Below the pieces are notes generated by a model. That model was not told where the DNA came from, did no database searches, and was given only the letters and a program-made list of their open reading frames with translations. A program made the position numbers and the translations under genes. Source: a bacterium (GTDB lineage: Bacteria > Patescibacteriota > Minisyncoccia > UBA6257 > 02-FULL-45-10c). From it: a stretch of 64,000 bases of DNA. Positions 1 through 64,000 of this stretch are shown piece by piece (within the stretch, counting starts at the first letter, position 1; the number at the start of each line of letters is the position of its first letter). Location of the stretch: NCBI GenBank assembly GCA_021786945.1, contig JAJYMK010000003.1, positions 37,105-101,104 on the forward strand, read 5' to 3'.

Positions 1-1205
<1,205 letters not shown>

Positions 1206-1380
1206 TAAAATTTTTACTTCGGTAAAAATTTAAGTACGATTATTTATCTTTTGATAAGTATATGAGTGTTGATCGTGGAGCTCTAAGTCACGATTCGCTA
1301 ATTCAATTTATTTTGAAGCGCGTAAGGTTGAGGTAACTAAAAAGTTTTTAAATGACTCAATTACTGCATGAATAATAAAA

Positions 1381-1404
1381 AGCGCCTTGTCGGCGTTTTT
1401 TATT
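1381..1404 (+). terminator. Weak rho-independent terminator downstream of 16S (gcgcc-ttgtc-ggcgt stem plus T-run)
   Basis: Short GC stem followed by TTTTTTATTTTT. Confidence 0.35.
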
Positions 1405-1442
1405 TTTAAAAAAATAAAGTCTTGTGATATAATATAAAAACA

Positions 1443-1814
1443 ATGGCAAAGAAAATATTATTGATTGAGGACGACCCATTTTTATCTTCTTTATTAAAAA
1501 ATAGATTTATTAAGGAGGGTTATGAAATCGTATTGGCTCAAACCGGTGATGCAGGCATCCAAGCTGCAAAACAAGGCGGGGTTGATTTGATTCTTTTAGA
1601 TCTTATTCTTCCGGGTAAGTCCGGATTTGAAGTTATGGAAGAGTTAAATATGGATCCGTTGGTCCCCAAGGTTCCTATTCTTATAATTTCCAATTTAGGA
1701 CAAGATAGTGATATAGAGAAAGGTAAGGAGCTTGGCGCTGTGGGTTATCTTATAAAAGCCAGGACATCAATTGAAACTTTAATTTCTAAAGCAAAGGAAT
1801 TTATAGGAACTTAA
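1443..1814 (+). CDS. Single-domain CheY-like response regulator receiver
   Basis: Receiver-domain motifs: LLIEDD..., the phospho-acceptor context DLILLDLILPGKSG, and a conserved Lys near the C-terminus. A TGATATAAT extended -10 lies just upstream. Confidence 0.85.
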   Translation: MAKKILLIEDDPFLSSLLKNRFIKEGYEIVLAQTGDAGIQAAKQGGVDLILLDLILPGKSGFEVMEELNMDPLVPKVPILIISNLGQDSDIEKGKELGAVGYLIKARTSIETLISKAKEFIGT

Positions 1815-1900
1815 TAGTTATCAACATTTAATATTCCTTATATTTTATAAATAGTTTATAATATATATACAATTAAAATTAATAAAAAATATAGTTATTT

Positions 1901-2533
1901 ATGAGTAAATCAGTAACAAAAGGTTTTACCTTAATCGAATTATTGATCGTTATTGGTATTTTGGCTGTTTTAGCCACCGTAACATTATTAGTATTAAATC
2001 CGGCTCAGATGTTTGCTCAGGCCAGGGATTCACAGAGGATTTCCGATTTAAATACAGTTAAGAGCGCCGTTTCTTTGTATTTATCTACAGCGTCTTCCCC
2101 GGTTTTAGCTACAGGCACCAATGGTGTTGATTGTGCTACAAATTTTTGGGGTACTTTTGCAACAACCACTGGAGCTACAGCTGGCGCCGCTTTATTTGGT
2201 AATTCCGCCAGAACGACATTTAAATCTCCAACCTCTGCCACAACTACCGTTGGCCTAGGCGGATGGATTCCTGTTCCTTTAGATACAATGTCTGGAGGTT
2301 CTCCAATTAGTGCTTTGCCGTTGGATCCTTCCAATATTTTGAATGGTACAAATACAAATGACGCTACAGCTTATTACTATGCCTGCAGCACAACTCAGAT
2401 GACTTTTAAATTAGTAGGACAATTGGAAAGCACCAGATATTCTAACGGTGGTACAGAAGATAAAGAATCAACTGACGGTGGTACAAATGCCGCTTATTAC
2501 GAAACCGGTACCAATATCTCTGCCAGTTTGTAA
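1901..2533 (+). CDS. Type IV major pilin paralog 1 (class III signal, G|FTLIELL)
   Basis: N-terminus MSKSVTKG|FTLIELLIVIGILAVLA is a prepilin peptidase site with Glu+5. It shares the GWIPV...LP.DP...ESxxYS...STDGG..YYE core with the next two genes. Confidence 0.9.
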   Translation: MSKSVTKGFTLIELLIVIGILAVLATVTLLVLNPAQMFAQARDSQRISDLNTVKSAVSLYLSTASSPVLATGTNGVDCATNFWGTFATTTGATAGAALFGNSARTTFKSPTSATTTVGLGGWIPVPLDTMSGGSPISALPLDPSNILNGTNTNDATAYYYACSTTQMTFKLVGQLESTRYSNGGTEDKESTDGGTNAAYYETGTNISASL

Positions 2534-2556
2534 ACCCGATTCTAAAAAATATTTTT

Positions 2557-2585
2557 ATCCCGCACAATTGTGCGGGATTTTTGTT
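2557..2585 (+). terminator. Rho-independent terminator after pilin 1
   Basis: atcccgcaca-att-tgtgcgggat followed by TTTTTGTT. Confidence 0.7.
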
Positions 2586-2631
2586 AACATTTTCATTTAT
2601 TAACTTTTTAAAATAGTTTATAATTAAATTT

Positions 2632-3234
2632 ATGAATAAAACATCGGCAAAGGGTTTTACTTTAATTGAACTTTTAATCGTTATCGCTATTTTGGCTATT
2701 TTAGCCACAGTGGTTTTGATTGTTATTAACCCGGTTCAAATGTTTGCTCAAGCCAGGGATTCTCAGAGGATTAATGATATGGCTACTTTAAATAGCGCCG
2801 TAGCTTTATATTTAACAACTGTCACATTGCCATCGTTGGAGGGTGGTGGTGGAACTTGCGCAGCAAATTTTTGGGCCACCAACGGAAGCGCAGTTAATAC
2901 CTTCGTTACTTCTTTAGTTTTACCAGCCGCCCCTTCTTTTACGGCAGCCGTAGATGGTACGGGCTGGATTCCGGTTAATTTATCTACAATTTCCGGCGGC
3001 TCTCCTTTAAGCGCTCTGCCTAGGGACCCCATAAATTCAAGTACGTATTTTTATTCTTATGCTTGTAATAATGCCAGTAAATGGTTTGAGTTTCATTCGA
3101 AAATGGAAAGCTGCAGATATAGTTATAATAATTCCGGTTGTGGAGGTGCCGGCAGTGATGATGTAGAAAGCACAGATGGAGGCCCAAACAATAATTATTA
3201 CGAAGTCGGAAATACTCCTGGTTTGGGTTTGTAA
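2632..3234 (+). CDS. Type IV major pilin paralog 2
   Basis: MNKTSAKG|FTLIELLIVIAILAILA. It has its own TATAAT ~7 nt upstream of the ATG. Confidence 0.9.
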   Translation: MNKTSAKGFTLIELLIVIAILAILATVVLIVINPVQMFAQARDSQRINDMATLNSAVALYLTTVTLPSLEGGGGTCAANFWATNGSAVNTFVTSLVLPAAPSFTAAVDGTGWIPVNLSTISGGSPLSALPRDPINSSTYFYSYACNNASKWFEFHSKMESCRYSYNNSGCGGAGSDDVESTDGGPNNNYYEVGNTPGLGL

Positions 3235-3251
3235 GATTTATAAATAAAAAA

Positions 3252-3860
3252 ATGTCAAAAGGTTTTACTTTAATTGAGCTTTTAATCGTTATAGGTATAT
3301 TGGCTATTCTAGCTACTGTCACGGTGGTTGTTTTAAACCCTGGTCAACTATTTGCCCAAGCGAGAGATTCGCAAAGAATGTCTGATTTGGAAACTGTCAG
3401 TAAAGCTATAGGATATTATTTGTTAAATACTAGCAGCGTAGATCTTGATTCTGCGCTTTCGGTTTGCGGAACTTCCGGTACCCAATCATTGGCTTACACC
3501 GGAACTATTGCGGGTGCCACTACAAGCTTGATTTGCGCCGGAACCTGTTCTCAGGTTGCTGTTTCGGCAGCCAACGTTACTAATGTTGATGGGACTGGCT
3601 GGATTCCGGTAAATTTTGCAAGCGGCATGCTGGCGGGTACATCTATAAGTGATTTGCCGATTGATCCTACCAATACTACCGGCGCTACTGGATACGCATA
3701 TTCATATGGCTGTAATAATGCAGCCGCAACTTATGAGATCGATGCAAACTTGGAAAGTCAAAAATATTCGTATACCGGTTCAGATGATAAGGAGTCTAAG
3801 GATGGGGGAAATTCGGCTACATTGTACGAGGTTGGTAATGATCCTGGTTTGAATATGTAA
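3252..3860 (+). CDS. Type IV major pilin paralog 3
   Basis: MSKG|FTLIELLIVIGILAILA. Conserved C-terminal ESxKYSYTGSDDKESKDGG...YEVGN motif. Confidence 0.9.
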   Translation: MSKGFTLIELLIVIGILAILATVTVVVLNPGQLFAQARDSQRMSDLETVSKAIGYYLLNTSSVDLDSALSVCGTSGTQSLAYTGTIAGATTSLICAGTCSQVAVSAANVTNVDGTGWIPVNFASGMLAGTSISDLPIDPTNTTGATGYAYSYGCNNAAATYEIDANLESQKYSYTGSDDKESKDGGNSATLYEVGNDPGLNM

Positions 3861-3880
3861 TTTATTCGAAAGGTGGATAA

Positions 3881-3910
3881 AAAGCCGTGCTTATATCACG
3901 GCTTTTTTGT
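3881..3910 (+). terminator. Rho-independent terminator after the pilin array
   Basis: aaagccgtg-cttatat-cacggcttt plus a T-run. It is followed at once by TGTTATAAT (3908-3916), 8 nt before the pilB ATG. Confidence 0.7.
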
Positions 3911-3924
3911 TATAATAAAATTAA

Positions 3925-5631
3925 ATGCAGATTCCTATACACAAACTAAAAGAGATCGTTGTCGGTGAGAATTTTATTAGTGAAGCCGATTTTGATGCTT
4001 TGACGGAAGAAGCTGCTAGATTAGGCCAGAATGTAGCTGATGTTTTGATTTCAAAAAACATTGTTTCGCATGACTATCTTGCCGATTTGCTTTCTTCTTA
4101 TTTTGGCGTTGAAAAAGCCAATCTTGCTTCCAGGCAAATTGATAAGAATATTTTACAGCTTTTGCCGGAAGAAATGGCTAGGCAAAAAAAGGTAATTGTT
4201 TTCGCCAAAGAAGATTCGGGAATTTTTGATGTGGCTATGGAGGACCCGAGCGATTTGTTGACTATAGAATTTTTAGAGCAAAATTTGGGCGGTAAAGTAA
4301 AGCCATTTTTGGCTTTGGAGGGAGATTTGAATAAAGGCTTTGCTTTGTATGGTCAGGAATTATCTCAGGATTTTAAACAAATCATCGAATCAAATATTAA
4401 GGAGTCTTTAAGAATGGGGAAGAAGGGCGATGAGGCCGCTACGGAGGTTCCTATTGTTGCCATTGTAGATAATCTAGTTTCTTACGCCTTGGCTTCCCGT
4501 GCATCAGATATTCATTTTGAAATTTTTCAGGACGGAATACTTGTCCGTTACAGGATCGACGGTGTTTTGCATGAAATTATGAAGATACCAAAAGAAGTTC
4601 ATTCCGCTATCGTTGCTCGTGTAAAACTTTTGGGCGGTTTAAAAATTGATGAACATTATAAGCCGCAGGATGGACGTTTTAGATATAGAATTTCTGGAGG
4701 TAAGGATGTGTTGGACGTAAGGGTTTCCATATTGCCCACATACTATGGCGAAAAAATAGAAATGCGTCTTTTGGCTGCAGCTCAAAGGCCGCTGTCTTTA
4801 AAGGAGGTTGGTTTACTTGAAGACCATGCGGAAATTGTGATGGAAAATATAAAAAAGAGTTACGGTATGATCCTAGTTTGTGGTCCTACGGGTTCCGGTA
4901 AAACAACTACTCTGTATTCAATTTTAGGCCTTTTAAATAAAACGGAAGTAAATATTGTTACCATTGAGGATCCTATTGAATACGATATTAAATTTATAAA
5001 TCAAACACAGATCAATCCTCAGGCCGGAGTTACTTTTGCCAGCGGATTAAGATCTATTTTGAGGCAAGACCCTAATATTATCATGGTTGGTGAAATCAGA
5101 GATCCAGAAACTGCCGATATTTCCGTGCAGGCAGCTTTGACCGGTCATTTGGTGCTTTCTTCCTTGCACACGAACGATGCTCCGACAGCAGTGCCAAGGT
5201 TGATAGATATGAATATTGTTCCTTTTTTGGTTGCAGCTGTTGTTAATATGGTTTTGGCTCAAAGACTTGTACGAAGTATTTGTCTTGAATGTATTTATTC
5301 TATGGAGCCGGATAAAGAAACAATAGATGTAATTACACGTCAGCTTAAGGAATTGGGAGTTGAGAATTTTAAAATACCGAAATTAATTTATGCCGGAAAG
5401 GGCTGTCAGGCTTGCGGCGGTACTGGCTATAGAGGCAGAACCGGTATTTTTGAAATATTGAATGTGACCGAGGATATCAGAAAGGCTATTATTAGTCCCG
5501 ATTTTTCTTTGGATACTTTAAGAAACTCAGCCAGGGCTCATGGAATGGTAAGCATGTTTGAGGATGGATTAAGAAAAGTTGAGCGTGGTATGACAACCGT
5601 CGAAGAAATTTTGAGGGTTATAAGAGAGTAG
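3925..5631 (+). CDS. pilB: Type IV pilus assembly ATPase PilB/GspE family
   Basis: Walker A GPTGSGKTTT, Asp box, His box and the C-terminal tetracysteine motif CLEC...CQACGGTGYRGRTGIFE. 568 aa. Confidence 0.92.
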   Translation: MQIPIHKLKEIVVGENFISEADFDALTEEAARLGQNVADVLISKNIVSHDYLADLLSSYFGVEKANLASRQIDKNILQLLPEEMARQKKVIVFAKEDSGIFDVAMEDPSDLLTIEFLEQNLGGKVKPFLALEGDLNKGFALYGQELSQDFKQIIESNIKESLRMGKKGDEAATEVPIVAIVDNLVSYALASRASDIHFEIFQDGILVRYRIDGVLHEIMKIPKEVHSAIVARVKLLGGLKIDEHYKPQDGRFRYRISGGKDVLDVRVSILPTYYGEKIEMRLLAAAQRPLSLKEVGLLEDHAEIVMENIKKSYGMILVCGPTGSGKTTTLYSILGLLNKTEVNIVTIEDPIEYDIKFINQTQINPQAGVTFASGLRSILRQDPNIIMVGEIRDPETADISVQAALTGHLVLSSLHTNDAPTAVPRLIDMNIVPFLVAAVVNMVLAQRLVRSICLECIYSMEPDKETIDVITRQLKELGVENFKIPKLIYAGKGCQACGGTGYRGRTGIFEILNVTEDIRKAIISPDFSLDTLRNSARAHGMVSMFEDGLRKVERGMTTVEEILRVIRE

Positions 5632-5632
5632 T

Positions 5633-6841
5633 ATGAAGTTTCACTACATAGCTTCCGATCCTACAGGAAGAATAAATGAAGATAATTATGAGGCTGAAAG
5701 CTCTTATGAAGTTTTGAATTTTTTGGCTAAAAAGGGCTTAAGGCCGATTTCTATTAAGGTTGTAAGAAGTGTTGATGTAAACTTAAAAAAATTTTTTGGA
5801 CAAACTGTTACCATTGAAGATAAAATATTTTTGACGAAATACTTGTCTTTGATGTTGAAGGCGGGAACGGATTTGTTCAAGGCCATTACTATCCTTATTC
5901 AGGATTTTGAAAAACCGGTTTTGAAGGCTCTTTTGATTGAGATTAGGAATACCTTGGAAAAGGGACAGCCTTTTTATCTTACATTTTCTAAATATCCAAA
6001 ATATTTTTCAAATGTTTTTGTCAGTTTGATTAAAGCCGGAGAGCTTTCTGGTAACCTTGAACAGGTTTTTTATAATTTAAGCGTTTCTCTGCAAAAAGAC
6101 CAAGAGCTCTACGGGCGCATAAAATCAGCTTTTATTTACCCTATAATTTTGATGGGGGTTTCGGCTTTAATCCTTTTATTGCTTGTAAGCTTTGCTTTGC
6201 CGAAAGTGGCAGATGTTTTTTTGAAATCGGGTTTTAAAGTACCATTTTTTTCACAAATAGTTTTTTCTATAGGCTTATTTATAAATGATTATAAACTCAT
6301 AATTTTTCCTTTATTATTTATTTTTGTGGTTGTTTCTTATTATTTCTTTGCCAAGACGGTTCCGGGCAGGCAAATAATTTCCAGATTTATAAACAAACTT
6401 CCTATTGTAAATAAGGTTATCAAAGAAATGGCTTTGCAGAGATTCGCTTCAACACTTGCTTCTTTGATGCGTGCCGGCTTACCGATTTTAGATGCCTTAG
6501 AAATTACCGCTGATTCAGTTGGTTCTGAAGAATTAAGACAAGCCCTGCTTAGAATCTCTAGAGAGGGAATTGCTAAGGGACTTACTATCGGCGAGGCTTT
6601 CAGAAAAGAACCTTTTTTCCCCATGACGGTTACCAATCTTATCGCTGTTTCCGAGAAGGCCGGACACACAGAGGATATTTTGAGCACATTATCTGAATTT
6701 TTTGAAACAGAAATTGACGGACAGGTTAAAAACCTCGTTTCATTCCTTGAACCTATTTTACTTTTAGGTATAGGGTTGATAATTGGAACAATCGCTTTAG
6801 CTGTTATAGTTCCGGTTTATCAGCTTGTTGGTGGCATGTAG
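5633..6841 (+). CDS. pilC: Type IV pilus inner-membrane platform protein PilC/GspF family
   Basis: Two GspF repeats, three TM segments, and a start 2 nt after the pilB stop. Confidence 0.88.
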   Translation: MKFHYIASDPTGRINEDNYEAESSYEVLNFLAKKGLRPISIKVVRSVDVNLKKFFGQTVTIEDKIFLTKYLSLMLKAGTDLFKAITILIQDFEKPVLKALLIEIRNTLEKGQPFYLTFSKYPKYFSNVFVSLIKAGELSGNLEQVFYNLSVSLQKDQELYGRIKSAFIYPIILMGVSALILLLLVSFALPKVADVFLKSGFKVPFFSQIVFSIGLFINDYKLIIFPLLFIFVVVSYYFFAKTVPGRQIISRFINKLPIVNKVIKEMALQRFASTLASLMRAGLPILDALEITADSVGSEELRQALLRISREGIAKGLTIGEAFRKEPFFPMTVTNLIAVSEKAGHTEDILSTLSEFFETEIDGQVKNLVSFLEPILLLGIGLIIGTIALAVIVPVYQLVGGM

Positions 6842-6884
6842 AGAGGGGTATAATTAAAATTGTTTAACACTAATTTTAAAAACA

Positions 6885-9800
6885 ATGTTCAATAAAAAGA
6901 ATAATGGTTTTACCTTGATGGAGCTTTTGGTAACTATGGGAATAGCTGTGGTTTTGGGTAGCGTTGCGATGTCTAATTATTTTAGTTATCAATCCACTGT
7001 AAGTATTGATGGAGCCGCCAACGAGCTTTTGGGTAATTTAAGGGATGCTCAACAGAGAGCGATTTCTCAAGATCAGCAATCGGCTTGGGGTGTTTATATC
7101 AATGCAGTTTCCGACGATAACGATTATTATGAATTATTTTACGGTAATAGCAGATCAACGGGGACGGTTGTTTCAAAGACTGTTTTGCCGGTTGATCTGG
7201 AGTTTTTAGTTCCGGCTCAAGGTAGTGTCTCCGAAATAAATTTCGCAAAATCTACCGGCTTGCCGAATCATGACTATACTTTAATAATTGTTTCTAAAAG
7301 AAATAGTACCTTAGCAAGAACAATTTCTTTTAATATGTCTACGGGCTTGATAGCTTCTTCTGAGAATTTGGGCTCCGGACCGACACTTTCTTCTATTACT
7401 CCAAATAGCGCCTTAAATTCAGCCCCGGTAAATATAACAGCCTTGGTGGGAACGGGTTTTCAGCAGGGTGCTTTATTGAAGTTAACAAAATCCGGAAATC
7501 CTGATTTGATTTGTACAAATATGGCTTTTGTTAATTCGGCTTTATTGACCGGCACATGTGATGTTACTGGTAAATCCGGAGGAACTTGGAATACAGTAGT
7601 TGTAAATCCTGACGGACAATCGGCAACTTTAGCTAATAGTTTTACATTGATTGGAGTTTCGGTGCCGGGATTCGTTTCTTCGTTTAGCGCTGTTGTTGGA
7701 AATCAACAATTAGTTTTGAATTGGGGAGCTCCGCTTGATAACGGGGGTGCCACAATAACCAGTTATAAAGTTTATCGTAGTACAACTTCTGGCGCAGAAA
7801 CATTGCTTACTTCCGGAGGGTGTTCTGGTCTTGGAAGTGTATTGACCTGTACTGATTCCGGTCTTACAAATGGCACAACTTATTATTATAAAATTTCTGC
7901 AGTTAATTCCGTTGGAGAAGGAGCTTTGAGTTCGGAAATAAGTTATATTCCGGCTTCGGTGCCTACAGCCCCTCAAAATTTTGCCGTATCTTCCGGCAAC
8001 CAACAATTAGTTTTGAATTGGGGAGCTCCGCTTGATAACGGGGGTGCCACAATAACCAGTTATAAAGTTTATCGTAGTACAACTTCTGGCGCAGAAACAT
8101 TGCTTACTTCCGGAGGGTGTTCTGGTCTTGGAAGTGTATTGACCTGTACTGATTCCGGTCTTACAAATGGCACAACTTATTATTATAAAATTTCTGCAGT
8201 TAATTCCGTTGGAGAAGGAGCTTTGAGTTCGGAATCTAGCGCGACTACATTTACAACGCCTACAGCCCCTCAAAATTTTGCTGCAATATCAGGAAAACAA
8301 AAAATAGTTCTTAATTGGACAGCTCCATCAAATAATGGCGGCTCTTCAATTACTAATTATGAAATATATAGAGGTGCGTCTTCCGGAGGAGAAACACTTC
8401 TAGCAGAAGTTGGTAGTGTGCTTACGTATACCGATTCAGGATTGGCAAATGGATCGACTTATTACTATAAAGTTGCGGCTAAAAATATTATTGGTATTGG
8501 TACGCAAAGTTCAGAATCCAGCGCGACTACATTAACTGAATGGCGTAGAATTTTTGTAACTAGCACTTCATATTCGGGTAATTTAGGAGGATTATCCGGC
8601 GCGGATTCGTTATGCCAGACAAGGGCTAATGCTGTTAGTCTTGGCGGGACTTGGAAGGCTTGGCTCAGTGATGAAACAACAAATGCTTCAGATAGGCTTT
8701 ATCATGATACCGTTGCATATGTAAATATGAATAATGATAAAGTCGCTAATAACTGGACTGATTTAACTGATGGAAGTTTAACATCTGCGATTCAATATAA
8801 TGAGAGCGGGGTTTCTACGGCTGGCCAAGCTTGGACTGGTAGCTATTCCGACGGAACTAAGTATTTTAGCCAAGATTGTACGGCGTGGACTTCTACAACC
8901 GGAACTGGCGGAGATGCTGGATTATCGGGTATTGTTACTAGTACAACGGGTTCGTGGTCGTATAACGGAACCAATTCTTGCAATACCAGCCTTCCATTAT
9001 ATTGCGTAGAGCAGCCTCCATTTAGTGCTCCGGATGCGCCAACTATCAATACGGTTTATGCAGGAAACAGTCGCGTATCAGTTCTTTTTTCAGCTCCGTC
9101 TTCCGACGGTGGTAGTCCTATTACTAGTTATACAGTTACATCTAATCCTGGAAATATTACCGCTAACGCTTCAGCTAGCCCAATCATAGTAACTGGATTA
9201 ACTAACGGAATCCCTTACACTTTTACTGTAACCGCTACAAATGCTATTGGTACCGGTCCAGCCTCGGTTCCTTCTAGTAGCGTTACTTTGCCTACCGTTT
9301 TTTCAAGACTTTTTGTAACGAGTTTAAAATATAATGGTAATCTAGGTGGTTTATCCGGAGCCGATGCCAAATGTCAGGCTCGTGCTGATGCCGCTAGTTT
9401 AGGTGGAATATGGAAGGCGTGGCTTAGTGATTCAACTACAGATGCTTCGGCTAGATTGTTTCATAATACAGTTCCTTATGTTGATATTTTAGGCAATCTC
9501 GTTGCAAATGATTGGACTGGGTTAACCAGTAGCAATCTTATTATGCCCATAAAATATGATGAGTTTGGTGTTGAATATACCGATCAATATTACCCTAATC
9601 CGACATCTTTAGCTGTCCATACAAACACATATGCTAATGGCACACGAATTGCAACTCAATCTGTTTATACTTGCAGCGATTGGACATATGCTTCTAATTA
9701 TGACCAATATTCTATGTGGCATGGATTTACAAGAAGATCTGATTCGACTTGGTCGTACGATCCAAATTGGTATGGATTAGGATGCCCAATTGAACAGTTC

Positions 9801-10631
9801 CTTTATTGTTTTGAGCAGCCAACCGCTCCTTCCGCTCCAGAAAATCTATTAGCTCTTCGCAGCAGCGTTGCTACGGAAGTTGCCTTAAGTTGGACAGCTC
9901 CATCAAACAATGGCGGCTTACCGATAACTGGTTATAAAATTTATCGGGGAACTACTAGTGGGGGAGAGACTTTATTGGCAACCATCGGTAATGTTTTGAC
10001 CTATACAGCTACGGGTCATACAAGTGGTATAACGTATTATTATAAAGTATCTGCGGTAAATTCGGTCGGCGAAGGAAGTCTTTCAATTGAAGCATTAGGA
10101 TATCCTGGAGCGAAAAGAATATTTGTAACTAGCACAGCATACAATGGTAATCTTGGTGGTGTTGCTGGGGCTAATAGTATTTGTCAGACCCGTGCTAATG
10201 CGGCTTCTCTTGGAGGTACTTGGAAGGCTCTTATATGTTCATCTACTCAAGATGCAAGATCGGTCCCGACCTATGGTACAAATAGCGCATTTGTACGTGT
10301 AGATGGAGTTTATATTAGCGCAAATACAAGCTCTCCAAATGATTTGTTTGACGGTACTATAGCTAACAGTCTAAACAAAACAGAGTTTAATGGTACGCTT
10401 AGCAGGGTTCTTGACAGTATTGAAACCGGTTGTTTAACTACTGGCTTAAGACAAACCGATAGTAATACCTACATGTGTAGCGACTGGACATCTTCTTCTG
10501 CTGCAGGTCCTCCTTATAAAAATGCGTCTGGTCCATTAAGTACGGACGAAACTTTATATGGCTATTACATGGGTGGGAGTGCATATGGCTGCGCTTATAC
10601 AAATTTGCATATTTACTGCATCGAAATATAA
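6885..10631 (+). CDS. Giant prepilin-type protein (1248 aa): pilin N-terminus, Ig-like region, 5 FN3 repeats, 3 Cys-containing lectin-like modules
   Basis: N-terminus MFNKKNNG|FTLMELLVTMGIAVVLG is a class III signal. FN3 repeats have the form PTAPQNF...LNW.AP.DNGG..IT.Y.VYR....G.E.LL...G..L..TD.GLTNGTTYYYK. There are three ~160-aa modules of the form R(I/L)FVTS..Y.GNLGG..GA...C...A.A.SLGG.WKA...(4-6 Cys)...(L/I)YC(V/F/I)E. Confidence 0.85.
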   Translation: MFNKKNNGFTLMELLVTMGIAVVLGSVAMSNYFSYQSTVSIDGAANELLGNLRDAQQRAISQDQQSAWGVYINAVSDDNDYYELFYGNSRSTGTVVSKTVLPVDLEFLVPAQGSVSEINFAKSTGLPNHDYTLIIVSKRNSTLARTISFNMSTGLIASSENLGSGPTLSSITPNSALNSAPVNITALVGTGFQQGALLKLTKSGNPDLICTNMAFVNSALLTGTCDVTGKSGGTWNTVVVNPDGQSATLANSFTLIGVSVPGFVSSFSAVVGNQQLVLNWGAPLDNGGATITSYKVYRSTTSGAETLLTSGGCSGLGSVLTCTDSGLTNGTTYYYKISAVNSVGEGALSSEISYIPASVPTAPQNFAVSSGNQQLVLNWGAPLDNGGATITSYKVYRSTTSGAETLLTSGGCSGLGSVLTCTDSGLTNGTTYYYKISAVNSVGEGALSSESSATTFTTPTAPQNFAAISGKQKIVLNWTAPSNNGGSSITNYEIYRGASSGGETLLAEVGSVLTYTDSGLANGSTYYYKVAAKNIIGIGTQSSESSATTLTEWRRIFVTSTSYSGNLGGLSGADSLCQTRANAVSLGGTWKAWLSDETTNASDRLYHDTVAYVNMNNDKVANNWTDLTDGSLTSAIQYNESGVSTAGQAWTGSYSDGTKYFSQDCTAWTSTTGTGGDAGLSGIVTSTTGSWSYNGTNSCNTSLPLYCVEQPPFSAPDAPTINTVYAGNSRVSVLFSAPSSDGGSPITSYTVTSNPGNITANASASPIIVTGLTNGIPYTFTVTATNAIGTGPASVPSSSVTLPTVFSRLFVTSLKYNGNLGGLSGADAKCQARADAASLGGIWKAWLSDSTTDASARLFHNTVPYVDILGNLVANDWTGLTSSNLIMPIKYDEFGVEYTDQYYPNPTSLAVHTNTYANGTRIATQSVYTCSDWTYASNYDQYSMWHGFTRRSDSTWSYDPNWYGLGCPIEQFLYCFEQPTAPSAPENLLALRSSVATEVALSWTAPSNNGGLPITGYKIYRGTTSGGETLLATIGNVLTYTATGHTSGITYYYKVSAVNSVGEGSLSIEALGYPGAKRIFVTSTAYNGNLGGVAGANSICQTRANAASLGGTWKALICSSTQDARSVPTYGTNSAFVRVDGVYISANTSSPNDLFDGTIANSLNKTEFNGTLSRVLDSIETGCLTTGLRQTDSNTYMCSDWTSSSAAGPPYKNASGPLSTDETLYGYYMGGSAYGCAYTNLHIYCIEI
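7704..8234 (+). repeat. Perfect tandem duplication inside the giant pilin gene (period 297 bp; 234 bp identical)
   Basis: 7704-7937 is base-for-base identical to 8001-8234. Each copy encodes an identical FN3 domain. The antisense ORFs 7710..8006 and 8007..8273 translate identically because of it. Confidence 0.9.
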
Positions 10632-10644
10632 CGACAGAATAAAA

Positions 10645-10676
10645 ACAGGAGAGACTTATAACCTCTCCCGTTTTTA
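10645..10676 (+). terminator. Rho-independent terminator after the giant pilin gene
   Basis: caggagag-acttataac-ctctcccg followed by TTTTTATTATT. Confidence 0.7.
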
Positions 10677-10736
10677 TTATTGAGCTGGGGATTGTTTCGG
10701 TTTTAGCTATTAGAATAAAGTGTTAAAATATTAATA

Positions 10737-12629
10737 ATGTCTAAAAGATTTCAAAGCGGCCAGTCGTTGATGGAAATTTTGATTGGCCTTGGAATTATCT
10801 CAATAATGGTAGGTACTTCTACCTATGCTTTGGTTACTGTTTTAAGAACCAGCTCTACCACCGAGCAAAATCAAGCAGCTGGATTAATAGGTAACAGTCT
10901 TTTGGAATCAGCTTCTACTTTAGCCGAGGCAAATTGGAACTCGATTTATAACTTACAAAAAACTTTATCTAATCATTACTATCTTGTAAGATCTTCTACT
11001 ACCACCCCAACTCCCGTTGCGGGAGATGAAAGCGTTTTGGAGCAGGATGTTACGAACGGTTTGGTTGGCTATTGGAAATTCGATGAAGCTGGCGGCAGTT
11101 ATGCCTATGATTCTTCCGGTAATGGAAATTTGGGAACACTAACGAATATACCAGATTTAAACAGCGGGCTTGTTGGATATTGGAAATTCGATGAAGGATC
11201 GGGTGCATCTGTAACTGATTTTTCCGGAAATAATAATACGGGAACCTTGGTAAATTCTCCGACATGGACTGATAGTTTAAATTGCAGATTGGGTGGATGC
11301 TTGGGTTTTAACGGATTAAATCAATATGTTCAAGTTAATAATTCTCCTTCATTAAATCCCAATAATTTAACAATTTCGGTTTGGGCTAAGAGTAATACTT
11401 CTACTTGGAATGATTATGGTTTTTTGGTTAGTAAGAGAAATGCGTATATTATTCACCCGGTTCAAGGAACTAATAGTATTGGTTTTTATATTTATACAAC
11501 AGCTTGGACATCTGTTAGTTGTAGTGCTGCAAATATTACAAATTGGAATTTGTATACCCTAACATGGAACGGAACGACTCTGAGTTGCTATGTTAATGAA
11601 ACGATGGGATATTCAAATAATCCCGGCGGATCAATAAATGTTTCTGATGGCAATAATTTAACTATTGGTAGGGATAGTACTTTATCTAGGTATTTTAATG
11701 GCTTTATCGACAATGTTCGTATTTACAACAGAGCCCTAACCGCAACTGAAGTTTCGAGGCTTTATAATATGAATGGTTGTAAGGCTGGGAGTTGTATGGT
11801 TTTTAATGGAACAAATAATTATATATCGATTCCTCACAATGCCGTTCTTACCCCAACATCAGCCTTAACAGTTTCAGTTTGGGTTAATCCCACCTCAGTT
11901 TCTTCAGCTCTTGATATTTTAAATAAAACTTGGCAGTATTCGGGCGATCTTTATTGGCTTAGAATAAATGCCGGAGGAACTATTTATTGGCATATTGGAA
12001 CTGCAGATACCGTTGCTAAGGCTATGAATACGACAGCTTCAATTCAGGCTAATAAGTGGTCGCATATTGTGGCTACTTATAATGGGTCAAAAGCTTACGT
12101 TTATATAAACGGCATTAAGGACGCTAACTCCATTACAGTTTCTCCGTCTCAAAATTTTGGCCCATCTGTTTATAAACTTGATATAGGAGTAAGACTTGTT
12201 TATTTTTCTGGTCTTATCGATGATGTTCGTATCTACAACCGTGAATTATCGGCTAGTGAAATTTCCCAAATTTATAACAGCCAGGTTTATTCGAGATATT
12301 TTTATGTAGATAATGTGAATAGGGATGTTTGTGGCTCCGGAAATATTACTACGAGTGCCCAAAGCACATGTATTGGAACGAGCGGTGTTAGCGAAGATCC
12401 GGCCACGCAAAAAATTACAGTAGGAACATACTGGAATTTAAAGGGTGTAAAACAGGTTTTGGAAAATTATATTTATGTTACTAGGTGGTTGAATAGTGCA
12501 GCGGCGCAAAATGACTGGGGCGGCACCAGCGGTGTTGATACTTCGGTTTCCAGTTTCGGAACCGATTATTACAGCGCATCAAATATTTCGGTAACAGCTT
12601 CTGGTACCATTAAAGTATCGGGGCTTTAA
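10737..12629 (+). CDS. Pseudopilin-like protein with two LamG/concanavalin-A-like lectin domains
   Basis: Pilin-like N-terminus MSKRFQSG|QSLMEILIGLGIISIMVG with Glu+5. Two LamG_3-type signatures: LVGYWKFDE(A/G)...SGNGN.GTL and GFIDNVRIYNRALTATEV / GLIDDVRIYNRELSASEI. Confidence 0.75.
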   Translation: MSKRFQSGQSLMEILIGLGIISIMVGTSTYALVTVLRTSSTTEQNQAAGLIGNSLLESASTLAEANWNSIYNLQKTLSNHYYLVRSSTTTPTPVAGDESVLEQDVTNGLVGYWKFDEAGGSYAYDSSGNGNLGTLTNIPDLNSGLVGYWKFDEGSGASVTDFSGNNNTGTLVNSPTWTDSLNCRLGGCLGFNGLNQYVQVNNSPSLNPNNLTISVWAKSNTSTWNDYGFLVSKRNAYIIHPVQGTNSIGFYIYTTAWTSVSCSAANITNWNLYTLTWNGTTLSCYVNETMGYSNNPGGSINVSDGNNLTIGRDSTLSRYFNGFIDNVRIYNRALTATEVSRLYNMNGCKAGSCMVFNGTNNYISIPHNAVLTPTSALTVSVWVNPTSVSSALDILNKTWQYSGDLYWLRINAGGTIYWHIGTADTVAKAMNTTASIQANKWSHIVATYNGSKAYVYINGIKDANSITVSPSQNFGPSVYKLDIGVRLVYFSGLIDDVRIYNRELSASEISQIYNSQVYSRYFYVDNVNRDVCGSGNITTSAQSTCIGTSGVSEDPATQKITVGTYWNLKGVKQVLENYIYVTRWLNSAAAQNDWGGTSGVDTSVSSFGTDYYSASNISVTASGTIKVSGL

Positions 12630-12645
12630 TATAAATATGTGATAT

Positions 12646-13509
12646 ATGAATAAAAAATTAAAAATAATTTCATTTTTAACCTTTTTGACCGTTGGATTCG
12701 GATTTTTTTCTGATTTTGCTTCGGCTGCGACAAATATTGTTTCGGTGTCTCCTTATTATTATGCCTGGAATGATATAATTGGCTGGATAAATTTTTATAG
12801 CACCGGAAATGTTTATCTTTCTACAACTAATCTGACCGGCTATGCAAATTCAGATATTGGATATATTGCTTTTGATTGCGCAAGTTCACCGACCCCGCCC
12901 ACGGATTGTGTTACCACCTTTCCTGATTGGCACGTAACAAGAAGCGGCTCATCTCTTTCTGGTTGGGCTTGGAATGATCAAATTGGTTGGATTAGTTTTG
13001 ATTGCCACAACACTAACACCTGCCTTACATCAAATTATCAAGTAACTTTATCAGGGGATGAATTTATTGGTTACGCTTGGAATGATATTATTGGTTGGAT
13101 TAGTTTTAATTGTACGAATTCCGGAACTTGCGCGACGGTAGATTATAAGGTAAAGCGGTTGCCGGAAGTGGCTTTAACAGGATCCTTAATCTCTAGCACC
13201 TTTGACACGGGTGTTGCCGGGGGCGTTGTTTACAACACCGTTCTATATCACGGTACGAAGCCGGTAGGAACAGAGGTGAAACTTCAGTTGGCTACATCAG
13301 ATAGTTCGTCTGGTCCGTGGAATTTTAGCGGTTATGATGGGACGGATACAACCTTTTATACTCCAATAGGCCCAGATGTTTCTATAGCTTTGAACCCCGT
13401 TCTTTATAAAAACAAAAGATATTTTAGATATAAGATTTTCTTAAGTTCGGATACATACCAAAGCCTTACCCCGGAAGTTACCGGCGTTGTGGTTACTTGG
13501 AGCAGGTAG
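12646..13509 (+). CDS. Secreted protein with three Cys-containing (A)WNDIIGWI(S/N)F repeats
   Basis: Signal peptide MNKKLKIISFLTFLTVGFGFFSDFASA. Repeats YAWNDIIGWINF, GWAWNDQIGWISFDC and GYAWNDIIGWISFNC. It sits inside the pilus operon. Confidence 0.6.
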   Translation: MNKKLKIISFLTFLTVGFGFFSDFASAATNIVSVSPYYYAWNDIIGWINFYSTGNVYLSTTNLTGYANSDIGYIAFDCASSPTPPTDCVTTFPDWHVTRSGSSLSGWAWNDQIGWISFDCHNTNTCLTSNYQVTLSGDEFIGYAWNDIIGWISFNCTNSGTCATVDYKVKRLPEVALTGSLISSTFDTGVAGGVVYNTVLYHGTKPVGTEVKLQLATSDSSSGPWNFSGYDGTDTTFYTPIGPDVSIALNPVLYKNKRYFRYKIFLSSDTYQSLTPEVTGVVVTWSR

Positions 13510-13535
13510 TTTATTTATCGTTTATTAGTTAAATT

Positions 13536-13544
13536 TGTTATAAT
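13536..13544 (+). promoter_or_regulatory. Extended -10 element TGTTATAAT within the recurrent TTGTTATAATTAAATTAAT motif
   Basis: The same 18-nt motif recurs at 57268-57285, 51563-51580, 53784-53799 and 2617-2631, and partially at 6847-6857 and 3908-3920. Confidence 0.5.
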
Positions 13545-13590
13545 TAAATTAATCCAATGTCGGGATATTAATTAATTTTTTATAAAAAAA

Positions 13591-13959
13591 ATGAGTAAAT
13601 TAAATATAATTTTGTCGGCTATTGTATTGATTTTGTTGGTGGTTTTAGGTTTATTTTTTTGGAAGCCAAATTTCTTAACCGATTTAACAAGGCCTTGTTA
13701 TTATGCTGTTTATTTAACCAGCGGTGATTTATATTTCGGAAAAATAAGCTGGTTCGAACCGCATACTTTGACCGACGTGCGAATGATCCAGAGGGAGCAA
13801 GCCAGCGAAAAAGATCAGCCGGTTTTAAGCTTGGTTGAATTTAGTAAAAGTGTTGTTTGGGGTCCGATTAAGGAATTGGAACTAAATGAGAAAAATATTT
13901 TATGGATTTCGAAGTTGGGTGATGATAGCCAGGTCGTTCAGCTTATTAATAAAAAATAA
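13591..13959 (+). CDS. Small membrane-anchored protein (possible pilus assembly component)
   Basis: One N-terminal TM (ILSAIVLILLVVLGLFFW). Located in the pilus operon. Confidence 0.5.
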   Translation: MSKLNIILSAIVLILLVVLGLFFWKPNFLTDLTRPCYYAVYLTSGDLYFGKISWFEPHTLTDVRMIQREQASEKDQPVLSLVEFSKSVVWGPIKELELNEKNILWISKLGDDSQVVQLINKK

Positions 13960-13965
13960 TATTTT

Positions 13966-14391
13966 GTGAGGTTGGATTTATATAAAAATAGAGGAATAGC
14001 CGCCCTACCAACGCTTCTTTTGGTTGGGGGAATTATTACTGGAATTTCTATAGCCTTAACGGCTTCCGTCTATTTGTATATTAATTCCACATCTGGCGCA
14101 AATTTGTCTTTAAAGGCCCTTTCTGTCGCTAAATCTGGGGTTTATGATGGTTTGATGAAAGTAGTAAGAGATAAATCCCTGATTAGTGCCAACTATACCT
14201 TGAATATAGGAAATCAGACCGCTACTATAACTATTTGCCGCGACTCTGCTGAGTGCGGAGGCAGCGGAAAGTTTAAGATAGATTCTATCGGTACGGCTTT
14301 TACCAGAAGAAAGAAAATGGAGGCGATAGTTGCCGTAGATCCGGATACGGGTATTACAAAATTGGAAAGCATGAAGGAGGTAGCGTTATAA
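13966..14391 (+). CDS. PilX-like minor pilin / pseudopilin (GTG start)
   Basis: N-terminus NRGIAALPTLLLVGGIITGISIALTASVY resembles the PilX N-terminal helix. Confidence 0.5.
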   Translation: MRLDLYKNRGIAALPTLLLVGGIITGISIALTASVYLYINSTSGANLSLKALSVAKSGVYDGLMKVVRDKSLISANYTLNIGNQTATITICRDSAECGGSGKFKIDSIGTAFTRRKKMEAIVAVDPDTGITKLESMKEVAL

Positions 14392-14403
14392 TTATATTGA
14401 TAT

Positions 14404-15936
14404 ATGGATTTAAATTTATTTTCTAAAAAATATCCTGTATTGGGAAAATATTGGCAGAAAATCATTAAGCTTTTAAAATCCGAAAATATTATCGGCGGAA
14501 TTAGCATAAGCAGCACGGCGATACGTTTTATAAGATTAAACGAAGGCGTAATCGAAAAGATTGGAGTTGTTTTGGAGCCTGGGGTTATTGTGGCGGGCAG
14601 GTTAAAAAACAGAGACATATTTTTGAAGTCATTACTAGCCTTAAGGAATAAATTGGGTAATCCTAAAGAGGATATTCATGTAATTGTTTCTTTATCTCCG
14701 GACAATGTTTATACACAATCCTTTAATATTCCAGCTATAGAGGAAAGATTGGTTAATGAAGCGGCAAAGCTTAATTTGCAGCTTATTTCTCCTATTGATA
14801 TAAAAACGGCTTATACCGATTGGGAAAAAATAGGCGAAACCCAGGAGGAGGGCGGTAAAATAGAATTACTTGGAGCTTTTGCTAATAAGGTAATGGTGGA
14901 TGAATTTACATCGGTTTTTAAAGAGGCTGGTTTTGGGGTGGTGGCTATTGAATTTTCATCTCTGTCCCTGGCCAGACTTATAAAAGACGAATCTTTTAAT
15001 GCGAGCTTGGAAAAACCACAGGTAGTTCTTTCTATTTCAAGTGATGGCCCAGAATTTTTTGTTTTAAAAAACAATAAGCTCTATTTCAATTATTTCTTTC
15101 CATGGACATCGGTTGAGGGTAGGCAAATATCCCTTTCCGATTTTGATACTATTTTAACTCAGGAAATGAAGAAAGTTCTGAATTTTTATAGTAGTCATTG
15201 GAACGCTCAGCTTTCCGACCTGGTTTTAATTACTCATGGTCTTTACTCTGAAATAGAAGCAATAATCAAAAAAAATTTTCCGGCTATCAATATAAAACCA
15301 ATTATATTGAACGATAAATTCTCTGGTTTAAATCCTTCCTGGTACACTGCTTTAGGCAGTGCAATAAGGGGAACTATTTCAAGATCGGATGATATTTTTA
15401 TTAGTCTTATGGATGTTGGTACTGAACAGAGTTTTTTTGAAAGCCGGGTTAGTTATTTTGTAAAAATTTGGCGAACAATAGTTTTGTCGACTTTAGGCGT
15501 TGTTGTTTTTTTGTTCTTTTTGGAAGATATGTTTTTTATGCAAATCTCAAATAGTTTACAGGCTCAAATTTCAACAATAGTTTCCAGACCGGAAAGCCAG
15601 GAAATAACAAGCCTTGAAAATAAAGCAAGAGAGTTTAACAGTCTTATTTCAAAAGCCTTAATTGCAAAACAGGGCAGCAGAAAAGTGTCTAGGTTTTTTG
15701 ATATTTTTAAACAGTTGGCAGGTACTGATATCGAAATACAAAAAATTGTCTTCGACACTGATAGGGCTACGGTTTTGATAACAGCTATAGCAAAAAGCAA
15801 TCAGGCGGTTATAAATTTTAAAAACAATCTTTCTAGCCGCAGCGAATTCAGGAACGTGGAGTTTTCTTTTACTAGTACCACCAACAATCCTGACGGAACT
15901 ATTAATTTCCCAATGACGCTGGGTGTAAATATATAA
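14404..15936 (+). CDS. pilM: PilM-like actin-fold protein fused to a PilN-like segment
   Basis: ~350-aa PilM/FtsA-like region, then a TM helix (IWRTIVLSTLGVVVFLFFL), then a ~140-aa coiled-coil plus alpha/beta C-terminus typical of PilN/PilO. Confidence 0.65.
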   Translation: MDLNLFSKKYPVLGKYWQKIIKLLKSENIIGGISISSTAIRFIRLNEGVIEKIGVVLEPGVIVAGRLKNRDIFLKSLLALRNKLGNPKEDIHVIVSLSPDNVYTQSFNIPAIEERLVNEAAKLNLQLISPIDIKTAYTDWEKIGETQEEGGKIELLGAFANKVMVDEFTSVFKEAGFGVVAIEFSSLSLARLIKDESFNASLEKPQVVLSISSDGPEFFVLKNNKLYFNYFFPWTSVEGRQISLSDFDTILTQEMKKVLNFYSSHWNAQLSDLVLITHGLYSEIEAIIKKNFPAINIKPIILNDKFSGLNPSWYTALGSAIRGTISRSDDIFISLMDVGTEQSFFESRVSYFVKIWRTIVLSTLGVVVFLFFLEDMFFMQISNSLQAQISTIVSRPESQEITSLENKAREFNSLISKALIAKQGSRKVSRFFDIFKQLAGTDIEIQKIVFDTDRATVLITAIAKSNQAVINFKNNLSSRSEFRNVEFSFTSTTNNPDGTINFPMTLGVNI

Positions 15937-15942
15937 CTTAAT

Positions 15943-15970
15943 AAAAAGACGGGCCTTGTTGGCCCGTTTT
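15943..15970. terminator. Bidirectional terminator between convergent pilM and pth
   Basis: agacgggcc-ttgtt-ggcccgt flanked by A-run and T-run. Confidence 0.7.
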
Positions 15971-15971
15971 T

Positions 15972-16457
15972 TTATTTTTCTTTTGTTATTGCCGATAGCG
16001 ATTCAGCGAATACTTTATTAATAATTTCTAGATCTTCTTTTTTTATTTTTTTAAGAACAAACTCCTCGGCCTTCATTCGTTTCCCTTTTTCTTCGAGTGG
16101 CCTTATTCCAATTCTTAATCTCCAAAAATTTTTTGTGCCAAGTTTATTTATTATGTCCTGGATTCCTTTATGGCCGGCCGATGATTGATTTATCGTCAAT
16201 TTAAATTTGCCGATAACGATATCTGAATCGTCATGAATAACAAGCAGAAGCTCTGGTTTATTTCCTATTTTTTTGAATATTTTCATGGCCGAAGTTCCGG
16301 ATTCATTCATAAATCCTTGATTTTTTGCGAGTATGGCGGTTTTCGTAAAAATATCGGATTTAGTTAGAAAATCTATCATTAATTGGCCTACGTTGTGGTA
16401 GGTATTTTTATATTTAACTCCTTCATTTCCGAGTCCTAAAATTGCTTTGAAATCCAT
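15972..16457 (-). CDS. pth: Peptidyl-tRNA hydrolase (short form)
   Basis: GLGNEGVKYKNTYHNVG matches the Pth signature GLGNPG.KY..TRHN.G. 161 aa. Confidence 0.85.
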   Translation of the reverse strand: MDFKAILGLGNEGVKYKNTYHNVGQLMIDFLTKSDIFTKTAILAKNQGFMNESGTSAMKIFKKIGNKPELLLVIHDDSDIVIGKFKLTINQSSAGHKGIQDIINKLGTKNFWRLRIGIRPLEEKGKRMKAEEFVLKKIKKEDLEIINKVFAESLSAITKEK

Positions 16458-16542
16458 GTATTTATTATAGCAGGTGCCTTAAATTAGGCTATTTTTGGAG
16501 GCATTGTATTTTCTTTTTAATATAGTAAAATATAAGGAATGA

Positions 16543-16675
16543 ATCCCACACATAACAAAGATATTTGTTGTTAGTGTGTGGAAATGGCCAGATAATTAAT
16601 GTCGAAAGATAAGTAATTAATATATAAAAACAAGGTAAAGAAAGCAGGGCTTTCAATCTTTGTTATGTGTGGGAT
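16543..16675. promoter_or_regulatory. Perfect 20-bp inverted repeat (ATCCCACACATAACAAAGAT) flanking ~93 bp in the pth/lepB divergent region, plus a third degenerate copy
   Basis: 16543-16562 is the reverse complement of 16656-16675. An imperfect inverted copy lies at 16566-16581. The right arm overlaps the lepB start. Confidence 0.6.
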
Positions 16676-17225
16676 GAAATTGTTTTTATCGGCTTTTTGG
16701 GAGGTTGTGGAGGTTATTTTAATAGCTGTAGTTACTGTTTTTTTTATCAGAAACTATGTAATGCAGCCGTTTTTGGTGAGTGGTGCCAGCATGGAGCCTA
16801 ATTTTTCAACCAATAATTATCTTTTAGTTGATGAAGTTACTTATAGAATGAGGGCTCCGGAAAGGGGGGAGGTTGTTGTTTTTAAATATCCAAACGATCC
16901 GTCCGTATATTATATAAAAAGAATAATAGCTTTGCCTGGAGAGAGAATTGTTGTAAAAAATGGCGAGGTAAAAATATTCAACAATGCCAATCCTAATGGC
17001 TTTGATTTAAAGGAAAATTATCTGGGAACGAATTTGGTTACCGTTGGCAATATCGATGAGGTTTTGGGCCAAAATGATTATTTTGTAATGGGAGACAATA
17101 GGAATTTTAGTTATGATTCTAGAAGCTGGGGTTTTCTTCCTAAAGATAATATTGTTGGTATAGTAAGACTTAGGCTCTTTCCACTCGGATCGATCCAGGC
17201 CTTTAACTATGGTTCCGTAAATTAA
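16665..17225 (+). CDS. lepB: Signal peptidase I
   Basis: Catalytic Ser box GASMEPNF, Lys box YIKRIIALPGE, and GDNRNFSYDSRSWGF. The true start is probably the ATG at 16674 (MKLF...). Confidence 0.88.
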   Translation: MCGMKLFLSAFWEVVEVILIAVVTVFFIRNYVMQPFLVSGASMEPNFSTNNYLLVDEVTYRMRAPERGEVVVFKYPNDPSVYYIKRIIALPGERIVVKNGEVKIFNNANPNGFDLKENYLGTNLVTVGNIDEVLGQNDYFVMGDNRNFSYDSRSWGFLPKDNIVGIVRLRLFPLGSIQAFNYGSVN

Positions 17226-17241
17226 TTAAATTTTATTAAAT

Positions 17242-18537
17242 ATGGCCAAAAAAAATATAAATTTTTATTCGGTAAAAGGAACCCACGATATTTTGCCGTC
17301 TGAGCAATATATCTGGGAAAAAATCAGAAAAGAAATAAGAGATGTGGCTGAAACCTATTCTTTTTCCAGAATAGACACTCCTATTATTGAAAATTTAGAT
17401 TTGTTTCAGAGGGGTGTTGGAGAGGCTACCGATATTGTGGAGAAGCAGATGTTTACCCTTACTACCAAGGGTGGCGATAAGCTTGTATTAAGGCCGGAGG
17501 GAACATCGGCTATTGCCAGGGCTTATATTCAACACGGACTCTCACATGTAGGCCAACCCCTCAAGGTTTATTACGAAGGCCCATTTTTTAGATATGAAAA
17601 TCCGCAAGCCGGAAGATATCGCCAATTTCATCAGGCTGGTTTTGAGATAATCGGAGGCGAGAATGATCCTATTTATGATGTTCAGGTCATGCTTGCCAAC
17701 TTGCGATTATTGGAAAGTTTGAAATTGAAAAATATCAGCATACATGTAAATAGCATTGGCTGTAAAACATGCAGGCCTATTTATAAGAAAAAACTTCTCA
17801 GTTATTACAAGAGTAAAAAGAAAGAAATTTGTAAGGATTGTAACAGGAGAATGAATGATAATCCTTTAAGGCTTTTGGATTGTAAGGATGAAAAATGCGA
17901 GGTTGTAAAAAAGAGTGCGCCGATAATGATCGACGATCTCTGCGCTACTTGTCGAAGGCATTTTAAGGAAGTTCTGGAGTATGCCGAAGAATTGAAATTG
18001 CCTTATCAGATTAATCCGTTTGTGGTTCGGGGCCTCGATTATTACAATAGAACTGTTTTTGAATTTTTTACGGAAATTAATAATGCTGAGGGGGAAAAAT
18101 CTTTGAGTTTGGCATTGGGTGGAGGCGGAAGATATGATTATCTTTTTGAAATATTTGGTCAAAGGAGTACGCCTGCCGTTGGCGCAGCCTTGGGATTGGA
18201 AAGAATCGCCGAAGTTATAAAATCATTAAAAATAAATATTCCTGTCAGGCAAAAAAATAAAGTTTTTTTGATTGTTATAGGTATAGAAGCAAAAAAAAGA
18301 GGGATGTCACTGGTAGAGGAATTTGTTAAATCCGGAATAAATATCAGCGAATCAATGGGAAAAAATTCTTTGGGCGCCCAGCTCAAGGCTGCTGATAAAG
18401 AAGGAGCTGTGCTAGCTCTTATTCTTGGCCAAAAAGAAGTGTTTAAAGAATCAATTATTATAAGAGATATGAAAACCGGAGTGCAGGAAACCATTCTTCT
18501 CAAAAAAGTTGTTGCCGAAATAAAAAGGAGGGTTTAA
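17242..18537 (+). CDS. hisS: Histidyl-tRNA synthetase with Cys-rich insertion domain
   Basis: Class II motifs (LRPEGT, FRYE.PQ.GRYRQF, GGGRYD) and an anticodon-binding C-terminus. The insertion carries CxxC x3 plus CKDEKC. Confidence 0.9.
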   Translation: MAKKNINFYSVKGTHDILPSEQYIWEKIRKEIRDVAETYSFSRIDTPIIENLDLFQRGVGEATDIVEKQMFTLTTKGGDKLVLRPEGTSAIARAYIQHGLSHVGQPLKVYYEGPFFRYENPQAGRYRQFHQAGFEIIGGENDPIYDVQVMLANLRLLESLKLKNISIHVNSIGCKTCRPIYKKKLLSYYKSKKKEICKDCNRRMNDNPLRLLDCKDEKCEVVKKSAPIMIDDLCATCRRHFKEVLEYAEELKLPYQINPFVVRGLDYYNRTVFEFFTEINNAEGEKSLSLALGGGGRYDYLFEIFGQRSTPAVGAALGLERIAEVIKSLKINIPVRQKNKVFLIVIGIEAKKRGMSLVEEFVKSGINISESMGKNSLGAQLKAADKEGAVLALILGQKEVFKESIIIRDMKTGVQETILLKKVVAEIKRRV

Positions 18538-18540
18538 ATC

Positions 18541-18903
18541 ATGTCTGACTGTATTTTTTGTAAAATTATAAAAAAAGAAATTCCTTCTGATTTTGTATTT
18601 GAGAATAAAGACTTAGTTATTTTTAAAGACATTAATCCGTCTGCACCGGTTCATTATTTAGTTGTTCCTAAGGAGCATATTCAATCTATTGCCCATCTGG
18701 AGGGCAATCATAAGGAGGTTCTGGCTGAGCTTATTTATGCAGCAAAAAATGAAGCCAGAAAATTGGGTCTTAAGGGGTATAAATTAGTTTTTAATGTTGG
18801 CCGTGAAGGAGGCCAGGTTATAGACCACCTCCATCTTCATTTATTGGGAGGCTGGAAAAAGGCAACGGAGGTTGATCATAAAACTATACATTTAAAAATA
18901 TAA
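18541..18903 (+). CDS. HIT-family (histidine triad) nucleotide hydrolase
   Basis: HLHLHLLGG triad plus the N-terminal CIFCKI motif. Confidence 0.85.
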   Translation: MSDCIFCKIIKKEIPSDFVFENKDLVIFKDINPSAPVHYLVVPKEHIQSIAHLEGNHKEVLAELIYAAKNEARKLGLKGYKLVFNVGREGGQVIDHLHLHLLGGWKKATEVDHKTIHLKI

Positions 18904-18946
18904 ATATAGTTGCCAAACCGTTTCAAATCTGCAATAATATAAACCT

Positions 18947-19156
18947 ATGTTAATCAAAAGAAAAGAAGGGGAGTCGGTAAGTTCGCTTTTATATCGCTTT
19001 TCCAAAAGAGTTCAGCAAAGCGGAATTTTGCGTGAAGCAAAAAAGAGAAAGCGCCATGATAGGCCGGTTTCTCGAATTAAAAGAAAACTTTCTGCTCTTC
19101 ATAGAGTAGCCAAGAAAAAAGAGACAGAGAGAATGAAAAAGTTGGGTTTGGCTTAA
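18947..19156 (+). CDS. rpsU: Ribosomal protein S21
   Basis: 69-aa basic protein: KRKEGESVSSLLYRFSKRVQQSGILREAKKRKRHDRP. Confidence 0.7.
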   Translation: MLIKRKEGESVSSLLYRFSKRVQQSGILREAKKRKRHDRPVSRIKRKLSALHRVAKKKETERMKKLGLA

Positions 19157-19302
19157 TTTATTTTTTATGCCAGGCAGTGAAAATTCAATTGATCCGCAAA
19201 AGCGGCCGGTTATTGAATAAAAATTATTGTTTGGCAACAAATACGATTATTTCAATTTAAGTCGAAATTAACTAATTATTATTGAATTTCTACTGACCTG
19301 GT

Positions 19303-19746
19303 ATGGAATTGCAAAAAAAGATAAGCGACGATTTAAAGTCTGCTTTAAAGTCCGGCGATCAGCTTCGCTTGGGTGTTTTGAGGATGATAAATTCTGCTTT
19401 ACAAAATAAAAAAATAGAAAAGGGCAGGGATGCTGTTTTAACCGATGAAGAGGCCTTGCAGGTTTTAGCCAAGGAAGCCAAAAAAAGAAAAGAATCTATA
19501 ATTGCTTTTGAAAATGGCGGGCGTCCAGAGTTGGCGGCCGGTGAAAAAAATGAGCTGGTAATAATAGAGGAGTATCTTCCTAAGCAAATGAGTAGGGAGG
19601 ACGCGGTCAAAGAAGTTGAGAGAATTTTAGCGGGAATAACCGATAAGAGTAAGTTTGGTTTGGTTATGAAAGAGGTAATGAAAGAATTGAAGGGCAAAGT
19701 AGACGCGGCAATTATTACTGAAATTATAAAAGAAAAAATTGGATAA
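19303..19746 (+). CDS. yqeY: GatB/YqeY-domain protein
   Basis: YqeY-like N-terminus (LKSALKSGD..RLGVLRMINSAL) and C-terminal motifs. Confidence 0.7.
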   Translation: MELQKKISDDLKSALKSGDQLRLGVLRMINSALQNKKIEKGRDAVLTDEEALQVLAKEAKKRKESIIAFENGGRPELAAGEKNELVIIEEYLPKQMSREDAVKEVERILAGITDKSKFGLVMKEVMKELKGKVDAAIITEIIKEKIG

Positions 19747-20156
19747 TGGTAAAGGTTTGGGTTATTGATAAAAAAACCGAAAAATATAAAAAAATTATTT
19801 CACAAAAAGCTCGCTTGGTTGCGAGTTTTTTGGACTTAGACGGATATATTGAGATATTTTTGGTTGGCAATAAACAGATGAAGAAGAATGTTTTGTCCTA
19901 TGTTGATAAAGACAGAAAGTTACCATTTTTCAGGCCGGATATTAAGGATGAATATTTGGGTGAAATTTATTTGAATCCATTTTATATCAAAGAAAATGGG
20001 GAGAGTCTTTTATTTATGCTTTTTCACGGACTTTTGCACATCGCGGGCTATGATCATAAGAAGAAAAATGATAGAATAAAGATGGAGAAATTAGAGAGAA
20101 AAATTTTTTTGAAATTTGGCGGAACATCTCGTTCGCAATTCCTTGAACGTTTATAA
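19746..20156 (+). CDS. ybeY: rRNA maturation endoribonuclease YbeY (compact)
   Basis: HGLLHIAGYDH metal-binding motif. Confidence 0.75.
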   Translation: MVKVWVIDKKTEKYKKIISQKARLVASFLDLDGYIEIFLVGNKQMKKNVLSYVDKDRKLPFFRPDIKDEYLGEIYLNPFYIKENGESLLFMLFHGLLHIAGYDHKKKNDRIKMEKLERKIFLKFGGTSRSQFLERL

Positions 20157-20206
20157 AAATCAGCGGATAAGCAATTGCGAGCCAGCGGTTAGGCTTTTTA
20201 TTTTTT

Positions 20207-21430
20207 ATGTCTGATAATTTTATTACAGGTTTAGATATTGGAGCCAGCAATATAAAAGCGATAGTCGGCCAAGTAAATGAAGACGGCCGAATTTCTGTTT
20301 TAAAGGTATTTAAATCGCCTTCGGCCGGAATTAGAAAGGGCGTGATTGACGATTTTTCCGAGCTTACAAAAAGCCTTTCTCAAATTTTTGGTGAGATAAA
20401 AAATTTTTCTAGAAATGCTTTAAAAAATATTTATATAAATATTGAAAGCCCTGATATACATACACAGTTTTCAAGGGGAATTGTTGCTGTTTCCCGAGCC
20501 GATCAGGAGATTCATAAAGATGATATGGACCGGGCATTACAGGCTTCTCAGTCTGTAAAACTTTCGGCTAATAGAGCAGTTTTGCATGCTATTACCAAAG
20601 AATTTATAGTAGACGGTATTGGAGACATCAGAGATCCAATGGGGATGATAGGAAACAGATTGGAGGTAAATAGTCTTATAATTGATGTATTTGATCCCGC
20701 GGTTAAGAATCTTACTAAGTGCGTGGAAATGGCCGGAGGAATAGTTAGCGGGTTAATCTTTAGTCCTTTAGCCAGTGCGCGTTCGGTTTTATCTAAAAAT
20801 CAAAAGGATTTAGGGGTTGTATTGGTGGATATTGGCTTTAGTACAACCGGTATATGTGTTTATGAAGAAAATAAACTTATTCATGCTGCGGTTTTGCCGG
20901 TTGGTTCCGGTAACATAACCAACGATCTGGCAATTGTTTTGAAAACTTCCGTAACTGCAGCAGAAGCAATAAAACTTTCTTTTGGCACCGCTTTAGCTAA
21001 AGAGGTTTCGGGAAGAGAGGTGATAGATTTAAGAAAAATAGATCCAAATGCAAAAAATACTACCACCAAAAAGAAAGTTGCCGAAATTATAGAAACAAGA
21101 CTGGCTGAAATATTTGAATTTATAAACGGTGAACTTAAAAATATAGGAAAGGCTGGTCAGTTACCTGCGGGTGTAGTGATAGTTGGAGGGGGGTCAAAGA
21201 TGGCAAATATAGTTGATTTGGCCAAACAAGAACTTAAACTTCCCGCCCAAATAGGAATTCCAGAAACGACTTCATTGGATATAGCAAATGGCGAAATAAA
21301 TTTGCAGGTGGAAGATCCGGAATTATCTTGTGCGGCAGGTCTCCTGATTGAGGGTTCTGAGAGAAGTTTTACGAAGAGTGATAATTTAAAAGGTTGGCTT
21401 GGTAAAATAATAAATGCTTTGAAACCATAA
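20207..21430 (+). CDS. ftsA: Cell division protein FtsA
   Basis: Actin-fold ATPase (GLDIGASNIKAIVG ... VVGGGS). It sits immediately upstream of ftsZ. Confidence 0.88.
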   Translation: MSDNFITGLDIGASNIKAIVGQVNEDGRISVLKVFKSPSAGIRKGVIDDFSELTKSLSQIFGEIKNFSRNALKNIYINIESPDIHTQFSRGIVAVSRADQEIHKDDMDRALQASQSVKLSANRAVLHAITKEFIVDGIGDIRDPMGMIGNRLEVNSLIIDVFDPAVKNLTKCVEMAGGIVSGLIFSPLASARSVLSKNQKDLGVVLVDIGFSTTGICVYEENKLIHAAVLPVGSGNITNDLAIVLKTSVTAAEAIKLSFGTALAKEVSGREVIDLRKIDPNAKNTTTKKKVAEIIETRLAEIFEFINGELKNIGKAGQLPAGVVIVGGGSKMANIVDLAKQELKLPAQIGIPETTSLDIANGEINLQVEDPELSCAAGLLIEGSERSFTKSDNLKGWLGKIINALKP

Positions 21431-21433
21431 TTT

Positions 21434-22627
21434 ATGACAAATGACAATAAAAAAAGAATAGGCGATGATAGGCCGATTGCTCATGGCCAGGCCAGCATAA
21501 AAGTTGTTGGTGTGGGGGGTGGAGGAGGAAATGCTGTTCATAGAATGAAGAAGTATTTTGAAAGAGGAATTGATTTTGTAGCTATTAATACAGATGCTCA
21601 AGATTTGGATTATTGTGATGTAAAAACAAAAATTCATATAGGCAAAAATTTAACCCGGGGTTTAGGTGCGGGTATGAATCCGGAATTGGGCAGACAGGCT
21701 GCCGAAGAAACCAAAGCCGAAATTATTGAATCTTTAAAAGGAGCTGATTTGGTTTTTATTACGGCTGGACTTGGTGGTGGTACCGGAACAGGAGCCTCAC
21801 CGGTTGTAGCAGAATTAGCTAAAGAAGCCGGGGCTTTGACTGTCGCTGTAGTTACTAGGCCGTTTGGTTTCGAGGGCGGGCAAAGAGGAAGGATAGCCGA
21901 TGAAGGTCTTCAGAAATTAAAAGAAAAGGTAGATACAATGATTGTTATTCCTAATGACAGGGTTTTTTCGGTTATTGATAAGGACACTCCGCTTATTAAA
22001 GCTTTTGAAATAGTTGATGAAATTTTAAGATATGCTGTTCAGGGAATCGCCGATCTTATCGCTATGCCCGGAATAGTAAATGTAGATTTTGCCGATGTAA
22101 AAGCCATTATGCAGGATGCGGGTACCGCAATTGTCGGGATAGGAATGAGTTCTGGTGAGGGAAGGGCTATGAAATCTGTAACACAGGCGGTACACTCTCC
22201 TCTTCTGGAAGTTTCGATTGATGGGGCTAAAGGTGTTTTATTTGGAATTTCCGGTGGAAAAGATTTAAAAATGAGTGAAATAAATGATATTGCTAAAACC
22301 ATATCGGAGTCGGTTGACCCTACAGCTAAAATTATTTTTGGAGCTTATTGCGACAAGAAAATGAGACCCGGATTTATAAAAGTTACTCTTATCGCTACCG
22401 GTTTTTCCGGAAATTCAATTTCAAAAATAGGATCATCATCTTCTTCTACTTTATTTGGCTCCGTTTCGCATGATATTGGTAAGACTCAGATTGGGATAAA
22501 GGAATCTAAAAATGAATTATCGGCAGAAAAAAATGAAGTTTCTTCCAAAGAAAAAATTCAACAGCCTATTAAAAAGAAAACTTCAGAGTGGGATATACCG
22601 GCATTTTTAAGAAAGGGTAAAAAATAA
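21434..22627 (+). CDS. ftsZ: Cell division GTPase FtsZ
   Basis: Tubulin signature GGGTGTG, GVGGGGGNAV, and the T7 loop. Confidence 0.95.
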   Translation: MTNDNKKRIGDDRPIAHGQASIKVVGVGGGGGNAVHRMKKYFERGIDFVAINTDAQDLDYCDVKTKIHIGKNLTRGLGAGMNPELGRQAAEETKAEIIESLKGADLVFITAGLGGGTGTGASPVVAELAKEAGALTVAVVTRPFGFEGGQRGRIADEGLQKLKEKVDTMIVIPNDRVFSVIDKDTPLIKAFEIVDEILRYAVQGIADLIAMPGIVNVDFADVKAIMQDAGTAIVGIGMSSGEGRAMKSVTQAVHSPLLEVSIDGAKGVLFGISGGKDLKMSEINDIAKTISESVDPTAKIIFGAYCDKKMRPGFIKVTLIATGFSGNSISKIGSSSSSTLFGSVSHDIGKTQIGIKESKNELSAEKNEVSSKEKIQQPIKKKTSEWDIPAFLRKGKK

Positions 22628-22662
22628 AATATTAAAATTAATTAATTCCACACTAAAAAAGT

Positions 22663-24918
22663 GTGGGATTTACCAACAAAATGATAAAATTTATTAAAAA
22701 AAGAGACGGAAATATAGTTGCTTTTGATAGGGACAAAATTTCAGCCGCTATTTTGAAAGCCATGGTTGCTTCTCAGGAGGGTTCGGAAAAAGATTCGGAA
22801 AAAGTTACCGATCAAGTTATTAAAGATTTGGTTAAAAAATATACAAAAGACGGTTTTCCCGGCGTGGAAAATATCCAAGATGTCGTTGAAACAGACTTGA
22901 TTTTAATGGATTATGCCAAAGCCGCTAAAGCCTATATTCTTTATCGACAAGAAAGAGCCAAGCTTAGGGAACAACGAAGGGAGATACCGGAGCATGTAAA
23001 GAAATTAGCTGAAGAAAGTAAGAAATATTTTAAAAATCCTTTGGCGGAATTCGTTTATTACAGAAGTTATTCCAGATGGATTGAAGAGGAGGGTAGGAGA
23101 GAAACTTGGATTGAAACCGTTGGCAGATACATGAATTTTATGAAGGATAAATTGGGAAAAAAGTTGACCGAGAAGGAATATGAAGAGATACATCAGGCCA
23201 TATTAAATCAAGAAGTCATGCCTTCCATGCGTTTGATGTGGAGCGCTGGAAATGCCGTAAAAAAGACCAATGTCGCCGCATACAATTGTTCTTATGTTGC
23301 CGTCTCAAAACTTAAAGATTTTTCGGAATTAATGTACCTTTTGATGTGTGGGGCCGGAGCCGGTTTTTCTGTTGAGCAACAAACAGTTCAGAAACTCCCA
23401 CAAATAAAGAGGCAGTCCGGTAAAAAAGCCAGGTCCTATGCTATTGAAGATAGCAAGGAGGGCTGGGCAGACGCTTTATATTTTGGCTTAAAGACGTGGT
23501 TTGACGGAAGAGACGTTGTTTTTGATTATTCAAATCTTAGACCTATGGGCGCCAGATTGAAAACAATGGGCGGAAAAAGTTCCGGTCCTGATCCGTTAAG
23601 ACGTGCTTTGGAGTTCGCTCGTGAAAGAATTTTAGCCAGACAGGGTAGAAGGCTTACATCTTTGGATGTGCATGACATTTTGTGTAAGATAGGCGAGGTA
23701 GTGGTAATGGGTGGCGTAAGACGAAGCGCTTTGCTTTCACTTTCCGATTTGGATGATGAAGATTTGAGGGATGCTAAAAAAGGAATGTTTTACTTAACCG
23801 ATCCTCAAAGGAGCATGGCTAATAATTCTGTGGCCTATATGGACAAACCTTCAGCGGCTCAATTTTTGGATGAATGGTTGGCTTTGGCAAAAAGCGGATC
23901 CGGTGAAAGAGGTATTTTTAACCGCGGCGGCCTAAAATATCAGATTCCGGAAAGGCGCTGGAAAAAAATGGGTGACAAATGGGTTACCGCTGGCGTGAAT
24001 CCGTGCGGAGAAATAAATTTGCGTTCAAAGGGATTTTGTAATCTTTCAGAAGTTGTAGCTCGGGCCAATGATACGGAGAAGTCGCTTCTTGAAAAAATTC
24101 GCTTAGCCGCTATTCTTGGGACTTTCCAATCAACTTTAACGGATTTTCCGTATTTGTCTAAAGATTGGAAAGAAAATGCCGAAGAAGAAAGGCTTTTGGG
24201 TGTTTCTATAACAGGCCAATGGGATTGTCCGGTTGTCAGAAATAAAGCTGTCTTAGAAAGGCTTAAAAATAAAGCCGTTGAAATAAATAAAGTTTATGCG
24301 AAAAAAATAGGAATAAATGAATCTTTGGCTGTTACTTGTGTCAAACCTTCGGGAACTGTTTCCCAGCTGGTTGATGCTTCCTCGGGTCTTCATCCTAGAT
24401 ATTCGCCTTATTACATTAGGCGTGTAAGGGTTGCCGCTACCGACAGTTTGTTTAAGATGCTTAAAGACCAAAAAATGCCTTATTATCCGGAGGTTGGACA
24501 GAGTTATGATAGTGCTACCAGCTATATTTTTGAATTTCCAATAAAGTCGCCAAAGGGAACAATTTTTAGGAATGATTTATCTGCATTGGAACAGTTGGAA
24601 TACTGGAAGTTGGTTAAAGAAAATTATACAGAGCATAATCCTTCGGTAACAATTTCCGTTGGTACCGATGAGTGGATTGATGTTGCAAATTGGGTTTATA
24701 AAAATTGGAACATCGTTGGCGGGCTTTCTTTCCTTCCGAGAGAAGAGCATATTTATGCTATGGCTCCTTATGAAGAAATAGACAAGGAGACTTATGAAAT
24801 GATGATGAAAAAAATGCCCAAGATAGATTTTGCCCAGATTTTACTTTATGAAAAAGATGATGAAACTCAGGGCTCCAAAGAATTGGCTTGTATGGGAGGA
24901 AAATGTGAAATTGCTTAG
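22663..24918 (+). CDS. nrdJ: Class II (adenosylcobalamin-type) ribonucleotide reductase with N-terminal ATP-cone
   Basis: ATP-cone start IKKRDGNIVAFDRDKI. Thiyl-radical loop NPCGEINL, which is the class II hallmark rather than the class I NxCxE. C-terminal Cys pair CMGGKC. Confidence 0.75.
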   Translation: MGFTNKMIKFIKKRDGNIVAFDRDKISAAILKAMVASQEGSEKDSEKVTDQVIKDLVKKYTKDGFPGVENIQDVVETDLILMDYAKAAKAYILYRQERAKLREQRREIPEHVKKLAEESKKYFKNPLAEFVYYRSYSRWIEEEGRRETWIETVGRYMNFMKDKLGKKLTEKEYEEIHQAILNQEVMPSMRLMWSAGNAVKKTNVAAYNCSYVAVSKLKDFSELMYLLMCGAGAGFSVEQQTVQKLPQIKRQSGKKARSYAIEDSKEGWADALYFGLKTWFDGRDVVFDYSNLRPMGARLKTMGGKSSGPDPLRRALEFARERILARQGRRLTSLDVHDILCKIGEVVVMGGVRRSALLSLSDLDDEDLRDAKKGMFYLTDPQRSMANNSVAYMDKPSAAQFLDEWLALAKSGSGERGIFNRGGLKYQIPERRWKKMGDKWVTAGVNPCGEINLRSKGFCNLSEVVARANDTEKSLLEKIRLAAILGTFQSTLTDFPYLSKDWKENAEEERLLGVSITGQWDCPVVRNKAVLERLKNKAVEINKVYAKKIGINESLAVTCVKPSGTVSQLVDASSGLHPRYSPYYIRRVRVAATDSLFKMLKDQKMPYYPEVGQSYDSATSYIFEFPIKSPKGTIFRNDLSALEQLEYWKLVKENYTEHNPSVTISVGTDEWIDVANWVYKNWNIVGGLSFLPREEHIYAMAPYEEIDKETYEMMMKKMPKIDFAQILLYEKDDETQGSKELACMGGKCEIA

Positions 24919-24934
24919 TTCGTTTAATTAAGTA

Positions 24935-24962
24935 AAAGGCGCCTTTTAAGGCGCCTTTTTGT
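24935..24962. terminator. Bidirectional rho-independent terminator (aaaaggcgcc-tttta-aggcgccttttt)
   Basis: Perfect 7-bp GC stem flanked by A-run and T-run. Confidence 0.75.
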
Positions 24963-25166
24963 TTAAGGGGTTTGCGTACTTGTTTATAAGCAGTAAGGCC
25001 ACTATGAAAAGTACAAATGAAAGAACTACTGATTCCGCCGGATGATTTTGGACGAAATTCATTTTTTAACCCTCCTTTTTTATTATTGGGAACTAAAAAT
25101 ATAGTAACTTTTGAATTATTTTTTGTCAAAAAAATCCCCCCGTCATAAAAAGACGAGGGGATTATT

Positions 25167-25829
25167 TTATTGAATGGGGCTTATTTTTATTACAACTATC
25201 ATTAATTCAAGTTTTTGGATACCGTCTTTATCCGATGTTTGTCCGGCATAATTGACGAGACCTAAAACTTTGAATTTTTTGTCGTAATCTATCTGTTTCA
25301 GGAAAAATCGCCAATAATCTCCGACCGCACCCCAAAAAAGTTTTTTTTGGAGAAGAAGAGCATTGCTCGGATCTGTGGAAATCATCAGTTGCTTTATTAT
25401 TTTTTCCTGTCCGTTTATGTTTACTGGTACGTTTTCGGCGTAGTATATGTCGGGCACATAGACAGCCAGATAGTTTCCGTCTTTACCTCGGCAAATATGG
25501 GTCATTACGAGATTAGCTACGCGCCCTTCAAATTCTATAAGCAAATTTGAAGCAGGGCTGAACATAGCCGTTTTTTCTTTTTCCAAATCGTGGGAAGCCT
25601 GAATTCTCTCGAGAGCTTCTTTTATTTGGATAGGCGGAATTTTTCCGTTTAATATTTTTTCCGCATGATTTCCATCGTCGAGCCGGTCGATCATTTTAAG
25701 CGATTTCGTAGTTATGCTTAAAGTTGATCCGTTAAGGTCGTAAACTGCCCCGCGAGTGCCGCCGTCTTCAGCAAAAATCCTTAAATTTAAGGAAAATAAT
25801 ATCAAAAGAATCATTAAAAACTCTTTCAT
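25167..25829 (-). CDS. Secreted protein of unknown function
   Basis: Signal peptide MKEFLMILLILFSLNLRIFA. Confidence 0.5.
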   Translation of the reverse strand: MKEFLMILLILFSLNLRIFAEDGGTRGAVYDLNGSTLSITTKSLKMIDRLDDGNHAEKILNGKIPPIQIKEALERIQASHDLEKEKTAMFSPASNLLIEFEGRVANLVMTHICRGKDGNYLAVYVPDIYYAENVPVNINGQEKIIKQLMISTDPSNALLLQKKLFWGAVGDYWRFFLKQIDYDKKFKVLGLVNYAGQTSDKDGIQKLELMIVVIKISPIQ

Positions 25830-25902
25830 ACCCCCTCCTTTTTAAAGAACTCTATCTGTTTTTATATTAAAGCGGGGATAGCCCAATCGTCAAACCCATT
25901 TT

Positions 25903-26613
25903 TTATTTTAAACCCAAACTTCCCAAAAAGGCTTTTTTCTCGTTATTTTCTATATTTCTTTTTTCCCCTGGTTTTAAATCGCCTAGTCTTATATCCATTA
26001 TCCTTTTTCTTTTCAATTTTTCTACGGTAAGCCTGAGAGCCGCTAACATGCGTCTTATTTGATGAGTTTTGCCCTCGGTTAAAACTATATTCATCTTATG
26101 GTCACCAATAATATTTACTGTTTTGGCCGTAAGTTTTTCTCCTTCGGTAATTATTCCGGCTTCAAGAACTTTTTCTGCTCTATTTGGTATTTTTTCTCTT
26201 ACTATCACTTCGTATTCTTTTTCATGTTCGAATCTTGGACTTAAAATTCTCTCGGTTATGCGACCATCGTTGGTTAAAATAATTAGACCCTCGGATTCCT
26301 TATCTAATCTGCCAATTGGAAAAATACCAGGAATATTTAAAATATCTTCAATCGATCTTTCCCCGTGTCTAGGAGAATGGGTGACTATACCTCTGGGTTT
26401 GTAATAAGCCAGATAAATTAATTTTTTTACATTGCCCTTTTGAAGGACTTTAATATCATCAGTTTCCGAAACTTTATCACCGAGCACAGCCTTTCTCCCG
26501 TTTATAAATACTAAGCCAGAGCTGATAAGCTCATCCGCTTCGCGTCTGGTAGCTACACTTTTAAGAGCTAAATATCTATTTATCCTTATTGGGTATATTA
26601 TTTCTTCAGTCAT
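25903..26613 (-). CDS. Pseudouridine synthase, RsuA/RluB family (S4 domain plus catalytic domain)
   Basis: S4-like N-terminus (RINRYLA...) and catalytic GRLDKESEGLIILTNDG. Confidence 0.85.
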   Translation of the reverse strand: MTEEIIYPIRINRYLALKSVATRREADELISSGLVFINGRKAVLGDKVSETDDIKVLQKGNVKKLIYLAYYKPRGIVTHSPRHGERSIEDILNIPGIFPIGRLDKESEGLIILTNDGRITERILSPRFEHEKEYEVIVREKIPNRAEKVLEAGIITEGEKLTAKTVNIIGDHKMNIVLTEGKTHQIRRMLAALRLTVEKLKRKRIMDIRLGDLKPGEKRNIENNEKKAFLGSLGLK

Positions 26614-26630
26614 AGTTCTTTAAGAATATA

Positions 26631-27140
26631 TTAAATTTGCCTACTATCATAGGCCCAATGCAAAACAGCCTGCCTTTGTTTAGCTCTGCATAATAAATCT
26701 TTGGATTTACAATTATTTTTTAGTTGTGCAATGTGTCGTTTTATAGCGCGCCATCTTTTGATCTGCCTGTTATCTTCATTGATAATTCTTCTGCCCATGT
26801 AATATCGGCAATACCACTGGAACCATCCCCGAGGATCTTCCTTATAAATCCAACCTTTCTTTTTCCAGACCGAGAGGGGTTGGCTGGCATTTACTTTAAA
26901 AAAATTAAGATTTGGATCATGTTTTTCGTGGCAAAGCTTGGCTTTTTTGAACCAGCTTTTTGGGAATTCTTTTTTACAGTCCGTCATATATTTTCCGCCA
27001 AAAATTCCTATTTCCAGCATTTGTTTTGGGGTTAGCTCAGGTTTAAATTTTGGATCAAAATTTTTTCCGGATGGTTCGGATAGGGCATAGCTATAATTTT
27101 TCTGCATTAAGTCGCTTACAGTTATGATTTTATTTGGCAT
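26631..27140 (-). CDS. Basic Trp/Cys-rich protein of unknown function
   Basis: Distinctive GWFQWYCRYYMGRR...DNRQIKRW segment. Confidence 0.4.
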   Translation of the reverse strand: MPNKIITVSDLMQKNYSYALSEPSGKNFDPKFKPELTPKQMLEIGIFGGKYMTDCKKEFPKSWFKKAKLCHEKHDPNLNFFKVNASQPLSVWKKKGWIYKEDPRGWFQWYCRYYMGRRIINEDNRQIKRWRAIKRHIAQLKNNCKSKDLLCRAKQRQAVLHWAYDSRQI

Positions 27141-27798
27141 TTATCTTTTTATTTTTGATAAATTTTATCAAGAATACAATGCCGTAGATAACTATGATTA
27201 TTATTAATATTCCTATACCAAGAAAAGCGCCAAGTTTGTTTTGAAATACCGAGTACCATGGTTTTTGAAAAAACACAGTTTTAATTTTATAAAGCTCGCT
27301 AAACATTTTGGGCATTTGTATTAAGGGAAAACTTTCTTTTTCCCCGACAACAAAAACATATTCTCCTTTATTCCCGGGATTAAAAACTGAAATCGTATAT
27401 TGTCCGGCGGGTAATTCTTTTTTAAATTCCGGACCCATCCAGTACCAATCTCCCCCGAATTCTTCATACCAATGTGTCCAGGTATAATTGTTTAAGCCGT
27501 CCAATTTTTTTATTTCAATTCCGTTTTCATTTGTTATTGAAGCAAATAGATTATTTTGCGGATTACCCACATCCGGAGTTAAGAGCTGTATATATAATTG
27601 AAAATCCGAAGCTGAATCTATTGAAAAATTTACCGGTTGCCCATCCAAAAATCCATAAAAAGCCTGAGAAATTTCTGGATTTATAACCGTGATTTCTTTG
27701 GCTTTATCTATGAAGTTTGGCTGGTGAGCTTCCGCTGGGCAGTAAAACATTAAAAACAATGAAAGGGTAGCCAATAAGATTATTTGTATTTTTTTCAT
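27130..27798 (-). CDS. Signal-peptide protein with C-terminal TM anchor
   Basis: N-terminal signal MKKIQIILLATLSLFLMFYCPAEA and C-terminal GILIIIIVIYGIVFLI. Confidence 0.5.
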   Translation of the reverse strand: MKKIQIILLATLSLFLMFYCPAEAHQPNFIDKAKEITVINPEISQAFYGFLDGQPVNFSIDSASDFQLYIQLLTPDVGNPQNNLFASITNENGIEIKKLDGLNNYTWTHWYEEFGGDWYWMGPEFKKELPAGQYTISVFNPGNKGEYVFVVGEKESFPLIQMPKMFSELYKIKTVFFQKPWYSVFQNKLGAFLGIGILIIIIVIYGIVFLIKFIKNKKINAK

Positions 27799-27858
27799 AA
27801 TATAAATTATAACAAAAAAACAACCTGTTTTTATCGAGCTGTTTTTTTAAAAAAATAA

Positions 27859-28224
27859 CTAGCACTTTTCATTTAACCATTCTTCGGCGGATTCTATTGA
27901 TTCAAAAAATTCTACATCTGGTTTAAATTCAGTAGCTATTTTTACAAATGCTTTAACCACCGGATTTTTTATTACAAAAGCCGTTGGGCCCAATCTCTTG
28001 TCTTTTAGAAATTCCTGATAAATTTTTATACCCTTGTAATCAGAAGTACCAGATAGAAGCATATCAACTATTCCGCATACTTTCTTATTTTGGTATTTAT
28101 CCAGTAATTTATTAGCGGTATTTACAAATTCTTTAGCTACGTTTTCGTCACCGTCACCGATTATCGTTGCCAACATTATCATTCCCTCATCCTTTTCACT
28201 TCTTATTGTTATTGTATGTTTCAT
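27859..28224 (-). CDS. Small cytoplasmic protein, possibly STAS-like
   Basis: Weak STAS-like C-terminus (EFFESIESAEEWL). Confidence 0.3.
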   Translation of the reverse strand: MKHTITIRSEKDEGMIMLATIIGDGDENVAKEFVNTANKLLDKYQNKKVCGIVDMLLSGTSDYKGIKIYQEFLKDKRLGPTAFVIKNPVVKAFVKIATEFKPDVEFFESIESAEEWLNEKC

Positions 28225-28264
28225 TTTTGTTATATAGCTATATTATACAGTAAAAAATAATATT

Positions 28265-28555
28265 TTATTTAGGTAATTTACCAAATCTTTTTTCTGTATA
28301 AATTATTCTCCACCAATATCGTCCGGCAAAAAAACCCCATACAATTCCGAATATTAAAAAGCTTATTAAGAAAACGAGGGTAGGGGGATAGCCGCTGTAC
28401 CAGATTATATTTTTTTCGGAATGCAGCAATTTTTGCAATACCAGTACTTGTGCAAAAAACAATACAAAATAGTTTATGAGTAATCCAAATATAGATGCGG
28501 CAGCTAGATAAACAATTCGTTTTATTTTCAATGAGCTTTTAGGTTGTATTTGCAT
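28265..28555 (-). CDS. Small membrane protein (3 TM)
   Basis: Hydrophobic profile only. Confidence 0.4.
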   Translation of the reverse strand: MQIQPKSSLKIKRIVYLAAASIFGLLINYFVLFFAQVLVLQKLLHSEKNIIWYSGYPPTLVFLISFLIFGIVWGFFAGRYWWRIIYTEKRFGKLPK

Positions 28556-28632
28556 ATAATTATTATATTAAATTTTTGATATTTATTGTAAGCATTGTTT
28601 TCCCGCGGATGATATAATTAATAATAAGGATT

Positions 28633-30030
28633 ATGAATAATTTTTTTTATAAGAAGATATATTTATTGTTCGGATTAATTATTTTACTGTTTTCTTCGGC
28701 TTCTCTTTCCTATGCCGCCGAATCCAAAATAGTAAAGGTGGGGGCTTTTGATAATTATCCTGTTATTTTTAAAGATTCCGATGGGGTTATTAAGGGTTTT
28801 TATCCGGATCTTTTGGCTGACATCGGAAAAAAAGAAAATATTGATTTTGAATATATTTTTGGCACTTGGAATGATGGTTTAGATCGTATTAAATCCGGAG
28901 AAATTGACATGCTGACTAGCGTGGCATATACCGATGAACGCGCATCGTATATGGATTATTGCAAAAATCCAATTTTAACTGTTTGGGGGGAGTTGTATGC
29001 GTTGCCCTCTTCTAATATTAAGGGGGTTTTAGATGTTGCCGGTAAAAATATTGGAGTTTTGACGGGTGATATTAATTACAAAAATTTTCAGACCCTCGTT
29101 TCTCAATTTAATATTGAAGTAAGATTTTCCGAATTTTCAACTTACGATGAAGTTTTTAATGCCGTTGTTAATAATAAAGTTGATGCCGGTGTTGTTGGCG
29201 TTACTTTTGGCATGGCTAACGAGATCAAATATGGATTGGAATCGACGGGGGTGGTATTTAACCCATTAAATTTATATTTTTCGGTTGCTAAGGGTAAAAA
29301 TCAGGCTTTATTAAAAATTTTGGATAGCTATATTTTGGAATGGAAACAACAAAATAATTCAATTTATGATCAAGCCGAACAAAAATGGCTTAGGGGTTTA
29401 CCAAAAGAATTGCCCGTTATCCCGGATTGGATAGTTGAGATTTTAGTTGCTTTAGGCGTCCTAGTTTTTATTTTATTAATTTTTATTTTTTTGTTGAATT
29501 TTAGGGTTAGACGGGTAACTAAAAAAATAAAAGAAGAAGAAAAAAGATTGGAAGAGAGTGAATGGAAAAATAAAAATATTATTGAGAATTCTAAGGATAT
29601 GATATTTATGATAGGAGCTGATTATAAATATCTAACCGTCAATAAGGCTTTAGCTGATAGTATTAAAAAAATCCCCCAAGATATTATTGGTAAGTCTATG
29701 TTTGATATTTTTCCCGAAGAAACATATTCTGCTTTTTTGGAAAACTTAAAAAAGGTTTTTGAAACAGGAATTGGTTTGTCCGTTGAAGAAAAAGTTATGG
29801 TTGAGAATAAATATGTATTTATAAGTTCAAAATTGGATCCAGTAAAGGATGTAAATGGAAAGGTGGTTGCTGTGGCCGGAATCGTGAGGGATATATCGGA
29901 TAGCAAAAAGAAAGAAGAAGAATTAGAAAGAATGAATAGGTTTATGGTAGCAAGGGAATTAAGGATGAAGGAATTAAAAAATAAAATTACTAAAATGGAA
30001 GATGGAAATTCGGCTGAAAAAAATAATTAA
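28633..30030 (+). CDS. Periplasmic solute-binding (SBP family 3)-TM-PAS sensor protein with no transmitter domain
   Basis: Signal peptide, ~230-aa SBP_bac_3-like domain, TM (ILVALGVLVFILLIFIFLL), a PAS domain, and a C-terminal coiled coil ending LERMNRFMVARELRMKELKNKI. Confidence 0.7.
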   Translation: MNNFFYKKIYLLFGLIILLFSSASLSYAAESKIVKVGAFDNYPVIFKDSDGVIKGFYPDLLADIGKKENIDFEYIFGTWNDGLDRIKSGEIDMLTSVAYTDERASYMDYCKNPILTVWGELYALPSSNIKGVLDVAGKNIGVLTGDINYKNFQTLVSQFNIEVRFSEFSTYDEVFNAVVNNKVDAGVVGVTFGMANEIKYGLESTGVVFNPLNLYFSVAKGKNQALLKILDSYILEWKQQNNSIYDQAEQKWLRGLPKELPVIPDWIVEILVALGVLVFILLIFIFLLNFRVRRVTKKIKEEEKRLEESEWKNKNIIENSKDMIFMIGADYKYLTVNKALADSIKKIPQDIIGKSMFDIFPEETYSAFLENLKKVFETGIGLSVEEKVMVENKYVFISSKLDPVKDVNGKVVAVAGIVRDISDSKKKEEELERMNRFMVARELRMKELKNKITKMEDGNSAEKNN

Positions 30031-30061
30031 AATAATTTAAAATTAATAAAAAACTAAATTA

Positions 30062-30496
30062 ATGCATAAAAAAACTTTAAAAGAATTAGCTAAGTTTGCA
30101 TCGGGACTTATAGCCGCTGATTTTTTATGTGGTTTATGGGTATATTTTAGCGTTATTCCGCCTATTTCATTTTTAGGCATTGTATTTACCAAACAGAATA
30201 TTATTTTGTGGATGGCCTTCGATGTTATTATTTTTTTGTTTTTGGTTCATTATGCTTGGAGAGTAGGAGATAGAGAGAGAACCAGTAAAGAAAAAATTTT
30301 TCACAATATAGCCGGTACCATATTTGCTTTGGTGGCGATACTGCATTTAAGCAGACTATTATTCGGATGGAGATTTATTATTGGATCTTGGTTAGTTCCT
30401 TATTGGCTTAATGGTTTAGGTGTCGTTATAACAATCTTTTTGGCTTATTTAAGTTTTCATATCGGCACGGGCAGAGAAAATAATCAATCTTTATAA
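30062..30496 (+). CDS. Membrane protein (4 TM), unknown
   Basis: Hydrophobic profile only. Confidence 0.4.
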   Translation: MHKKTLKELAKFASGLIAADFLCGLWVYFSVIPPISFLGIVFTKQNIILWMAFDVIIFLFLVHYAWRVGDRERTSKEKIFHNIAGTIFALVAILHLSRLLFGWRFIIGSWLVPYWLNGLGVVITIFLAYLSFHIGTGRENNQSL

Positions 30497-30574
30497 AACA
30501 TGGGTTGTTTTTAATGCCTTAACAATTATTTTAATGGCTTTTGCGTTTAGATAAGTTAGTTTTTTGTAATAATA

Positions 30575-30602
30575 AAAAACCGCCTATATGGGCGGTTTTA
30601 TT
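30575..30602. terminator. Bidirectional terminator (aaaaaaccgcc-tatatg-ggcggtttta)
   Basis: GC stem with A/T runs between convergent genes. Confidence 0.7.
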
Positions 30603-30612
30603 ATTAAATTTT

Positions 30613-32061
30613 TCAGCGGTTAATATTCGCAAAATCTATATAGCCGCGGTTAACATCGGTGTAAATTAATTTAACCTTAAGAATATCTCCAACGTCTAAA
30701 CCGGTTTCTCCTTGAGCTAGCAATCCCTCAACGTGTGGATGTAGTATGCGGACGAAGGTTCCGTGTGTGGTTACGCCGGTTACCACCGCATTAAATATTT
30801 CTCCTATACGATGGCTCATCACCATTGCGGCAATACGTTTCGACATATCCCTTTCAACTTTATTCGCTAAATTTTCTTTTAATGTACAGTTATTTGCTAT
30901 AGTAACAAGCTCTTCGTCGGAGTAGGGATTTTTATCACCGTTAAGCATTGCTTTTATAATTCGTTGGGTAACAATATCCGCAAAGCGGCGATTGGGTGCG
31001 GTAGAGTGGGTATAGTCCTGGACAGCGAGTCCAAAATGACCTTGTTTATTATCACTTCCGCGTTCCATAATATATTCCCCAGGACCAATTAATTTTATTA
31101 TTGCCAAGGATAAATCGGCAAAGTGATCGGGATCAATAGTTTTTCGACTAATAAGAAACTCATTAAGTTCCTTACTTGACGGTTCGCTTGGTAGTTTTGT
31201 TTTGTAATTTGCAGCAAGCTGAACAATTCTATCCCATCGTTTTGGTGTTTTTACTACACGTTTTAATATTGATAATTTTTCAAGTTTTTTACCAACAACT
31301 TCATTTGCCGTAATCATAAAATCTTCTATTAGATCTGTAGCGCGATTTTTTTCTTGGTTGGCGATGTCTGCGATTTTTGTGCCGGAAAAAATTGGATGAA
31401 TTTGTATGGATTCAAGATACAAACCTCCGTGCTCATGCCGCTTATTTTTAAGTATTTGAGCTATCTTATCTTGCAATTTAAGTTGCTCCTGCAATTCTTT
31501 CGATTCGGAAATTTTTATAGGGGCAAGAGAGCTACTTTCGAGCCATTTTCCTACGGAGTTATAAGTAAGCTGTGCATGATTTCTGACAATAGCTCTGTAT
31601 ATATCGCTAGAAGATAGGGATCCGTCTGATTTAACCGTAAATTCTATTACAATGCTTGGTCTGTTCATATTTTCCGCCAACGAAGTTTTATCGTTGGAAA
31701 GTTCATTTGGCAACATTGGAAAAGTGCGTATGCCTGCATACACCGTTGTAGTTTCTTCTGAGGCGTAAATATCGATGGGTGAATTTTTTGGAACGAGCGC
31801 ATCAACATCGGCTATGGCTATCATAATTTTAACCATCCCGTTTGTTAGGGGTTCGGCCACTTCAATTTGGTCGATATCCAAAGAATCGTCATTATCAATT
31901 GAAGACCATGGCAGATGTCGCAAATCTCTGACACCTTTTTCGAAAGTTAAGGGCTGTGTGTGTTTTTTTATATCTGATAATTGTTCCAGGGCTTGGGGTG
32001 GAAAATCTGGAATAAATCCGCGCTCCAGCATAATTTGCCTGGCTATTACTTTTAAGTCCAT
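30613..32061 (-). CDS. RNase II/R family 3'-5' exoribonuclease (RNB plus C-terminal S1 domain; compact)
   Basis: RNB motifs (HFGLAVQDYTHSTAPNRRFADIVTQR) and a C-terminal S1-like fold. Confidence 0.8.
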   Translation of the reverse strand: MDLKVIARQIMLERGFIPDFPPQALEQLSDIKKHTQPLTFEKGVRDLRHLPWSSIDNDDSLDIDQIEVAEPLTNGMVKIMIAIADVDALVPKNSPIDIYASEETTTVYAGIRTFPMLPNELSNDKTSLAENMNRPSIVIEFTVKSDGSLSSSDIYRAIVRNHAQLTYNSVGKWLESSSLAPIKISESKELQEQLKLQDKIAQILKNKRHEHGGLYLESIQIHPIFSGTKIADIANQEKNRATDLIEDFMITANEVVGKKLEKLSILKRVVKTPKRWDRIVQLAANYKTKLPSEPSSKELNEFLISRKTIDPDHFADLSLAIIKLIGPGEYIMERGSDNKQGHFGLAVQDYTHSTAPNRRFADIVTQRIIKAMLNGDKNPYSDEELVTIANNCTLKENLANKVERDMSKRIAAMVMSHRIGEIFNAVVTGVTTHGTFVRILHPHVEGLLAQGETGLDVGDILKVKLIYTDVNRGYIDFANINR

Positions 32062-32191
32062 ATTGTAAATTTATTTATTATAAATACTTATTTGTACCTA
32101 TATTTGTATTTTATCTAAAAAATAAATTAAATAAAAATATAATTTTTATTACTTTGTTTTATTGAGTCATAGAACTGATAATTCTTAAGCT

Positions 32192-32878
32192 TTGTTCGTT
32201 TTTATAATATATAATAAAAACATGTTTAAGCAGCCATCGAATAATAGGGATTGGGAAAAAGATCAAAAAATTTTAGCGCATGCAATGATCGAGAGCGGCA
32301 AAATTTCTTTGTTTAATATCCGTAATTTTAAATACCGTTCCGAATTCGATTACGAAGTTGATTATTGTAGCCAAGTTTTTGAGATAGATAGGTTAATTGA
32401 TGTTAGTTTGGGCATTGTCGCTTTCTCTAAGAATCCTTTATTAGCTCATATTCTAACTACATTTGAATTTGCGGACGGTAAATCGGTGGTTTTTTCAATT
32501 GAAGTCCGCAAGCAGAAAGACCAGAAATTCATCGCCTGGCAGACAGCATTTAATAATTATGAGCTTATGTATGTCGTTGCGACGAGATCGGATGTAATTG
32601 ATTTACGCAATAAGCATCGAAAAAATGAACGTGTTGTCGAGTACAAACTAAATTTAGATCAAGACCAAAAATGCCGATTGTTCTTAGATTTTTGTATTCG
32701 GTTAAATCAACTTAAAGGTGGTCCGGAATTTTTTAATCTTTTCTACAATAGTTGCAGCAGTAACGCGATAAATCATTTAAATAAAGTATTGGATTGGAAA
32801 GTGCCATGGTTTTATAAATATTTAGCTCCTGGTTATTTAGATAAGGCATTAGGAAATCGAAAAATAATAAATCAATAG
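32192..32878 (+). CDS. DUF4105-like protein
   Basis: C-terminal motif FYNSCSSNAINHL resembles the DUF4105 Y.x.NNC(T/S) signature. Confidence 0.4.
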   Translation: MFVFIIYNKNMFKQPSNNRDWEKDQKILAHAMIESGKISLFNIRNFKYRSEFDYEVDYCSQVFEIDRLIDVSLGIVAFSKNPLLAHILTTFEFADGKSVVFSIEVRKQKDQKFIAWQTAFNNYELMYVVATRSDVIDLRNKHRKNERVVEYKLNLDQDQKCRLFLDFCIRLNQLKGGPEFFNLFYNSCSSNAINHLNKVLDWKVPWFYKYLAPGYLDKALGNRKIINQ

Positions 32879-32996
32879 TGTTAACGAGGCGAGCTATTTC
32901 GTGCTGAGCCCTAAACCGTCAATCCTAGTAAGTGTTTATTTTTTTAATTGACACGTTTCGCGTGCCCAATTATTAAAATTTTCTATTAAATAAATT

Positions 32997-33611
32997 TTAA
33001 TAATTAAAATTGGTGCGATAGCCGACAAATGATCCGTCGGGATTCAGGTTGACTGTAAGCCCATAATTTCCGGTCTGGCAATGATTAGTGCAATAATAAT
33101 GTTCAATGTAATAACTCAGGGTTCCGCCGCCGTTCGGATTGAGAAAATCACGGTAATATAAACAGATGTCGGCTTTTAGATGCTCATAAGTGCTGACTTT
33201 TTGCTCTTGCATCAATTTGTCTATTAATTCGGTCAATTGATAGTTATTATCTGGAGAATAATTTTTTATTTTACCGTAAAACGCGCCGTTATTAAAAGTC
33301 TCCAGAGAAGCGATCTCAAAGATCGTTTGCGGAAGTTTTTCTTCCGGTGTAATGACATTTCGTTCAACGGTGAATTTTTCCATACATTTCTTACCGCCTA
33401 GCGTTCCCACTACGCCCTGGGATTCCGCATCTCCGGTTTTAGCGGTGCTTGGCGGATAATTATTCTTATCCACAGAAAGATTTTGATTACCGGAATTATT
33501 TGCGGACGATGTCGGTTTAGTGATATTTTTTAGGATAAACCAATTTACGGCTATTGCTGTAATAATTAAAACAATGACTAATAACAATGGATACAAAATT
33601 TTTTTGTTCAT
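32997..33611 (-). CDS. N-terminally anchored or secreted protein, unknown
   Basis: N-terminal TM (ILYPLLLVIVLIITAIAVNWFIL) and a Cys-containing C-terminal domain. Confidence 0.45.
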   Translation of the reverse strand: MNKKILYPLLLVIVLIITAIAVNWFILKNITKPTSSANNSGNQNLSVDKNNYPPSTAKTGDAESQGVVGTLGGKKCMEKFTVERNVITPEEKLPQTIFEIASLETFNNGAFYGKIKNYSPDNNYQLTELIDKLMQEQKVSTYEHLKADICLYYRDFLNPNGGGTLSYYIEHYYCTNHCQTGNYGLTVNLNPDGSFVGYRTNFNY

Positions 33612-33717
33612 ATTTTAATTATACTACTAAAAAAGCTCTAACTATATTTCTGGATATAAAAATAACCATCATAAAAATAGGTTATTTTTCAGAGCTCGCC
33701 AAGTCGTGTTGGAGAAA

Positions 33718-34563
33718 TTAAATATTTTGGTCGTATTTTTCTTTGAATTCTTTAAAACTCATAGAAACAGTTTTACCGTTTACAAAAGCAACTCCCGGGC
33801 CAAGATATGTATTTTTACCGTCTCTGATATTTTTTTGTTTTTCCCTGAAATTAGTATGGGCCGTTGGCTCTTTTTCCGGTTTAGTATTTTCAATTCCTGG
33901 GATTTTATCAGCAAAATCATCCCAAATATTTTTCCACTCTTCTAGAATTACCGCTTCTTCTTTTAATGGATGAAGTGTAATGGTCGTTCTATCATTGGAT
34001 TCTTTAATAGATATTTCTATTTTTTTATTTTTAAAATATTCAATAATTGATTCTGGTATTTTAACTTCTTTATTATAAACATCTACGAATTGATCCCTAA
34101 TTGAAGACTCTTTAAAACCCGATTGAAATGTATTGTATCCCTTTTTTCTTAGCATAAATACAGCGTTACTAACCTGGGATTCTAATTCATCTTTATATGC
34201 GCCGGCATTAAGTTCTTCTTCGTCGGCAAGGGGATTCTCCACGAGCCTTTGCTCACGTCTTTTAAAAGAATCTTCTCTTTCGCTTAAGCGTTGAAATTTT
34301 TCTATAAATAAAGTTTTATTTTTAATTGCACTATCCCATTCCTCAATATTTTTTTTGATTTCAGCGCTATTTAAATCTTTATAAAGAAAAGACATTTCTT
34401 CTTTTAACTTGTTAAAGTCTGAGTAGTGACTGTAAATATAATCTTTAATCGGACTTTTTTCCGGTAAATATCTATTGGAAGCATCGAGCATCATATTCTT
34501 AATTTTCTCAACATCGTTGTTTGTTACCCCTTCTTTTTGTTGTTTTTGTTCAAATTTTTCCAT
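33718..34563 (-). CDS. Charged hypothetical protein
   Basis: Long ORF with native AT-rich codon usage and no recognizable motif. Confidence 0.45.
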   Translation of the reverse strand: MEKFEQKQQKEGVTNNDVEKIKNMMLDASNRYLPEKSPIKDYIYSHYSDFNKLKEEMSFLYKDLNSAEIKKNIEEWDSAIKNKTLFIEKFQRLSEREDSFKRREQRLVENPLADEEELNAGAYKDELESQVSNAVFMLRKKGYNTFQSGFKESSIRDQFVDVYNKEVKIPESIIEYFKNKKIEISIKESNDRTTITLHPLKEEAVILEEWKNIWDDFADKIPGIENTKPEKEPTAHTNFREKQKNIRDGKNTYLGPGVAFVNGKTVSMSFKEFKEKYDQNI

Positions 34564-34716
34564 ATAAAAATTATATCAATTATCTAAATTTAAAAAAGAC
34601 CCCGAAATTAAATTTCGAGGCATTTCCAGAGACTCACGACTGGGCTCGCTGTCTGGGACGATGTTGGAACCCTTTTTGGGGTAAAAGAGAGGGTGGGCGA
34701 GTAAGTTTAGGTTATA

Positions 34717-34745
34717 TTGACAAATATTGCCTAGTATGTTAATAT
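34717..34745 (+). promoter_or_regulatory. Canonical sigma70 promoter: TTGACA, 17 nt, TAATAT
   Basis: -35 at 34717-34722 and -10 at 34740-34745. A 13-bp perfect palindrome GTGTCTaAGACAC lies at 34764-34776. An AGGAG SD precedes the ATG at 34819. Confidence 0.55.
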
Positions 34746-34818
34746 ATAACAATTGTAGGAACGGTGTCTAAGACACTGAATCTTATGATAGTACCTTGTT
34801 TTTACTTTAGGAGTATTT

Positions 34819-35391
34819 ATGGGAGTGATTAAGGGGATTACGGATATTGTCTTTCGCTGCCCGGTCAACTACGGCTTAGGTGTCGATAAGTTGATTAAGA
34901 AGGGGAAATATGACTTGGTGAACAACAGGTGGGTACATAACGAGATTACCGAGAATAACTTCCCAACAAAGAGAGGTGGTCAGAAAGAAGTGGAAATGAA
35001 AATTTTTCACTTCAGGAAAAAGAGGACTCTGGAGGAATACAGTAAAGCAAAAGACAGAGAGGGCTTCTTATCCCAATACCTTTTTAAAGGTGAGTTTTGG
35101 GAAAAAGACGTGACCTTGAAAGAAGTCAAAGCAGAAATGGCTAATCAGGGCTACCGCCCCGCTAAGCTATGTGAGCTTTTGGCTTTTGAGGATGCCTACC
35201 CCGAATACTTGTGGAGTACGGGGCTCTTGATAGCCCTGGGCTCTGCCTGTCGGAATTCGGACGGATGTCGACAATTCCCATATCTCTCAGAAAGTGTCTT
35301 TGAGAGAAAGAAGTGGCTGCATCTCAGCCTGGTCAAAAAAGGGAAGGATGGCTTGGGTTGGACCTGCTACTTCTTAGCCGTTCGCAAATAG
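34819..35391 (+). CDS. Hypothetical protein in a compositionally foreign (~45% GC) cassette
   Basis: GC and codon usage (ctg, ggc, ccc codons) differ from the rest of the window. It has its own promoter, SD and terminator. Confidence 0.6.
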   Translation: MGVIKGITDIVFRCPVNYGLGVDKLIKKGKYDLVNNRWVHNEITENNFPTKRGGQKEVEMKIFHFRKKRTLEEYSKAKDREGFLSQYLFKGEFWEKDVTLKEVKAEMANQGYRPAKLCELLAFEDAYPEYLWSTGLLIALGSACRNSDGCRQFPYLSESVFERKKWLHLSLVKKGKDGLGWTCYFLAVRK

Positions 35392-35442
35392 CCACTCCCG
35401 TGGCACCCACTTCAATAGGTCTCCCAGACCTAAAGAAGTCCG

Positions 35443-35492
35443 CCCCGTGTTCAGGATTAATATTCTGAATGCGGGGCATTTTTATTTCCACA
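35443..35492 (+). terminator. Rho-independent terminator of the foreign cassette
   Basis: gccccg...(ttcag/ctgaa inner stem)...cggggc followed by ATTTTTATTT. Confidence 0.55.
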
Positions 35493-35572
35493 CAAAAAAA
35501 CAACTTTTCCTCAAAAGACCCATATACAAATCATAAGAAACTTTGCAGATCGGATAATGTCAGAATCAGTTT

Positions 35573-36202
35573 TTATGTTAGGTTTTTTACAACACCTTCT
35601 ATATTTGGATAATATTTATTGAAAATTGTATCTACCCCATTAGTTTTTATAGGAATATTTTGCATAGTTGCTACATCGGGAATTATTCTGGAAAGAACTA
35701 GATCTACAATTCTTTCTTTTACCCAATGGTCAACATTATATTTATCAATAAGTTTTTGTATGGATAGGTGCACCATTTCATGAATCAAGGCCTTGGAAAC
35801 CCCTATGCCGAATCTACCTTGAATATTAACGATTATTTTATTAGGAAGATTATAACTTCCAGCACTTCCATATTTTGTTAGTTCTATTAAGTAAAAATCT
35901 TCCGGAACCAAAGAAGCCTCTTCAAAATATTGTTCTAGTTTTGGCGAAAATTTAACCCATTGTTTTTTGACTATTTCTTCTACGTCGTTAAAGTCTTTTT
36001 GATTGTATTCTTTTTCAGCTTTATTTAATAAAATATCTATGGACTTGTTTCCATCAATATCTGTTAATTTAATATTTTCTGGTAGCTTTATCCAATTCGA
36101 ATAACCGTTTTTAATATACCAATCGGACTTATCCAATGTATGCTTAATACGCTCCTTTTCACATTCAGGTGAATATTTAAATTTTAAAGCAATATTTTTC
36201 AT
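35573..36202 (-). CDS. Putative zinc-dependent peptidase-like protein (HExxH)
   Basis: LIHEMVHLSIQ is a HExxH motif. Native AT-rich composition. Confidence 0.4.
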   Translation of the reverse strand: MKNIALKFKYSPECEKERIKHTLDKSDWYIKNGYSNWIKLPENIKLTDIDGNKSIDILLNKAEKEYNQKDFNDVEEIVKKQWVKFSPKLEQYFEEASLVPEDFYLIELTKYGSAGSYNLPNKIIVNIQGRFGIGVSKALIHEMVHLSIQKLIDKYNVDHWVKERIVDLVLSRIIPDVATMQNIPIKTNGVDTIFNKYYPNIEGVVKNLT

Positions 36203-36260
36203 GCATTAATTATATCAAAATATCCCCATTTAAGAAGCTATTTACCATACAGTATATTAG

Positions 36261-36332
36261 CTCCGCGACCAGGACTCGAACCTGGAACCATCGCCTTAAC
36301 AGGGCGCCGCTCTACCATTGAGCTATCGCGGA
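36261..36332 (-). tRNA. tRNA-Asn (anticodon GTT); CCA not encoded
   Basis: Minus-strand sequence TCCGCGA-TA-GCTC-AATGGTA-GAGC-G-GCGCC-CTGTTAA-GGCGA-TGGTT-CCAGG-TTCGAGT-CCTGG-TCGCGGA-G forms a cloverleaf with U33 and A37. Confidence 0.85.
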
Positions 36333-36454
36333 ATATTTAGATAAAAATAATATAACAAATTATATAAAAAAAATAAACCCCTTTGGGTTAATTGACGGCG
36401 TTAACAAAGTTACAGTTTTTGTTATAATTATTAAATAAACCAATCATAAAATTT

Positions 36455-36871
36455 ATGAAAAAATTTGTTTGGACTCAGGAATATAGCGTGGGCATAGAAT
36501 CTATTGATGAACAGCATCAGCATTTTTTCGATATAGCAAATAAGATTATGGAGATGTCGGATTCTAATTCTTCGGAAGGACGTGATCTTTTTGAGTCTTT
36601 GGAGGAGTTGGGTAATTATGCATTTTATCACTTAGACACCGAAGAAAATTATTTTGATGAATATAATTTCGAGGGCAAAGAAGAGCATGTTAATGCACAT
36701 AATTTATTTAGAAAGAAAGTTAATGAATTTATGGACAGAGCTAGAAAAGGGGAGGATATTAAAAAAATTATGAATGAAGCAGCTTCGTATTCAGGAGAGT
36801 GGCTTTTACAACATATTTTGATAATGGATAAGAAATATACCAAATTCTTGGTTGAACGCGGAGTAAAATAA
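36455..36871 (+). CDS. Bacteriohemerythrin
   Basis: Hemerythrin HHE cation-binding pattern: WTQEYSVGIESIDEQHQHFFD ... H..E. ... HI. 138 aa. Confidence 0.8.
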   Translation: MKKFVWTQEYSVGIESIDEQHQHFFDIANKIMEMSDSNSSEGRDLFESLEELGNYAFYHLDTEENYFDEYNFEGKEEHVNAHNLFRKKVNEFMDRARKGEDIKKIMNEAASYSGEWLLQHILIMDKKYTKFLVERGVK

Positions 36872-36880
36872 TTTCTTACT

Positions 36881-37900
36881 ATGAGCTTAGTTATTTTTAT
36901 GGCTATTTTGGTGGTAGCGCTTGCGCTGTTTTTCAATTTTACAAACGGCTTTAATGATTCTGCCAGCCAAGTTGCTACTATAATTTTTTCAAGAACCTTA
37001 CAGCCAGAGATAGCGCTTTTTATTGCGGCTGTAGCTAATTTTAGCGGTGCTTATTTTTTAGGCACAGCGGTTGCACAAACAATAGGTTCGGGAATCGTTG
37101 ACCCGAGTCTTATGAAGGAAGGGGTATCCGGCGTTTTAGTTATTTTAGCCGCACTAATCGGTGCAATTTTATGGAATTTGGTTACTTGGTATTTTGGAAT
37201 CCCGTCTTCCTCTTCACATGCTTTAATCGGAGGTTTGGTAGGCTCTTTTTTGTTTAGCTGGGGGCCGAATCCGATAAATTGGACTAAGGTTTTTATGATT
37301 ATTACCGTTATGATAATTTCACCTATCATAGGGTTTATAATTACTTATATTTTTACTCAGCTAACTTTAATTTTTAGTCAATGGTCTAGTCCTAAAATAA
37401 ATAAAGTTTTTAAAAATTTACAATTTTTTTCTTTAATTACCCAAGCCCTTGCTCACGGTACAAATGATGCTCAGAAAGCTATGGGTGTTATTGTTTTTGG
37501 TTTTGTAATTCTGGGTTTATATACGCCTCCTCAAGGCCAATATATTATTCCTACGTGGATTATAGTTTCTTGTGCTTTAGCAATTTCTTTTGGAACTATG
37601 GTGGGTGGAAAGCGGATTATAAAAAAATTGGGTTCCGGGCTTTACAAGATCAGGCCAATTCATAGCTTTGCTTCGCAAACAGCCTCTACTTTAATAATTT
37701 ATGCGGCTTCCATTTTTGGTTTTCCGGTTTCTACAACACAGATTATTTCTTCTTCGGTAATGGGCGCCGGCGCGGCTTTTCGTCCAAAAATGATACGTTG
37801 GAAAATAGCCCAGGATATGGTGGTGGTTTGGTTTATTACGATTCCTATCAGTGGAACTATTGCAGGGCTATCATTTTTGCTTTTAAATAAGCTTTTTTAA
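36881..37900 (+). CDS. Inorganic phosphate transporter, PiT family
   Basis: Paired PHO4 signatures GFNDSASQVATII and GTNDAQKAMGVI. ~10 TM segments. Confidence 0.85.
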   Translation: MSLVIFMAILVVALALFFNFTNGFNDSASQVATIIFSRTLQPEIALFIAAVANFSGAYFLGTAVAQTIGSGIVDPSLMKEGVSGVLVILAALIGAILWNLVTWYFGIPSSSSHALIGGLVGSFLFSWGPNPINWTKVFMIITVMIISPIIGFIITYIFTQLTLIFSQWSSPKINKVFKNLQFFSLITQALAHGTNDAQKAMGVIVFGFVILGLYTPPQGQYIIPTWIIVSCALAISFGTMVGGKRIIKKLGSGLYKIRPIHSFASQTASTLIIYAASIFGFPVSTTQIISSSVMGAGAAFRPKMIRWKIAQDMVVVWFITIPISGTIAGLSFLLLNKLF

Positions 37901-37945
37901 GAGTATTATTAATATACGTTTTCGGTAAAATCAAAATACAAAAAT

Positions 37946-38551
37946 ATGAATTTCAATTTTTTCAAAAAAACAGATTTTTATAAATTACTGCTTGATCAGG
38001 CGGAAAAAACGCGGGAGGGTGTGGCGGCTTTGCTTGAATTTATAAATAATCCTACTCAGGAAAACGGAAACGATGTCAGCCGATTGGAGGGGGAGGCAGA
38101 TGAAATCAGGCGAGTCTTGATTGATGATTTAAACAGGACATTTGTTACCCCAATAGACCGAGAAGATATTTTTTCTTTATCTAGATCAATTGATGATGTA
38201 TTGGACTATGCCGAAACAACGGTTGAAGAAATGCTTGTTTTGGATATAAAGCCCGACAACAATATAAAACAGCTCGTTGAAATTCTTCTTGAAGCTTCAA
38301 ACAGTGTTGCTTTGGCTGTAAAAAATATAAAAGAGCATCCGGGTGTATGCATCGAGCATGTTATTAAAGCTAGAAAGTCCGAGCATAAAATAGAAAAGCT
38401 TTACAGGCTAGCCTTAGCTGAGCTTTTTAAAACAAATGATGTTATAAAAATCCTTAAAACAAGAGAGGTTTATAGACATCTTTCCAATGCCGCGGATAGA
38501 GTGGTGGCCGCCGCTAACGTGATCAGCGATATTTTGGTAAAAAATGCCTAA
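37946..38551 (+). CDS. DUF47 (PhoU-like) regulator partnered with PiT
   Basis: Helical ~200-aa protein in the conserved PiT-DUF47 gene pair. Confidence 0.7.
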   Translation: MNFNFFKKTDFYKLLLDQAEKTREGVAALLEFINNPTQENGNDVSRLEGEADEIRRVLIDDLNRTFVTPIDREDIFSLSRSIDDVLDYAETTVEEMLVLDIKPDNNIKQLVEILLEASNSVALAVKNIKEHPGVCIEHVIKARKSEHKIEKLYRLALAELFKTNDVIKILKTREVYRHLSNAADRVVAAANVISDILVKNA

Positions 38552-40043
38552 GTCTTTTTTTTCCGAGAAGGTTTGTGCTGAAATTGATCTGCATATGCTT
38601 ACCAGGCCTCAGGCCGAAGTGGAACTTTATGATTTTTTGGATAAATCCTATTCTTTAGGATTTCATAAAGTAAGAATAATTACTGGCAAGGGATTGAATT
38701 CCGAAAACGGTCAAAGCATTTTAAAGCCATTTGTTCAGGAAATTCTCAGAAAAGAAAAATTAAAGTTTAGGGATGCAAAAATGAATGAGGGCGGCGCCGG
38801 AGCAATTGATGTTTGGCTTTTTCAGGCTAAAGCCTTCACATTGATAGAACTCCTGATAGTCATAGGTATATTAGCAGTCTTAGCAACAACCGTGCTTCTA
38901 GTCATAAACCCAGCTCAGTTAGTTAAGCAATCCAGAGATGCCAATAGAATCACGGAGCTGACATCTATCAACCAAGCTCTTCTTTTGTATCAATCCTTCG
39001 GAGGTAGCACTAGCATGGGTACTCATGGAGATGTCTATGTGTCTTTACCCAGCGCCCAAGCTGATTGTTCCGACCTCGGTCTTCCAGCCCTCAGTAGTGG
39101 TAGCTATCATTGCTCCACCTCTGCAAACTACAGAAATATAGACGGTACAGGCTGGATTCCGGTTAATTTAGCTTCTGTCCAATCTTCTGCCGGAACTCTT
39201 TTTTCCAGTCTTCCTATAGATCCAATCAATACCGTAGCCAATGGTTACTACTACACCTATATCCCTGGTTCCTGGGCTCTTTCTGCTACCATGGAATCAG
39301 AAAAATACCTTGCTGCTAATGCTACCAATGACGGAGGACAATCAGCTACCAGATTCGAAAAAGGAAATGATTTGAGTTTGAATGCAAATTTACCTGGGTT
39401 TGTGCCTACGTGTGGAGCAAGCGATACCCTTGGTTTGGTTAGCTATTGGAAATTCAATGAATCTTCAGGAACATCAGCGGCCGATTTTTATGGCTCAAAT
39501 CCAGGCACGTTAACAGCGGGGTTGTCTTCGAGGGTTGCCGGCAAACTTGGCAATGCTTTAAATTTTATTGGTCAAAATGATTATATGAGTTTAGCGAGTA
39601 TGACCGGATTTCCTTCGGGATCTAATCCTTACACTATTGAGTTATGGATAAAACCAAATTTATTTGATAATAGAGTGATAATTAGCTGGGGAATTGGTTC
39701 TGCAAATCAAACCAATGCCATAAAAATAAATAATAATACTATTGTTAATTATTGGTGGGCAAATGATTTAACCGCTTCCGCAACCATAACTGATTCCTGG
39801 TATTATATAGTTGCTACTTTTGATGGTACTTCTAGAAAAATTTATTCGAATGGAAATGTGGTGGGCTCGGATAATCCGGGAAGTCCTAATATCAATTCAT
39901 CTAATTTTCGTTTAGGTCAGGGTTCTGGCAGTTTATTTTCTGGTTTAATTGATGAACTCGCTATTTATAATCAAGCCCTTTCGGGTACTGATATTCAAAA
40001 GCACTATCAAAGAATTAATAGCGGGAATAGTTATTGTAATTAG
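38544..40043 (+). CDS. In-frame fusion: Smr (MutS2-type nuclease) domain, then the type IV pilin core, then a LamG lectin domain
   Basis: Residues 1-93 are a complete Smr domain: IDLHMLT...VRIITGKGLNS...GGAGAIDVWLF. No stop follows it. Next comes QAKA|FTLIELLIVIGILAVLATTVLLVINPAQ, a pilin hydrophobic helix with Ala, not Gly, at -1. The pilin core (GTGWIPVN...LPIDP...ESEKY) follows, then a LamG_3 domain (LVSYWKFNESSGTS...GLIDELAIYNQALSGTDI). The pilin-core DNA (~38820-39370) is ~45% GC. Confidence 0.7.
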   Translation: MPKSFFSEKVCAEIDLHMLTRPQAEVELYDFLDKSYSLGFHKVRIITGKGLNSENGQSILKPFVQEILRKEKLKFRDAKMNEGGAGAIDVWLFQAKAFTLIELLIVIGILAVLATTVLLVINPAQLVKQSRDANRITELTSINQALLLYQSFGGSTSMGTHGDVYVSLPSAQADCSDLGLPALSSGSYHCSTSANYRNIDGTGWIPVNLASVQSSAGTLFSSLPIDPINTVANGYYYTYIPGSWALSATMESEKYLAANATNDGGQSATRFEKGNDLSLNANLPGFVPTCGASDTLGLVSYWKFNESSGTSAADFYGSNPGTLTAGLSSRVAGKLGNALNFIGQNDYMSLASMTGFPSGSNPYTIELWIKPNLFDNRVIISWGIGSANQTNAIKINNNTIVNYWWANDLTASATITDSWYYIVATFDGTSRKIYSNGNVVGSDNPGSPNINSSNFRLGQGSGSLFSGLIDELAIYNQALSGTDIQKHYQRINSGNSYCN

Positions 40044-40046
40044 AAT

Positions 40047-40952
40047 ATGAAACTAAAAATTATTTTAATATTGGTTATCTTAACTTCGGCGGTTTCTTTT
40101 TTGGTTTTAAAATATGAGGGAATTTTTTATCAGCCTACCGGAAAATTAAAGGTGGTAACCACACTTTTTCCTTATTACGATTTTAGCCGTATTATAGGCG
40201 GTGATAAAGCAGATGTTTCTTTATTGCTTCCTCCTGGTGTAGAGGCGCATTCATTTGAGCCTAAGCCTAGTGATATTTTAAAAATAAATAATTCCGATAT
40301 TTTTATTTATACGGGTGATTTTATGGAAATTTGGCCAAAGGATATTTTGGATGGAATAAATAATAGCAAATTATTTGTGGTAAGAGCATCGGACGGTATT
40401 AAATTACTGACAACGAATAAAGCAATTGATCCGCATATATGGTTGGATTTTACCAATTCTCAAAAAATCGTAGATAATATTTTGTTGGCTTTTTTGGAAA
40501 AGGATGGGCAAAATAAAGATTTTTATATTAAAAACGCGGATAGCTTGAAGGCATCTTTGGCTGATTTGGACGAGAGTTTTAAAAGCGGTTTATCGGATTG
40601 TCGCACAAAAAGCTTGGTTTATGGGGGCCACTATGCCTTTGGCTATTTAGTTAAAAGGTATGGTTTAAATTATTATGCCGCTCAAGGTTTGGCGCCGGAT
40701 AGCGAACCGACAGCCCAGGATCTTTCTAATCTAATAAAAGAAATAAAGATTAATGGAATAAAATATGTTTTTTATGAAGAGCTTTCTTCTCCTAAAATTG
40801 CCGAAACTATATCTGTCGAAACGGGGGCGAAACTTTTATTTTTGAATGCCGCGCATAATGTAAGTAGGGAAGATCTAAATAAAGGAGTGTCTTTTATTGA
40901 TATAATGAAAGAGGATTTAAATAATATTAAAATTGGATTGGAATGCCGATAA
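40047..40952 (+). CDS. znuA: Metal (Zn/Mn) ABC transporter substrate-binding protein, TroA/ZnuA family
   Basis: ZnuA-like fold signatures (HIWLD, GHYAFGYL). Confidence 0.8.
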   Translation: MKLKIILILVILTSAVSFLVLKYEGIFYQPTGKLKVVTTLFPYYDFSRIIGGDKADVSLLLPPGVEAHSFEPKPSDILKINNSDIFIYTGDFMEIWPKDILDGINNSKLFVVRASDGIKLLTTNKAIDPHIWLDFTNSQKIVDNILLAFLEKDGQNKDFYIKNADSLKASLADLDESFKSGLSDCRTKSLVYGGHYAFGYLVKRYGLNYYAAQGLAPDSEPTAQDLSNLIKEIKINGIKYVFYEELSSPKIAETISVETGAKLLFLNAAHNVSREDLNKGVSFIDIMKEDLNNIKIGLECR

Positions 40953-41716
40953 TTTCCGTAAAAAATTTAGAGTTTAGGTACGGAAGCAGGGAGGTTTTCT
41001 CGGGCGTTTCTTTTGATATAGAAAGAGGTGACTATGTCGGTGTGGCGGGGCAGAATGGATCCGGTAAAACTACTTTAATTAAATCAATTCTAGGTTTAAT
41101 TAAGCCGCAAAAAGGAGAGATTTTTATAGATGGTGTTCCATCTGGTAAATTTAAAGATTGGTATAAGATTGGCTACCTGCCTCAAAGTTTGACACTTTCA
41201 AAATCAATTTTTCCCGCTACGGTTAAAGAGGTCGTGTCTCTCGGTCTTTTAAGCAGGAAGTCGTTTCCGAAAAGAATTACGAGTTCAGATGACGAAAAAA
41301 TATTGGAAGTTTTAAAAATATTAAAAATTGAATCGATTAAGGATAAATTGATTGGAGAATTATCTGGCGGGCAGCAGCAACGTGTCTTTTTGGCCCACGC
41401 CTTAGTAAGTGATCCGGAAATTTTAATATTGGATGAACCAACTACGGCGCTGGATCCGGAAATTAGGGAAAATTTTTTTGAAACTCTTCGCAGACTCAAC
41501 AGGGATAAAAAAGTTACTATACTCCTAATAAGTCATGACGTTAGTCATATTGGTAATTATGCAGAAAAGCTTCTTTATATAGATAAAAAAGAAGTGTTTT
41601 TTGGATCTTTTAAGAATTTCTGCCAATCCAAAGAAATGGAAAATTATTTCGGCGAACATTTGCAGCATTTTATTTGCCATCAGCATGATGAAGAATCTGG
41701 ACATAAACATTTATAA
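40943..41716 (+). CDS. znuC: Metal ABC transporter ATPase with His-rich C-terminal tail
   Basis: Walker A GQNGSGKTT, LSGGQQQR and ILILDEPT. Tail HFICHQHDEESGHKH. Confidence 0.85.
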   Translation: MPIISVKNLEFRYGSREVFSGVSFDIERGDYVGVAGQNGSGKTTLIKSILGLIKPQKGEIFIDGVPSGKFKDWYKIGYLPQSLTLSKSIFPATVKEVVSLGLLSRKSFPKRITSSDDEKILEVLKILKIESIKDKLIGELSGGQQQRVFLAHALVSDPEILILDEPTTALDPEIRENFFETLRRLNRDKKVTILLISHDVSHIGNYAEKLLYIDKKEVFFGSFKNFCQSKEMENYFGEHLQHFICHQHDEESGHKHL

Positions 41717-41722
41717 TTATTT

Positions 41723-42517
41723 ATGAATATCCTAGAAATAATACAATTCGCATTTGTTCAGAAAGCTTTCATAGCCGGTAGCTTTGTTGCCATGCTCTGC
41801 TCAATTTTGGGATTATTTTTAGTTCTTCAAAAGATGTCTTTGATAGGCGATGGTTTGTCGCATGTAAGTTTTGGTGCAGTAGCCCTCGGAATATTTTTTG
41901 GAATTTACCCTATATATTTTGCCCTGCCCGTCGTGGCTTTGGCCTCGGTTTTGATTTTAAAATTAGCCAAGAAAGGAAGGCTCTATAAGGATACCGCTAT
42001 AGGTATAGTTTCGGCCACGGGAATAGCCGGCGGTGTTATTATTGCCAGTATCGCAGGAGGATTCAATGTTGATCTATTCAGTTATTTATTTGGAAATATT
42101 TTGGCGATAAGTAATGCTGAAGTTATTATTTCTATAGCATTGTCACTTATAGTTTTGGCGATTGTTTATTTCTTTTATTACGATCTTTTTTCGATTACCT
42201 TCAATGAAGATTATGCAAAAACAACCGGAGTTAAAACCGAACTTATAAATTCTTTGTTGGTTGTTCTTACCGCAATTACCGCCGTGTTAGCCGTAAAAGT
42301 TGTTGGTGTTATGCTTGTTTCTGCTCTTTTGATAATTCCGGCTACAACAGCCCTACAATTTAAAGCCGGATTCAAAGCGACTATTTTCCTTGCGGCTATA
42401 TTTTCCATTTTTTCGGTTTTGGCGGGCATTATTTTATCTATAATTTTAAATATACCGGCGGGAGCATCTATTGTAATGATAAGCCTTGTTTTATTTGCAA
42501 TTTCTTTGCTTTTTTAG
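41723..42517 (+). CDS. znuB: Metal ABC transporter permease (ZnuB-like)
   Basis: 8-TM ABC-3 family permease profile. Confidence 0.8.
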   Translation: MNILEIIQFAFVQKAFIAGSFVAMLCSILGLFLVLQKMSLIGDGLSHVSFGAVALGIFFGIYPIYFALPVVALASVLILKLAKKGRLYKDTAIGIVSATGIAGGVIIASIAGGFNVDLFSYLFGNILAISNAEVIISIALSLIVLAIVYFFYYDLFSITFNEDYAKTTGVKTELINSLLVVLTAITAVLAVKVVGVMLVSALLIIPATTALQFKAGFKATIFLAAIFSIFSVLAGIILSIILNIPAGASIVMISLVLFAISLLF

Positions 42518-42893
42518 AAAAATTTGCTTTTTATTTAGGCTGGTGTTATCTTTCAACTAAATAAATTACAGAATCTATCCCAATAATAATTCCTAAACGC
42601 GTTGCTGGGATAAGTTGAAAATTTCAAGGCATGCCGACGAGCTAGTGGTGTATACCACAGCTAGGAGGCATAACACAGAAATTTTCAATTCTTAGGTCTT
42701 AGGCAGCAACCCTTCGGGATACAGTAAATTTATATACATAACCAGCGTCGCTTGTCGGAAATATAGTTAAAAAACTATAAATTTCCTCCTCGCTCCTTGT
42801 TCTGTATAAAATTTACTTGTATCGCGTTTGGAAGTTATTATTGGAATAGATTCTATACACCCCTATGTTACAAAACGAGGGGGTTTTGTGTGT
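42518..42893 (+). ncRNA. Hairpin-rich noncoding region: candidate small RNA or structured 5' leader of uvrBA
   Basis: No ORF in any frame. Nested inverted repeats TATCCCA/TGGGATA (42576-42612) and TTGAAAATTTC/GAAATTTTCAA (42615-42688) enclose a GC-rich core containing GGCATGCC. A cccUUCGggg tetraloop hairpin lies at 42710-42719. A terminator-like hairpin ccccTATGTTACAAAACGAgggg plus T-run (42860-42890) ends 3 nt before the uvrB ATG. Confidence 0.3.
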
Positions 42894-44714
42894 ATGGAAA
42901 AATTTAAACTAAAATCACAATTTAAACCGGCGGGAAGCCAACCTGAAGCCATTGATGGCTTGGTTAAGGGTCTTAAAAAAGGATTGGGTTATCAAACTCT
43001 ACTTGGTGTAACTGGTAGTGGTAAAACTTTTACCATGGCAAATGTAATAGAAAAGATACAAAAACCGACTTTGGTTATTGCCCCAAACAAGACCCTTGCC
43101 GCTCAGCTTTATCAGGAATACAAAGCTTTTTTTCCGGAAAATAAAGTTTGCTATTTTGTTTCGTATTATGACTATTATCAGCCGGAAGCCTATATTCCCG
43201 TAACCGATACTTATATTGATAAGGAAGCAATGATAAACGAAGAGATAGACCGATTCAGGCATTTGGCCACCTCGGCCCTTTTAACCAGGCGGGACGTCAT
43301 TGTGGTTGCGTCGGTATCCTGTATTTATAACCTTGGTTTACCCGAAAGATATTTTGAGTCGATTATAAAATTGAATGTCGGACAACTTATTACTAGGGGA
43401 GATCTGATAAAGCAATTAATAAGAATTGGATTTACTAGAAACAATACCGTTGTTAAGCGTGGACAGTTTAGGGTGCGCGGAGATGTTTTTGAAATAATTG
43501 CGGCCTCTGAAGAATTAATTTATAGAGTAGAAATTAAAGACCAGAAAATTATTGGCTTGGCGGTATTGGAAAAAACAACTAGAACGATAAAAGAAGAATT
43601 GAATGATCTGATTATTTTTCCGCCAAAACATTTCGTGACCAGTATTCCGGATAGGGAACGGGCCATAAAAGACATAAAAGAGGAGCTTAAAGAAAGACTG
43701 AAATATTTAGAAAAAAATGGATTGCTTTTGGAAGCGGAAAGGCTTGAAAGGCGAACCAAATATGATTTAGAAATGATTAAAACTCTTGGTTTTTGCCATG
43801 GAATAGAAAATTATTCCAGGCATTTGGCCGGAAAGCTTCCGGGTGAACCGCCAGATACTCTTTTAGAATATTTCCCTAAAGATAAAGACGGAAAACCAGA
43901 TTTTTTGACCGTTATAGACGAAAGCCATATTGCCGTGCCGCAAATTTCCGGAATGTACGCAGGAGATCAGGCTAGAAAAAAGGTTTTGGCCGAACACGGC
44001 TGGAGATTGCCTTCGGCATTGGATAACAGGCCGCTTAATTTTAAGGAATTTAAAGAAAGAATAGGTCAAACGATATTTACTTCGGCGACTCCGGGAATTT
44101 TTGAAAAAGAAGTTTCCGATAAAGTCGTTGAACAGATTGTCAGGCCAACGGGTTTAACTGATCCCCGAATAGAAATAAGGCCGGTATTCGACAAAGAGAA
44201 AAATAGAAGCCAAATTGACGATGTAATGGCTGAAGCGATTATAGCCGCCAGTAAAGATGAGAGGACGTTGATTGTTACCTTAACCAAAAAAATGGCGGAA
44301 GAGCTTAATGATTTTTTGAAAGAAAAGGGATTTAAATCGGCCTATATGCATAGCGATACCAAGACTATAGACAGAACAAAGATTTTGGCTGATTTTAGAA
44401 AAAAAGAATTTGATATTTTGATTGGTATTAATCTTTTGCGTGAAGGTTTGGATTTACCCGAAGTATCTTTGGTGGCTATTTTGGACGCCGACAGCGAAGG
44501 ATTTCTGCGCTCTGAGACTTCGCTTATTCAGACTATGGGACGCGCCGCCAGAAACGTAGAGGGAAAGGTTATTTTGTACGCGGATAAGATAACGGGATCC
44601 ATGAAGCGGGCAATAGACGAGTGTGAACGCAGAAGAGAGATTCAGTTGGAATACAACAAAAAATATAAAATTACGCCAAAGTCGATTAAAAAAGAAATTA
44701 GGGAATTTGACTAA
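42894..44714 (+). CDS. uvrB: Excinuclease ABC subunit B
   Basis: MEKFKLKSQFKPAGSQPEAI, helicase motifs (GVTGSGKT, DESH) and a beta-hairpin region. The ORF-track start 42828 is probably 5'-extended. Confidence 0.92.
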   Translation: MEKFKLKSQFKPAGSQPEAIDGLVKGLKKGLGYQTLLGVTGSGKTFTMANVIEKIQKPTLVIAPNKTLAAQLYQEYKAFFPENKVCYFVSYYDYYQPEAYIPVTDTYIDKEAMINEEIDRFRHLATSALLTRRDVIVVASVSCIYNLGLPERYFESIIKLNVGQLITRGDLIKQLIRIGFTRNNTVVKRGQFRVRGDVFEIIAASEELIYRVEIKDQKIIGLAVLEKTTRTIKEELNDLIIFPPKHFVTSIPDRERAIKDIKEELKERLKYLEKNGLLLEAERLERRTKYDLEMIKTLGFCHGIENYSRHLAGKLPGEPPDTLLEYFPKDKDGKPDFLTVIDESHIAVPQISGMYAGDQARKKVLAEHGWRLPSALDNRPLNFKEFKERIGQTIFTSATPGIFEKEVSDKVVEQIVRPTGLTDPRIEIRPVFDKEKNRSQIDDVMAEAIIAASKDERTLIVTLTKKMAEELNDFLKEKGFKSAYMHSDTKTIDRTKILADFRKKEFDILIGINLLREGLDLPEVSLVAILDADSEGFLRSETSLIQTMGRAARNVEGKVILYADKITGSMKRAIDECERRREIQLEYNKKYKITPKSIKKEIREFD

Positions 44715-44717
44715 ATT

Positions 44718-47210
44718 ATGAAAGATAAAATTACTATAAAAGGCGCCAGGGTTAATAATTTAAAAAATATTGATCTTGAGATACCTAAAAATAAATTAGT
44801 TGTTTTTACGGGGCTTTCTGGAAGTGGTAAGTCTTCTTTGGCGTTTGAAACTATTTTTGCTGAAGGCCAGAGAAGATATGTAGAATCACTGTCTCCTTAT
44901 GCAAGGCAATTTTTGGGTCAAATGGAAAAACCGGATGTGGATGAAATCAGCGGTTTGTCTCCGGCTATTGCGATAGATCAAAAAGCACATTCCCATAACC
45001 CACGCTCGACTGTTGCTACATTAACGGAAATTTATGACTATTTAAGAATTTTGTACGCAAGAATTGGCCAGCCATTTTGTCCGGAATGCGGAAGAGCTAT
45101 AAAGAAAATGAGTTTGGAAGAAATGGTTGAATCGGTCCAGAAAAATGCGGTTAAAAATAAATCCGACTACGCCATTATTATTTCGCCGGTTGTCCGGGGA
45201 AGAAAGGGTGAATATTTTCAGCTGCTTCAGGATCTTTTTGAGAAAGGTTTTAGTGAAGTAAGAATAGACGGAGAAATAAAGTCTCTTCATGAAAGAATAG
45301 AAATGAAAAGATATGGAGTGCATACGATTGAGGTGGTTGTTGATAAGGTTTTGGTTAATGATCAAACCAGGCTTTTTGAGGCAATCGAAACTGCTTTAGA
45401 ATACGGCAAGGGTTTGATGATCGCGTCTTTTTCAAATAAAGAAGAAATTCTTTTTTCTTCTCATTGGACTTGTCCGCATGATGAATTTGCGTTTCCCGAA
45501 ATTGAGCCAAGATTATTTTCTTTTAATAGTCCATATGGAGCTTGCGAAGCTTGTCATGGATTGGGCCGGGATTTTTTTGATGAAACAAAAATTTGTCCGG
45601 TTTGTAATGGCGCGAGGCTAAAGAAGGAAGTTTTGGCTATAAAGATAAACAATAAAAATATCCACGAAGTAGTTTCTTTGACTATAGACAAGGCATATGA
45701 ATTTTTTTCTGATCTTCATGATATTTTTTCAGAAAATGAAACGGCCATCGCCAAAAATATTATTAAAGAAATCGAATCGCGTTTGGAATTTTTATTGGAA
45801 GTTGGATTAGATTATCTTACCCTGAATAGGGAATCGGGAACCTTATCCGGAGGGGAGGCTCAGCGTATCCGCTTAGCCAGTCAGATTGGATCAAAGCTTT
45901 CGGGAACGCTTTATGTTTTAGATGAGCCGACAATCGGGTTACATGAAAGAGACAACGAAAGGCTTTTGAAGCTTTTGAAGCAGTTGCGTGATTATGGCAA
46001 TACGCTGATTGTTGTTGAGCATGACGAAAGAGTTATTTTGAGTGCGGACTATTTGGTGGATATTGGCCCCGGTCCTGGTGTAAAAGGCGGTCAAGTGGTT
46101 AGGGCTGGAGAAATGCCCGCTATACTCAAGACTCCGGCGGGTAAATCGTTGACCATAGATTATCTTACCGGAAAAGAAGAAATAGAAATTCCCGCTAAAA
46201 GGCGTGATAAGGATAAGGGTGTTATAAAAATCATAGGAGCAACTTCAAACAATATTAAAAATCTTGATTTTGAAATTCCTTTAGGGAGATTTGTTTGTGT
46301 TACCGGAGTTTCGGGCAGCGGTAAATCGACATTGATAGAAAATATTTTTTCCAGAAATGTACAGAAAAAATTAAGCGGCTTTACCAATTTTGAAGGAATT
46401 TCAAAAATTTTCGGAACCGAATACGCAAAAAGAATTATAGAAATCGACCAGTCGCCTATAGGCAAAACCCCGCGCTCCAATCCCGCTACTTATACCGGAG
46501 TTTGGGGTCCGATAAGAGATTTGTTTTCTATGTTGCCAGACGCTCAGGAACGGGCTTACGGTAAGGGAAGATTTTCTTTCAATAGGCCGGGTGGCAGATG
46601 TGAAGCATGTGAGGGCGCGGGAATGAAAGTAATTGAGATGCATTTTTTGCCTGACGTTTTGGTCAAATGCGATGTTTGTCATGGGAAGAGATTTAACAAA
46701 GAAACTTTGGAAGTTAAATATAAAGATAAAAGTATATCGGACGTTCTGGATATGACCGTAGACGAGGCTTATGATTTATTTTCGGAAATTTATCAGATTA
46801 CCGATGTTTTGAAGGTTCTAAAAGAAGTTGGTTTGGGTTATATAAAATTAGGTCAAAGCGCAACAACTCTTTCCGGGGGTGAGGCGCAAAGAATAAAGCT
46901 TGCCAAGGAATTAGCTAAGCCGATGGCCCGTAATGTAATATTCGTTTTGGATGAGCCGACAACAGGTCTTCATTATGAAGACGTTAAAATGCTTTTAGAA
47001 GTTTTACAAAAATTAGTTGAAAAAGGAAATTCGGTTGTGGTTATTGAGCATAATATGCACGTGATTAAGACGGCTGATTATATTGTTGATATGGGTCCGG
47101 AGGGCGGTGTGGGCGGAGGAAAAATTGTGGCCGTCGGAACTCCGGAAGAGATAGCGACCAACAAAAAATCCCATACCGGTAAATATTTGAAGCCATACTT
47201 GACTAAGTAA
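44718..47210 (+). CDS. uvrA: Excinuclease ABC subunit A (compact, 830 aa)
   Basis: Two ABC modules (GLSGSGKSS / GVSGSGKST, LSGGEAQR x2) and zinc-finger Cys motifs. Confidence 0.92.
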   Translation: MKDKITIKGARVNNLKNIDLEIPKNKLVVFTGLSGSGKSSLAFETIFAEGQRRYVESLSPYARQFLGQMEKPDVDEISGLSPAIAIDQKAHSHNPRSTVATLTEIYDYLRILYARIGQPFCPECGRAIKKMSLEEMVESVQKNAVKNKSDYAIIISPVVRGRKGEYFQLLQDLFEKGFSEVRIDGEIKSLHERIEMKRYGVHTIEVVVDKVLVNDQTRLFEAIETALEYGKGLMIASFSNKEEILFSSHWTCPHDEFAFPEIEPRLFSFNSPYGACEACHGLGRDFFDETKICPVCNGARLKKEVLAIKINNKNIHEVVSLTIDKAYEFFSDLHDIFSENETAIAKNIIKEIESRLEFLLEVGLDYLTLNRESGTLSGGEAQRIRLASQIGSKLSGTLYVLDEPTIGLHERDNERLLKLLKQLRDYGNTLIVVEHDERVILSADYLVDIGPGPGVKGGQVVRAGEMPAILKTPAGKSLTIDYLTGKEEIEIPAKRRDKDKGVIKIIGATSNNIKNLDFEIPLGRFVCVTGVSGSGKSTLIENIFSRNVQKKLSGFTNFEGISKIFGTEYAKRIIEIDQSPIGKTPRSNPATYTGVWGPIRDLFSMLPDAQERAYGKGRFSFNRPGGRCEACEGAGMKVIEMHFLPDVLVKCDVCHGKRFNKETLEVKYKDKSISDVLDMTVDEAYDLFSEIYQITDVLKVLKEVGLGYIKLGQSATTLSGGEAQRIKLAKELAKPMARNVIFVLDEPTTGLHYEDVKMLLEVLQKLVEKGNSVVVIEHNMHVIKTADYIVDMGPEGGVGGGKIVAVGTPEEIATNKKSHTGKYLKPYLTK

Positions 47211-47260
47211 TTTATTTTTAGGACTATAAAAGAAGCTCTAAATATTTTAAGGGGGAATAA

Positions 47261-47725
47261 ATGGCAGAAATTGAGAGGAAGTTCAGATTAAGTTCTGCCC
47301 CTCACGAAATAAAAACAATTCCTGGAGTTCTTGTGAGACAGGGTTATCTTTATTTTGATGAGGAGGTGGAGTTAAGACTGCGGGAAAAAGAAGGGAAGTA
47401 TTTCATGACCTGCAAATCCGGAGATAGTTTAATCCGGGAAGAGTGGGAAGTGGAAATTCCATTTTGGGTATTCGGCGGACTTTGGTTTAAAACACGAAGT
47501 GTTAGGATCGAAAAACGCCGTTATGTTATAGATGGTCCCGATGGGTTGAAATTCGAGATAGATATCTATCTCGGATCTTTACGGGGATTGGTTATTTTAG
47601 AAGTAGAATTCCCGGATGAGAAAACGGCTCGGAAATTTAAGCTTCCGAAAGAATATAACGCCATTGAAGTTACCGAAGATGAGAGGTATAAAAATGTACA
47701 CCTCGCCATTTTCGGGATTCCTTAA
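47261..47725 (+). CDS. CYTH-domain (triphosphate tunnel metalloenzyme) protein
   Basis: N-terminal EIERKF (ExExK) signature and a beta-tunnel pattern. Confidence 0.7.
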   Translation: MAEIERKFRLSSAPHEIKTIPGVLVRQGYLYFDEEVELRLREKEGKYFMTCKSGDSLIREEWEVEIPFWVFGGLWFKTRSVRIEKRRYVIDGPDGLKFEIDIYLGSLRGLVILEVEFPDEKTARKFKLPKEYNAIEVTEDERYKNVHLAIFGIP

Positions 47726-47760
47726 AAATTGTGGGTTTTTAACCCTCTGGTCCGACGGCT

Positions 47761-47792
47761 GCCATAAATGCCGTTTTTGTTTTGATTTTTGA
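47761..47792 (+). terminator. Rho-independent terminator after the CYTH gene
   Basis: acggc-tgccataaat-gccgt followed by TTTTGTTTT. Confidence 0.55.
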
Positions 47793-47818
47793 ATTTATAT
47801 AGTTAATATATAGAAAAT

Positions 47819-49030
47819 ATGCCGATTTCTGTTTATGAAAAAATAAAAAAAATATCTAAAACATTCCCGAATTCACCCGGAGTTTATTTTTTCCTGGATA
47901 AAAACAAGAAACCGATTTATATAGGCCGGGCGGGTTCTCTTAAAAAAAGAATTGCCAGTTATTTTAGGACAAAAGATCCGCGTATCGGAGAGATGGTTTT
48001 ATTGGCCAATGGTTTGAAATTCGAGAAAACAAAAACACTTCTTGAAGCAATTATTCTTGAGGCAAATTTAATAAAAAAATATTGGCCGAAATATAATATC
48101 GTCGATAAAGATAATACTTCTTTTGACTATTTGGTTGTTTTAAAAGGTGAATACCCCAAGATTTTAACGGTACGTGGACGGGAAATAGAAAAATATGGGG
48201 CAATGAATGCCAAAATATTTGGTCCGTATCAAAGCCTGAGACTTTTGAGGGCTGCTTTGTCTTTAATCAGAAAAATTTTTCCTTTCGGAAAGTGCACCCC
48301 CAATCAGGGAAGGCCATGTTTTGATTATCAAATAGGTCTATGTCCCGGAATTTGCATAGGAGCTGTTAGTCCAAAAGATTATAAAAAAAACATTGATAAT
48401 ATCATCTTATTTTTTGGTGGACAAAAAAAGAGACTTATCGCTAAATTAAAAAAACAGAATCCAGAAAAGATTTCCGCCCTAGAACACGTGAACGACGTTG
48501 TTTTATTACAAGAATCGGAAAAAATTGGCGGTTATAAAAAAGGCGGAGTTTTTGGAAGGGTAGAGGGTTATGATATTTCCCATTTGGCGGGAAAAAATCC
48601 AGTTGGCGCTATGGTTGTATTTGAGCGCGGGGAAAAAAATACGAATGCCTACAGATTATTTAATATCAGGAATTTAAAAGAAGGCAAGAATTATAGTGAT
48701 GTGGATATGCTTAAAGAAGTTCTTGAACGAAGATTCAATCATAAGGAGTGGAATTTTCCCGATATTGTTTTTGTTGATGGTGGAATTAATCAGGTGAGAG
48801 CCGCCGTAGATATTTTAAAAAATAAAAATATTATCATACCGGTGGTTGGATTAGCTAAGAAGGGTGGCCACAGTGCCAGTGCTTATAGCCAGGACAAGTT
48901 AATAATTACTAATACTAAAAAATCAACTAGGGAATTGCTTTCTGGTTCTAAAAAGATATTTCAGGAAATCAGGAACGAGGCACATAGATTTGCGATTAAT
49001 TTTAATCGGAAGCGCATCAGAAAATTTTAA
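47819..49030 (+). CDS. uvrC: Excinuclease ABC subunit C homolog lacking the UVR and HhH domains (403 aa)
   Basis: GIY-YIG N-terminus (PGVYFFLD..KPIYIGRAGSLKKRIASYF), a Cys region (CPGICIG) and the RNase-H-like nuclease half (GYDISHLAGKNPVGAMVVF..YRLFNI). Confidence 0.8.
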   Translation: MPISVYEKIKKISKTFPNSPGVYFFLDKNKKPIYIGRAGSLKKRIASYFRTKDPRIGEMVLLANGLKFEKTKTLLEAIILEANLIKKYWPKYNIVDKDNTSFDYLVVLKGEYPKILTVRGREIEKYGAMNAKIFGPYQSLRLLRAALSLIRKIFPFGKCTPNQGRPCFDYQIGLCPGICIGAVSPKDYKKNIDNIILFFGGQKKRLIAKLKKQNPEKISALEHVNDVVLLQESEKIGGYKKGGVFGRVEGYDISHLAGKNPVGAMVVFERGEKNTNAYRLFNIRNLKEGKNYSDVDMLKEVLERRFNHKEWNFPDIVFVDGGINQVRAAVDILKNKNIIIPVVGLAKKGGHSASAYSQDKLIITNTKKSTRELLSGSKKIFQEIRNEAHRFAINFNRKRIRKF

Positions 49031-49099
49031 TTTTTGACTTTTGTATTATTTGGTGTCATTTTATATTTAGTTAATTTAAAAATAAAAAAAGGGGGATAA

Positions 49100-49552
49100 A
49101 TGCTTAATTTACCGGGATTGCCGAAATATTGGACGCCGTTTGATATTTTTGATCTTAGAAATGCAGAAACCTTTGAAGCTTTGTTTGGCATTGCTCAATC
49201 GGTTTTGTTTCGGATGCCGCAGCCAATCGCAATGGTATGTGGTCCCATAACTTCAGGCGGTCTTGGTTCGAAAGAGGAAAATCTTAAAGTTTTCAAAAAA
49301 ACAATAAAAGATCTTTCGGATAAAGGCATAATTGTTTTCAGTCAAATGCCTTTTGAAGAGCCAATTTGGAAGATTCAAAAAACTCCTTATTATAAGGGCG
49401 GCTGTCATACCCTTGAAGGATTTTATCTTCCGGTTTTTGAATCCGGTTTGGTAAAAAATCTTTACTTTATGCATGGATGGGAAAGTTCCCTGGGGGCGAC
49501 CTGGGAGCATATCCAGGCTAAAAGATTGGGAATCGGTATAATATATCTTTAG
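49100..49552 (+). CDS. Nucleoside 2-deoxyribosyltransferase-like (DUF4406-type) protein
   Basis: Flavodoxin-like pattern with the GWESSLGA..E...A..LG motif. Confidence 0.45.
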   Translation: MLNLPGLPKYWTPFDIFDLRNAETFEALFGIAQSVLFRMPQPIAMVCGPITSGGLGSKEENLKVFKKTIKDLSDKGIIVFSQMPFEEPIWKIQKTPYYKGGCHTLEGFYLPVFESGLVKNLYFMHGWESSLGATWEHIQAKRLGIGIIYL

Positions 49553-49561
49553 TTTAAAAAT

Positions 49562-49592
49562 AAACCGGCCATTTGTTGGCCGGTTTTTTATT
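49562..49592 (+). terminator. Rho-independent terminator (aaccggcc-atttgtt-ggccggtt plus T-run)
   Basis: Perfect 8-bp stem. Confidence 0.7.
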
Positions 49593-49641
49593 GCCGAAAA
49601 AATGATATAATTTAATAAATAAATATAAGATTTTAATTAAT

Positions 49642-50055
49642 ATGTTCAAATATATATATAAATTTTTTGATAAATTTGAGGATAAAAATAGGATGAGATT
49701 AAGCCACAGTCCTATTCTTTACGCTTTTTTGACCGGGGCCGGTATTATTCTTTTTTGGAGAGGTATTTGGCACGCGGCCGACACTACGCCTTTTTTGGAG
49801 AATAGTTATGTATCCATTGTTATTGGGGCTATTATTCTTTTGGCCATAGGTACATTTATTTCATCTTTTATTGGAAATGAAATAATTATTTCCGGAAATA
49901 AAAAAGAAAAAAAACTTGTCGATAAAATCGTTGAAGCTGAAGAACAGGATCTTGCCCACGAATTTGAAGATGACGCAAAAATTATAAGAGAATTGAATTC
50001 TTTAAAATCGGAAATAGTTGAATTGAAGAAAATATTGGAAAAAAATAAAATTTAA
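49642..50055 (+). CDS. Membrane protein with C-terminal coiled coil, unknown
   Basis: Two TM helices followed by a charged helix. Confidence 0.4.
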   Translation: MFKYIYKFFDKFEDKNRMRLSHSPILYAFLTGAGIILFWRGIWHAADTTPFLENSYVSIVIGAIILLAIGTFISSFIGNEIIISGNKKEKKLVDKIVEAEEQDLAHEFEDDAKIIRELNSLKSEIVELKKILEKNKI

Positions 50056-50058
50056 ATT

Positions 50059-50874
50059 ATGTCTCAATATTATAATCCCGGAAGAACAAAAAATATTTTT
50101 AATCCCGAAAGCGAAGAAGCTTTTAAGTTAAGCAGATCTAAAATTGAATTGTTTTTGAATTGTCCCAGGTGTTTTTACATGGACAGGAGATTGGGCATAG
50201 GCAGGCCGCCTGGTTTTCCTTTTAATCTTAACAGCGCAGTAGATTTTTTATTAAAAAAAGAATTTGATTTACACCGTGTAAGTGGCGAGGCTCATCCATT
50301 AATGAAGACATACGGCCTTGATTTGATTCCATTTAATCACGAAAAGATGGATGAATGGAGGGAAAATTTTAAGGGCGTTCAATATTTTCATGAGCCTTCT
50401 AATTTTATTTTAACCGGAGCGGTGGACGATCTTTGGGTTGATAAAAAGGGAGTGGTTTATGTTGTTGATTACAAATCAACCAGTAAAGACAGTGAGGTTA
50501 ATATAGACGCCGAATGGCAGGAGGGCTATAAAAATCAGATGGAATTTTATCAGTGGCTTTTAAGAAATAATGGTTTTAAGGTTTCGGATACGGGATATTT
50601 TGTTTATTGTAATGGCCGCAGGGATATGAAAGCTTTTGACGGCAAGTTGGAATTTGATGTAAAAATAATTCCTTATACTGGAAGCGATAGTTGGATAGAG
50701 GATACGATCATGGACGCCAAAAAATGTCTGTTATTGGACGATATCCCGGAAGCTGCGGCGGAATGTGATTATTGTAATTATAGATTTGCCGCTCAGGAGA
50801 AGGAGATAAAGCCGGATGCGCCATCTCGAAAAACAAAAACCAAAAAAGTAAAAACTCAGACAACTTTAATTTAA
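50059..50874 (+). CDS. PD-(D/E)XK nuclease superfamily protein with CxxC...CxxC (Cas4/RecB-like domain)
   Basis: D...(V)DYK(S) catalytic arrangement. N-terminal CPRC and C-terminal CDYC. Confidence 0.55.
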   Translation: MSQYYNPGRTKNIFNPESEEAFKLSRSKIELFLNCPRCFYMDRRLGIGRPPGFPFNLNSAVDFLLKKEFDLHRVSGEAHPLMKTYGLDLIPFNHEKMDEWRENFKGVQYFHEPSNFILTGAVDDLWVDKKGVVYVVDYKSTSKDSEVNIDAEWQEGYKNQMEFYQWLLRNNGFKVSDTGYFVYCNGRRDMKAFDGKLEFDVKIIPYTGSDSWIEDTIMDAKKCLLLDDIPEAAAECDYCNYRFAAQEKEIKPDAPSRKTKTKKVKTQTTLI

Positions 50875-50878
50875 AACT

Positions 50879-51556
50879 ATGAAGGCGATTTTATTTGGCA
50901 GGAATTTAGAGTTGATAAAACCTTTAATAAAAAAATCAGGTATTGAAATTGTTAAATCAAAGCCGGATTTTGTGATTAGTTATGGTGGTGACGGGACTTT
51001 AATGCAGTCTGAATATAAATTTCCCGGGATTCCAAAGATTATTTTAAAGGGTAGCTTAATTTGTAAAAAGGCTAGTAGTTTCACAAATGAAGAAGTTTTG
51101 AAGCGAATTAAAGAAAAGAAATACAAAATTAAAAATTATTTTAAACTTGAGGCGGAGGCCAATAAAAAGAAACTGCTGGCAGTAAACGATATAGTTGTTC
51201 ACAATAAAAACCCGAGACACGCAATTAGATATAGGGTCTGGATTGACGATAAAGAAATAGGCAAAGATGTTATTGGAGACGGTTTAGTTATTGCGACTCC
51301 TTTCGGATCGACCGGATATTACAGAAGTATCACCGACAGCTTTTTCGAATTGGGGATCGGCCTTGCTTTTAACAATAGCACCGAGCAGTTTGATCATATG
51401 GTTTTGGGCGAAGAACGAAACGTTAGAGTGAAAATAATACGTGGCCCAGCCGTGGTTTATGCGGACAATCAGGAGAATCATTTGGATTTATCCATTGATT
51501 CCGAGGTTGTAATAAAAAAGTCAAAAGAATTGATGAGGGTTGCCGAAGTTTTTTAG
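50879..51556 (+). CDS. nadK: NAD+ kinase (compact)
   Basis: GGDGTLM, NDIVV and GDGLVIATPFGSTGY. Confidence 0.85.
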   Translation: MKAILFGRNLELIKPLIKKSGIEIVKSKPDFVISYGGDGTLMQSEYKFPGIPKIILKGSLICKKASSFTNEEVLKRIKEKKYKIKNYFKLEAEANKKKLLAVNDIVVHNKNPRHAIRYRVWIDDKEIGKDVIGDGLVIATPFGSTGYYRSITDSFFELGIGLAFNNSTEQFDHMVLGEERNVRVKIIRGPAVVYADNQENHLDLSIDSEVVIKKSKELMRVAEVF

Positions 51557-51600
51557 AATAATTGTTATAATTAAATTATTAAAATTAAATCAATAAAATT

Positions 51601-51882
51601 ATGTTAAAAATTACGGGAAACGACATAAGGCGGGGCGGGGTGAAGGTGGGTTGGGTTGAAGGAAATGACATAAAAAATCATGAAGGCAGGAAGCTGGGTT
51701 ATTTTACCGACAATGATATTTATCGTGCGGATGGAGTAAAAATAGGATTTACCCAGGGAAATAACCTGTATTTTAATAGCGGTCGCACTATACATTTGGA
51801 CGATTTGAGACAGCAGCATGTTGTAGGCGGAACTATGCCAGATTTAATGAGGGCTGCCATTTTAATGCTTATTGGAGATTAA
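51601..51882 (+). CDS. Small repeat protein, unknown
   Basis: Four ~17-aa repeats: GNDI...G.K(V/I)G(W/Y/F)..GN(D/N)(I/L). Confidence 0.35.
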   Translation: MLKITGNDIRRGGVKVGWVEGNDIKNHEGRKLGYFTDNDIYRADGVKIGFTQGNNLYFNSGRTIHLDDLRQQHVVGGTMPDLMRAAILMLIGD

Positions 51883-51902
51883 AATTAAATTCTTGTATTA
51901 AT

Positions 51903-52493
51903 ATGAAATATGAAATAAAAAATTTCGATAGCCTGATTGGTTTGTATGGTTTTTCCGACAATCTTTTAAAAAACCATTTTGCTCTTTATCAGGGCTATGT
52001 TAATAATTTCAATAAACTTAATGATATTCTGATTGATTTGGAAAAATCGGATAAATTCGCAACGCCTGAATATTCGGAATTAAATAGGAGGTTTGGCTGG
52101 GAATTTAACGGAATGAGGCTTCATGAATATTATTTTGAGAATTTATCAAAACAGCCAACGGAATATGATGATAATTCAGAATTGGCAAAATTAATTGTTT
52201 CGGAATTTGGATCTTTCGATTTGTTTCTTAAAGATTTTAAAGCAATGGCTGCTATGCGAGGAATAGGATGGATAGTTTTGTATTTCGATCGGGAGGCGCA
52301 AAGAATTTTTAATGTTTGGATAAATGAGCATGATACCGGGCATTTTGCCGGTTGCACTCCGCTTTTGGTTATGGACGTTTTTGAGCATGCATATATGTTG
52401 GATTACGGTCTCAAAAAAGCCGATTATATTGAGGCTTTTGTTAAGGCAATAAATTGGAGAATCGTTGAGGAGAGGTTATTAAAAAATAAATAA
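51903..52493 (+). CDS. Fe/Mn superoxide dismutase family protein
   Basis: C-terminal GIGW...DVFEHAYMLDY...INW and a central LHEYYF. Confidence 0.7.
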   Translation: MKYEIKNFDSLIGLYGFSDNLLKNHFALYQGYVNNFNKLNDILIDLEKSDKFATPEYSELNRRFGWEFNGMRLHEYYFENLSKQPTEYDDNSELAKLIVSEFGSFDLFLKDFKAMAAMRGIGWIVLYFDREAQRIFNVWINEHDTGHFAGCTPLLVMDVFEHAYMLDYGLKKADYIEAFVKAINWRIVEERLLKNK

Positions 52494-52496
52494 AAC

Positions 52497-52748
52497 ATGT
52501 TTGATAAATTTAAACAATTAGCCCAGCTTAAAGGATTACAGAATGAAATAGCAAAAGAAAATTTTTCCGCGGAAATTGACGGTGTAAGAGTCGTGGTAAA
52601 TGGCGCAATGTCCGTTGAAGAAATTGTTTTAAATCAATCTTTAGACATTGAACGACAGGCCGAAGTTGTAAAAAAATGCGTTAACGAGGCTATGAAAAAA
52701 GCCCAGGTCGGCGCCGCCAAAAAATTGGCGGGAATGAACTTGTTTTAA
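52497..52748 (+). CDS. YbaB/EbfC family nucleoid-associated protein
   Basis: ~83 aa with the YbaB pattern (LAQLKGLQNEIAKE...VNGAMSVEEI). Confidence 0.6.
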   Translation: MFDKFKQLAQLKGLQNEIAKENFSAEIDGVRVVVNGAMSVEEIVLNQSLDIERQAEVVKKCVNEAMKKAQVGAAKKLAGMNLF

Positions 52749-52765
52749 CAAATAGCCGATTTTGC

Positions 52766-53341
52766 ATGAGCTCGATTATTTTAGGCGTAATTTCAAGTTT
52801 GGGTGCGTGGAATTATATAATAATTTTTTTAGCCATGATTATTGAGGGCGATCCTTTTTTGTTTTCTGCCTTTTTTCTTGCTCATGAAGGGGTGTTAAGA
52901 ATTTCCACTTTGTCCGTCGTTGTTTTTTTGGGGGTATTGATAGGTGATTTATTGTGGTATTGGCTTGGGATAAAAATAGATAAACACAGTTCCCGAAAAT
53001 TAGTGGACTGGGCCGAAAGAATAGCGGCTCCTTTCGACGGTCATCTTATATCCAGGACTTTCCATACGATTTTTATATCGAAGTTTACTTACGGTACTTA
53101 TCATGCAATATTGGTTCGCGCCGGTATGCTTAGATTTCCAATAAGAAGATTCATAGGATATGATGCCGTTTCGACTGTGGTATGGATGATTGTTGTTGGA
53201 GGATTAGGATATTTTTCAAGCTATTCTTTTTCTCTTATAAAGCATTATATGAAAATTGCTGAAGTCGGATTACTTATTGGTATCCTGTTTTTTATATTTT
53301 TGTCGAAGTATATTTCGAAGCGTTCAAGACAGATTTTATAA
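52766..53341 (+). CDS. DedA/SNARE-associated family membrane protein
   Basis: DedA-like TM pattern. Confidence 0.55.
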   Translation: MSSIILGVISSLGAWNYIIIFLAMIIEGDPFLFSAFFLAHEGVLRISTLSVVVFLGVLIGDLLWYWLGIKIDKHSSRKLVDWAERIAAPFDGHLISRTFHTIFISKFTYGTYHAILVRAGMLRFPIRRFIGYDAVSTVVWMIVVGGLGYFSSYSFSLIKHYMKIAEVGLLIGILFFIFLSKYISKRSRQIL

Positions 53342-53350
53342 TTTAAAAAC

Positions 53351-53791
53351 ATGAAAGTATTTACCAGCGCTTTTAAAAACAATGAAAAAATTCCGGCTAA
53401 ATTTACCTGCGATGGGGAAGATATAAATCCGGAAATTTTCATAGAAGACGTCTCAAAAGAAGCAAGAAGCTTGGTTTTAATAGTGGACGACCCAGATTCG
53501 CCGAGTGGAAATTGGAGTCACTGCGTTATTTGGAATATCGATCCCAAAATCAGCCTTATCAAGCAAGGTGAGCTACCTGCAGGTTCGAATAGCGGAGTAA
53601 ATGATTTCGGAAAAAGAGGTTATGGGGGACCATGCCCCTCTAGGGGCGAGCATAGGTATTTTTTTAAAATTTTTGCTTTGAGTGAGAAATTATTCATTCC
53701 GGATGGATCTACCAAAAACGATGTCGAGTCCGCCATGAAAGATTTGATTTTGGAAAAAAGTGAATTTGTCGGACTTTATTCAAGGTTATAA
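53351..53791 (+). CDS. PEBP/YbhB-YbcL family protein
   Basis: LVLIVDDPDSPSG...W.HCVIWNI...GYGGPCP..GEHRYFFKIFAL. Confidence 0.85.
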   Translation: MKVFTSAFKNNEKIPAKFTCDGEDINPEIFIEDVSKEARSLVLIVDDPDSPSGNWSHCVIWNIDPKISLIKQGELPAGSNSGVNDFGKRGYGGPCPSRGEHRYFFKIFALSEKLFIPDGSTKNDVESAMKDLILEKSEFVGLYSRL

Positions 53792-53796
53792 TTAAA

Positions 53797-54912
53797 TTGA
53801 TGGCACAAATTTTATTTTTAAGTCTTTTTTTACTGGTAATTTTCGGCAGCCATTTTTTTATTTTTAAATCAATTTCCTTTTTTATTGGTATTTTTGGGGT
53901 TTATAGGCTTTGGTTTGCGGCGGTCCTTATAGCGCTGCCTCTTTTATTCGTTATTTCTTCGGTTTTGGCTCATTATTTTTTTAATTATTTTTTCCGGGCT
54001 TTTTATTTTATTTCCGGCCTTTGGCTGGCGCTAGCTCTTAATTTAATTGTTGCACTTACGGCTATTTGGATTTTATTTGGGCTATCCAAATACTTTAATT
54101 TAAATATTGATTTTAAAATTTTAGGATGGATCGGAATTATTTGCTCGGTCTTATTTGTACTGTATGGAATTTGGCATGCGTATGACCTAAAAATTAAAAA
54201 TATTACAGTTGGTATAAAAGATCTGCCTGAGGAATGGTACGGTAAAAAAGCTGTGCAAATTTCCGATGTTCACTTGGGTTATGTATACGGAAAAGATTAT
54301 CTGCAATCCTTAGTAGATAAAGTAAATAGATTAAATCCCGATATCGTTTTTATAACAGGAGATTTATTAGACGGTATGGACGGCCATTTGGAAGAGCTGG
54401 TTGCTCCGCTTAATGGACTGCATCCGGTTTGGGGAACTTATTTTGTTACCGGTAATCATGAAACTTATCTGGGAGTCGATAAAGCTTTTAATGCATTGAG
54501 CAAGACAAATGTAAAAATTTTAAATGATAAACTGGAATTTATTAATGGCATGCAATTGGTGGGACTATCTTTTCCTTCCGGAGAAATAAGGGAGAGCCGG
54601 GATTTTTCTTTGGTTTTGCCCTCTCTTGGTTTTACTTCTTCCAAGCCGAGCATTTTGCTTTATCATGCGCCAATGGGTGTGGAAAAGGCGAAAGGGGCGG
54701 GGGTAAATCTGTTTTTGGCCGGACACACGCATGTTGGCCAGCTTTTCCCACTGGGTTTTATAACAAAAATAATATATGCGGGATATGACTATGGCTTTCA
54801 CCAAGATGGGGATTTTTCAATTTATACTTCAAGCGGCGCAGGTACTTGGGGGCCTACGGCTAGAACATCAAAAGACTCAGAAATAACTTTAATTAATTTT
54901 GAATCAAAATAA
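53797..54912 (+). CDS. Membrane-anchored calcineurin-like metallophosphoesterase
   Basis: Four N-terminal TM helices, then D.H...GDLLDG...GNHE...GHTH motifs. The likely start is the ATG at 53800, 7 nt after a TATAAT. Confidence 0.8.
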   Translation: MMAQILFLSLFLLVIFGSHFFIFKSISFFIGIFGVYRLWFAAVLIALPLLFVISSVLAHYFFNYFFRAFYFISGLWLALALNLIVALTAIWILFGLSKYFNLNIDFKILGWIGIICSVLFVLYGIWHAYDLKIKNITVGIKDLPEEWYGKKAVQISDVHLGYVYGKDYLQSLVDKVNRLNPDIVFITGDLLDGMDGHLEELVAPLNGLHPVWGTYFVTGNHETYLGVDKAFNALSKTNVKILNDKLEFINGMQLVGLSFPSGEIRESRDFSLVLPSLGFTSSKPSILLYHAPMGVEKAKGAGVNLFLAGHTHVGQLFPLGFITKIIYAGYDYGFHQDGDFSIYTSSGAGTWGPTARTSKDSEITLINFESK

Positions 54913-54915
54913 ATT

Positions 54916-55380
54916 ATGAAACTTAATTATATAATCATTCCTTTATTAGTATTATTTGTTTCTTTTTTGGGCGGCAGAATAACTTCTGGTGGTATGGACT
55001 GGTATAAAACAATAAAAATTCCCTCATGGACGCCGGGCGGCTCGGTCATAGGAATGGTTTGGGCCTTTATCTTTATTCTTTGTGCAATTTCCGTTATTTT
55101 TGTTTGGAATTCCGGGAATAAATCCGATAATTTTTACTGGATTATTGGACTTTTTATTTTAAACGCCTTATTGAATATTTTTTGGAGCTATCTTTTTTTT
55201 GGAATTCATTCCATGGGATGGGCGGCTTTAGAGGCGGGAGTTTTGGGCGCTTCGGTTTTGGTTTTGATAATCCTTATATGGACATTAAATAGATTAGCCG
55301 GATCTTTATTAATTCCTTATGTTTTATGGGTAAGTTTCGCCACTTATCTTACATATAATATATGGATATTAAATAAATAA
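54916..55380 (+). CDS. tspO: TspO/MBR tryptophan-rich sensory protein
   Basis: 5-TM protein with WYKTIKIPSWTPGGSVIGMVW. Confidence 0.8.
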   Translation: MKLNYIIIPLLVLFVSFLGGRITSGGMDWYKTIKIPSWTPGGSVIGMVWAFIFILCAISVIFVWNSGNKSDNFYWIIGLFILNALLNIFWSYLFFGIHSMGWAALEAGVLGASVLVLIILIWTLNRLAGSLLIPYVLWVSFATYLTYNIWILNK

Positions 55381-55382
55381 TT

Positions 55383-57266
55383 ATGAAAAATTATTTACCA
55401 GGCAAATCAAATTATTTCTTGGATTGGAGAATTATTTTTGATATCGTTCTGATTGTTTTTTTGGTCGCCGGACTTTTGGCTAGCCTTTTTAATTTACTGA
55501 ATGATTCTTTTATAAATTCCGCATTAAGAATAATTTCGTTGATAGGTTTTCTGCCTGTTATAGTAAGTGTTTATTTTTCTATAATCAAAAAAACAATTAG
55601 CGTTGATCTCCTGGCTGCCATTGCCTTGTTTTTTACTTTTTTGAAGGGTGAGTGGGTATCAGCTGCTTTTATAAACTTAATGCTTGCATCTGCCAGGCTT
55701 TTCGATAGATTCGTGGCCACAAGAACAAAGAATATAATAAACCAACTCCTCAAACTCAGACCGGATAAGGTTAGGGTAAAAACAGGTGATATTGTAAGTG
55801 AAATACCTATTGAAAAAGTAAAAATAGGCGATTTGGTAATTGTTGCGGCTGGAAGCAGAATTCCTGTTGATGGCGTTGTAGTTTCCGGACAGGCAAGTAT
55901 AGACGAATCGGCTATGACCGGCGAGAGTGAACCAGTGGTCAGAAGGGTTGGTGATAAGGTTCTAAGCTCTACTTTCAATGAATTTGGATCTTTGGTTGTT
56001 AGGGTAGAAAAGATTGGAGAAGACACTACTTTCGCAAAGATTGTGGGGTTGGTTGAAGAAGCGAGCAGATCGAAAACTAAAACCGAAAAAATAGCCGACA
56101 GATTTAGCGCCTGGTACATCGTTTTAACAATCGTGGGTTCGATTATTATTTATTTAATTTCTCACAATTCTAATCTGGTTTTAAGTATTCTGCTTATTAC
56201 TTGTGCAGATGATATTGCAGTGGCTATTCCATTGGGTTTCACAATTGTTATATCAAAAGCCGCCAAACACGGTATTTTAATTAAGGGCGCCGATATTATT
56301 GAACGTTTAAATAAGGTTAATGTTTTTTTAACAGATAAGACTGGTACTCTAACCAAAGGAGATGCAAGGGTTGTAAGCACGTCTTTTTTTGATATTGATA
56401 AGAAAAAATTTTTGGAAATTGCCGGAATTTGCGCTATTAACTCCAATCATCCCACGAGCCTTTCTATAATTGATCATTTAAAAAAAGAAAATATAGATAT
56501 CGTTGCTCCGGACGAGTTTGATGAGATGCCCGGAGACGGAATTGCTATAAAAAAGGGAGGTGACAGGTATTTTTCCGGAAAAATTAATTTTTTGGAAAAA
56601 AATGGAGTTATCCTCTCTAAAGAGCAGAGAGATCTCGTAGATAAAAAGAAAGCCGAGGGTGAAAGTATTGTTGCTATAGGCGCAAACGGAAAATTAATAG
56701 GATTTTTTAGTTTTGAAGATGAAATTCGGGCAAACGCAAAACATCTTATTACTCAAACCAAGTCTTTGGGTATAAAACGCTGGATTATGATGACGGGCGA
56801 TAATGAAAATGTGGCTAGAAGGGTGGCTAATCAGCTGGGTATCGATGAATATATTTCCAATATGAAGCCGGAGGATAAATTGGCCACTGTTAAAAAAATT
56901 AAGCATAAAGATAAGCACTTGGCTATGATTGGTGATGGCGTAAACGATGCAGCGGCCCTGGCTTTAGCTGACGTGAGTGTGGCTATGGGCGTAAAGGGTT
57001 CGGATGCCGCTATTGAAGCCGCTGATATTGCTTTAATGCACGATGATTTAGGAAAAATCCCTGAAGCCATTAAGTTGAGCCGGGAAGCTATTCTTATAGT
57101 AAAAGAAAATTTTATTATTTGGGCGATTTCCAACATTGCTGGATTAGTTTTGGTATTCAATGGCATTGTCGGCCCTGATGGTGCTGCGGCCTATAATTTT
57201 ATAACTGACTTTTTCCCGATTTTTAACGTATTCAGGATATTTAAGGCGAAGGCATTCAAAATTTAA
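55383..57266 (+). CDS. P-type cation-transporting ATPase (P1B-like core, atypical TM6 motif TCADD instead of CPC)
   Basis: TGES, DKTGTLT and GDGVNDAAALA motifs. No N-terminal metal-binding domain. Confidence 0.8.
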   Translation: MKNYLPGKSNYFLDWRIIFDIVLIVFLVAGLLASLFNLLNDSFINSALRIISLIGFLPVIVSVYFSIIKKTISVDLLAAIALFFTFLKGEWVSAAFINLMLASARLFDRFVATRTKNIINQLLKLRPDKVRVKTGDIVSEIPIEKVKIGDLVIVAAGSRIPVDGVVVSGQASIDESAMTGESEPVVRRVGDKVLSSTFNEFGSLVVRVEKIGEDTTFAKIVGLVEEASRSKTKTEKIADRFSAWYIVLTIVGSIIIYLISHNSNLVLSILLITCADDIAVAIPLGFTIVISKAAKHGILIKGADIIERLNKVNVFLTDKTGTLTKGDARVVSTSFFDIDKKKFLEIAGICAINSNHPTSLSIIDHLKKENIDIVAPDEFDEMPGDGIAIKKGGDRYFSGKINFLEKNGVILSKEQRDLVDKKKAEGESIVAIGANGKLIGFFSFEDEIRANAKHLITQTKSLGIKRWIMMTGDNENVARRVANQLGIDEYISNMKPEDKLATVKKIKHKDKHLAMIGDGVNDAAALALADVSVAMGVKGSDAAIEAADIALMHDDLGKIPEAIKLSREAILIVKENFIIWAISNIAGLVLVFNGIVGPDGAAAYNFITDFFPIFNVFRIFKAKAFKI

Positions 57267-57269
57267 AAT

Positions 57270-57278
57270 TGTTATAAT
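57270..57278 (+). promoter_or_regulatory. Extended -10 TGTTATAAT, 7 nt upstream of the ATG at 57286 (leaderless-type promoter)
   Basis: Same TTGTTATAATTAAATTAAT motif as at 13536. Confidence 0.5.
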
Positions 57279-57285
57279 TAAATTA

Positions 57286-58158
57286 ATGGATAAGGATTTG
57301 GAAAATAAAATTGATTTTAACAAATACATCGAGTATCTCCCGGATTTTATTTTTGTTTATGATTTTACCGGTAGAATTATATATGTTAATGATTCGGCCT
57401 GTAATGCATTTGGTTATTCTAAAGATGAAATTTTAAATAAAAAGATAACTGAGTTAGATACCGCAGAAAATGCAAGGTCGTTTGAATTGAGAATCAAAGA
57501 GCTTTCCCAAAAAGATAGCTTAAATTTTGAAACCGCACGAGTTAAAAAAGATGGAGGTATTATTTATTTGGATGCTGTTTTAAAAGTCATTAAAATTGAT
57601 GGTTTTAAATACGTATTGAGTATTGACCGAGATATAAGCGAAAGAAAAAGATATGAAGAAGTTTTTAAGGAGACCGAGGAAAAATTCAGGAAAGTTACCG
57701 AATCTTTATTTGATCCTTTAGTAATAATGGATGATAAAGGAATTATAACTTTTTGGAATACTGCAGCTGAAAAATTTTTTGGATACAGCGCTGAGGAGGT
57801 TTTAGGAGAAAATTTACACAAATTGTTGAATCCGGGAAAATACGACGTTGAACATTCATTGGCGCTTAGTAATTTCATGAAGACTGGACAGAGCCCGATT
57901 TTAAATAACGCTGTTGAACTTTCGGTAAAAGATAAATATGGCAATATCGTTCCCGTTGAACTTTCCGCCAGTCCTTTAATTTTAGGAAAAAAGATATACG
58001 CTGTTGGATCCCTAAGAGATTTAAGGGAGAAGAAAAAAAAGAAAGAAGAAATTGAAGACAAGATGTTGCAATTAGAGAGGTTTAATAAATTAATGATAGA
58101 CAGAGAGCTTAAAATGATTGAATTGAAGGAGGAGTTAAAAAAATATAAAAAAGAATAG
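57286..58158 (+). CDS. Tandem-PAS sensor protein without an output domain
   Basis: Two PAS domains and a C-terminal coiled coil LERFNKLMIDRELKMIELKEEL, shared with the 28633 protein. Confidence 0.7.
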   Translation: MDKDLENKIDFNKYIEYLPDFIFVYDFTGRIIYVNDSACNAFGYSKDEILNKKITELDTAENARSFELRIKELSQKDSLNFETARVKKDGGIIYLDAVLKVIKIDGFKYVLSIDRDISERKRYEEVFKETEEKFRKVTESLFDPLVIMDDKGIITFWNTAAEKFFGYSAEEVLGENLHKLLNPGKYDVEHSLALSNFMKTGQSPILNNAVELSVKDKYGNIVPVELSASPLILGKKIYAVGSLRDLREKKKKKEEIEDKMLQLERFNKLMIDRELKMIELKEELKKYKKE

Positions 58159-58160
58159 CA

Positions 58161-60368
58161 ATGTCTATAAGAAAAAAAATTTTATTATTTTCTTCTTTGT
58201 TTGTATCAATTTTTATAATTGTTGTAATTAGTACAGTTGAATTTAATATTTGGAAAAGTTTTTCTAATTTGGAAAATTTATCTGTAAGTAAGGCGATGGA
58301 CAGATCAATTGTTGGATTAGATTCAGCTATAGATGGCATTAATACTTCTTCTAAAGATTGGGCAGAATGGACAGATACTTATAATTACATTTTGGGTGAT
58401 TTCCCCGATTTTATAAAAATAAATATTTCTGAAAATCAATTTGCCTCCCTGGGGGTGAATTATATGATTTTTTTGGATAATTCCAATAAAGTTGTTTATT
58501 TCAGATATTTTGATTTAAAAAATAATAAATTTCTCCCCCCCCCAGATCAATTTATACCGGAAATTTTAAGTTCTTCATTTTTTTCTAAATCCGAAATTAC
58601 AAGCGGAATATTTTGTACAGAAAGTTTTAAGCCTACGATTTTAGCTGTTAGGCCGATTTTAAAAACAGATGGATCGGGACCGGTTGCCGGAAAACTTATT
58701 TTTGGAAGAATTATTGATGATGAAATTATTAAAAAGGTTAGCAATATTACTTCTTTCGACTTCGGTTTATTTAGGGCGTCGGATTTAAATAATCCCATTT
58801 TTTCTAAGGCTGCGATAGATTTTCTTTCGAATAATAGCGGTATTTATATGGATAAGAGTAATAGCGCTGTTATTTATGCATATCAGCTTTTTCCCGGAGA
58901 TTTGGATACCGATAATGATCTTGTTATAAAAATTTCAGTTTTGAGAGATGTTTATAAAGAAGGCGTTGTTGTTTCCTGGAGTCTTGTTGTTAGTTTAATC
59001 TTAGCTGCCATTTTTAATATAATAGCCTTTATTTACTTACTTAATATTCTAGTTGTTAAAAAAATAACACTTTTAGTTAAAAAAATTTCCGAAGTAGAAA
59101 CGGGCAGGGCCAATGTTAACGATTTGTATTTGCCGGGTAAGGACGAGGTTTCTTTTTTGTCGGAAAAATTAAAAAATGCTTTAAATGATGTTATTAAATC
59201 AAGAGAGGGTGTTAATTTAAGAAATGAGGAATTGGAAAAATCACAAAAAGCTATATTGAACGTATTGGAAGATGTCGAATTTGAAAAAAATAAATCAGAA
59301 AATTTAATAAAAGAACTTCAGAAGTTTAAACTTGCCGTAGAAAATGCTTCCGATCATATCGTGATTACCGATGCCAATGGAATTGTATTGTTTGCGAATA
59401 AAGGAGTGGAAAATATTACAGGTTATAAAATAGATGAGGTGGTTGGTAAAAAAACTTCTTTATGGGGAAAGCAAATGCCTAAAGAATTTTATGAAAATCT
59501 TTGGAAAATAATTAAAGAAAATAAGCAGAATTTTACCGGTGAAATAAAAAACAGGAGGAAGAATGGGGAAATTTATATAGCTGAAGCTAATATTAGCCCT
59601 ATCTTGAATAGCAGGGGTGAAGTTGCTTTCTTTGTCGGAATCGAAAGGGATATCACAAAAATTAAAGAGATTAATGATGCCAAGACGGAATTTGTCTCGG
59701 TAGCTTCGCACCAATTAAGAACTCCTTTAACCGGCATTAAATGGTTAACCGAAATTTTATTAAAAAATAGGGAGCATAATTTAACCGAAAAACAAATTAA
59801 TACCTTAAATGATATCAATATTAGCAATGACAGGGTAATTAATTTGGTAAACGATTTACTTAGCGTTTCCAGGATTGAGGGGGGTCGTCTTCAGGAATTA
59901 AATTTGAAAGCCGTAAATATGTCTAATTTAATCGGTGACTTATTGAAAGAGCTTAAGTCGGTTGCCGAAAATAAAGGGGCGGCTTTGAGCTCGGTTGTGG
60001 CCCTGCCTAAGGAATTTACATTGAATATAGACGAAGAAAAAATCCGCCAATCGATGAATAATTTGATTAGTAACGCCATAAAATATTCTAAGCCATCCGG
60101 GGGCAAAGTTGATGTTTTGGCTGAAGTCAGAAATAACGAATTCATTTTTTCGGTTAAGGATAATGGTATAGGAATTGCATTGAAGGATCAAAGAAGGATA
60201 TTTGAAAAGTTTTACCGAGCCGACAATGCCCGTCTTAGTCAAACCGAAGGAACCGGGCTTGGTTTGTTTATAGTAAAATCATATATAGAAAGTCATGGAG
60301 GAAGAATTTGGTTTGAGTCGAAAGAGGGCGAGGGTTCAAATTTCTCTTTTGCTTTAAAAATAAATTAA
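58161..60368 (+). CDS. Sensor histidine kinase (TM, extracytoplasmic domain, TM, HAMP, PAS, HisKA, HATPase_c)
   Basis: H-box FVSVASHQLRTPLTGI. N, G1 and G2 boxes (NLISNAIKYS, DNGIGI, GTGLGL). Confidence 0.88.
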   Translation: MSIRKKILLFSSLFVSIFIIVVISTVEFNIWKSFSNLENLSVSKAMDRSIVGLDSAIDGINTSSKDWAEWTDTYNYILGDFPDFIKINISENQFASLGVNYMIFLDNSNKVVYFRYFDLKNNKFLPPPDQFIPEILSSSFFSKSEITSGIFCTESFKPTILAVRPILKTDGSGPVAGKLIFGRIIDDEIIKKVSNITSFDFGLFRASDLNNPIFSKAAIDFLSNNSGIYMDKSNSAVIYAYQLFPGDLDTDNDLVIKISVLRDVYKEGVVVSWSLVVSLILAAIFNIIAFIYLLNILVVKKITLLVKKISEVETGRANVNDLYLPGKDEVSFLSEKLKNALNDVIKSREGVNLRNEELEKSQKAILNVLEDVEFEKNKSENLIKELQKFKLAVENASDHIVITDANGIVLFANKGVENITGYKIDEVVGKKTSLWGKQMPKEFYENLWKIIKENKQNFTGEIKNRRKNGEIYIAEANISPILNSRGEVAFFVGIERDITKIKEINDAKTEFVSVASHQLRTPLTGIKWLTEILLKNREHNLTEKQINTLNDINISNDRVINLVNDLLSVSRIEGGRLQELNLKAVNMSNLIGDLLKELKSVAENKGAALSSVVALPKEFTLNIDEEKIRQSMNNLISNAIKYSKPSGGKVDVLAEVRNNEFIFSVKDNGIGIALKDQRRIFEKFYRADNARLSQTEGTGLGLFIVKSYIESHGGRIWFESKEGEGSNFSFALKIN

Positions 60369-60372
60369 TAAA

Positions 60373-63300
60373 ATGAAAAAAGATAATCTTTCGCAAAAAC
60401 TAATAAATATAATTAAGAATATGCCGGAGGCGGTTGCCATTTATGAGGCTATAGATGGCGGCGGAAACTTTATTATTAAGTATTTTAATAAATCGGCTGA
60501 GAAGATTGAGGGTGTAAGAGCGAGCAATATAATAAACAGAAAAATTACCGCTGTTTTTCCGGGAGTTAAAAAATTCGGGATTCTTGCCGTTTTAAGAAGG
60601 GTTTATAAAACAGGAAAATCGGAAAGATTCCCATTGGCTTTCTATAGGGATAAAAAAATTTCCGGATGGAGGGATAACTATATATTTAAATTATCTTCTG
60701 GAGACGTCGCTGTTTTTTATACAGATGAAACCAAAAACAAACAATACGAAGAGGAGTTGCTTCGAAATCAAGAAAAATTATCCATTACTCTAAAAAGTAT
60801 CGGTGATGCCGTTATAGTTACGGACGAAAAAGGAAGAATTGTTTTATTAAATGAAATTGCTCAGAAAATTACTGGCTGGTCAGAGAAGTGTGCGGTTGGA
60901 AGGCTATTAAAAGAAATTTTTGTAATTTTTAACGAGAAAACGGGTGAGGCTGTTTTAGATCCGGTAGTTAGGGTTATAAAAACCGGGAAAATAATCGGTT
61001 TAGGAAATCATACAGTATTGATCAATAAGGGGGGTGAAAGAATATTAATAGAAGATAGCGCATCTCCAATAAAAAATACCGACGGGAAAATAATGGGAGT
61101 GGTTTTGGTTTTTCGCGATGTAACAAAAAAAAGAGAGTTGGATAAAAAATTAATTAAAACCTCCAAGACTTTAGAGACGGTTAGTAAGTGCAACAAGGCT
61201 TTGGTCCGCGCTAAAGACGAAAAAGAGCTTCTAAATAAAATCTGCAAAATAATTGTTGATTCAGGTGAATATAATTTTGCTTGGATTGGATATGCGCAAA
61301 ACGATAAGGATAAATCCGTAAGTCCGGTGGCTGAGGCGGGATTTGAAAGAGGTTATCTTGAGTCTGCTAAGATTGTTTGGTCTGATACTTTGCGGGGACG
61401 CGGTCCAACGGGAACTGCGATTAGAACCGGCAAGGTGGTTGTGTGTAGGGATATTTTGCATGACCGGAAGTTTGCCCCCTGGAGAAAGGCTGCTATAAAA
61501 CAAGGTTATGCATCAAGTATTAGTCTCCCTATATTTATTGATGATTTGGTGGGAGTGGTTAATGTATACTCGCCGGATTTGAATGTTTTTAACAATGAAG
61601 AAATAAATTTATTAAAACAGCTTGCCGCTGATTTATCCTTTGGAATCAAAAGCTTGAGATGGTCATTGAAGTTAAAAGAAAATGAAGAAAAATATTTGTC
61701 ATTATATGACAATGCGGTTGATGCAATTTTTATAGCAGATCCTATTACTAAAAAATTGATAAATTGCAATAAAGCAGCTGAAAAATTATTGGGTTGTTCC
61801 CGAAAAGAAATTTTATCGATGAGAGCGGAAGAGCTTCATCCTAAAAATTTAGTAACCGAAACGATGGCTGGTTTTAATAGGCAAGTAAAAGGAAGGCTTG
61901 AGCAAGTTTTTTCTGAGATTTTAACTAAAAATAATAGAAGGGTTCCGGTTTCTATAAATTCTTCAATAATTAATATTGGTGGAAAAAAATACCTCCAAGG
62001 TATTTTTAGGGATATTACCAAACAAAAATATATTGAAAAAAAATTAAAGGAAAGTGAAGAAAGATATAAAACTATAGTTGATAATGTAAATGATGCTTTT
62101 TATCTTCATGACTTTAAAGGAAAGATTTTGGATGTTAATAAGAATGCCTGCAGGATGACCGGATATAGTTGCAGCGAATTGATTGGAAAAAATGCTGCTA
62201 TTATAGATGCGCCCGATGAGGCTAAATTTATTCCTAAAAGAATAAGAAAGGTTTTGAAGTTGGGTAAATTTGTATTTGAAAGTAAACATAGAAAAAAAGA
62301 CGGGACTATTTTTTGGGTTAGCGTTAGCGCTAAGCTGGTTTCAAAAAATAATGGCGGTATTATAGAGTCTTTTGTTCGTGATATTTCGGAGAAGAAGACT
62401 CATGAATTAAGATTAAGGGAAAGCGAAGAAAGATACAGGAATTTAATTTCCAATCTGCCGAAGACTGAGTATGTCTTGGTGCATAGAAATGGAAAGCTAA
62501 TTTGGATAAACAAAAATGTCCCGGTATTTTTAGGCCTTTCTAAGGAAAAAATAATAGGAACTCAAGTTTTGAATTATGTAGAAAAAGACTACCATGACGT
62601 CGTTTTAAATAGTATTAAAATGAGAAGTGCCGGGAAAAAGGTTGGCGAGTATGAAATAAAAGTAGTAAACAAATTTGGAGAAGACATTGATGTTAGAGTA
62701 AGGGGATCAGATATTGATTATGAGGGTGAGAAGGCAACCTTATTGGTTCTTTCGGATATTTCAGATCACAAAAAGACCGAAAAAATTATTGAAGAAAGCG
62801 AGGAGCGATATAGGATAATTGCCGAACAAACCGGGGAATTGATTTATGACTATAATTTATTGACCGGACACATAAAATGGAATGGACCGATTAAAAAAGT
62901 TGTAGGCTATACGGATAAAGAATTTGAATCCTTTGATATTAAAGCTTGGGAGAGGGCTATAAAACCCAGTGATAGATCTCGGGTAGTTAAAGCACTTGAT
63001 ATTTGTAAGAAAAATAAAACGATTTTTGAAGTTGTTTATGGTTTTAAAAATAAAAAAGGTAATTTTATTGATGTCCAGGATCGGGGGGTTTTTCTTTATG
63101 ATCAAAATGGCCGGGCTTATAGAATGCTTGGTGCGATGTCGAATATAAGTGACGTGATAAAAAAAGACAGGGAGCTGGAGAGGGCAAATACGGATTTGGT
63201 TAAATTTAAATTGGCCGTTGATAATGCTTCGGACGATATACTTATAACCGACTCGAGAGGTGTTATTTTATATGCCAATTCCGCAATTCAAAAAACAAAC

Positions 63301-63663
63301 GGATATTCTTTAAAGGAAATAATCGGTAAAACTCCGGCGATTTGGGGCAGGCAAATGCCGCCGGAATTTTATGAAAATTTTTGGAAAACGATTTTTCTTG
63401 ATAAGCAATCTTTCGTGGGCGAGATGGTAAACAAAAGAAAAAATGGCGCTTTGTATAACGCGGAGGTAAAGGTTTCGCCTATACTGAACAATAAAAACGA
63501 AGTTGAATTTTTTGTAGGTATTCAAAGAGATATTACCAGGCTTAAGGAAATAGATAGGGCGAAGTCTGAGTTTGTTTCCGTAGCTTCGCATCAACTGAAA
63601 ACTCCTTTGTCGGGAATAAGTGGGTTATGGAATCCATATTACAAAATAAAGAAAATAATCTGA
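60373..63663 (+). CDS. Multi-PAS/GAF sensor histidine kinase, reading frame broken near 63616-63620
   Basis: Several PAS modules, a GAF-like region, and H-box FVSVASHQLKTPLSGI. The ORF then ends in an out-of-frame tail. Confidence 0.8.
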   Translation: MKKDNLSQKLINIIKNMPEAVAIYEAIDGGGNFIIKYFNKSAEKIEGVRASNIINRKITAVFPGVKKFGILAVLRRVYKTGKSERFPLAFYRDKKISGWRDNYIFKLSSGDVAVFYTDETKNKQYEEELLRNQEKLSITLKSIGDAVIVTDEKGRIVLLNEIAQKITGWSEKCAVGRLLKEIFVIFNEKTGEAVLDPVVRVIKTGKIIGLGNHTVLINKGGERILIEDSASPIKNTDGKIMGVVLVFRDVTKKRELDKKLIKTSKTLETVSKCNKALVRAKDEKELLNKICKIIVDSGEYNFAWIGYAQNDKDKSVSPVAEAGFERGYLESAKIVWSDTLRGRGPTGTAIRTGKVVVCRDILHDRKFAPWRKAAIKQGYASSISLPIFIDDLVGVVNVYSPDLNVFNNEEINLLKQLAADLSFGIKSLRWSLKLKENEEKYLSLYDNAVDAIFIADPITKKLINCNKAAEKLLGCSRKEILSMRAEELHPKNLVTETMAGFNRQVKGRLEQVFSEILTKNNRRVPVSINSSIINIGGKKYLQGIFRDITKQKYIEKKLKESEERYKTIVDNVNDAFYLHDFKGKILDVNKNACRMTGYSCSELIGKNAAIIDAPDEAKFIPKRIRKVLKLGKFVFESKHRKKDGTIFWVSVSAKLVSKNNGGIIESFVRDISEKKTHELRLRESEERYRNLISNLPKTEYVLVHRNGKLIWINKNVPVFLGLSKEKIIGTQVLNYVEKDYHDVVLNSIKMRSAGKKVGEYEIKVVNKFGEDIDVRVRGSDIDYEGEKATLLVLSDISDHKKTEKIIEESEERYRIIAEQTGELIYDYNLLTGHIKWNGPIKKVVGYTDKEFESFDIKAWERAIKPSDRSRVVKALDICKKNKTIFEVVYGFKNKKGNFIDVQDRGVFLYDQNGRAYRMLGAMSNISDVIKKDRELERANTDLVKFKLAVDNASDDILITDSRGVILYANSAIQKTNGYSLKEIIGKTPAIWGRQMPPEFYENFWKTIFLDKQSFVGEMVNKRKNGALYNAEVKVSPILNNKNEVEFFVGIQRDITRLKEIDRAKSEFVSVASHQLKTPLSGISGLWNPYYKIKKII

Positions 63664-64000
63664 GTGATAAGCAGCTTTCTGAAATGAAAGATGTTTATGA
63701 AAATAATGAAAGAATGATTGGGCTAGTTAATGATTTATTGAATATTTCCAGAATTGATTCCGGAAAATCCACATTGCTTAATTTGGCAAAGATTGAAATA
63801 GCTTCGTTGATTGAAAGAGCTATTAAAAATTTAAATTCTTTTGCCGAGGAAAGAGGCGTTAAAATTATTTTTAATAATCGTTTGCCATCCGGCTTTGCAT
63901 TAGGTATCGATGATGACAAGATTTATCAGGCGGTATTAAATCTTATAGCCAATTCCATCAAATACTCAAAGCCGGAAAACGGATTTTCGGAAATTACGGC
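63621..64000 (+). CDS. Continuation of the same kinase in the -1 frame (HisKA helix 2 and the start of HATPase_c), partial at the window end
   Basis: The -1 frame reads WVMESILQNKENNLSDKQLSEMKDVYENNERMIGLVNDLLNISRIDSGK...NLIANSIKYSKPENG. This parallels the upstream kinase (IKWLTEILLKNREHNLTEKQ...). Confidence 0.7.

What the first reader, a model, noticed from the sequence alone, without database searches (positions are those of the whole stretch)
34590..35500. ~0.9-kb high-GC cassette with textbook promoter, palindromic operator, SD and terminator, ~0.8 kb from the tRNA-Asn 3' end
GC is ~45% against ~33% in the flanks, and codon usage is distinct. The cassette has TTGACA-17-TAATAT, a 13-bp perfect palindrome GTGTCTaAGACAC just downstream of the -10, a strong AGGAG SD and a terminator. 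Native genes here mostly lack an SD. The encoded 190-aa protein has no recognisable motif. It looks like horizontally acquired DNA, or a chimeric assembly join, within a tRNA-proximal variable region that also holds an HExxH protein.
Basis: seen in the sequence. Interest (0 to 1): 0.5.

Follow-up and report, generated by a model that had tools for sequence, protein, structure and literature searches.

The report
Solitary diverged DGR variable-protein gene
The GC-rich "cassette" is a lone, strongly diverged copy of a gene family that ultrasmall (Patescibacteria) bacteria normally hypermutate with a diversity-generating retroelement; its odd composition and textbook signals are family hallmarks, not proof of recent gene transfer or misassembly.

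Summary
ORF 34819-35391 has the highest GC (45.7%) and GC3 (56.5%, z=4.8) of 58 ORFs, plus a TTGACA-17-TAATAT promoter, a 13-bp palindrome, an AGGAG SD and a terminator.

The 190-aa protein matches no curated family. A profile search places it in a large unannotated Patescibacteria family (>7,000 50%-identity clusters). In 32 of 80 fetched loci that gene is followed by a template repeat, Avd and a reverse transcriptase, and 25 VR/TR pairs show adenine-specific mismatches. The family is therefore a DGR variable protein, and the AlphaFold model has the expected C-type-lectin fold.

The window holds no RT, Avd or TR. Its copy is the most divergent of 69 aligned members: 39 private inserted residues, changed invariant VR scaffold residues, no N-terminal region, and no family 5'-UTR RNA motif. 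It is most likely a frozen orphan, or less likely a remote target of a DGR elsewhere in the 697-kb genome.

High GC (+9-10 points over flanks), a near-consensus promoter and a strong SD recur across the family, so they do not show recent HGT. Independent assemblies share the junctions, which excludes a chimera. No tRNA-derived att repeat exists. This is a new member of a known kind.

The parts
34599..34621 (-). Intrinsic-terminator-like hairpin on the minus strand (10-bp stem, T-run extending to ~34590). It sits between the cassette and the start of the 281-aa minus-strand gene (34563).
   Evidence: sequence
34654..34670 (-). 17-mer GTTCCAACATCGTCCCA inside the GC-rich spacer 34622-34716. The identical motif occurs three times in locus L024, each time between a gene and its terminator. 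Its function is unexplained.
34717..34745 (+). Sigma-70-type promoter TTGACA-17-TAATAT with TG extended -10. The same TTGACA-N17-TAnnnT promoter precedes most family members.
34746..34818 (+). 73-nt 5' UTR. It holds a hairpin at 34752-34789 whose tip is the 13-bp palindrome 34764-34776. It does not contain the family's three-tier 5'-UTR RNA motif.
34809..34813 (+). Shine-Dalgarno core AGGAG, 5 nt upstream of the ATG.
34819..35391 (+). ORF of 190 aa (P0001). It is a C-type-lectin-fold protein and a divergent member of the Patescibacteria DGR variable-protein family.
35014..35100 (+). Lineage-specific 29-residue insertion (residues 66-94). It is absent from all 68 other aligned members and has low model confidence.
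35242..35388 (+). Region homologous to the family's variable repeat (VR). It carries private indels, substitutions at scaffold positions that are invariant in active VRs, and the family-typical 3' end ...GCCGTTCGCAAA.
35391..35439 (+). Two inverted repeats directly after the stop codon: 35391-35404 (5-bp stem, 4-nt loop) and 35409-35439 (12 pairs in two tiers, 5 + 7, with a 3-nt loop). They occupy the position of the hairpin/cruciform that follows DGR VRs.
   Evidence: DNA fold z=-7.1; PMC3240598
35442..35487 (+). Intrinsic terminator: 16-bp stem, 4-nt loop, then ATTTTTATTT.

Best explanation
The cassette is a complete, self-contained transcription unit: promoter, structured 5' UTR, SD, ORF, post-stop hairpins and terminator. 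It encodes a small C-type-lectin-fold ligand-binding protein.

The protein belongs to a large, unannotated Patescibacteria family. Typical members are the variable proteins of diversity-generating retroelements. Their last ~45 codons (VR) are rewritten from a nearby template repeat (TR) by an Avd/RT pair with adenine-specific mutagenesis.

The window copy is a solitary and heavily diverged member with no TR, Avd or RT within 64 kb. I infer that it is an orphaned target that is no longer diversified. It would be a binding protein frozen in one specificity but still expressed from the family's strong expression signals.

The GC and codon anomaly, the consensus promoter, the SD and the hairpins are inherited hallmarks of the family cassette rather than signs of a recent transfer.

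Shown: family membership, the DGR nature of the family, the fold, the absence of DGR parts in the window, the divergence, and the family-wide character of the signals.
Inferred: loss of diversification, expression, and a binding function.
For: Family membership
- A profile of the first hits retrieves 719 proteins and 7,358 50%-identity clusters with E<1e-3.
- The family HMM hits the window only at this ORF, with E=1.5e-45.

The family is a DGR target
- In L006 the homologue is followed by a TR, an Avd on the opposite strand and an RVT_1 RT.
- 32 of 80 GTDB loci have the same RT 0.9-1.3 kb downstream, with Avd between.
- 25 gene/repeat pairs have at least 80% of mismatches at TR adenines.

Fold
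- The AF2 model has pLDDT 83 and pTM 0.80.

No DGR machinery in the window
- tblastn with the RT and Avd finds nothing. No A-biased repeat of the VR region exists.

Divergence
- P0001 deviates at 11 of 44 conserved columns, against a median of 2. This is the highest of 69 members. It has 39 private inserted residues.
- Four scaffold residues that are invariant or nearly invariant in 22 active VRs are changed. There are also private indels in the VR. Three of 12 codons at AAY-templated positions end in A or G.
- It lacks the ~48 N-terminal profile positions and the family 5'-UTR motif.

No visible variation
- The 90% cluster has a single member sequence, found on 7 contigs from several assemblies. 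Neighbouring DNA differs by ~0.05% between samples.

Signals are family traits
- Family hits are on average 10 GC points above their own locus in 93% of 130 hits.
- In intact cassettes the non-VR part of the gene is +10.9 points, the VR +21.5 and the TR +10.2, while Avd and RT are ~5 points below the flanks.
- Non-VR gene GC tracks host GC with r=0.52.
- 27 of 46 genes have a promoter within 1 mismatch of consensus, against 1.6% of random windows. 31 of 46 have an SD core of at least 5 nt.
Against: - Only 64 kb of a 697-kb contig was visible, so a DGR elsewhere cannot be excluded.
- In other MAGs, RT-less copies match the single TR of the genome mostly at adenines. Remote targets therefore exist in this family.
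- The window copy keeps an intact ORF, the family-typical 3' end and strong post-stop inverted repeats. These are the features a target needs.
- The identical sequences come from near-clonal populations, so lack of variation is weak evidence.
- Expression and ligand binding were not tested.
Confidence: 0.6

Rival explanations
1. It is an active remote DGR target. A DGR (TR, Avd, RT) elsewhere in the 697-kb genome rewrites 35242-35388 in trans, and that TR has co-diverged to carry the same indels.
For: - Remote copies exist in the family. In JAFGMD01, MNUV01 and JAUYKI01 the RT-less paralogues match the genome's single TR, with 59-74% of mismatches at adenines.
- The window gene keeps the ...GCCGTTCGCAAA end and two strong inverted repeats right after the stop, as DGR targets require (PMC3240598).
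- The ORF and its expression signals are intact.
Against: - No TR, RT or Avd lies within 34 kb upstream or 29 kb downstream, or in the ~2-4 kb added at each end.
- The VR-equivalent has indels and scaffold changes not seen in any of 22 active VR/TR pairs.
- No sequence variants appear among 7 contigs or within the 90% cluster.
Confidence: 0.3
2. It is a recently and horizontally inserted mobile cassette or genomic islet next to tRNA-Asn. The unit would have been dropped between the HExxH gene and the 281-aa gene.
For: - The SD has no partner in a host whose 16S lacks the anti-SD, and only 3-4 of 58 ORFs have an SD.
- GC3 is an outlier.
- A 9-bp direct repeat AAAAGACCC flanks the unit at 34594 and 35513.
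- The region is not syntenic in the nearest relatives.
- The 17-mer is shared with a DGR island carrying KilA-N and RhuM/Fic genes in L024.
Against: - The composition, promoter and SD are family-wide and scale with host GC.
- The nearest homologue is 36% identical, so no donor is visible and the branch is long.
- There is no copy of the tRNA 3' end: the longest exact matches elsewhere in the window are 11 nt.
- No integrase was found among the neighbours tested.
- A 9-mer repeat between two ~130-nt flanks is expected by chance in roughly 1 of 10 cases (my estimate).
- tRNA proximity is not enriched in 60 family loci.
Confidence: 0.15
3. It is an assembly chimera joining DNA of a higher-GC organism into this contig.
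For: Only the composition jump.
Against: - Two further independent assemblies from different runs agree with the window. L001 is 100% identical over 24819-38873, covering both junctions, and L002 over 34618-36288, covering the right junction.
- The protein is recorded on 7 contigs, including two of 0.2-1 Mb.
- The composition jump is typical of the gene family in situ.
Confidence: 0.01
4. It is a repressor-controlled gene in which the 13-bp palindrome is a DNA operator.
For: A perfect palindrome lies 19 nt after the -10. Only 2 of the 46 such palindromes in the window have G/C-rich arms.
Against: - The palindrome is absent from all other family loci.
- No regulator gene is adjacent.
- It extends, with G-U pairs, into a 16-bp RNA hairpin, and other family members carry structured 5' UTRs. 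A transcript-level element is therefore the simpler reading.
Confidence: 0.1

Closest known systems
DGR variable (target) proteins of Candidate Phyla Radiation / Patescibacteria (DGR clade 2 of Roux et al. 2021, PMC8144416; first surveyed by Paul et al. 2017, cited from my own knowledge)
   Same: - Sequence homology to members with verified VR/TR/Avd/RT cassettes.
- A small protein with no Pfam domain, as that paper describes for CPR targets.
- A C-terminal VR-homologous segment ending ...FLAVRK.
- Inverted repeats after the stop codon.
   Different: - No TR, Avd or RT within 64 kb.
- The most divergent of the 69 aligned members.
- Private insertions of 5, 29, 1 and 4 residues.
- Scaffold residues of the VR are changed.
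- The N-terminal region and the family 5'-UTR motif are missing.
Structurally characterised C-type-lectin-fold DGR variable proteins: TvpA of Treponema denticola (PDB 2Y3C), Mtd of Bordetella phage BPP-1 (PMC2408619)
   Different: - No detectable sequence similarity.
- A much smaller protein of 190 aa.
- The post-VR hairpins have CCC and TCCC loops, not the GRNA loops of phage DGRs (PMC3240598).
- Diversification is not demonstrated here.
Non-DGR CLec/FGE-like domains (formylglycine-generating enzyme paralogue 1y4j, Legionella Lcl C-terminal domain 8q4e, Bdellovibrio Bd2740 C-terminal domain 8oks)
   Different: No sequence relationship was found: no Pfam FGE-sulfatase or DUF1566 hit appears at E<=1.
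tRNA-linked genomic islands / integrative elements
   Same: The cassette lies 0.8 kb from a tRNA 3' end, is compositionally atypical and sits in a non-syntenic neighbourhood.
   Different: - No integrase.
- No duplicated tRNA 3' segment.
- Only one gene.
- The composition is explained by the gene family.

Membership tests
DGR variable protein (Patescibacteria family) | Sequence homology to proteins whose genes carry a verified VR | tested here: met
   The family HMM scores E=1.5e-45 on the ORF. Homologues P0004 and others have VR/TR pairs.
DGR variable protein (Patescibacteria family) | C-type-lectin fold with the variable segment at the C-terminus | tested here: met
DGR variable protein (Patescibacteria family) | Cognate template repeat whose differences from the VR fall at TR adenines | tested here: not met
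   In the 64-kb window the best repeat of the VR region is 63/116 identical with no A bias.
DGR variable protein (Patescibacteria family) | DGR reverse transcriptase and Avd in the same locus or genome | tested here: not met
   tblastn with the L006 RT and Avd gives no hit below E=1 in the window or in the short extensions. The genome-wide status is not testable with these tools.
DGR variable protein (Patescibacteria family) | Inverted repeat (hairpin/cruciform) within 4-34 bp downstream of the VR (PMC3240598) | tested here: met
   Hairpins lie at 35391-35404 and 35409-35439, with DNA fold z=-7.1. RT-linked family members have analogous hairpins. Loop sequences differ from the phage GRNA type.
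DGR variable protein (Patescibacteria family) | Sequence hypervariability of the VR between individuals or samples | tested here: inconclusive
   The protein is identical on 7 contigs, and the 90% cluster has a single member. The populations are near-clonal, and reads were not available.
DGR variable protein (Patescibacteria family) | Family-typical three-tier 5'-UTR hairpin (model R1, defined here) | tested here: not met
   There are 33 hits, 32 of them directly upstream of the annotated family gene in the other loci. None falls in the window's UTR.
tRNA-integrated genomic island | Direct repeat of the tRNA 3' end marking the distal island border | tested here: not met
   The longest exact matches elsewhere in the window are 11 nt. 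Nothing lies near 30-36 kb above chance.
tRNA-integrated genomic island | Integrase or recombinase gene next to the tRNA | tested here: not met
   The neighbours between 32.2 and 36.2 kb have no integrase domains in Pfam. Called genes of L001 show none within +/-10 kb.
Assembly chimera | Junctions unsupported by independent data | tested here: not met
   L001 is 100% identical across both junctions and L002 across the right junction, from other sequencing runs.

The most novel reading that the evidence does not exclude
The unit promoter-UTR-VP gene-hairpins-terminator is an autonomous, transferable 'target module' of Patescibacteria DGRs. It would move between genomes independently of the RT.

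Here it would have landed in the 3' region of the HExxH gene, leaving the 9-bp repeat AAAAGACCC at 34594 and 35513. The host ribosome lacks an anti-SD and cannot read its SD. After losing contact with any TR, the copy would have been domesticated as a fixed binding protein. The family-wide GC excess would then be a signature carried by the module itself.
Probability: 0.15. Interest if true: 0.5.

Novelty: new member of a known kind. Interest (0 to 1): 0.3.

Why it matters
For this window, the result replaces an 'alien cassette or misassembly' flag with a concrete identity. The gene is an orphaned, diverged DGR variable-protein gene in an ultrasmall bacterium.

More generally it is a caution. 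In Patescibacteria, DGR target genes are systematically ~9-10 GC points richer than their genomes. They also carry near-consensus promoters and SDs, so composition-based HGT or contamination screens will flag them repeatedly.

If the copy really is frozen, it is an example of how a hypervariable binding protein becomes a fixed one. The family-level by-products may interest people working on DGRs and on CPR gene regulation. These are a specific 5'-UTR RNA motif, the opposite GC offsets of target and RT genes, and the SD in a host without an anti-SD.

Tried and rejected
- **Curated libraries.** Pfam, PHROGs, PADLOC and NCBIfam gave no hit for the ORF. The PDB sequence search found nothing relevant.
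- **Rfam.** It found only the 16S rRNA and the tRNA in the window, and nothing credible in 34500-35600 at E<=10.
- **Minus-strand small RNA (34735 to 34590).** Its fold is not better than shuffles (z=-1.45), so it was not pursued.
- **Upstream GC-rich spacer as a relic of a family N-terminus, another VP or a TR.** The HMM against the six frames found nothing.
- **17-mer in viral contigs.** There were 42 exact hits. About 33 of them are one family of phage C5-methyltransferase genes sharing only a WDDVGTF peptide. tblastn shows no further homology, so this was rejected as coincidence.
- **Synteny or empty-site test.** I used PHO4 in metagenomes and RNase II in the protein database. The nearest relatives are too distant and non-syntenic.
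- **Neighbour genes (HExxH, 281-aa, 204-aa, Lnb_N, hemerythrin).** They never co-occur with family loci.
- **tRNA proximity as a family trait.** It is not enriched.
- **Adenine-specific depletion as the cause of the GC excess.** This was rejected because both A3 and T3 are reduced.
- **Extending the window.** Edge proteins gave only 2-4 kb of extra sequence and no RT.
- **Generic long-hairpin count.** It was invalid because N-runs were scored as pairs, and it was discarded in favour of the covariance model.

Full report
**1. Checking the observation**

The described features are all present.
- The stretch 34590-35500 is 44.0% GC, against 36.5% for the window and 25-33% in the adjacent 300-nt windows.
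- ORF 34819-35391 (190 aa) has the highest GC of 58 non-overlapping ORFs: 45.7%, z=2.8. It is a strong outlier at third codon positions: GC3 56.5% against 32.4 +/- 5.0, z=4.8.
- TTGACA-17-TAATAT, with a TG extension, lies at 34717-34745. Only five exact-TTGACA promoter-like sites exist on both strands of the window.
- The palindrome GTGTCTAAGACAC is at 34764-34776 and is unique in the window.
- AGGAG is at 34809-34813.
- A 16-bp-stem terminator is at 35442-35477.
- tRNA-Asn is at 36260-36332 on the minus strand.
- Only 3-4 of 58 ORFs have an SD core before their first start codon, so the remark that native genes mostly lack an SD is correct.

**2. Identifying the gene**

The protein hits nothing in Pfam, PHROGs, PADLOC or NCBIfam. 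A single-sequence search of 5.8 billion proteins found only four homologues, at 29-36% identity.

One of them, P0004 on contig L006, is followed by three elements:
- a ~120-nt repeat of its own 3' end, in which the repeat's adenines correspond to other bases in the gene;
- a bAvd gene on the opposite strand;
- an RVT_1 reverse transcriptase.

This is the anatomy of a diversity-generating retroelement (DGR).

A profile of the five sequences then retrieved 719 proteins and 7,358 50%-identity clusters with E<1e-3. All named hits are Patescibacteria 'hypothetical proteins' without Pfam domains.

Of 80 loci fetched from GTDB species representatives:
- 32 have an RT 55-66% identical to the L006 RT, 0.9-1.3 kb downstream, with Avd between on the other strand;
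- 25 gene/repeat pairs have at least 80% of their mismatches at adenines of the repeat.

The family is therefore a bona fide DGR variable-protein (VP) family. [quoted passage not shown]

**3. What is missing in the window, and how unusual the copy is**

No DGR machinery was found:
- tblastn with the RT and Avd finds nothing in the window.
- The best repeat of the VR-homologous region is at chance level, 63/116 identical with no adenine bias.
- The family HMM hits the window only at the ORF.
- About 2-4 kb beyond each window end also holds no RT.

The copy is the most divergent of the 69 aligned members:
- It deviates at 11 of 44 conserved columns, against a median of 2.
- It has 39 private inserted residues, at positions 33-37, 66-94, 132 and 172-175.
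- It lacks the ~48 N-terminal profile positions.

I mapped the copy column by column onto 22 verified VR/TR pairs:
- Four scaffold residues that non-adenine TR codons keep invariant or nearly invariant are changed. These are L->K, W->L, W->L and R->Y.
- The VR-equivalent has private indels, whereas VR length is conserved in active pairs.
- 3 of 12 codons at positions templated by AAY end in A or G. Adenine mutagenesis of AAY cannot produce that.

The protein is recorded identically on 7 contigs of several assemblies. Its 90% cluster has a single member. Neighbouring DNA of another sample differs by ~0.05%.

Some evidence points the other way:
- The ORF is intact.
- The family-typical 3' end (...GCCGTTCGCAAA) is kept.
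- Two inverted repeats follow the stop codon, at 35391-35404 and 35409-35439, with DNA fold z=-7.1. This is where DGR targets need a hairpin or cruciform (PMC3240598). RT-linked family members have analogous hairpins.
- In three MAGs with several copies, the RT-less copies match the genome's single TR with 59-74% of mismatches at adenines. Remote targets therefore exist in this family.

My reading is an orphaned, no-longer-diversified copy (about 0.6). An active remote target is less likely (about 0.3). The remaining ~630 kb of the genome could not be inspected.

**4. The 'foreign-looking' features are family traits**

- Across 130 family hits, the gene is on average 10 GC points above its own locus. 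It is above the locus in 93% of cases.
- In 22 intact cassettes the non-VR part of the gene is +10.9 points, the VR +21.5 and the TR +10.2. Avd and RT are ~5 points below the flanks.
- Non-VR gene GC tracks host GC with r=0.52 (p=9e-7) and an offset of +8.7 points. The window value (0.443) is what the regression predicts for a 36.4%-GC host (0.472 +/- 0.066).
- The excess is not adenine-specific: C3 and G3 are up, and both A3 and T3 are down.
- Among 46 family genes with a defined start, 27 have a TTGACA-N17-TAnnnT promoter with at most 1 mismatch within 260 nt. Only 1.6% of random windows in the same loci do. 31 of the 46 have an SD core of at least 5 nt.
- The promoter-to-ATG distance in the window (73 nt) falls within the family range of 48-190 nt.

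They are not evidence of recent acquisition.

The nearest homologue anywhere is 36% identical, so no donor is visible. A long independent history with an unameliorated GC excess argues for an intrinsic, family-level cause.

**5. HGT, island and chimera tests**

- Chimera is excluded. L001 (18-kb contig, another run) is 100% identical over 24819-38873, and L002 over 34618-36288.
- There is no copy of the tRNA-Asn 3' end in the window. The longest exact matches are 11 nt.
- No integrase is present among the neighbours.
- tRNA proximity is not enriched in 60 family loci.
- The nearest relatives obtainable are L087 (PHO4 73%) and L167 (RNase II 69%). They share none of the genes between RNase II and PHO4. 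The region is therefore variable at that evolutionary distance, but no empty site could be found.

Two weak points favour insertion at some time:
- A 9-bp direct repeat AAAAGACCC lies at 34594 and 35513. I estimate roughly a 1-in-10 chance for flanks of that size.
- The host 16S rRNA ends ...GTGGATCATTTTATTT, with no CCTCC anywhere near. The AGGAG SD therefore has no visible partner in this organism.

**6. The palindrome and the upstream spacer**

The palindrome lies inside the transcript. It extends, with G-U pairs, to a ~16-bp hairpin at 34752-34789 (z=-2.5). It is absent from all other family loci, and 46 such palindromes occur in the window, although only 2 have G/C-rich arms. I read it as an RNA 5'-UTR hairpin rather than an operator.

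The GC-rich spacer 34622-34716 contains, on the minus strand, the 17-mer GTTCCAACATCGTCCCA followed by a minus-strand terminator at 34599-34621. The identical 17-mer occurs three times in locus L024, each time between a gene and its terminator. The genes are the DGR RT, a KilA-N gene and a RhuM/Fic gene. Exact matches in viral contigs turned out to be a coincidental methyltransferase coding segment. This element remains unexplained.

**7. Family-level by-products**

Most family genes have long, structured 5' UTRs. A three-tier hairpin with two symmetric internal loops sits just upstream of the SD. 11 of its 16 pairs show compensatory changes in 14 sequences.

A covariance model of this hairpin (R1) finds 33 plus-strand sites in 1.19 Mb of family loci:
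- 32 of them lie directly upstream of the annotated VP gene.
- 19 are not in the training set.
- The only other match is a weak minus-strand hit (E=0.61) overlapping the L082 site.
- There is no site in the window.

Rfam has no match in eight such loci. The window gene thus also lacks the family's cis-RNA.

**8. Verdict**

The object is a new, degenerate member of a known kind: a DGR variable protein of Patescibacteria. It is most likely orphaned.

Interest is modest for the window itself (0.3). The family-level observations are the more reusable results. These are the GC offset, the expression module, the 5'-UTR motif, and the SD without an anti-SD.

Noticed in passing
L003 9131-9180, L061 235-284, L080 2407-2457, L022 9745-9794 and 29 further sites: A conserved three-tier hairpin RNA (~50 nt, two symmetric 2x2 internal loops) lies in the 5' UTR just upstream of the SD of DGR variable-protein genes. 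11 of its 16 pairs show compensatory changes. Covariance model R1 hits 33 plus-strand sites in 1.19 Mb, 32 of them directly upstream of the annotated family gene, and 19 are outside the training set. Eight such loci have no Rfam match. It is absent from the window's UTR. It is a candidate undescribed cis-regulatory RNA.
   Followed up: yes
L003 9076-9130, L009 4311-4363, L030 9752-9801, L062 9726-9779, L080, L082, L006: In the long-UTR class (146-190 nt) a second, very long hairpin (13-25 bp) has a conserved base (TAGCCnCAGC ... GCTGnGGCTA) and is preceded by an ACTTGC motif. 13 of its 14 pairs show compensatory changes.
   Followed up: partly
22 intact DGR cassettes among L006-L086; 80 genes: Within a single DGR cassette the target gene is GC-rich and the enzymes are GC-poor. 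Relative to the flanks, the non-VR part is +10.9 points, the VR +21.5 and the TR +10.2, but Avd is -5.2 and RT -4.8. The excess sits at third codon positions (C3 0.34 against 0.20 in RT) and is not adenine-specific. The cause is unknown.
   Followed up: partly
window 1190-1206 and 1207-1440: The 16S rRNA gene ends ...GTGGATCATTTTATTT. The canonical anti-SD CCTCC is absent and is not found downstream. This is consistent with only 3-4 of 58 ORFs having an SD. No 23S follows the 16S, and a response-regulator gene starts at 1443.
   Followed up: partly
window 34654-34670 (-); L024 12414, 13368, 14454 (+): An identical 17-mer, GTTCCAACATCGTCCCA, precedes an intrinsic terminator. In L024 it follows the DGR RT, a KilA-N gene and a RhuM/Fic gene. 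It occurs nowhere else in ~2 Mb of fetched loci. There is no conserved secondary structure. Its function is unknown.
   Followed up: partly
window 34594-34602 and 35513-35521: A 9-bp direct repeat, AAAAGACCC, flanks the whole unit. It could be a target-site duplication or chance, which I estimate at about 1 in 10.
   Followed up: no
window 30613-32061 (-): The RNase II (RNB) protein is 63-66% identical to proteins on Mb-size contigs of non-CPR bacteria (named Sulfotelmatobacter and Eisenbacteria). It is only 69% identical to the nearest Patescibacteria protein. Its GC is 0.39-0.43, above its surroundings. It may be an inter-phylum transfer.
   Followed up: no
L018, L028, L034, L047, L068, L080: Tandem arrays of two or three family genes occur without an adjacent RT. 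Some MAGs hold four dispersed copies but only one RT (JAUYKI01: L015, L032, L048, L064). In those MAGs the remote VRs match the single TR mostly at adenines.
   Followed up: partly
Downstream of the stop codon in RT-linked loci, e.g. L014 6209-6260, L076 7216-7260, L008 1013-1060: VRs are followed within ~5-15 nt by a bipartite hairpin rich in CTTGG and GGNCC repeats, ahead of the terminator. This is likely the target-recognition hairpin of this DGR clade. Its loops differ from the GRNA loops of phage DGRs.
   Followed up: partly
window 35573-36202 (-): The neighbouring HEMVH protein has a weak PADLOC match to candidate defence protein PDC-S49 (E=1.3e-4, residues 14-78) and no Pfam domain. It never co-occurs with family loci.
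   Followed up: no

What the first reader, a model, noticed from the sequence alone, without database searches (positions are those of the whole stretch)
42518..42893. 375-bp ORF-free, hairpin-dense region ending in a terminator 3 nt before the uvrB start
In a genome with minimal spacers this is the longest noncoding gap, and it is highly structured. It has nested perfect inverted repeats of 7 and 11 bp around a GC-rich core, a cccUUCGggg tetraloop hairpin, and a terminator-like hairpin abutting the uvrB ATG with no SD. It could be an independent small RNA or a cis-acting attenuator of the uvrBA-CYTH-uvrC operon. I could not match it to RNase P, tmRNA, SRP RNA or common riboswitch consensus sequences.
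Basis: seen in the sequence. Interest (0 to 1): 0.5.

Follow-up and report, generated by a model that had tools for sequence, protein, structure and literature searches.

The report
Mobile palindromic insert in uvrB leader
The hairpin-dense gap before uvrB is mostly a 286-bp non-coding, transposon-like palindromic insertion that close relatives lack, sitting inside a short uvrB promoter and leader hairpin that many related bacteria share.

Summary
42518-42893 is ORF-free, the longest gap in the window (376 nt; median 41.5), and folds far better than shuffles (z -9.2 on +, -12.4 on -). It is three things, not one RNA.

(1) 42518-42569 holds a promoter-like TTGCTT-17-TGnTATCTT and an A/U-rich leader, shared with relatives.

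(2) 42570-42855 is a 286-bp insert with 32-35-bp terminal inverted repeats flanked by TAC/TAC. It folds into a linker-free four-way junction. Five relatives that keep znuB-uvrB synteny lack it (gaps 4-168 nt). A copy 89% identical over the 107 nt available lies in an unrelated context in another metagenome. It matches no Rfam family. Best reading: a MITE-like mobile element landed in the uvrB leader.

(3) 42859-42887 is a CCCC...GGGG hairpin plus U-run. It predates the insert, recurs upstream of uvrB in about 20 Patescibacteria loci and upstream of uvrA in three, and hits nothing else in 920 kb. It may be an undescribed excision-repair leader element.

"No SD" is genome-wide: the 16S 3' end lacks CCUCC.

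Limits: one full and one partial copy, no transposase partner, no transcript data.

Verdict: a new member of a known kind; moderate-low interest.

The parts
41723..42517 (+). znuB-like ABC-3 metal-transporter permease, the last gene of the znuABC-like cluster; upstream boundary of the gap
   Evidence: Pfam ABC-3, E 9e-65; ORF; same neighbours in relatives
42524..42552 (+). Promoter-like element: -35 TTGCTT (42524-29), 17-nt spacer, extended -10 TGnTATCTT (42544-52)
   Evidence: Read directly from the sequence. The same arrangement appears in L085 (TTGCTT/TGtTATTGT), L006, L089, L004/5 (TTGACA/TTGACT), L019 (TTGACA-17-TATAAT) and L021. Not listed by the simple scan, because its -35 matches only 3 of 6. 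Inferred, not mapped.
42553..42569 (+). A/U-rich proximal leader (CAACTAAATAAATTAC), the ancestral sequence into which the element inserted
   Evidence: Collinear with L085. L019, L021, L024 and L058 carry TAAATAAAT(C/T)A at the same place before their hairpin.
42567..42569 (.). Left copy of a possible 3-bp target-site duplication (TAC). The alternative is a TA duplication with a mismatched terminal base.
   Evidence: Sequence. Homology to L100 starts at 42570. A 3-bp repeat is weak evidence on its own.
42570..42855 (.). 286-bp inserted non-coding palindromic element (MITE-like), GC 37%
   Evidence: Absent from 5 syntenic relatives. Homolog in another context, L100. MFE about -110 kcal/mol. 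No Rfam hit at E<=10.
42570..42601 (.). Left terminal inverted repeat / 5' strand of closing helix P1
   Evidence: the repeat finder I1: 35 nt, 86% complementary. 42570-42606 is 100% identical in L100.
42602..42709 (.). Arm P2: a 108-nt imperfect hairpin containing the 11-bp perfect repeat and the apical hairpin 42639-42663
   Evidence: Against L100, the apical loop differs at 4 of 6 positions. The stem has T42643C with A42659G (U-A to C-G) and G42639A with A42663T (G.A to A-U).
42710..42718 (.). Arm P3: a minimal CCCUUCGGG hairpin at the junction
42719..42822 (.). Arm P4: a 104-nt A/T-rich imperfect hairpin (GC 30%)
   Evidence: (I2, I25)
42823..42855 (.). Right terminal inverted repeat / 3' strand of P1. 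It contains a chance-level outward promoter-like match, TTTACT-18-TATTAT (42812-42841).
   Evidence: 2 promoter-like sites found against 2.5 expected
42856..42858 (.). Right copy of the possible TAC duplication
42859..42887 (+). Conserved uvrB leader hairpin ACCCCUAUGUUACAAAACGAGGGGG plus UUUU (dG -11.8 kcal/mol); pre-dates the insertion
   Evidence: Identical in L085/L086, 4 differences in L089. Motif hits occur only upstream of uvrB and uvrA. Hairpin forms in all 20 sequences folded. No Rfam family.
42894..44714 (+). uvrB, first gene of uvrB-uvrA-CYTH-uvrC
   Evidence: Pfam UvrB, UvrB_inter, Helicase_C; 82-87% identity to Paceibacterota UvrB

Best explanation
The region is composite. The ancestral state is still seen in close relatives: a ~90-nt spacer with a sigma-70-like promoter, a short A/U-rich leader and a CCCC...GGGG hairpin with a U-run just before the uvrB start. 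In the window's lineage a 286-bp non-coding element (42570-42855) inserted 3 nt upstream of that hairpin. The element has 32-35-bp terminal inverted repeats and is flanked by TAC on both sides. I read it as a non-autonomous, MITE-like transposable element, moved in trans by a transposase that recognises its ends. As RNA or single-stranded DNA it closes on itself through a ~32-bp helix formed by the two ends, and three internal arms meet at a linker-free four-way junction. If the native promoter is used, the element is co-transcribed as an extra, self-contained domain of the uvrB 5' leader, and the closing helix brings the two halves of the old leader back together. Its effect on uvrB is probably small or modulatory, for instance through a long double-stranded stem that RNase III could cut, as shown for Correia elements. 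Shown: the insertion, the inverted ends, the extreme foldability, a second copy in another context, and conservation of the flanking promoter and hairpin. Inferred: transposase-mediated mobility, transcription, and any effect on uvrB.
For: Insertion: relatives with ZnuB 88, 82, 81, 78 and 77% identical keep znuB followed directly by uvrB, with gaps of 90, 20, 4, 4 and 168 nt. The window's gap minus 42570-42857 is ~88 nt and collinear with L085's 90 nt. Ends: a 35-nt, 86%-complementary inverted repeat, with TAC at 42567-69 and 42856-58. No coding capacity. Mobility: L100 carries a copy 88.8% identical over 107 nt. Homology begins exactly at AGAATC, and the first 37 nt are identical. It sits next to an unrelated Tricorn/PD40-type gene in the opposite orientation relative to the neighbouring gene. 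Both insertion sites share ATAAATT two nt upstream of the end. Foldability: z -9.2 and -12.4, with an MFE of about -110 kcal/mol, similar to the -113 quoted for the Coxiella MITE QMITE2 (PMC10969869). Size, AT-richness, intergenic AT-rich target and stable stem-loop transcript fit the published MITE definition (PMC10969869). No Rfam family at E<=10 on either strand. No strand bias in G.U pairs: 7 against 3, p=0.34. That is what a DNA palindrome would give, rather than a strand-specific RNA.
Against: Only one full and one partial copy are known, and there is one copy in the 64-kb window. Multi-copy status is therefore unproven. No autonomous IS with matching ends was found. The TIR 20-mer gave 23 metagenome hits, of which only L100 is real. 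A 3-bp flanking repeat can be chance, and L100's left flank (TTG) supports neither TA nor TAC as a fixed target. A linker-free four-way junction with a UUCG-capped arm is more elaborate than the simple rod usual for MITEs. The L100 comparison shows two coordinated stem changes and a fast-changing loop, which would also fit selection on an RNA structure. The middle of the element (42639-42804) is missing from the independent Logan contigs available here, which stop at 42638 and resume at 42805.
Confidence: 0.6

Rival explanations
1. The 286-nt core is a gene for a new structured non-coding RNA: a four-way junction with a long closing helix. It was acquired horizontally or is itself mobile, and it acts in trans or as a processed RNA rather than being a passive transposon relic.
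For: Extreme folding z-scores. A linker-free four-way junction and a UUCG loop on the + strand. Against L100, substitutions cluster in a loop (4 of 6) and as two coordinated stem changes, while 37 nt of the closing helix are invariant. A promoter-like element lies upstream and a hairpin with a U-run downstream on the + strand.
Against: The upstream promoter-like element and downstream hairpin belong to uvrB and exist without the insert. The element is absent from all close relatives. The two copies have opposite orientation relative to the adjacent gene. There is no strand asymmetry in G.U pairs, no Rfam hit, and both strands fold equally well. Coordinated changes in a palindrome can also arise by DNA-level arm-to-arm correction.
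Confidence: 0.15
2. The whole 375-nt region is one cis-regulatory leader (a riboswitch or attenuator) of the uvrBA-CYTH-uvrC operon.
For: It lies between a promoter-like element and uvrB on the sense strand. It ends in a hairpin with a U-run. That terminal hairpin is conserved upstream of uvrB and uvrA.
Against: The 286-nt core is missing from every relative that has the same leader. A near-identical copy sits next to an unrelated gene. No riboswitch family matches. Only the flanking ~90 nt behave as a conserved leader.
Confidence: 0.05
3. The insert is an intervening sequence: a palindromic spacer that is transcribed and then excised or cleaved at its long closing helix by RNase III, like rRNA IVSs and Correia elements. 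The mature uvrB mRNA would then start just before the leader hairpin. This overlaps with the MITE reading and concerns function rather than origin.
For: The closing helix of ~32 bp of near-perfect duplex would be a typical RNase III substrate. RNase III cleavage of Correia-containing mRNAs at the inverted repeats is documented (PMC10969869). The insert lies within the predicted 5' leader.
Against: No transcript or cleavage data exist. RNase III presence in this genome was not checked. Nothing requires processing for uvrB expression.
Confidence: 0.15
4. Assembly artefact: the interior of the palindrome (42639-42804) is a misjoin or a collapsed or chimeric hairpin in the MAG.
For: Logan contigs from three runs all stop at 42638, and one resumes at 42805. 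The L100 contig also ends inside the element. L087 ends inside the leader hairpin.
Against: Both ends of the element, 69 and 51 nt inward, are reproduced exactly in independent assemblies. L100 extends through the equivalent of 42667 with a homologous, not identical, sequence. The look-up reports the same ZnuB and UvrB proteins on several contigs of 50 kb to 1 Mb, though their DNA was not returned. Contig breaks at strong hairpins are a common assembler behaviour.
Confidence: 0.05

Closest known systems
Prokaryotic MITEs, in particular Neisseria Correia repeat-enclosed elements (CREE)
   Same: It is short (<500 bp), non-coding and AT-rich, with terminal inverted repeats and a short flanking direct repeat. 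It is inserted in an AT-rich intergenic site just upstream of a gene, and the transcript is predicted to form a very stable stem-loop (definition in PMC10969869). Correia elements sit upstream of genes, can be cut by RNase III at the inverted repeats, and one provides a promoter usable for N. gonorrhoeae uvrB (PMC10969869 citing Black et al. 1995). That is a striking parallel in location.
   Different: At 286 bp it is about twice the size of a Correia element. Its inverted repeats are 32-35 bp, at or above the usual range. The predicted fold is a four-way junction rather than a single rod. No sequence similarity was found to anything in the plasmid or phage collections. Copy number and the partner transposase are unknown. 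The host is a Patescibacteria (CPR) genome, and the two MITE papers consulted do not cover that group.
Coxiella burnetii QMITE2
   Same: Comparable architecture: direct repeats, TIRs of 23-29 bp and a core of 113-145 bp. The predicted transcript stability is -113 kcal/mol, against about -110 here.
   Different: There is no sequence relationship. QMITE2 is multi-copy within one genome, which could not be tested here.
IS200/IS605-derived palindrome-associated elements (PATEs)
   Same: They are non-coding, hairpin-rich and move as single-stranded DNA. The left flank TTAC in the window equals the IS608 target, as I recall it.
   Different: PATEs lack long terminal inverted repeats and make no target duplication. 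The L100 copy is preceded by TTTG, not TTAC. Rejected.
Intrinsic terminators and leader attenuators (for the 42859-42887 hairpin only)
   Same: It has a G+C-rich stem followed by a U-run and lies between a promoter-like element and the start codon. Distal stem sequences differ between genomes but stay complementary.
   Different: The U-run is short (3-5 U) and fails a standard terminator scan. The base of the stem (CCCC/GGGG), a preceding TA/TAC and an A-rich loop (YAAAAC) are conserved in sequence, which ordinary terminators are not. No alternative antiterminator pairing was identified. No Rfam family matches.

Membership tests
MITE (miniature inverted-repeat transposable element) | Length under ~500 bp with no transposase or other ORF | tested here: met
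   286 bp; the longest ORFs are 31-37 aa in any frame
MITE (miniature inverted-repeat transposable element) | Terminal inverted repeats | tested here: met
   42567-42601 against 42823-42857, 35 nt, 86% complementary. The left repeat is 100% conserved in L100.
MITE (miniature inverted-repeat transposable element) | Target-site duplication flanking the element | tested here: inconclusive
   TAC at 42567-69 and 42856-58, or TA with a mismatched end base. A 2-3-bp repeat can be chance, and the right end of L100 is not available.
MITE (miniature inverted-repeat transposable element) | Presence/absence polymorphism: an empty site in related genomes | tested here: met
   Five syntenic relatives lack it. 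L085's 90-nt spacer is collinear with the window's flanks.
MITE (miniature inverted-repeat transposable element) | Multiple copies at unrelated loci | tested here: inconclusive
   One further copy in an unrelated context in another metagenome (L100). There is a single copy in the 64-kb window. The rest of the genome could not be searched.
MITE (miniature inverted-repeat transposable element) | A cognate autonomous IS with the same ends, supplying the transposase | not testable with these tools
   No second inverted copy lies near any of the 23 metagenome TIR hits.
MITE (miniature inverted-repeat transposable element) | AT-rich, in an AT-rich intergenic target, with a transcript predicted to form a stable stem-loop | tested here: met
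   GC 37%. Target is AAATAAATTAC. MFE is about -110 kcal/mol, z -9 to -12.
Any described RNA family (Rfam 15: riboswitches, RNase P, tmRNA, SRP, 6S, ribozymes, introns, HEARO etc.) | Covariance-model match | tested here: not met
   No match on either strand of 42400-43000 apart from one chance hit at E=7.3 outside the element. Only 16S and one tRNA reach gathering score in the window.
   For the 286-nt core: absent in all 80 uvrB loci and in 5 syntenic relatives
   At E<0.05 the profile gave 24 hits in 920 kb, all upstream of uvrB or uvrA and mostly its own training sequences. The informative hits from outside the training set are L033 (uvrB) and L007 and L008 (uvrA). A hairpin forms in 20 of 20 sequences.
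Intrinsic (Rho-independent) terminator, for 42859-42887 | G+C-rich stem, short loop, at least 5 U in the 8 nt after the stem | tested here: inconclusive
   The stem and a 4-nt inner loop are present. The tail is UUUUGUGU, with 4 consecutive U, and the scan reported 0 sites.

The most novel reading that the evidence does not exclude
The ~30-nt hairpin that the insertion landed next to (TA-CCCC, A-rich YAAAAC loop, GGGG(C)G-UUU), together with its promoter and A/U-rich leader, is an undescribed cis-regulatory RNA element of the nucleotide-excision-repair genes uvrA and uvrB in Patescibacteria. It would act as an attenuator or a protein-binding leader, in organisms that here lack the 16S anti-Shine-Dalgarno sequence and seem mostly to use leaderless mRNAs. 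On this reading the palindromic insert is tolerated, or even co-opted, because its closing helix restores the contiguity of that leader.
Probability: 0.3. Interest if true: 0.6.

Novelty: new member of a known kind. Interest (0 to 1): 0.35.

Why it matters
For annotators, this is a caution. The most striking "structured RNA" signal in a compact CPR genome is best explained as a selfish palindromic insertion rather than a conserved riboregulator, and comparison with syntenic relatives settles that quickly. It would also be one of the few documented MITE-like elements in Patescibacteria, whose small genomes are usually thought poor in mobile DNA. The location echoes the Neisseria Correia element upstream of uvrB.

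The more useful by-product is the conserved promoter-leader-hairpin module upstream of uvrB and uvrA across Patescibacteria. If it is regulatory, it gives a handle on how DNA-repair genes are controlled in a lineage with no cultured genetics and, in this genome, no Shine-Dalgarno mechanism.

Tried and rejected
- **Rfam:** gathering thresholds on the whole window, E<=10 on 42400-43000, and searches of 22 related loci found nothing relevant. ARAGORN found one tRNA-Asn and nothing else.
- **Second copy in the window or in 117 fetched loci:** blastn and nhmmer found only the same-strain Logan contigs and L100. A weak L096 hit lies inside a 300-aa open reading frame, so it is a chance match.
- **Structural analogues upstream of uvrB in relatives with long gaps:** none has a comparable z-score.
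- **Exact-pattern scans:**
  - The junction 21-mer gave 0 hits in viral and metagenome contigs.
  - The TIR 20-mer gave 2 viral hits, both chance matches in 25-27% GC contigs, and 23 metagenome hits, of which only L100 is real.
  - Two further conserved 20-23-mers gave 0 viral hits.
- **blastn 'distant' against plasmids and phages:** no match.
- **Recovering a full L100-type copy through its neighbour gene:** the only homolog (61% identity, L115) has no element.
- **Finding copies through spurious ORFs:** a 31-aa frame of the element searched against 1.84 billion proteins gave only unrelated repetitive proteins.
- **RNAalifold on the MAFFT alignment of leader hairpins:** I used per-sequence folds instead and ran no formal covariation test.
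- **Ideas rejected:**
  - preQ1-I riboswitch: some similarity to the hairpin sequence, but no 5' partner strand and no Rfam hit.
  - LexA box: no GAAC-N4-GTTC-like palindrome by eye. The Patescibacteria SOS paper (Sanchez-Osuna et al. 2017) is not held in the library, so its motif was not compared.
  - Leader peptide: the ATG inside the hairpin is not conserved in L019, L021 or L032.
  - DNA inversion switch: the contig break points are not flanked by inverted repeats.
  - IS200/IS605 PATE, retron, and group I or II intron: their defining features are absent.

Full report
**Source and context.** The window comes from a Patescibacteria (CPR) genome of the Paceibacterota/Harrisonbacteria type. 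Its UvrB is 82-87% identical to proteins of such MAGs, and GC content is 36.5%. The gap 42518-42893 lies between a znuB-like ABC-3 permease (41723-42517) and uvrB (ATG at 42894). uvrB is followed by uvrA, a CYTH protein and uvrC (Pfam).

**Observation.** The gap has no ORF longer than 36 aa. It is the longest spacer in the window, 376 nt against 272 for the next and a median of 41.5.
- It folds far better than dinucleotide shuffles: -129.1 kcal/mol with z -9.24 on the + strand, and -131.2 with z -12.44 on the - strand.
- Inside it, three arms meet with no unpaired linker: P2 (42602-42709), P3 (CCCUUCGGG, 42710-42718) and P4 (42719-42822).
- Two details need correction. The UUCG hairpin has only 2-3 base pairs. 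The hairpin next to uvrB does not pass a standard terminator scan.

**Not a known RNA.** Rfam 15 gives nothing on either strand even at E<=10. In the whole window only the 16S rRNA and one tRNA reach gathering score.

**The core is an insertion.**
- I retrieved relatives through ZnuB homologs. Five of them keep znuB immediately followed by uvrB:

| Locus | ZnuB identity | znuB-uvrB gap |
|---|---|---|
| L085/L086 | 88% | 90 nt |
| L116 | 82% | 20 nt |
| L088 | 81% | 4 nt |
| L117 | 78% | 4 nt |
| L089 | 77% | 168 nt |

. None contains the structured core.
- L085's 90-nt spacer is collinear with the window's 42518-42569 plus 42859-42893. The window therefore carries about 286-288 extra nucleotides.
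- None of 80 uvrB loci from GTDB species representatives has anything similar. Their long upstream gaps do not fold unusually.

**A second copy elsewhere.** An exact scan for the terminal repeat in metagenome contigs gave 23 hits, and only one is genuine.
- L100 (Ga0209541_10140862) matches window 42561-42667 at 88.8% identity.
- Homology starts exactly at AGAATC (42570), and the first 37 nt are identical. The contig ends inside the element.
- The flank is unrelated. It is the 5' side of a 712-aa Tricorn/PD40-type gene on the opposite strand.
- Both insertion sites share ATAAATT two nucleotides upstream of the element's end. In the window that sequence is ancestral leader, because L085 and other relatives also have it.
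- TAC flanks the element on both sides (42567-69 and 42856-58).

**Why I read it as MITE-like.** The element is short, non-coding and AT-rich. It has terminal inverted repeats and a possible short target duplication, an empty site in relatives, a copy in another context, and a very stable predicted stem-loop. This fits the published definition of prokaryotic MITEs (PMC10969869).
- The caveats are real. Copy number in the host genome is unknown and no partner transposase was found. The four-way junction is more elaborate than usual.
- Against L100, the apical hairpin 42639-42663 has 4 of 6 loop positions changed and two coordinated stem changes: U-A to C-G, and G.A to A-U. That pattern fits selection on structure, but it can also arise in a DNA palindrome.
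- Strand-specific G.U pairs number 7 on + and 3 on - (p=0.34). The sequence therefore gives no evidence for an RNA of one particular strand.

**What the flanks are.** The remaining ~90 nt are the interesting conserved part.
- Upstream of uvrB in many Patescibacteria there is a sigma-70-like promoter. Examples are L019 (TTGACA-17-TATAAT), L021 and L004/5 (TTGACT or TTGACA), and the window, L085 and L006 (TTGCTT with an extended -10).
- Next comes about 20-30 nt of A/U-rich leader, often TAAATAAAT(C/T)A.
- Then comes a hairpin whose base is CCCC/GGGG, whose loop is A-rich (YAAAAC), and which is followed by (C)GUUU, usually 6-12 nt before the ATG.
- The upstream genes differ between loci, and several have their own terminator before this promoter. 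The module therefore belongs to uvrB.
- A profile of 19 such sequences, searched against 920 kb of fetched DNA on both strands, gave 24 hits at E<0.05, all upstream of uvrB or uvrA. Most of these are the profile's own training sequences, the L089 uvrA site among them. The informative hits from outside the training set are L033 (uvrB) and the uvrA sites in L007 and L008.
- All 20 sequences tested fold into a hairpin at this position, with dG from -6.1 to -16.1 kcal/mol. Their distal stems differ in sequence but remain complementary in most. A few form only the basal stem around a large loop.
- I did not obtain a formal covariation statistic, because stems of different length put the MAFFT alignment out of register.
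- No Rfam family covers the hairpin.
- The insert sits 3 nt upstream of this hairpin, inside the predicted leader.

**The 'no SD' point.** The 16S gene in the window ends GGATCATTTTATTT instead of GGATCACCTCCTTT. Only 5 of 47 genes have an SD-like 4-mer upstream, against a 14% background, and many have TATAAT 5-10 nt before the ATG. The lack of an SD at uvrB is therefore a genome-wide property.

**Mechanism, with confidence.** That 42570-42855 is a lineage-specific insertion I hold at about 0.9. That it is a transposase-mobilised MITE-like element I hold at about 0.6.
- If the native promoter is used, the element is transcribed within the uvrB leader.
- Its ~32-bp closing helix would make it a self-contained domain that brings the two leader halves back together. 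Such a helix is also a plausible RNase III substrate, as shown for Correia elements. A Correia element also lies upstream of N. gonorrhoeae uvrB (PMC10969869).
- These steps are inferred and were not tested.

**Unexplained.** Logan contigs from three sequencing runs all stop at 42638, and one resumes at 42805. Position 42639 is also the first variable site of the apical hairpin in the L100 comparison. This could be strain heterogeneity inside the element or an assembler effect at hairpins. L087 also ends inside the leader hairpin.

**Verdict.** The finding is real, but most of it is an ordinary kind of object, a mobile palindromic insert, in an unusual host. The small conserved hairpin beside it is the part that may repay further work.

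Noticed in passing
window 1150-1215: The 16S rRNA 3' end reads ...GTGCGTGGATCATTTTATTTAAAA, with no CCUCC anti-Shine-Dalgarno sequence. Only 5 of 47 genes in the window have GGAG/GAGG/AGGA upstream (background 14%). Many have a TATAAT box 5-10 nt before the ATG, which suggests widespread leaderless mRNAs.
   Followed up: partly
window 1-1442: The 16S gene (model positions 292-1533) is followed by protein-coding genes, not by a 23S gene, so the rRNA genes are unlinked here.
   Followed up: no
L089 3511-3564; L008 7330-7367; L007 8203-8249: The same promoter, leader and CCCC...GGGG hairpin module occurs upstream of uvrA where uvrA is not directly joined to uvrB. The L007 and L008 sites were not in the profile's training set. 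This suggests an element specific to excision-repair genes.
   Followed up: partly
L001-L003 ends (= window 42638); L084 start (= window 42805); L100 position 1; L087 end: Independent assemblies break inside the palindromic element at identical positions, and one breaks inside the leader hairpin. Either strains differ in the element's interior or assemblers fail at strong hairpins.
   Followed up: partly
L007 3673-4000: A 328-nt intergenic region with 59% GC lies upstream of uvrB in a Harrisonbacteria MAG. It folds at -138.8 kcal/mol on the + strand (z -3.1) and has no Rfam match at gathering score. It may be an unannotated RNA.
   Followed up: no
L115 132-557: A ~430-nt gap without a called gene lies upstream of a 990-aa Tricorn/PD40-type protein. 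It looks relatively G+C-rich by eye in the printed sequence and was not analysed.
   Followed up: no
window 18947-19156: The apparent 400-nt gap at 18904-19302 contains a 69-aa basic ORF (MLIKRKEGESVSSLLYRFSKRVQQSG...) that looks like ribosomal protein S21, so that region is not non-coding.
   Followed up: no
window 52494-52765 and 34564-34818: These are the next-longest spacers in the window (272 and 255 nt). No Rfam family reaches gathering score there, and they were not examined further.
   Followed up: no
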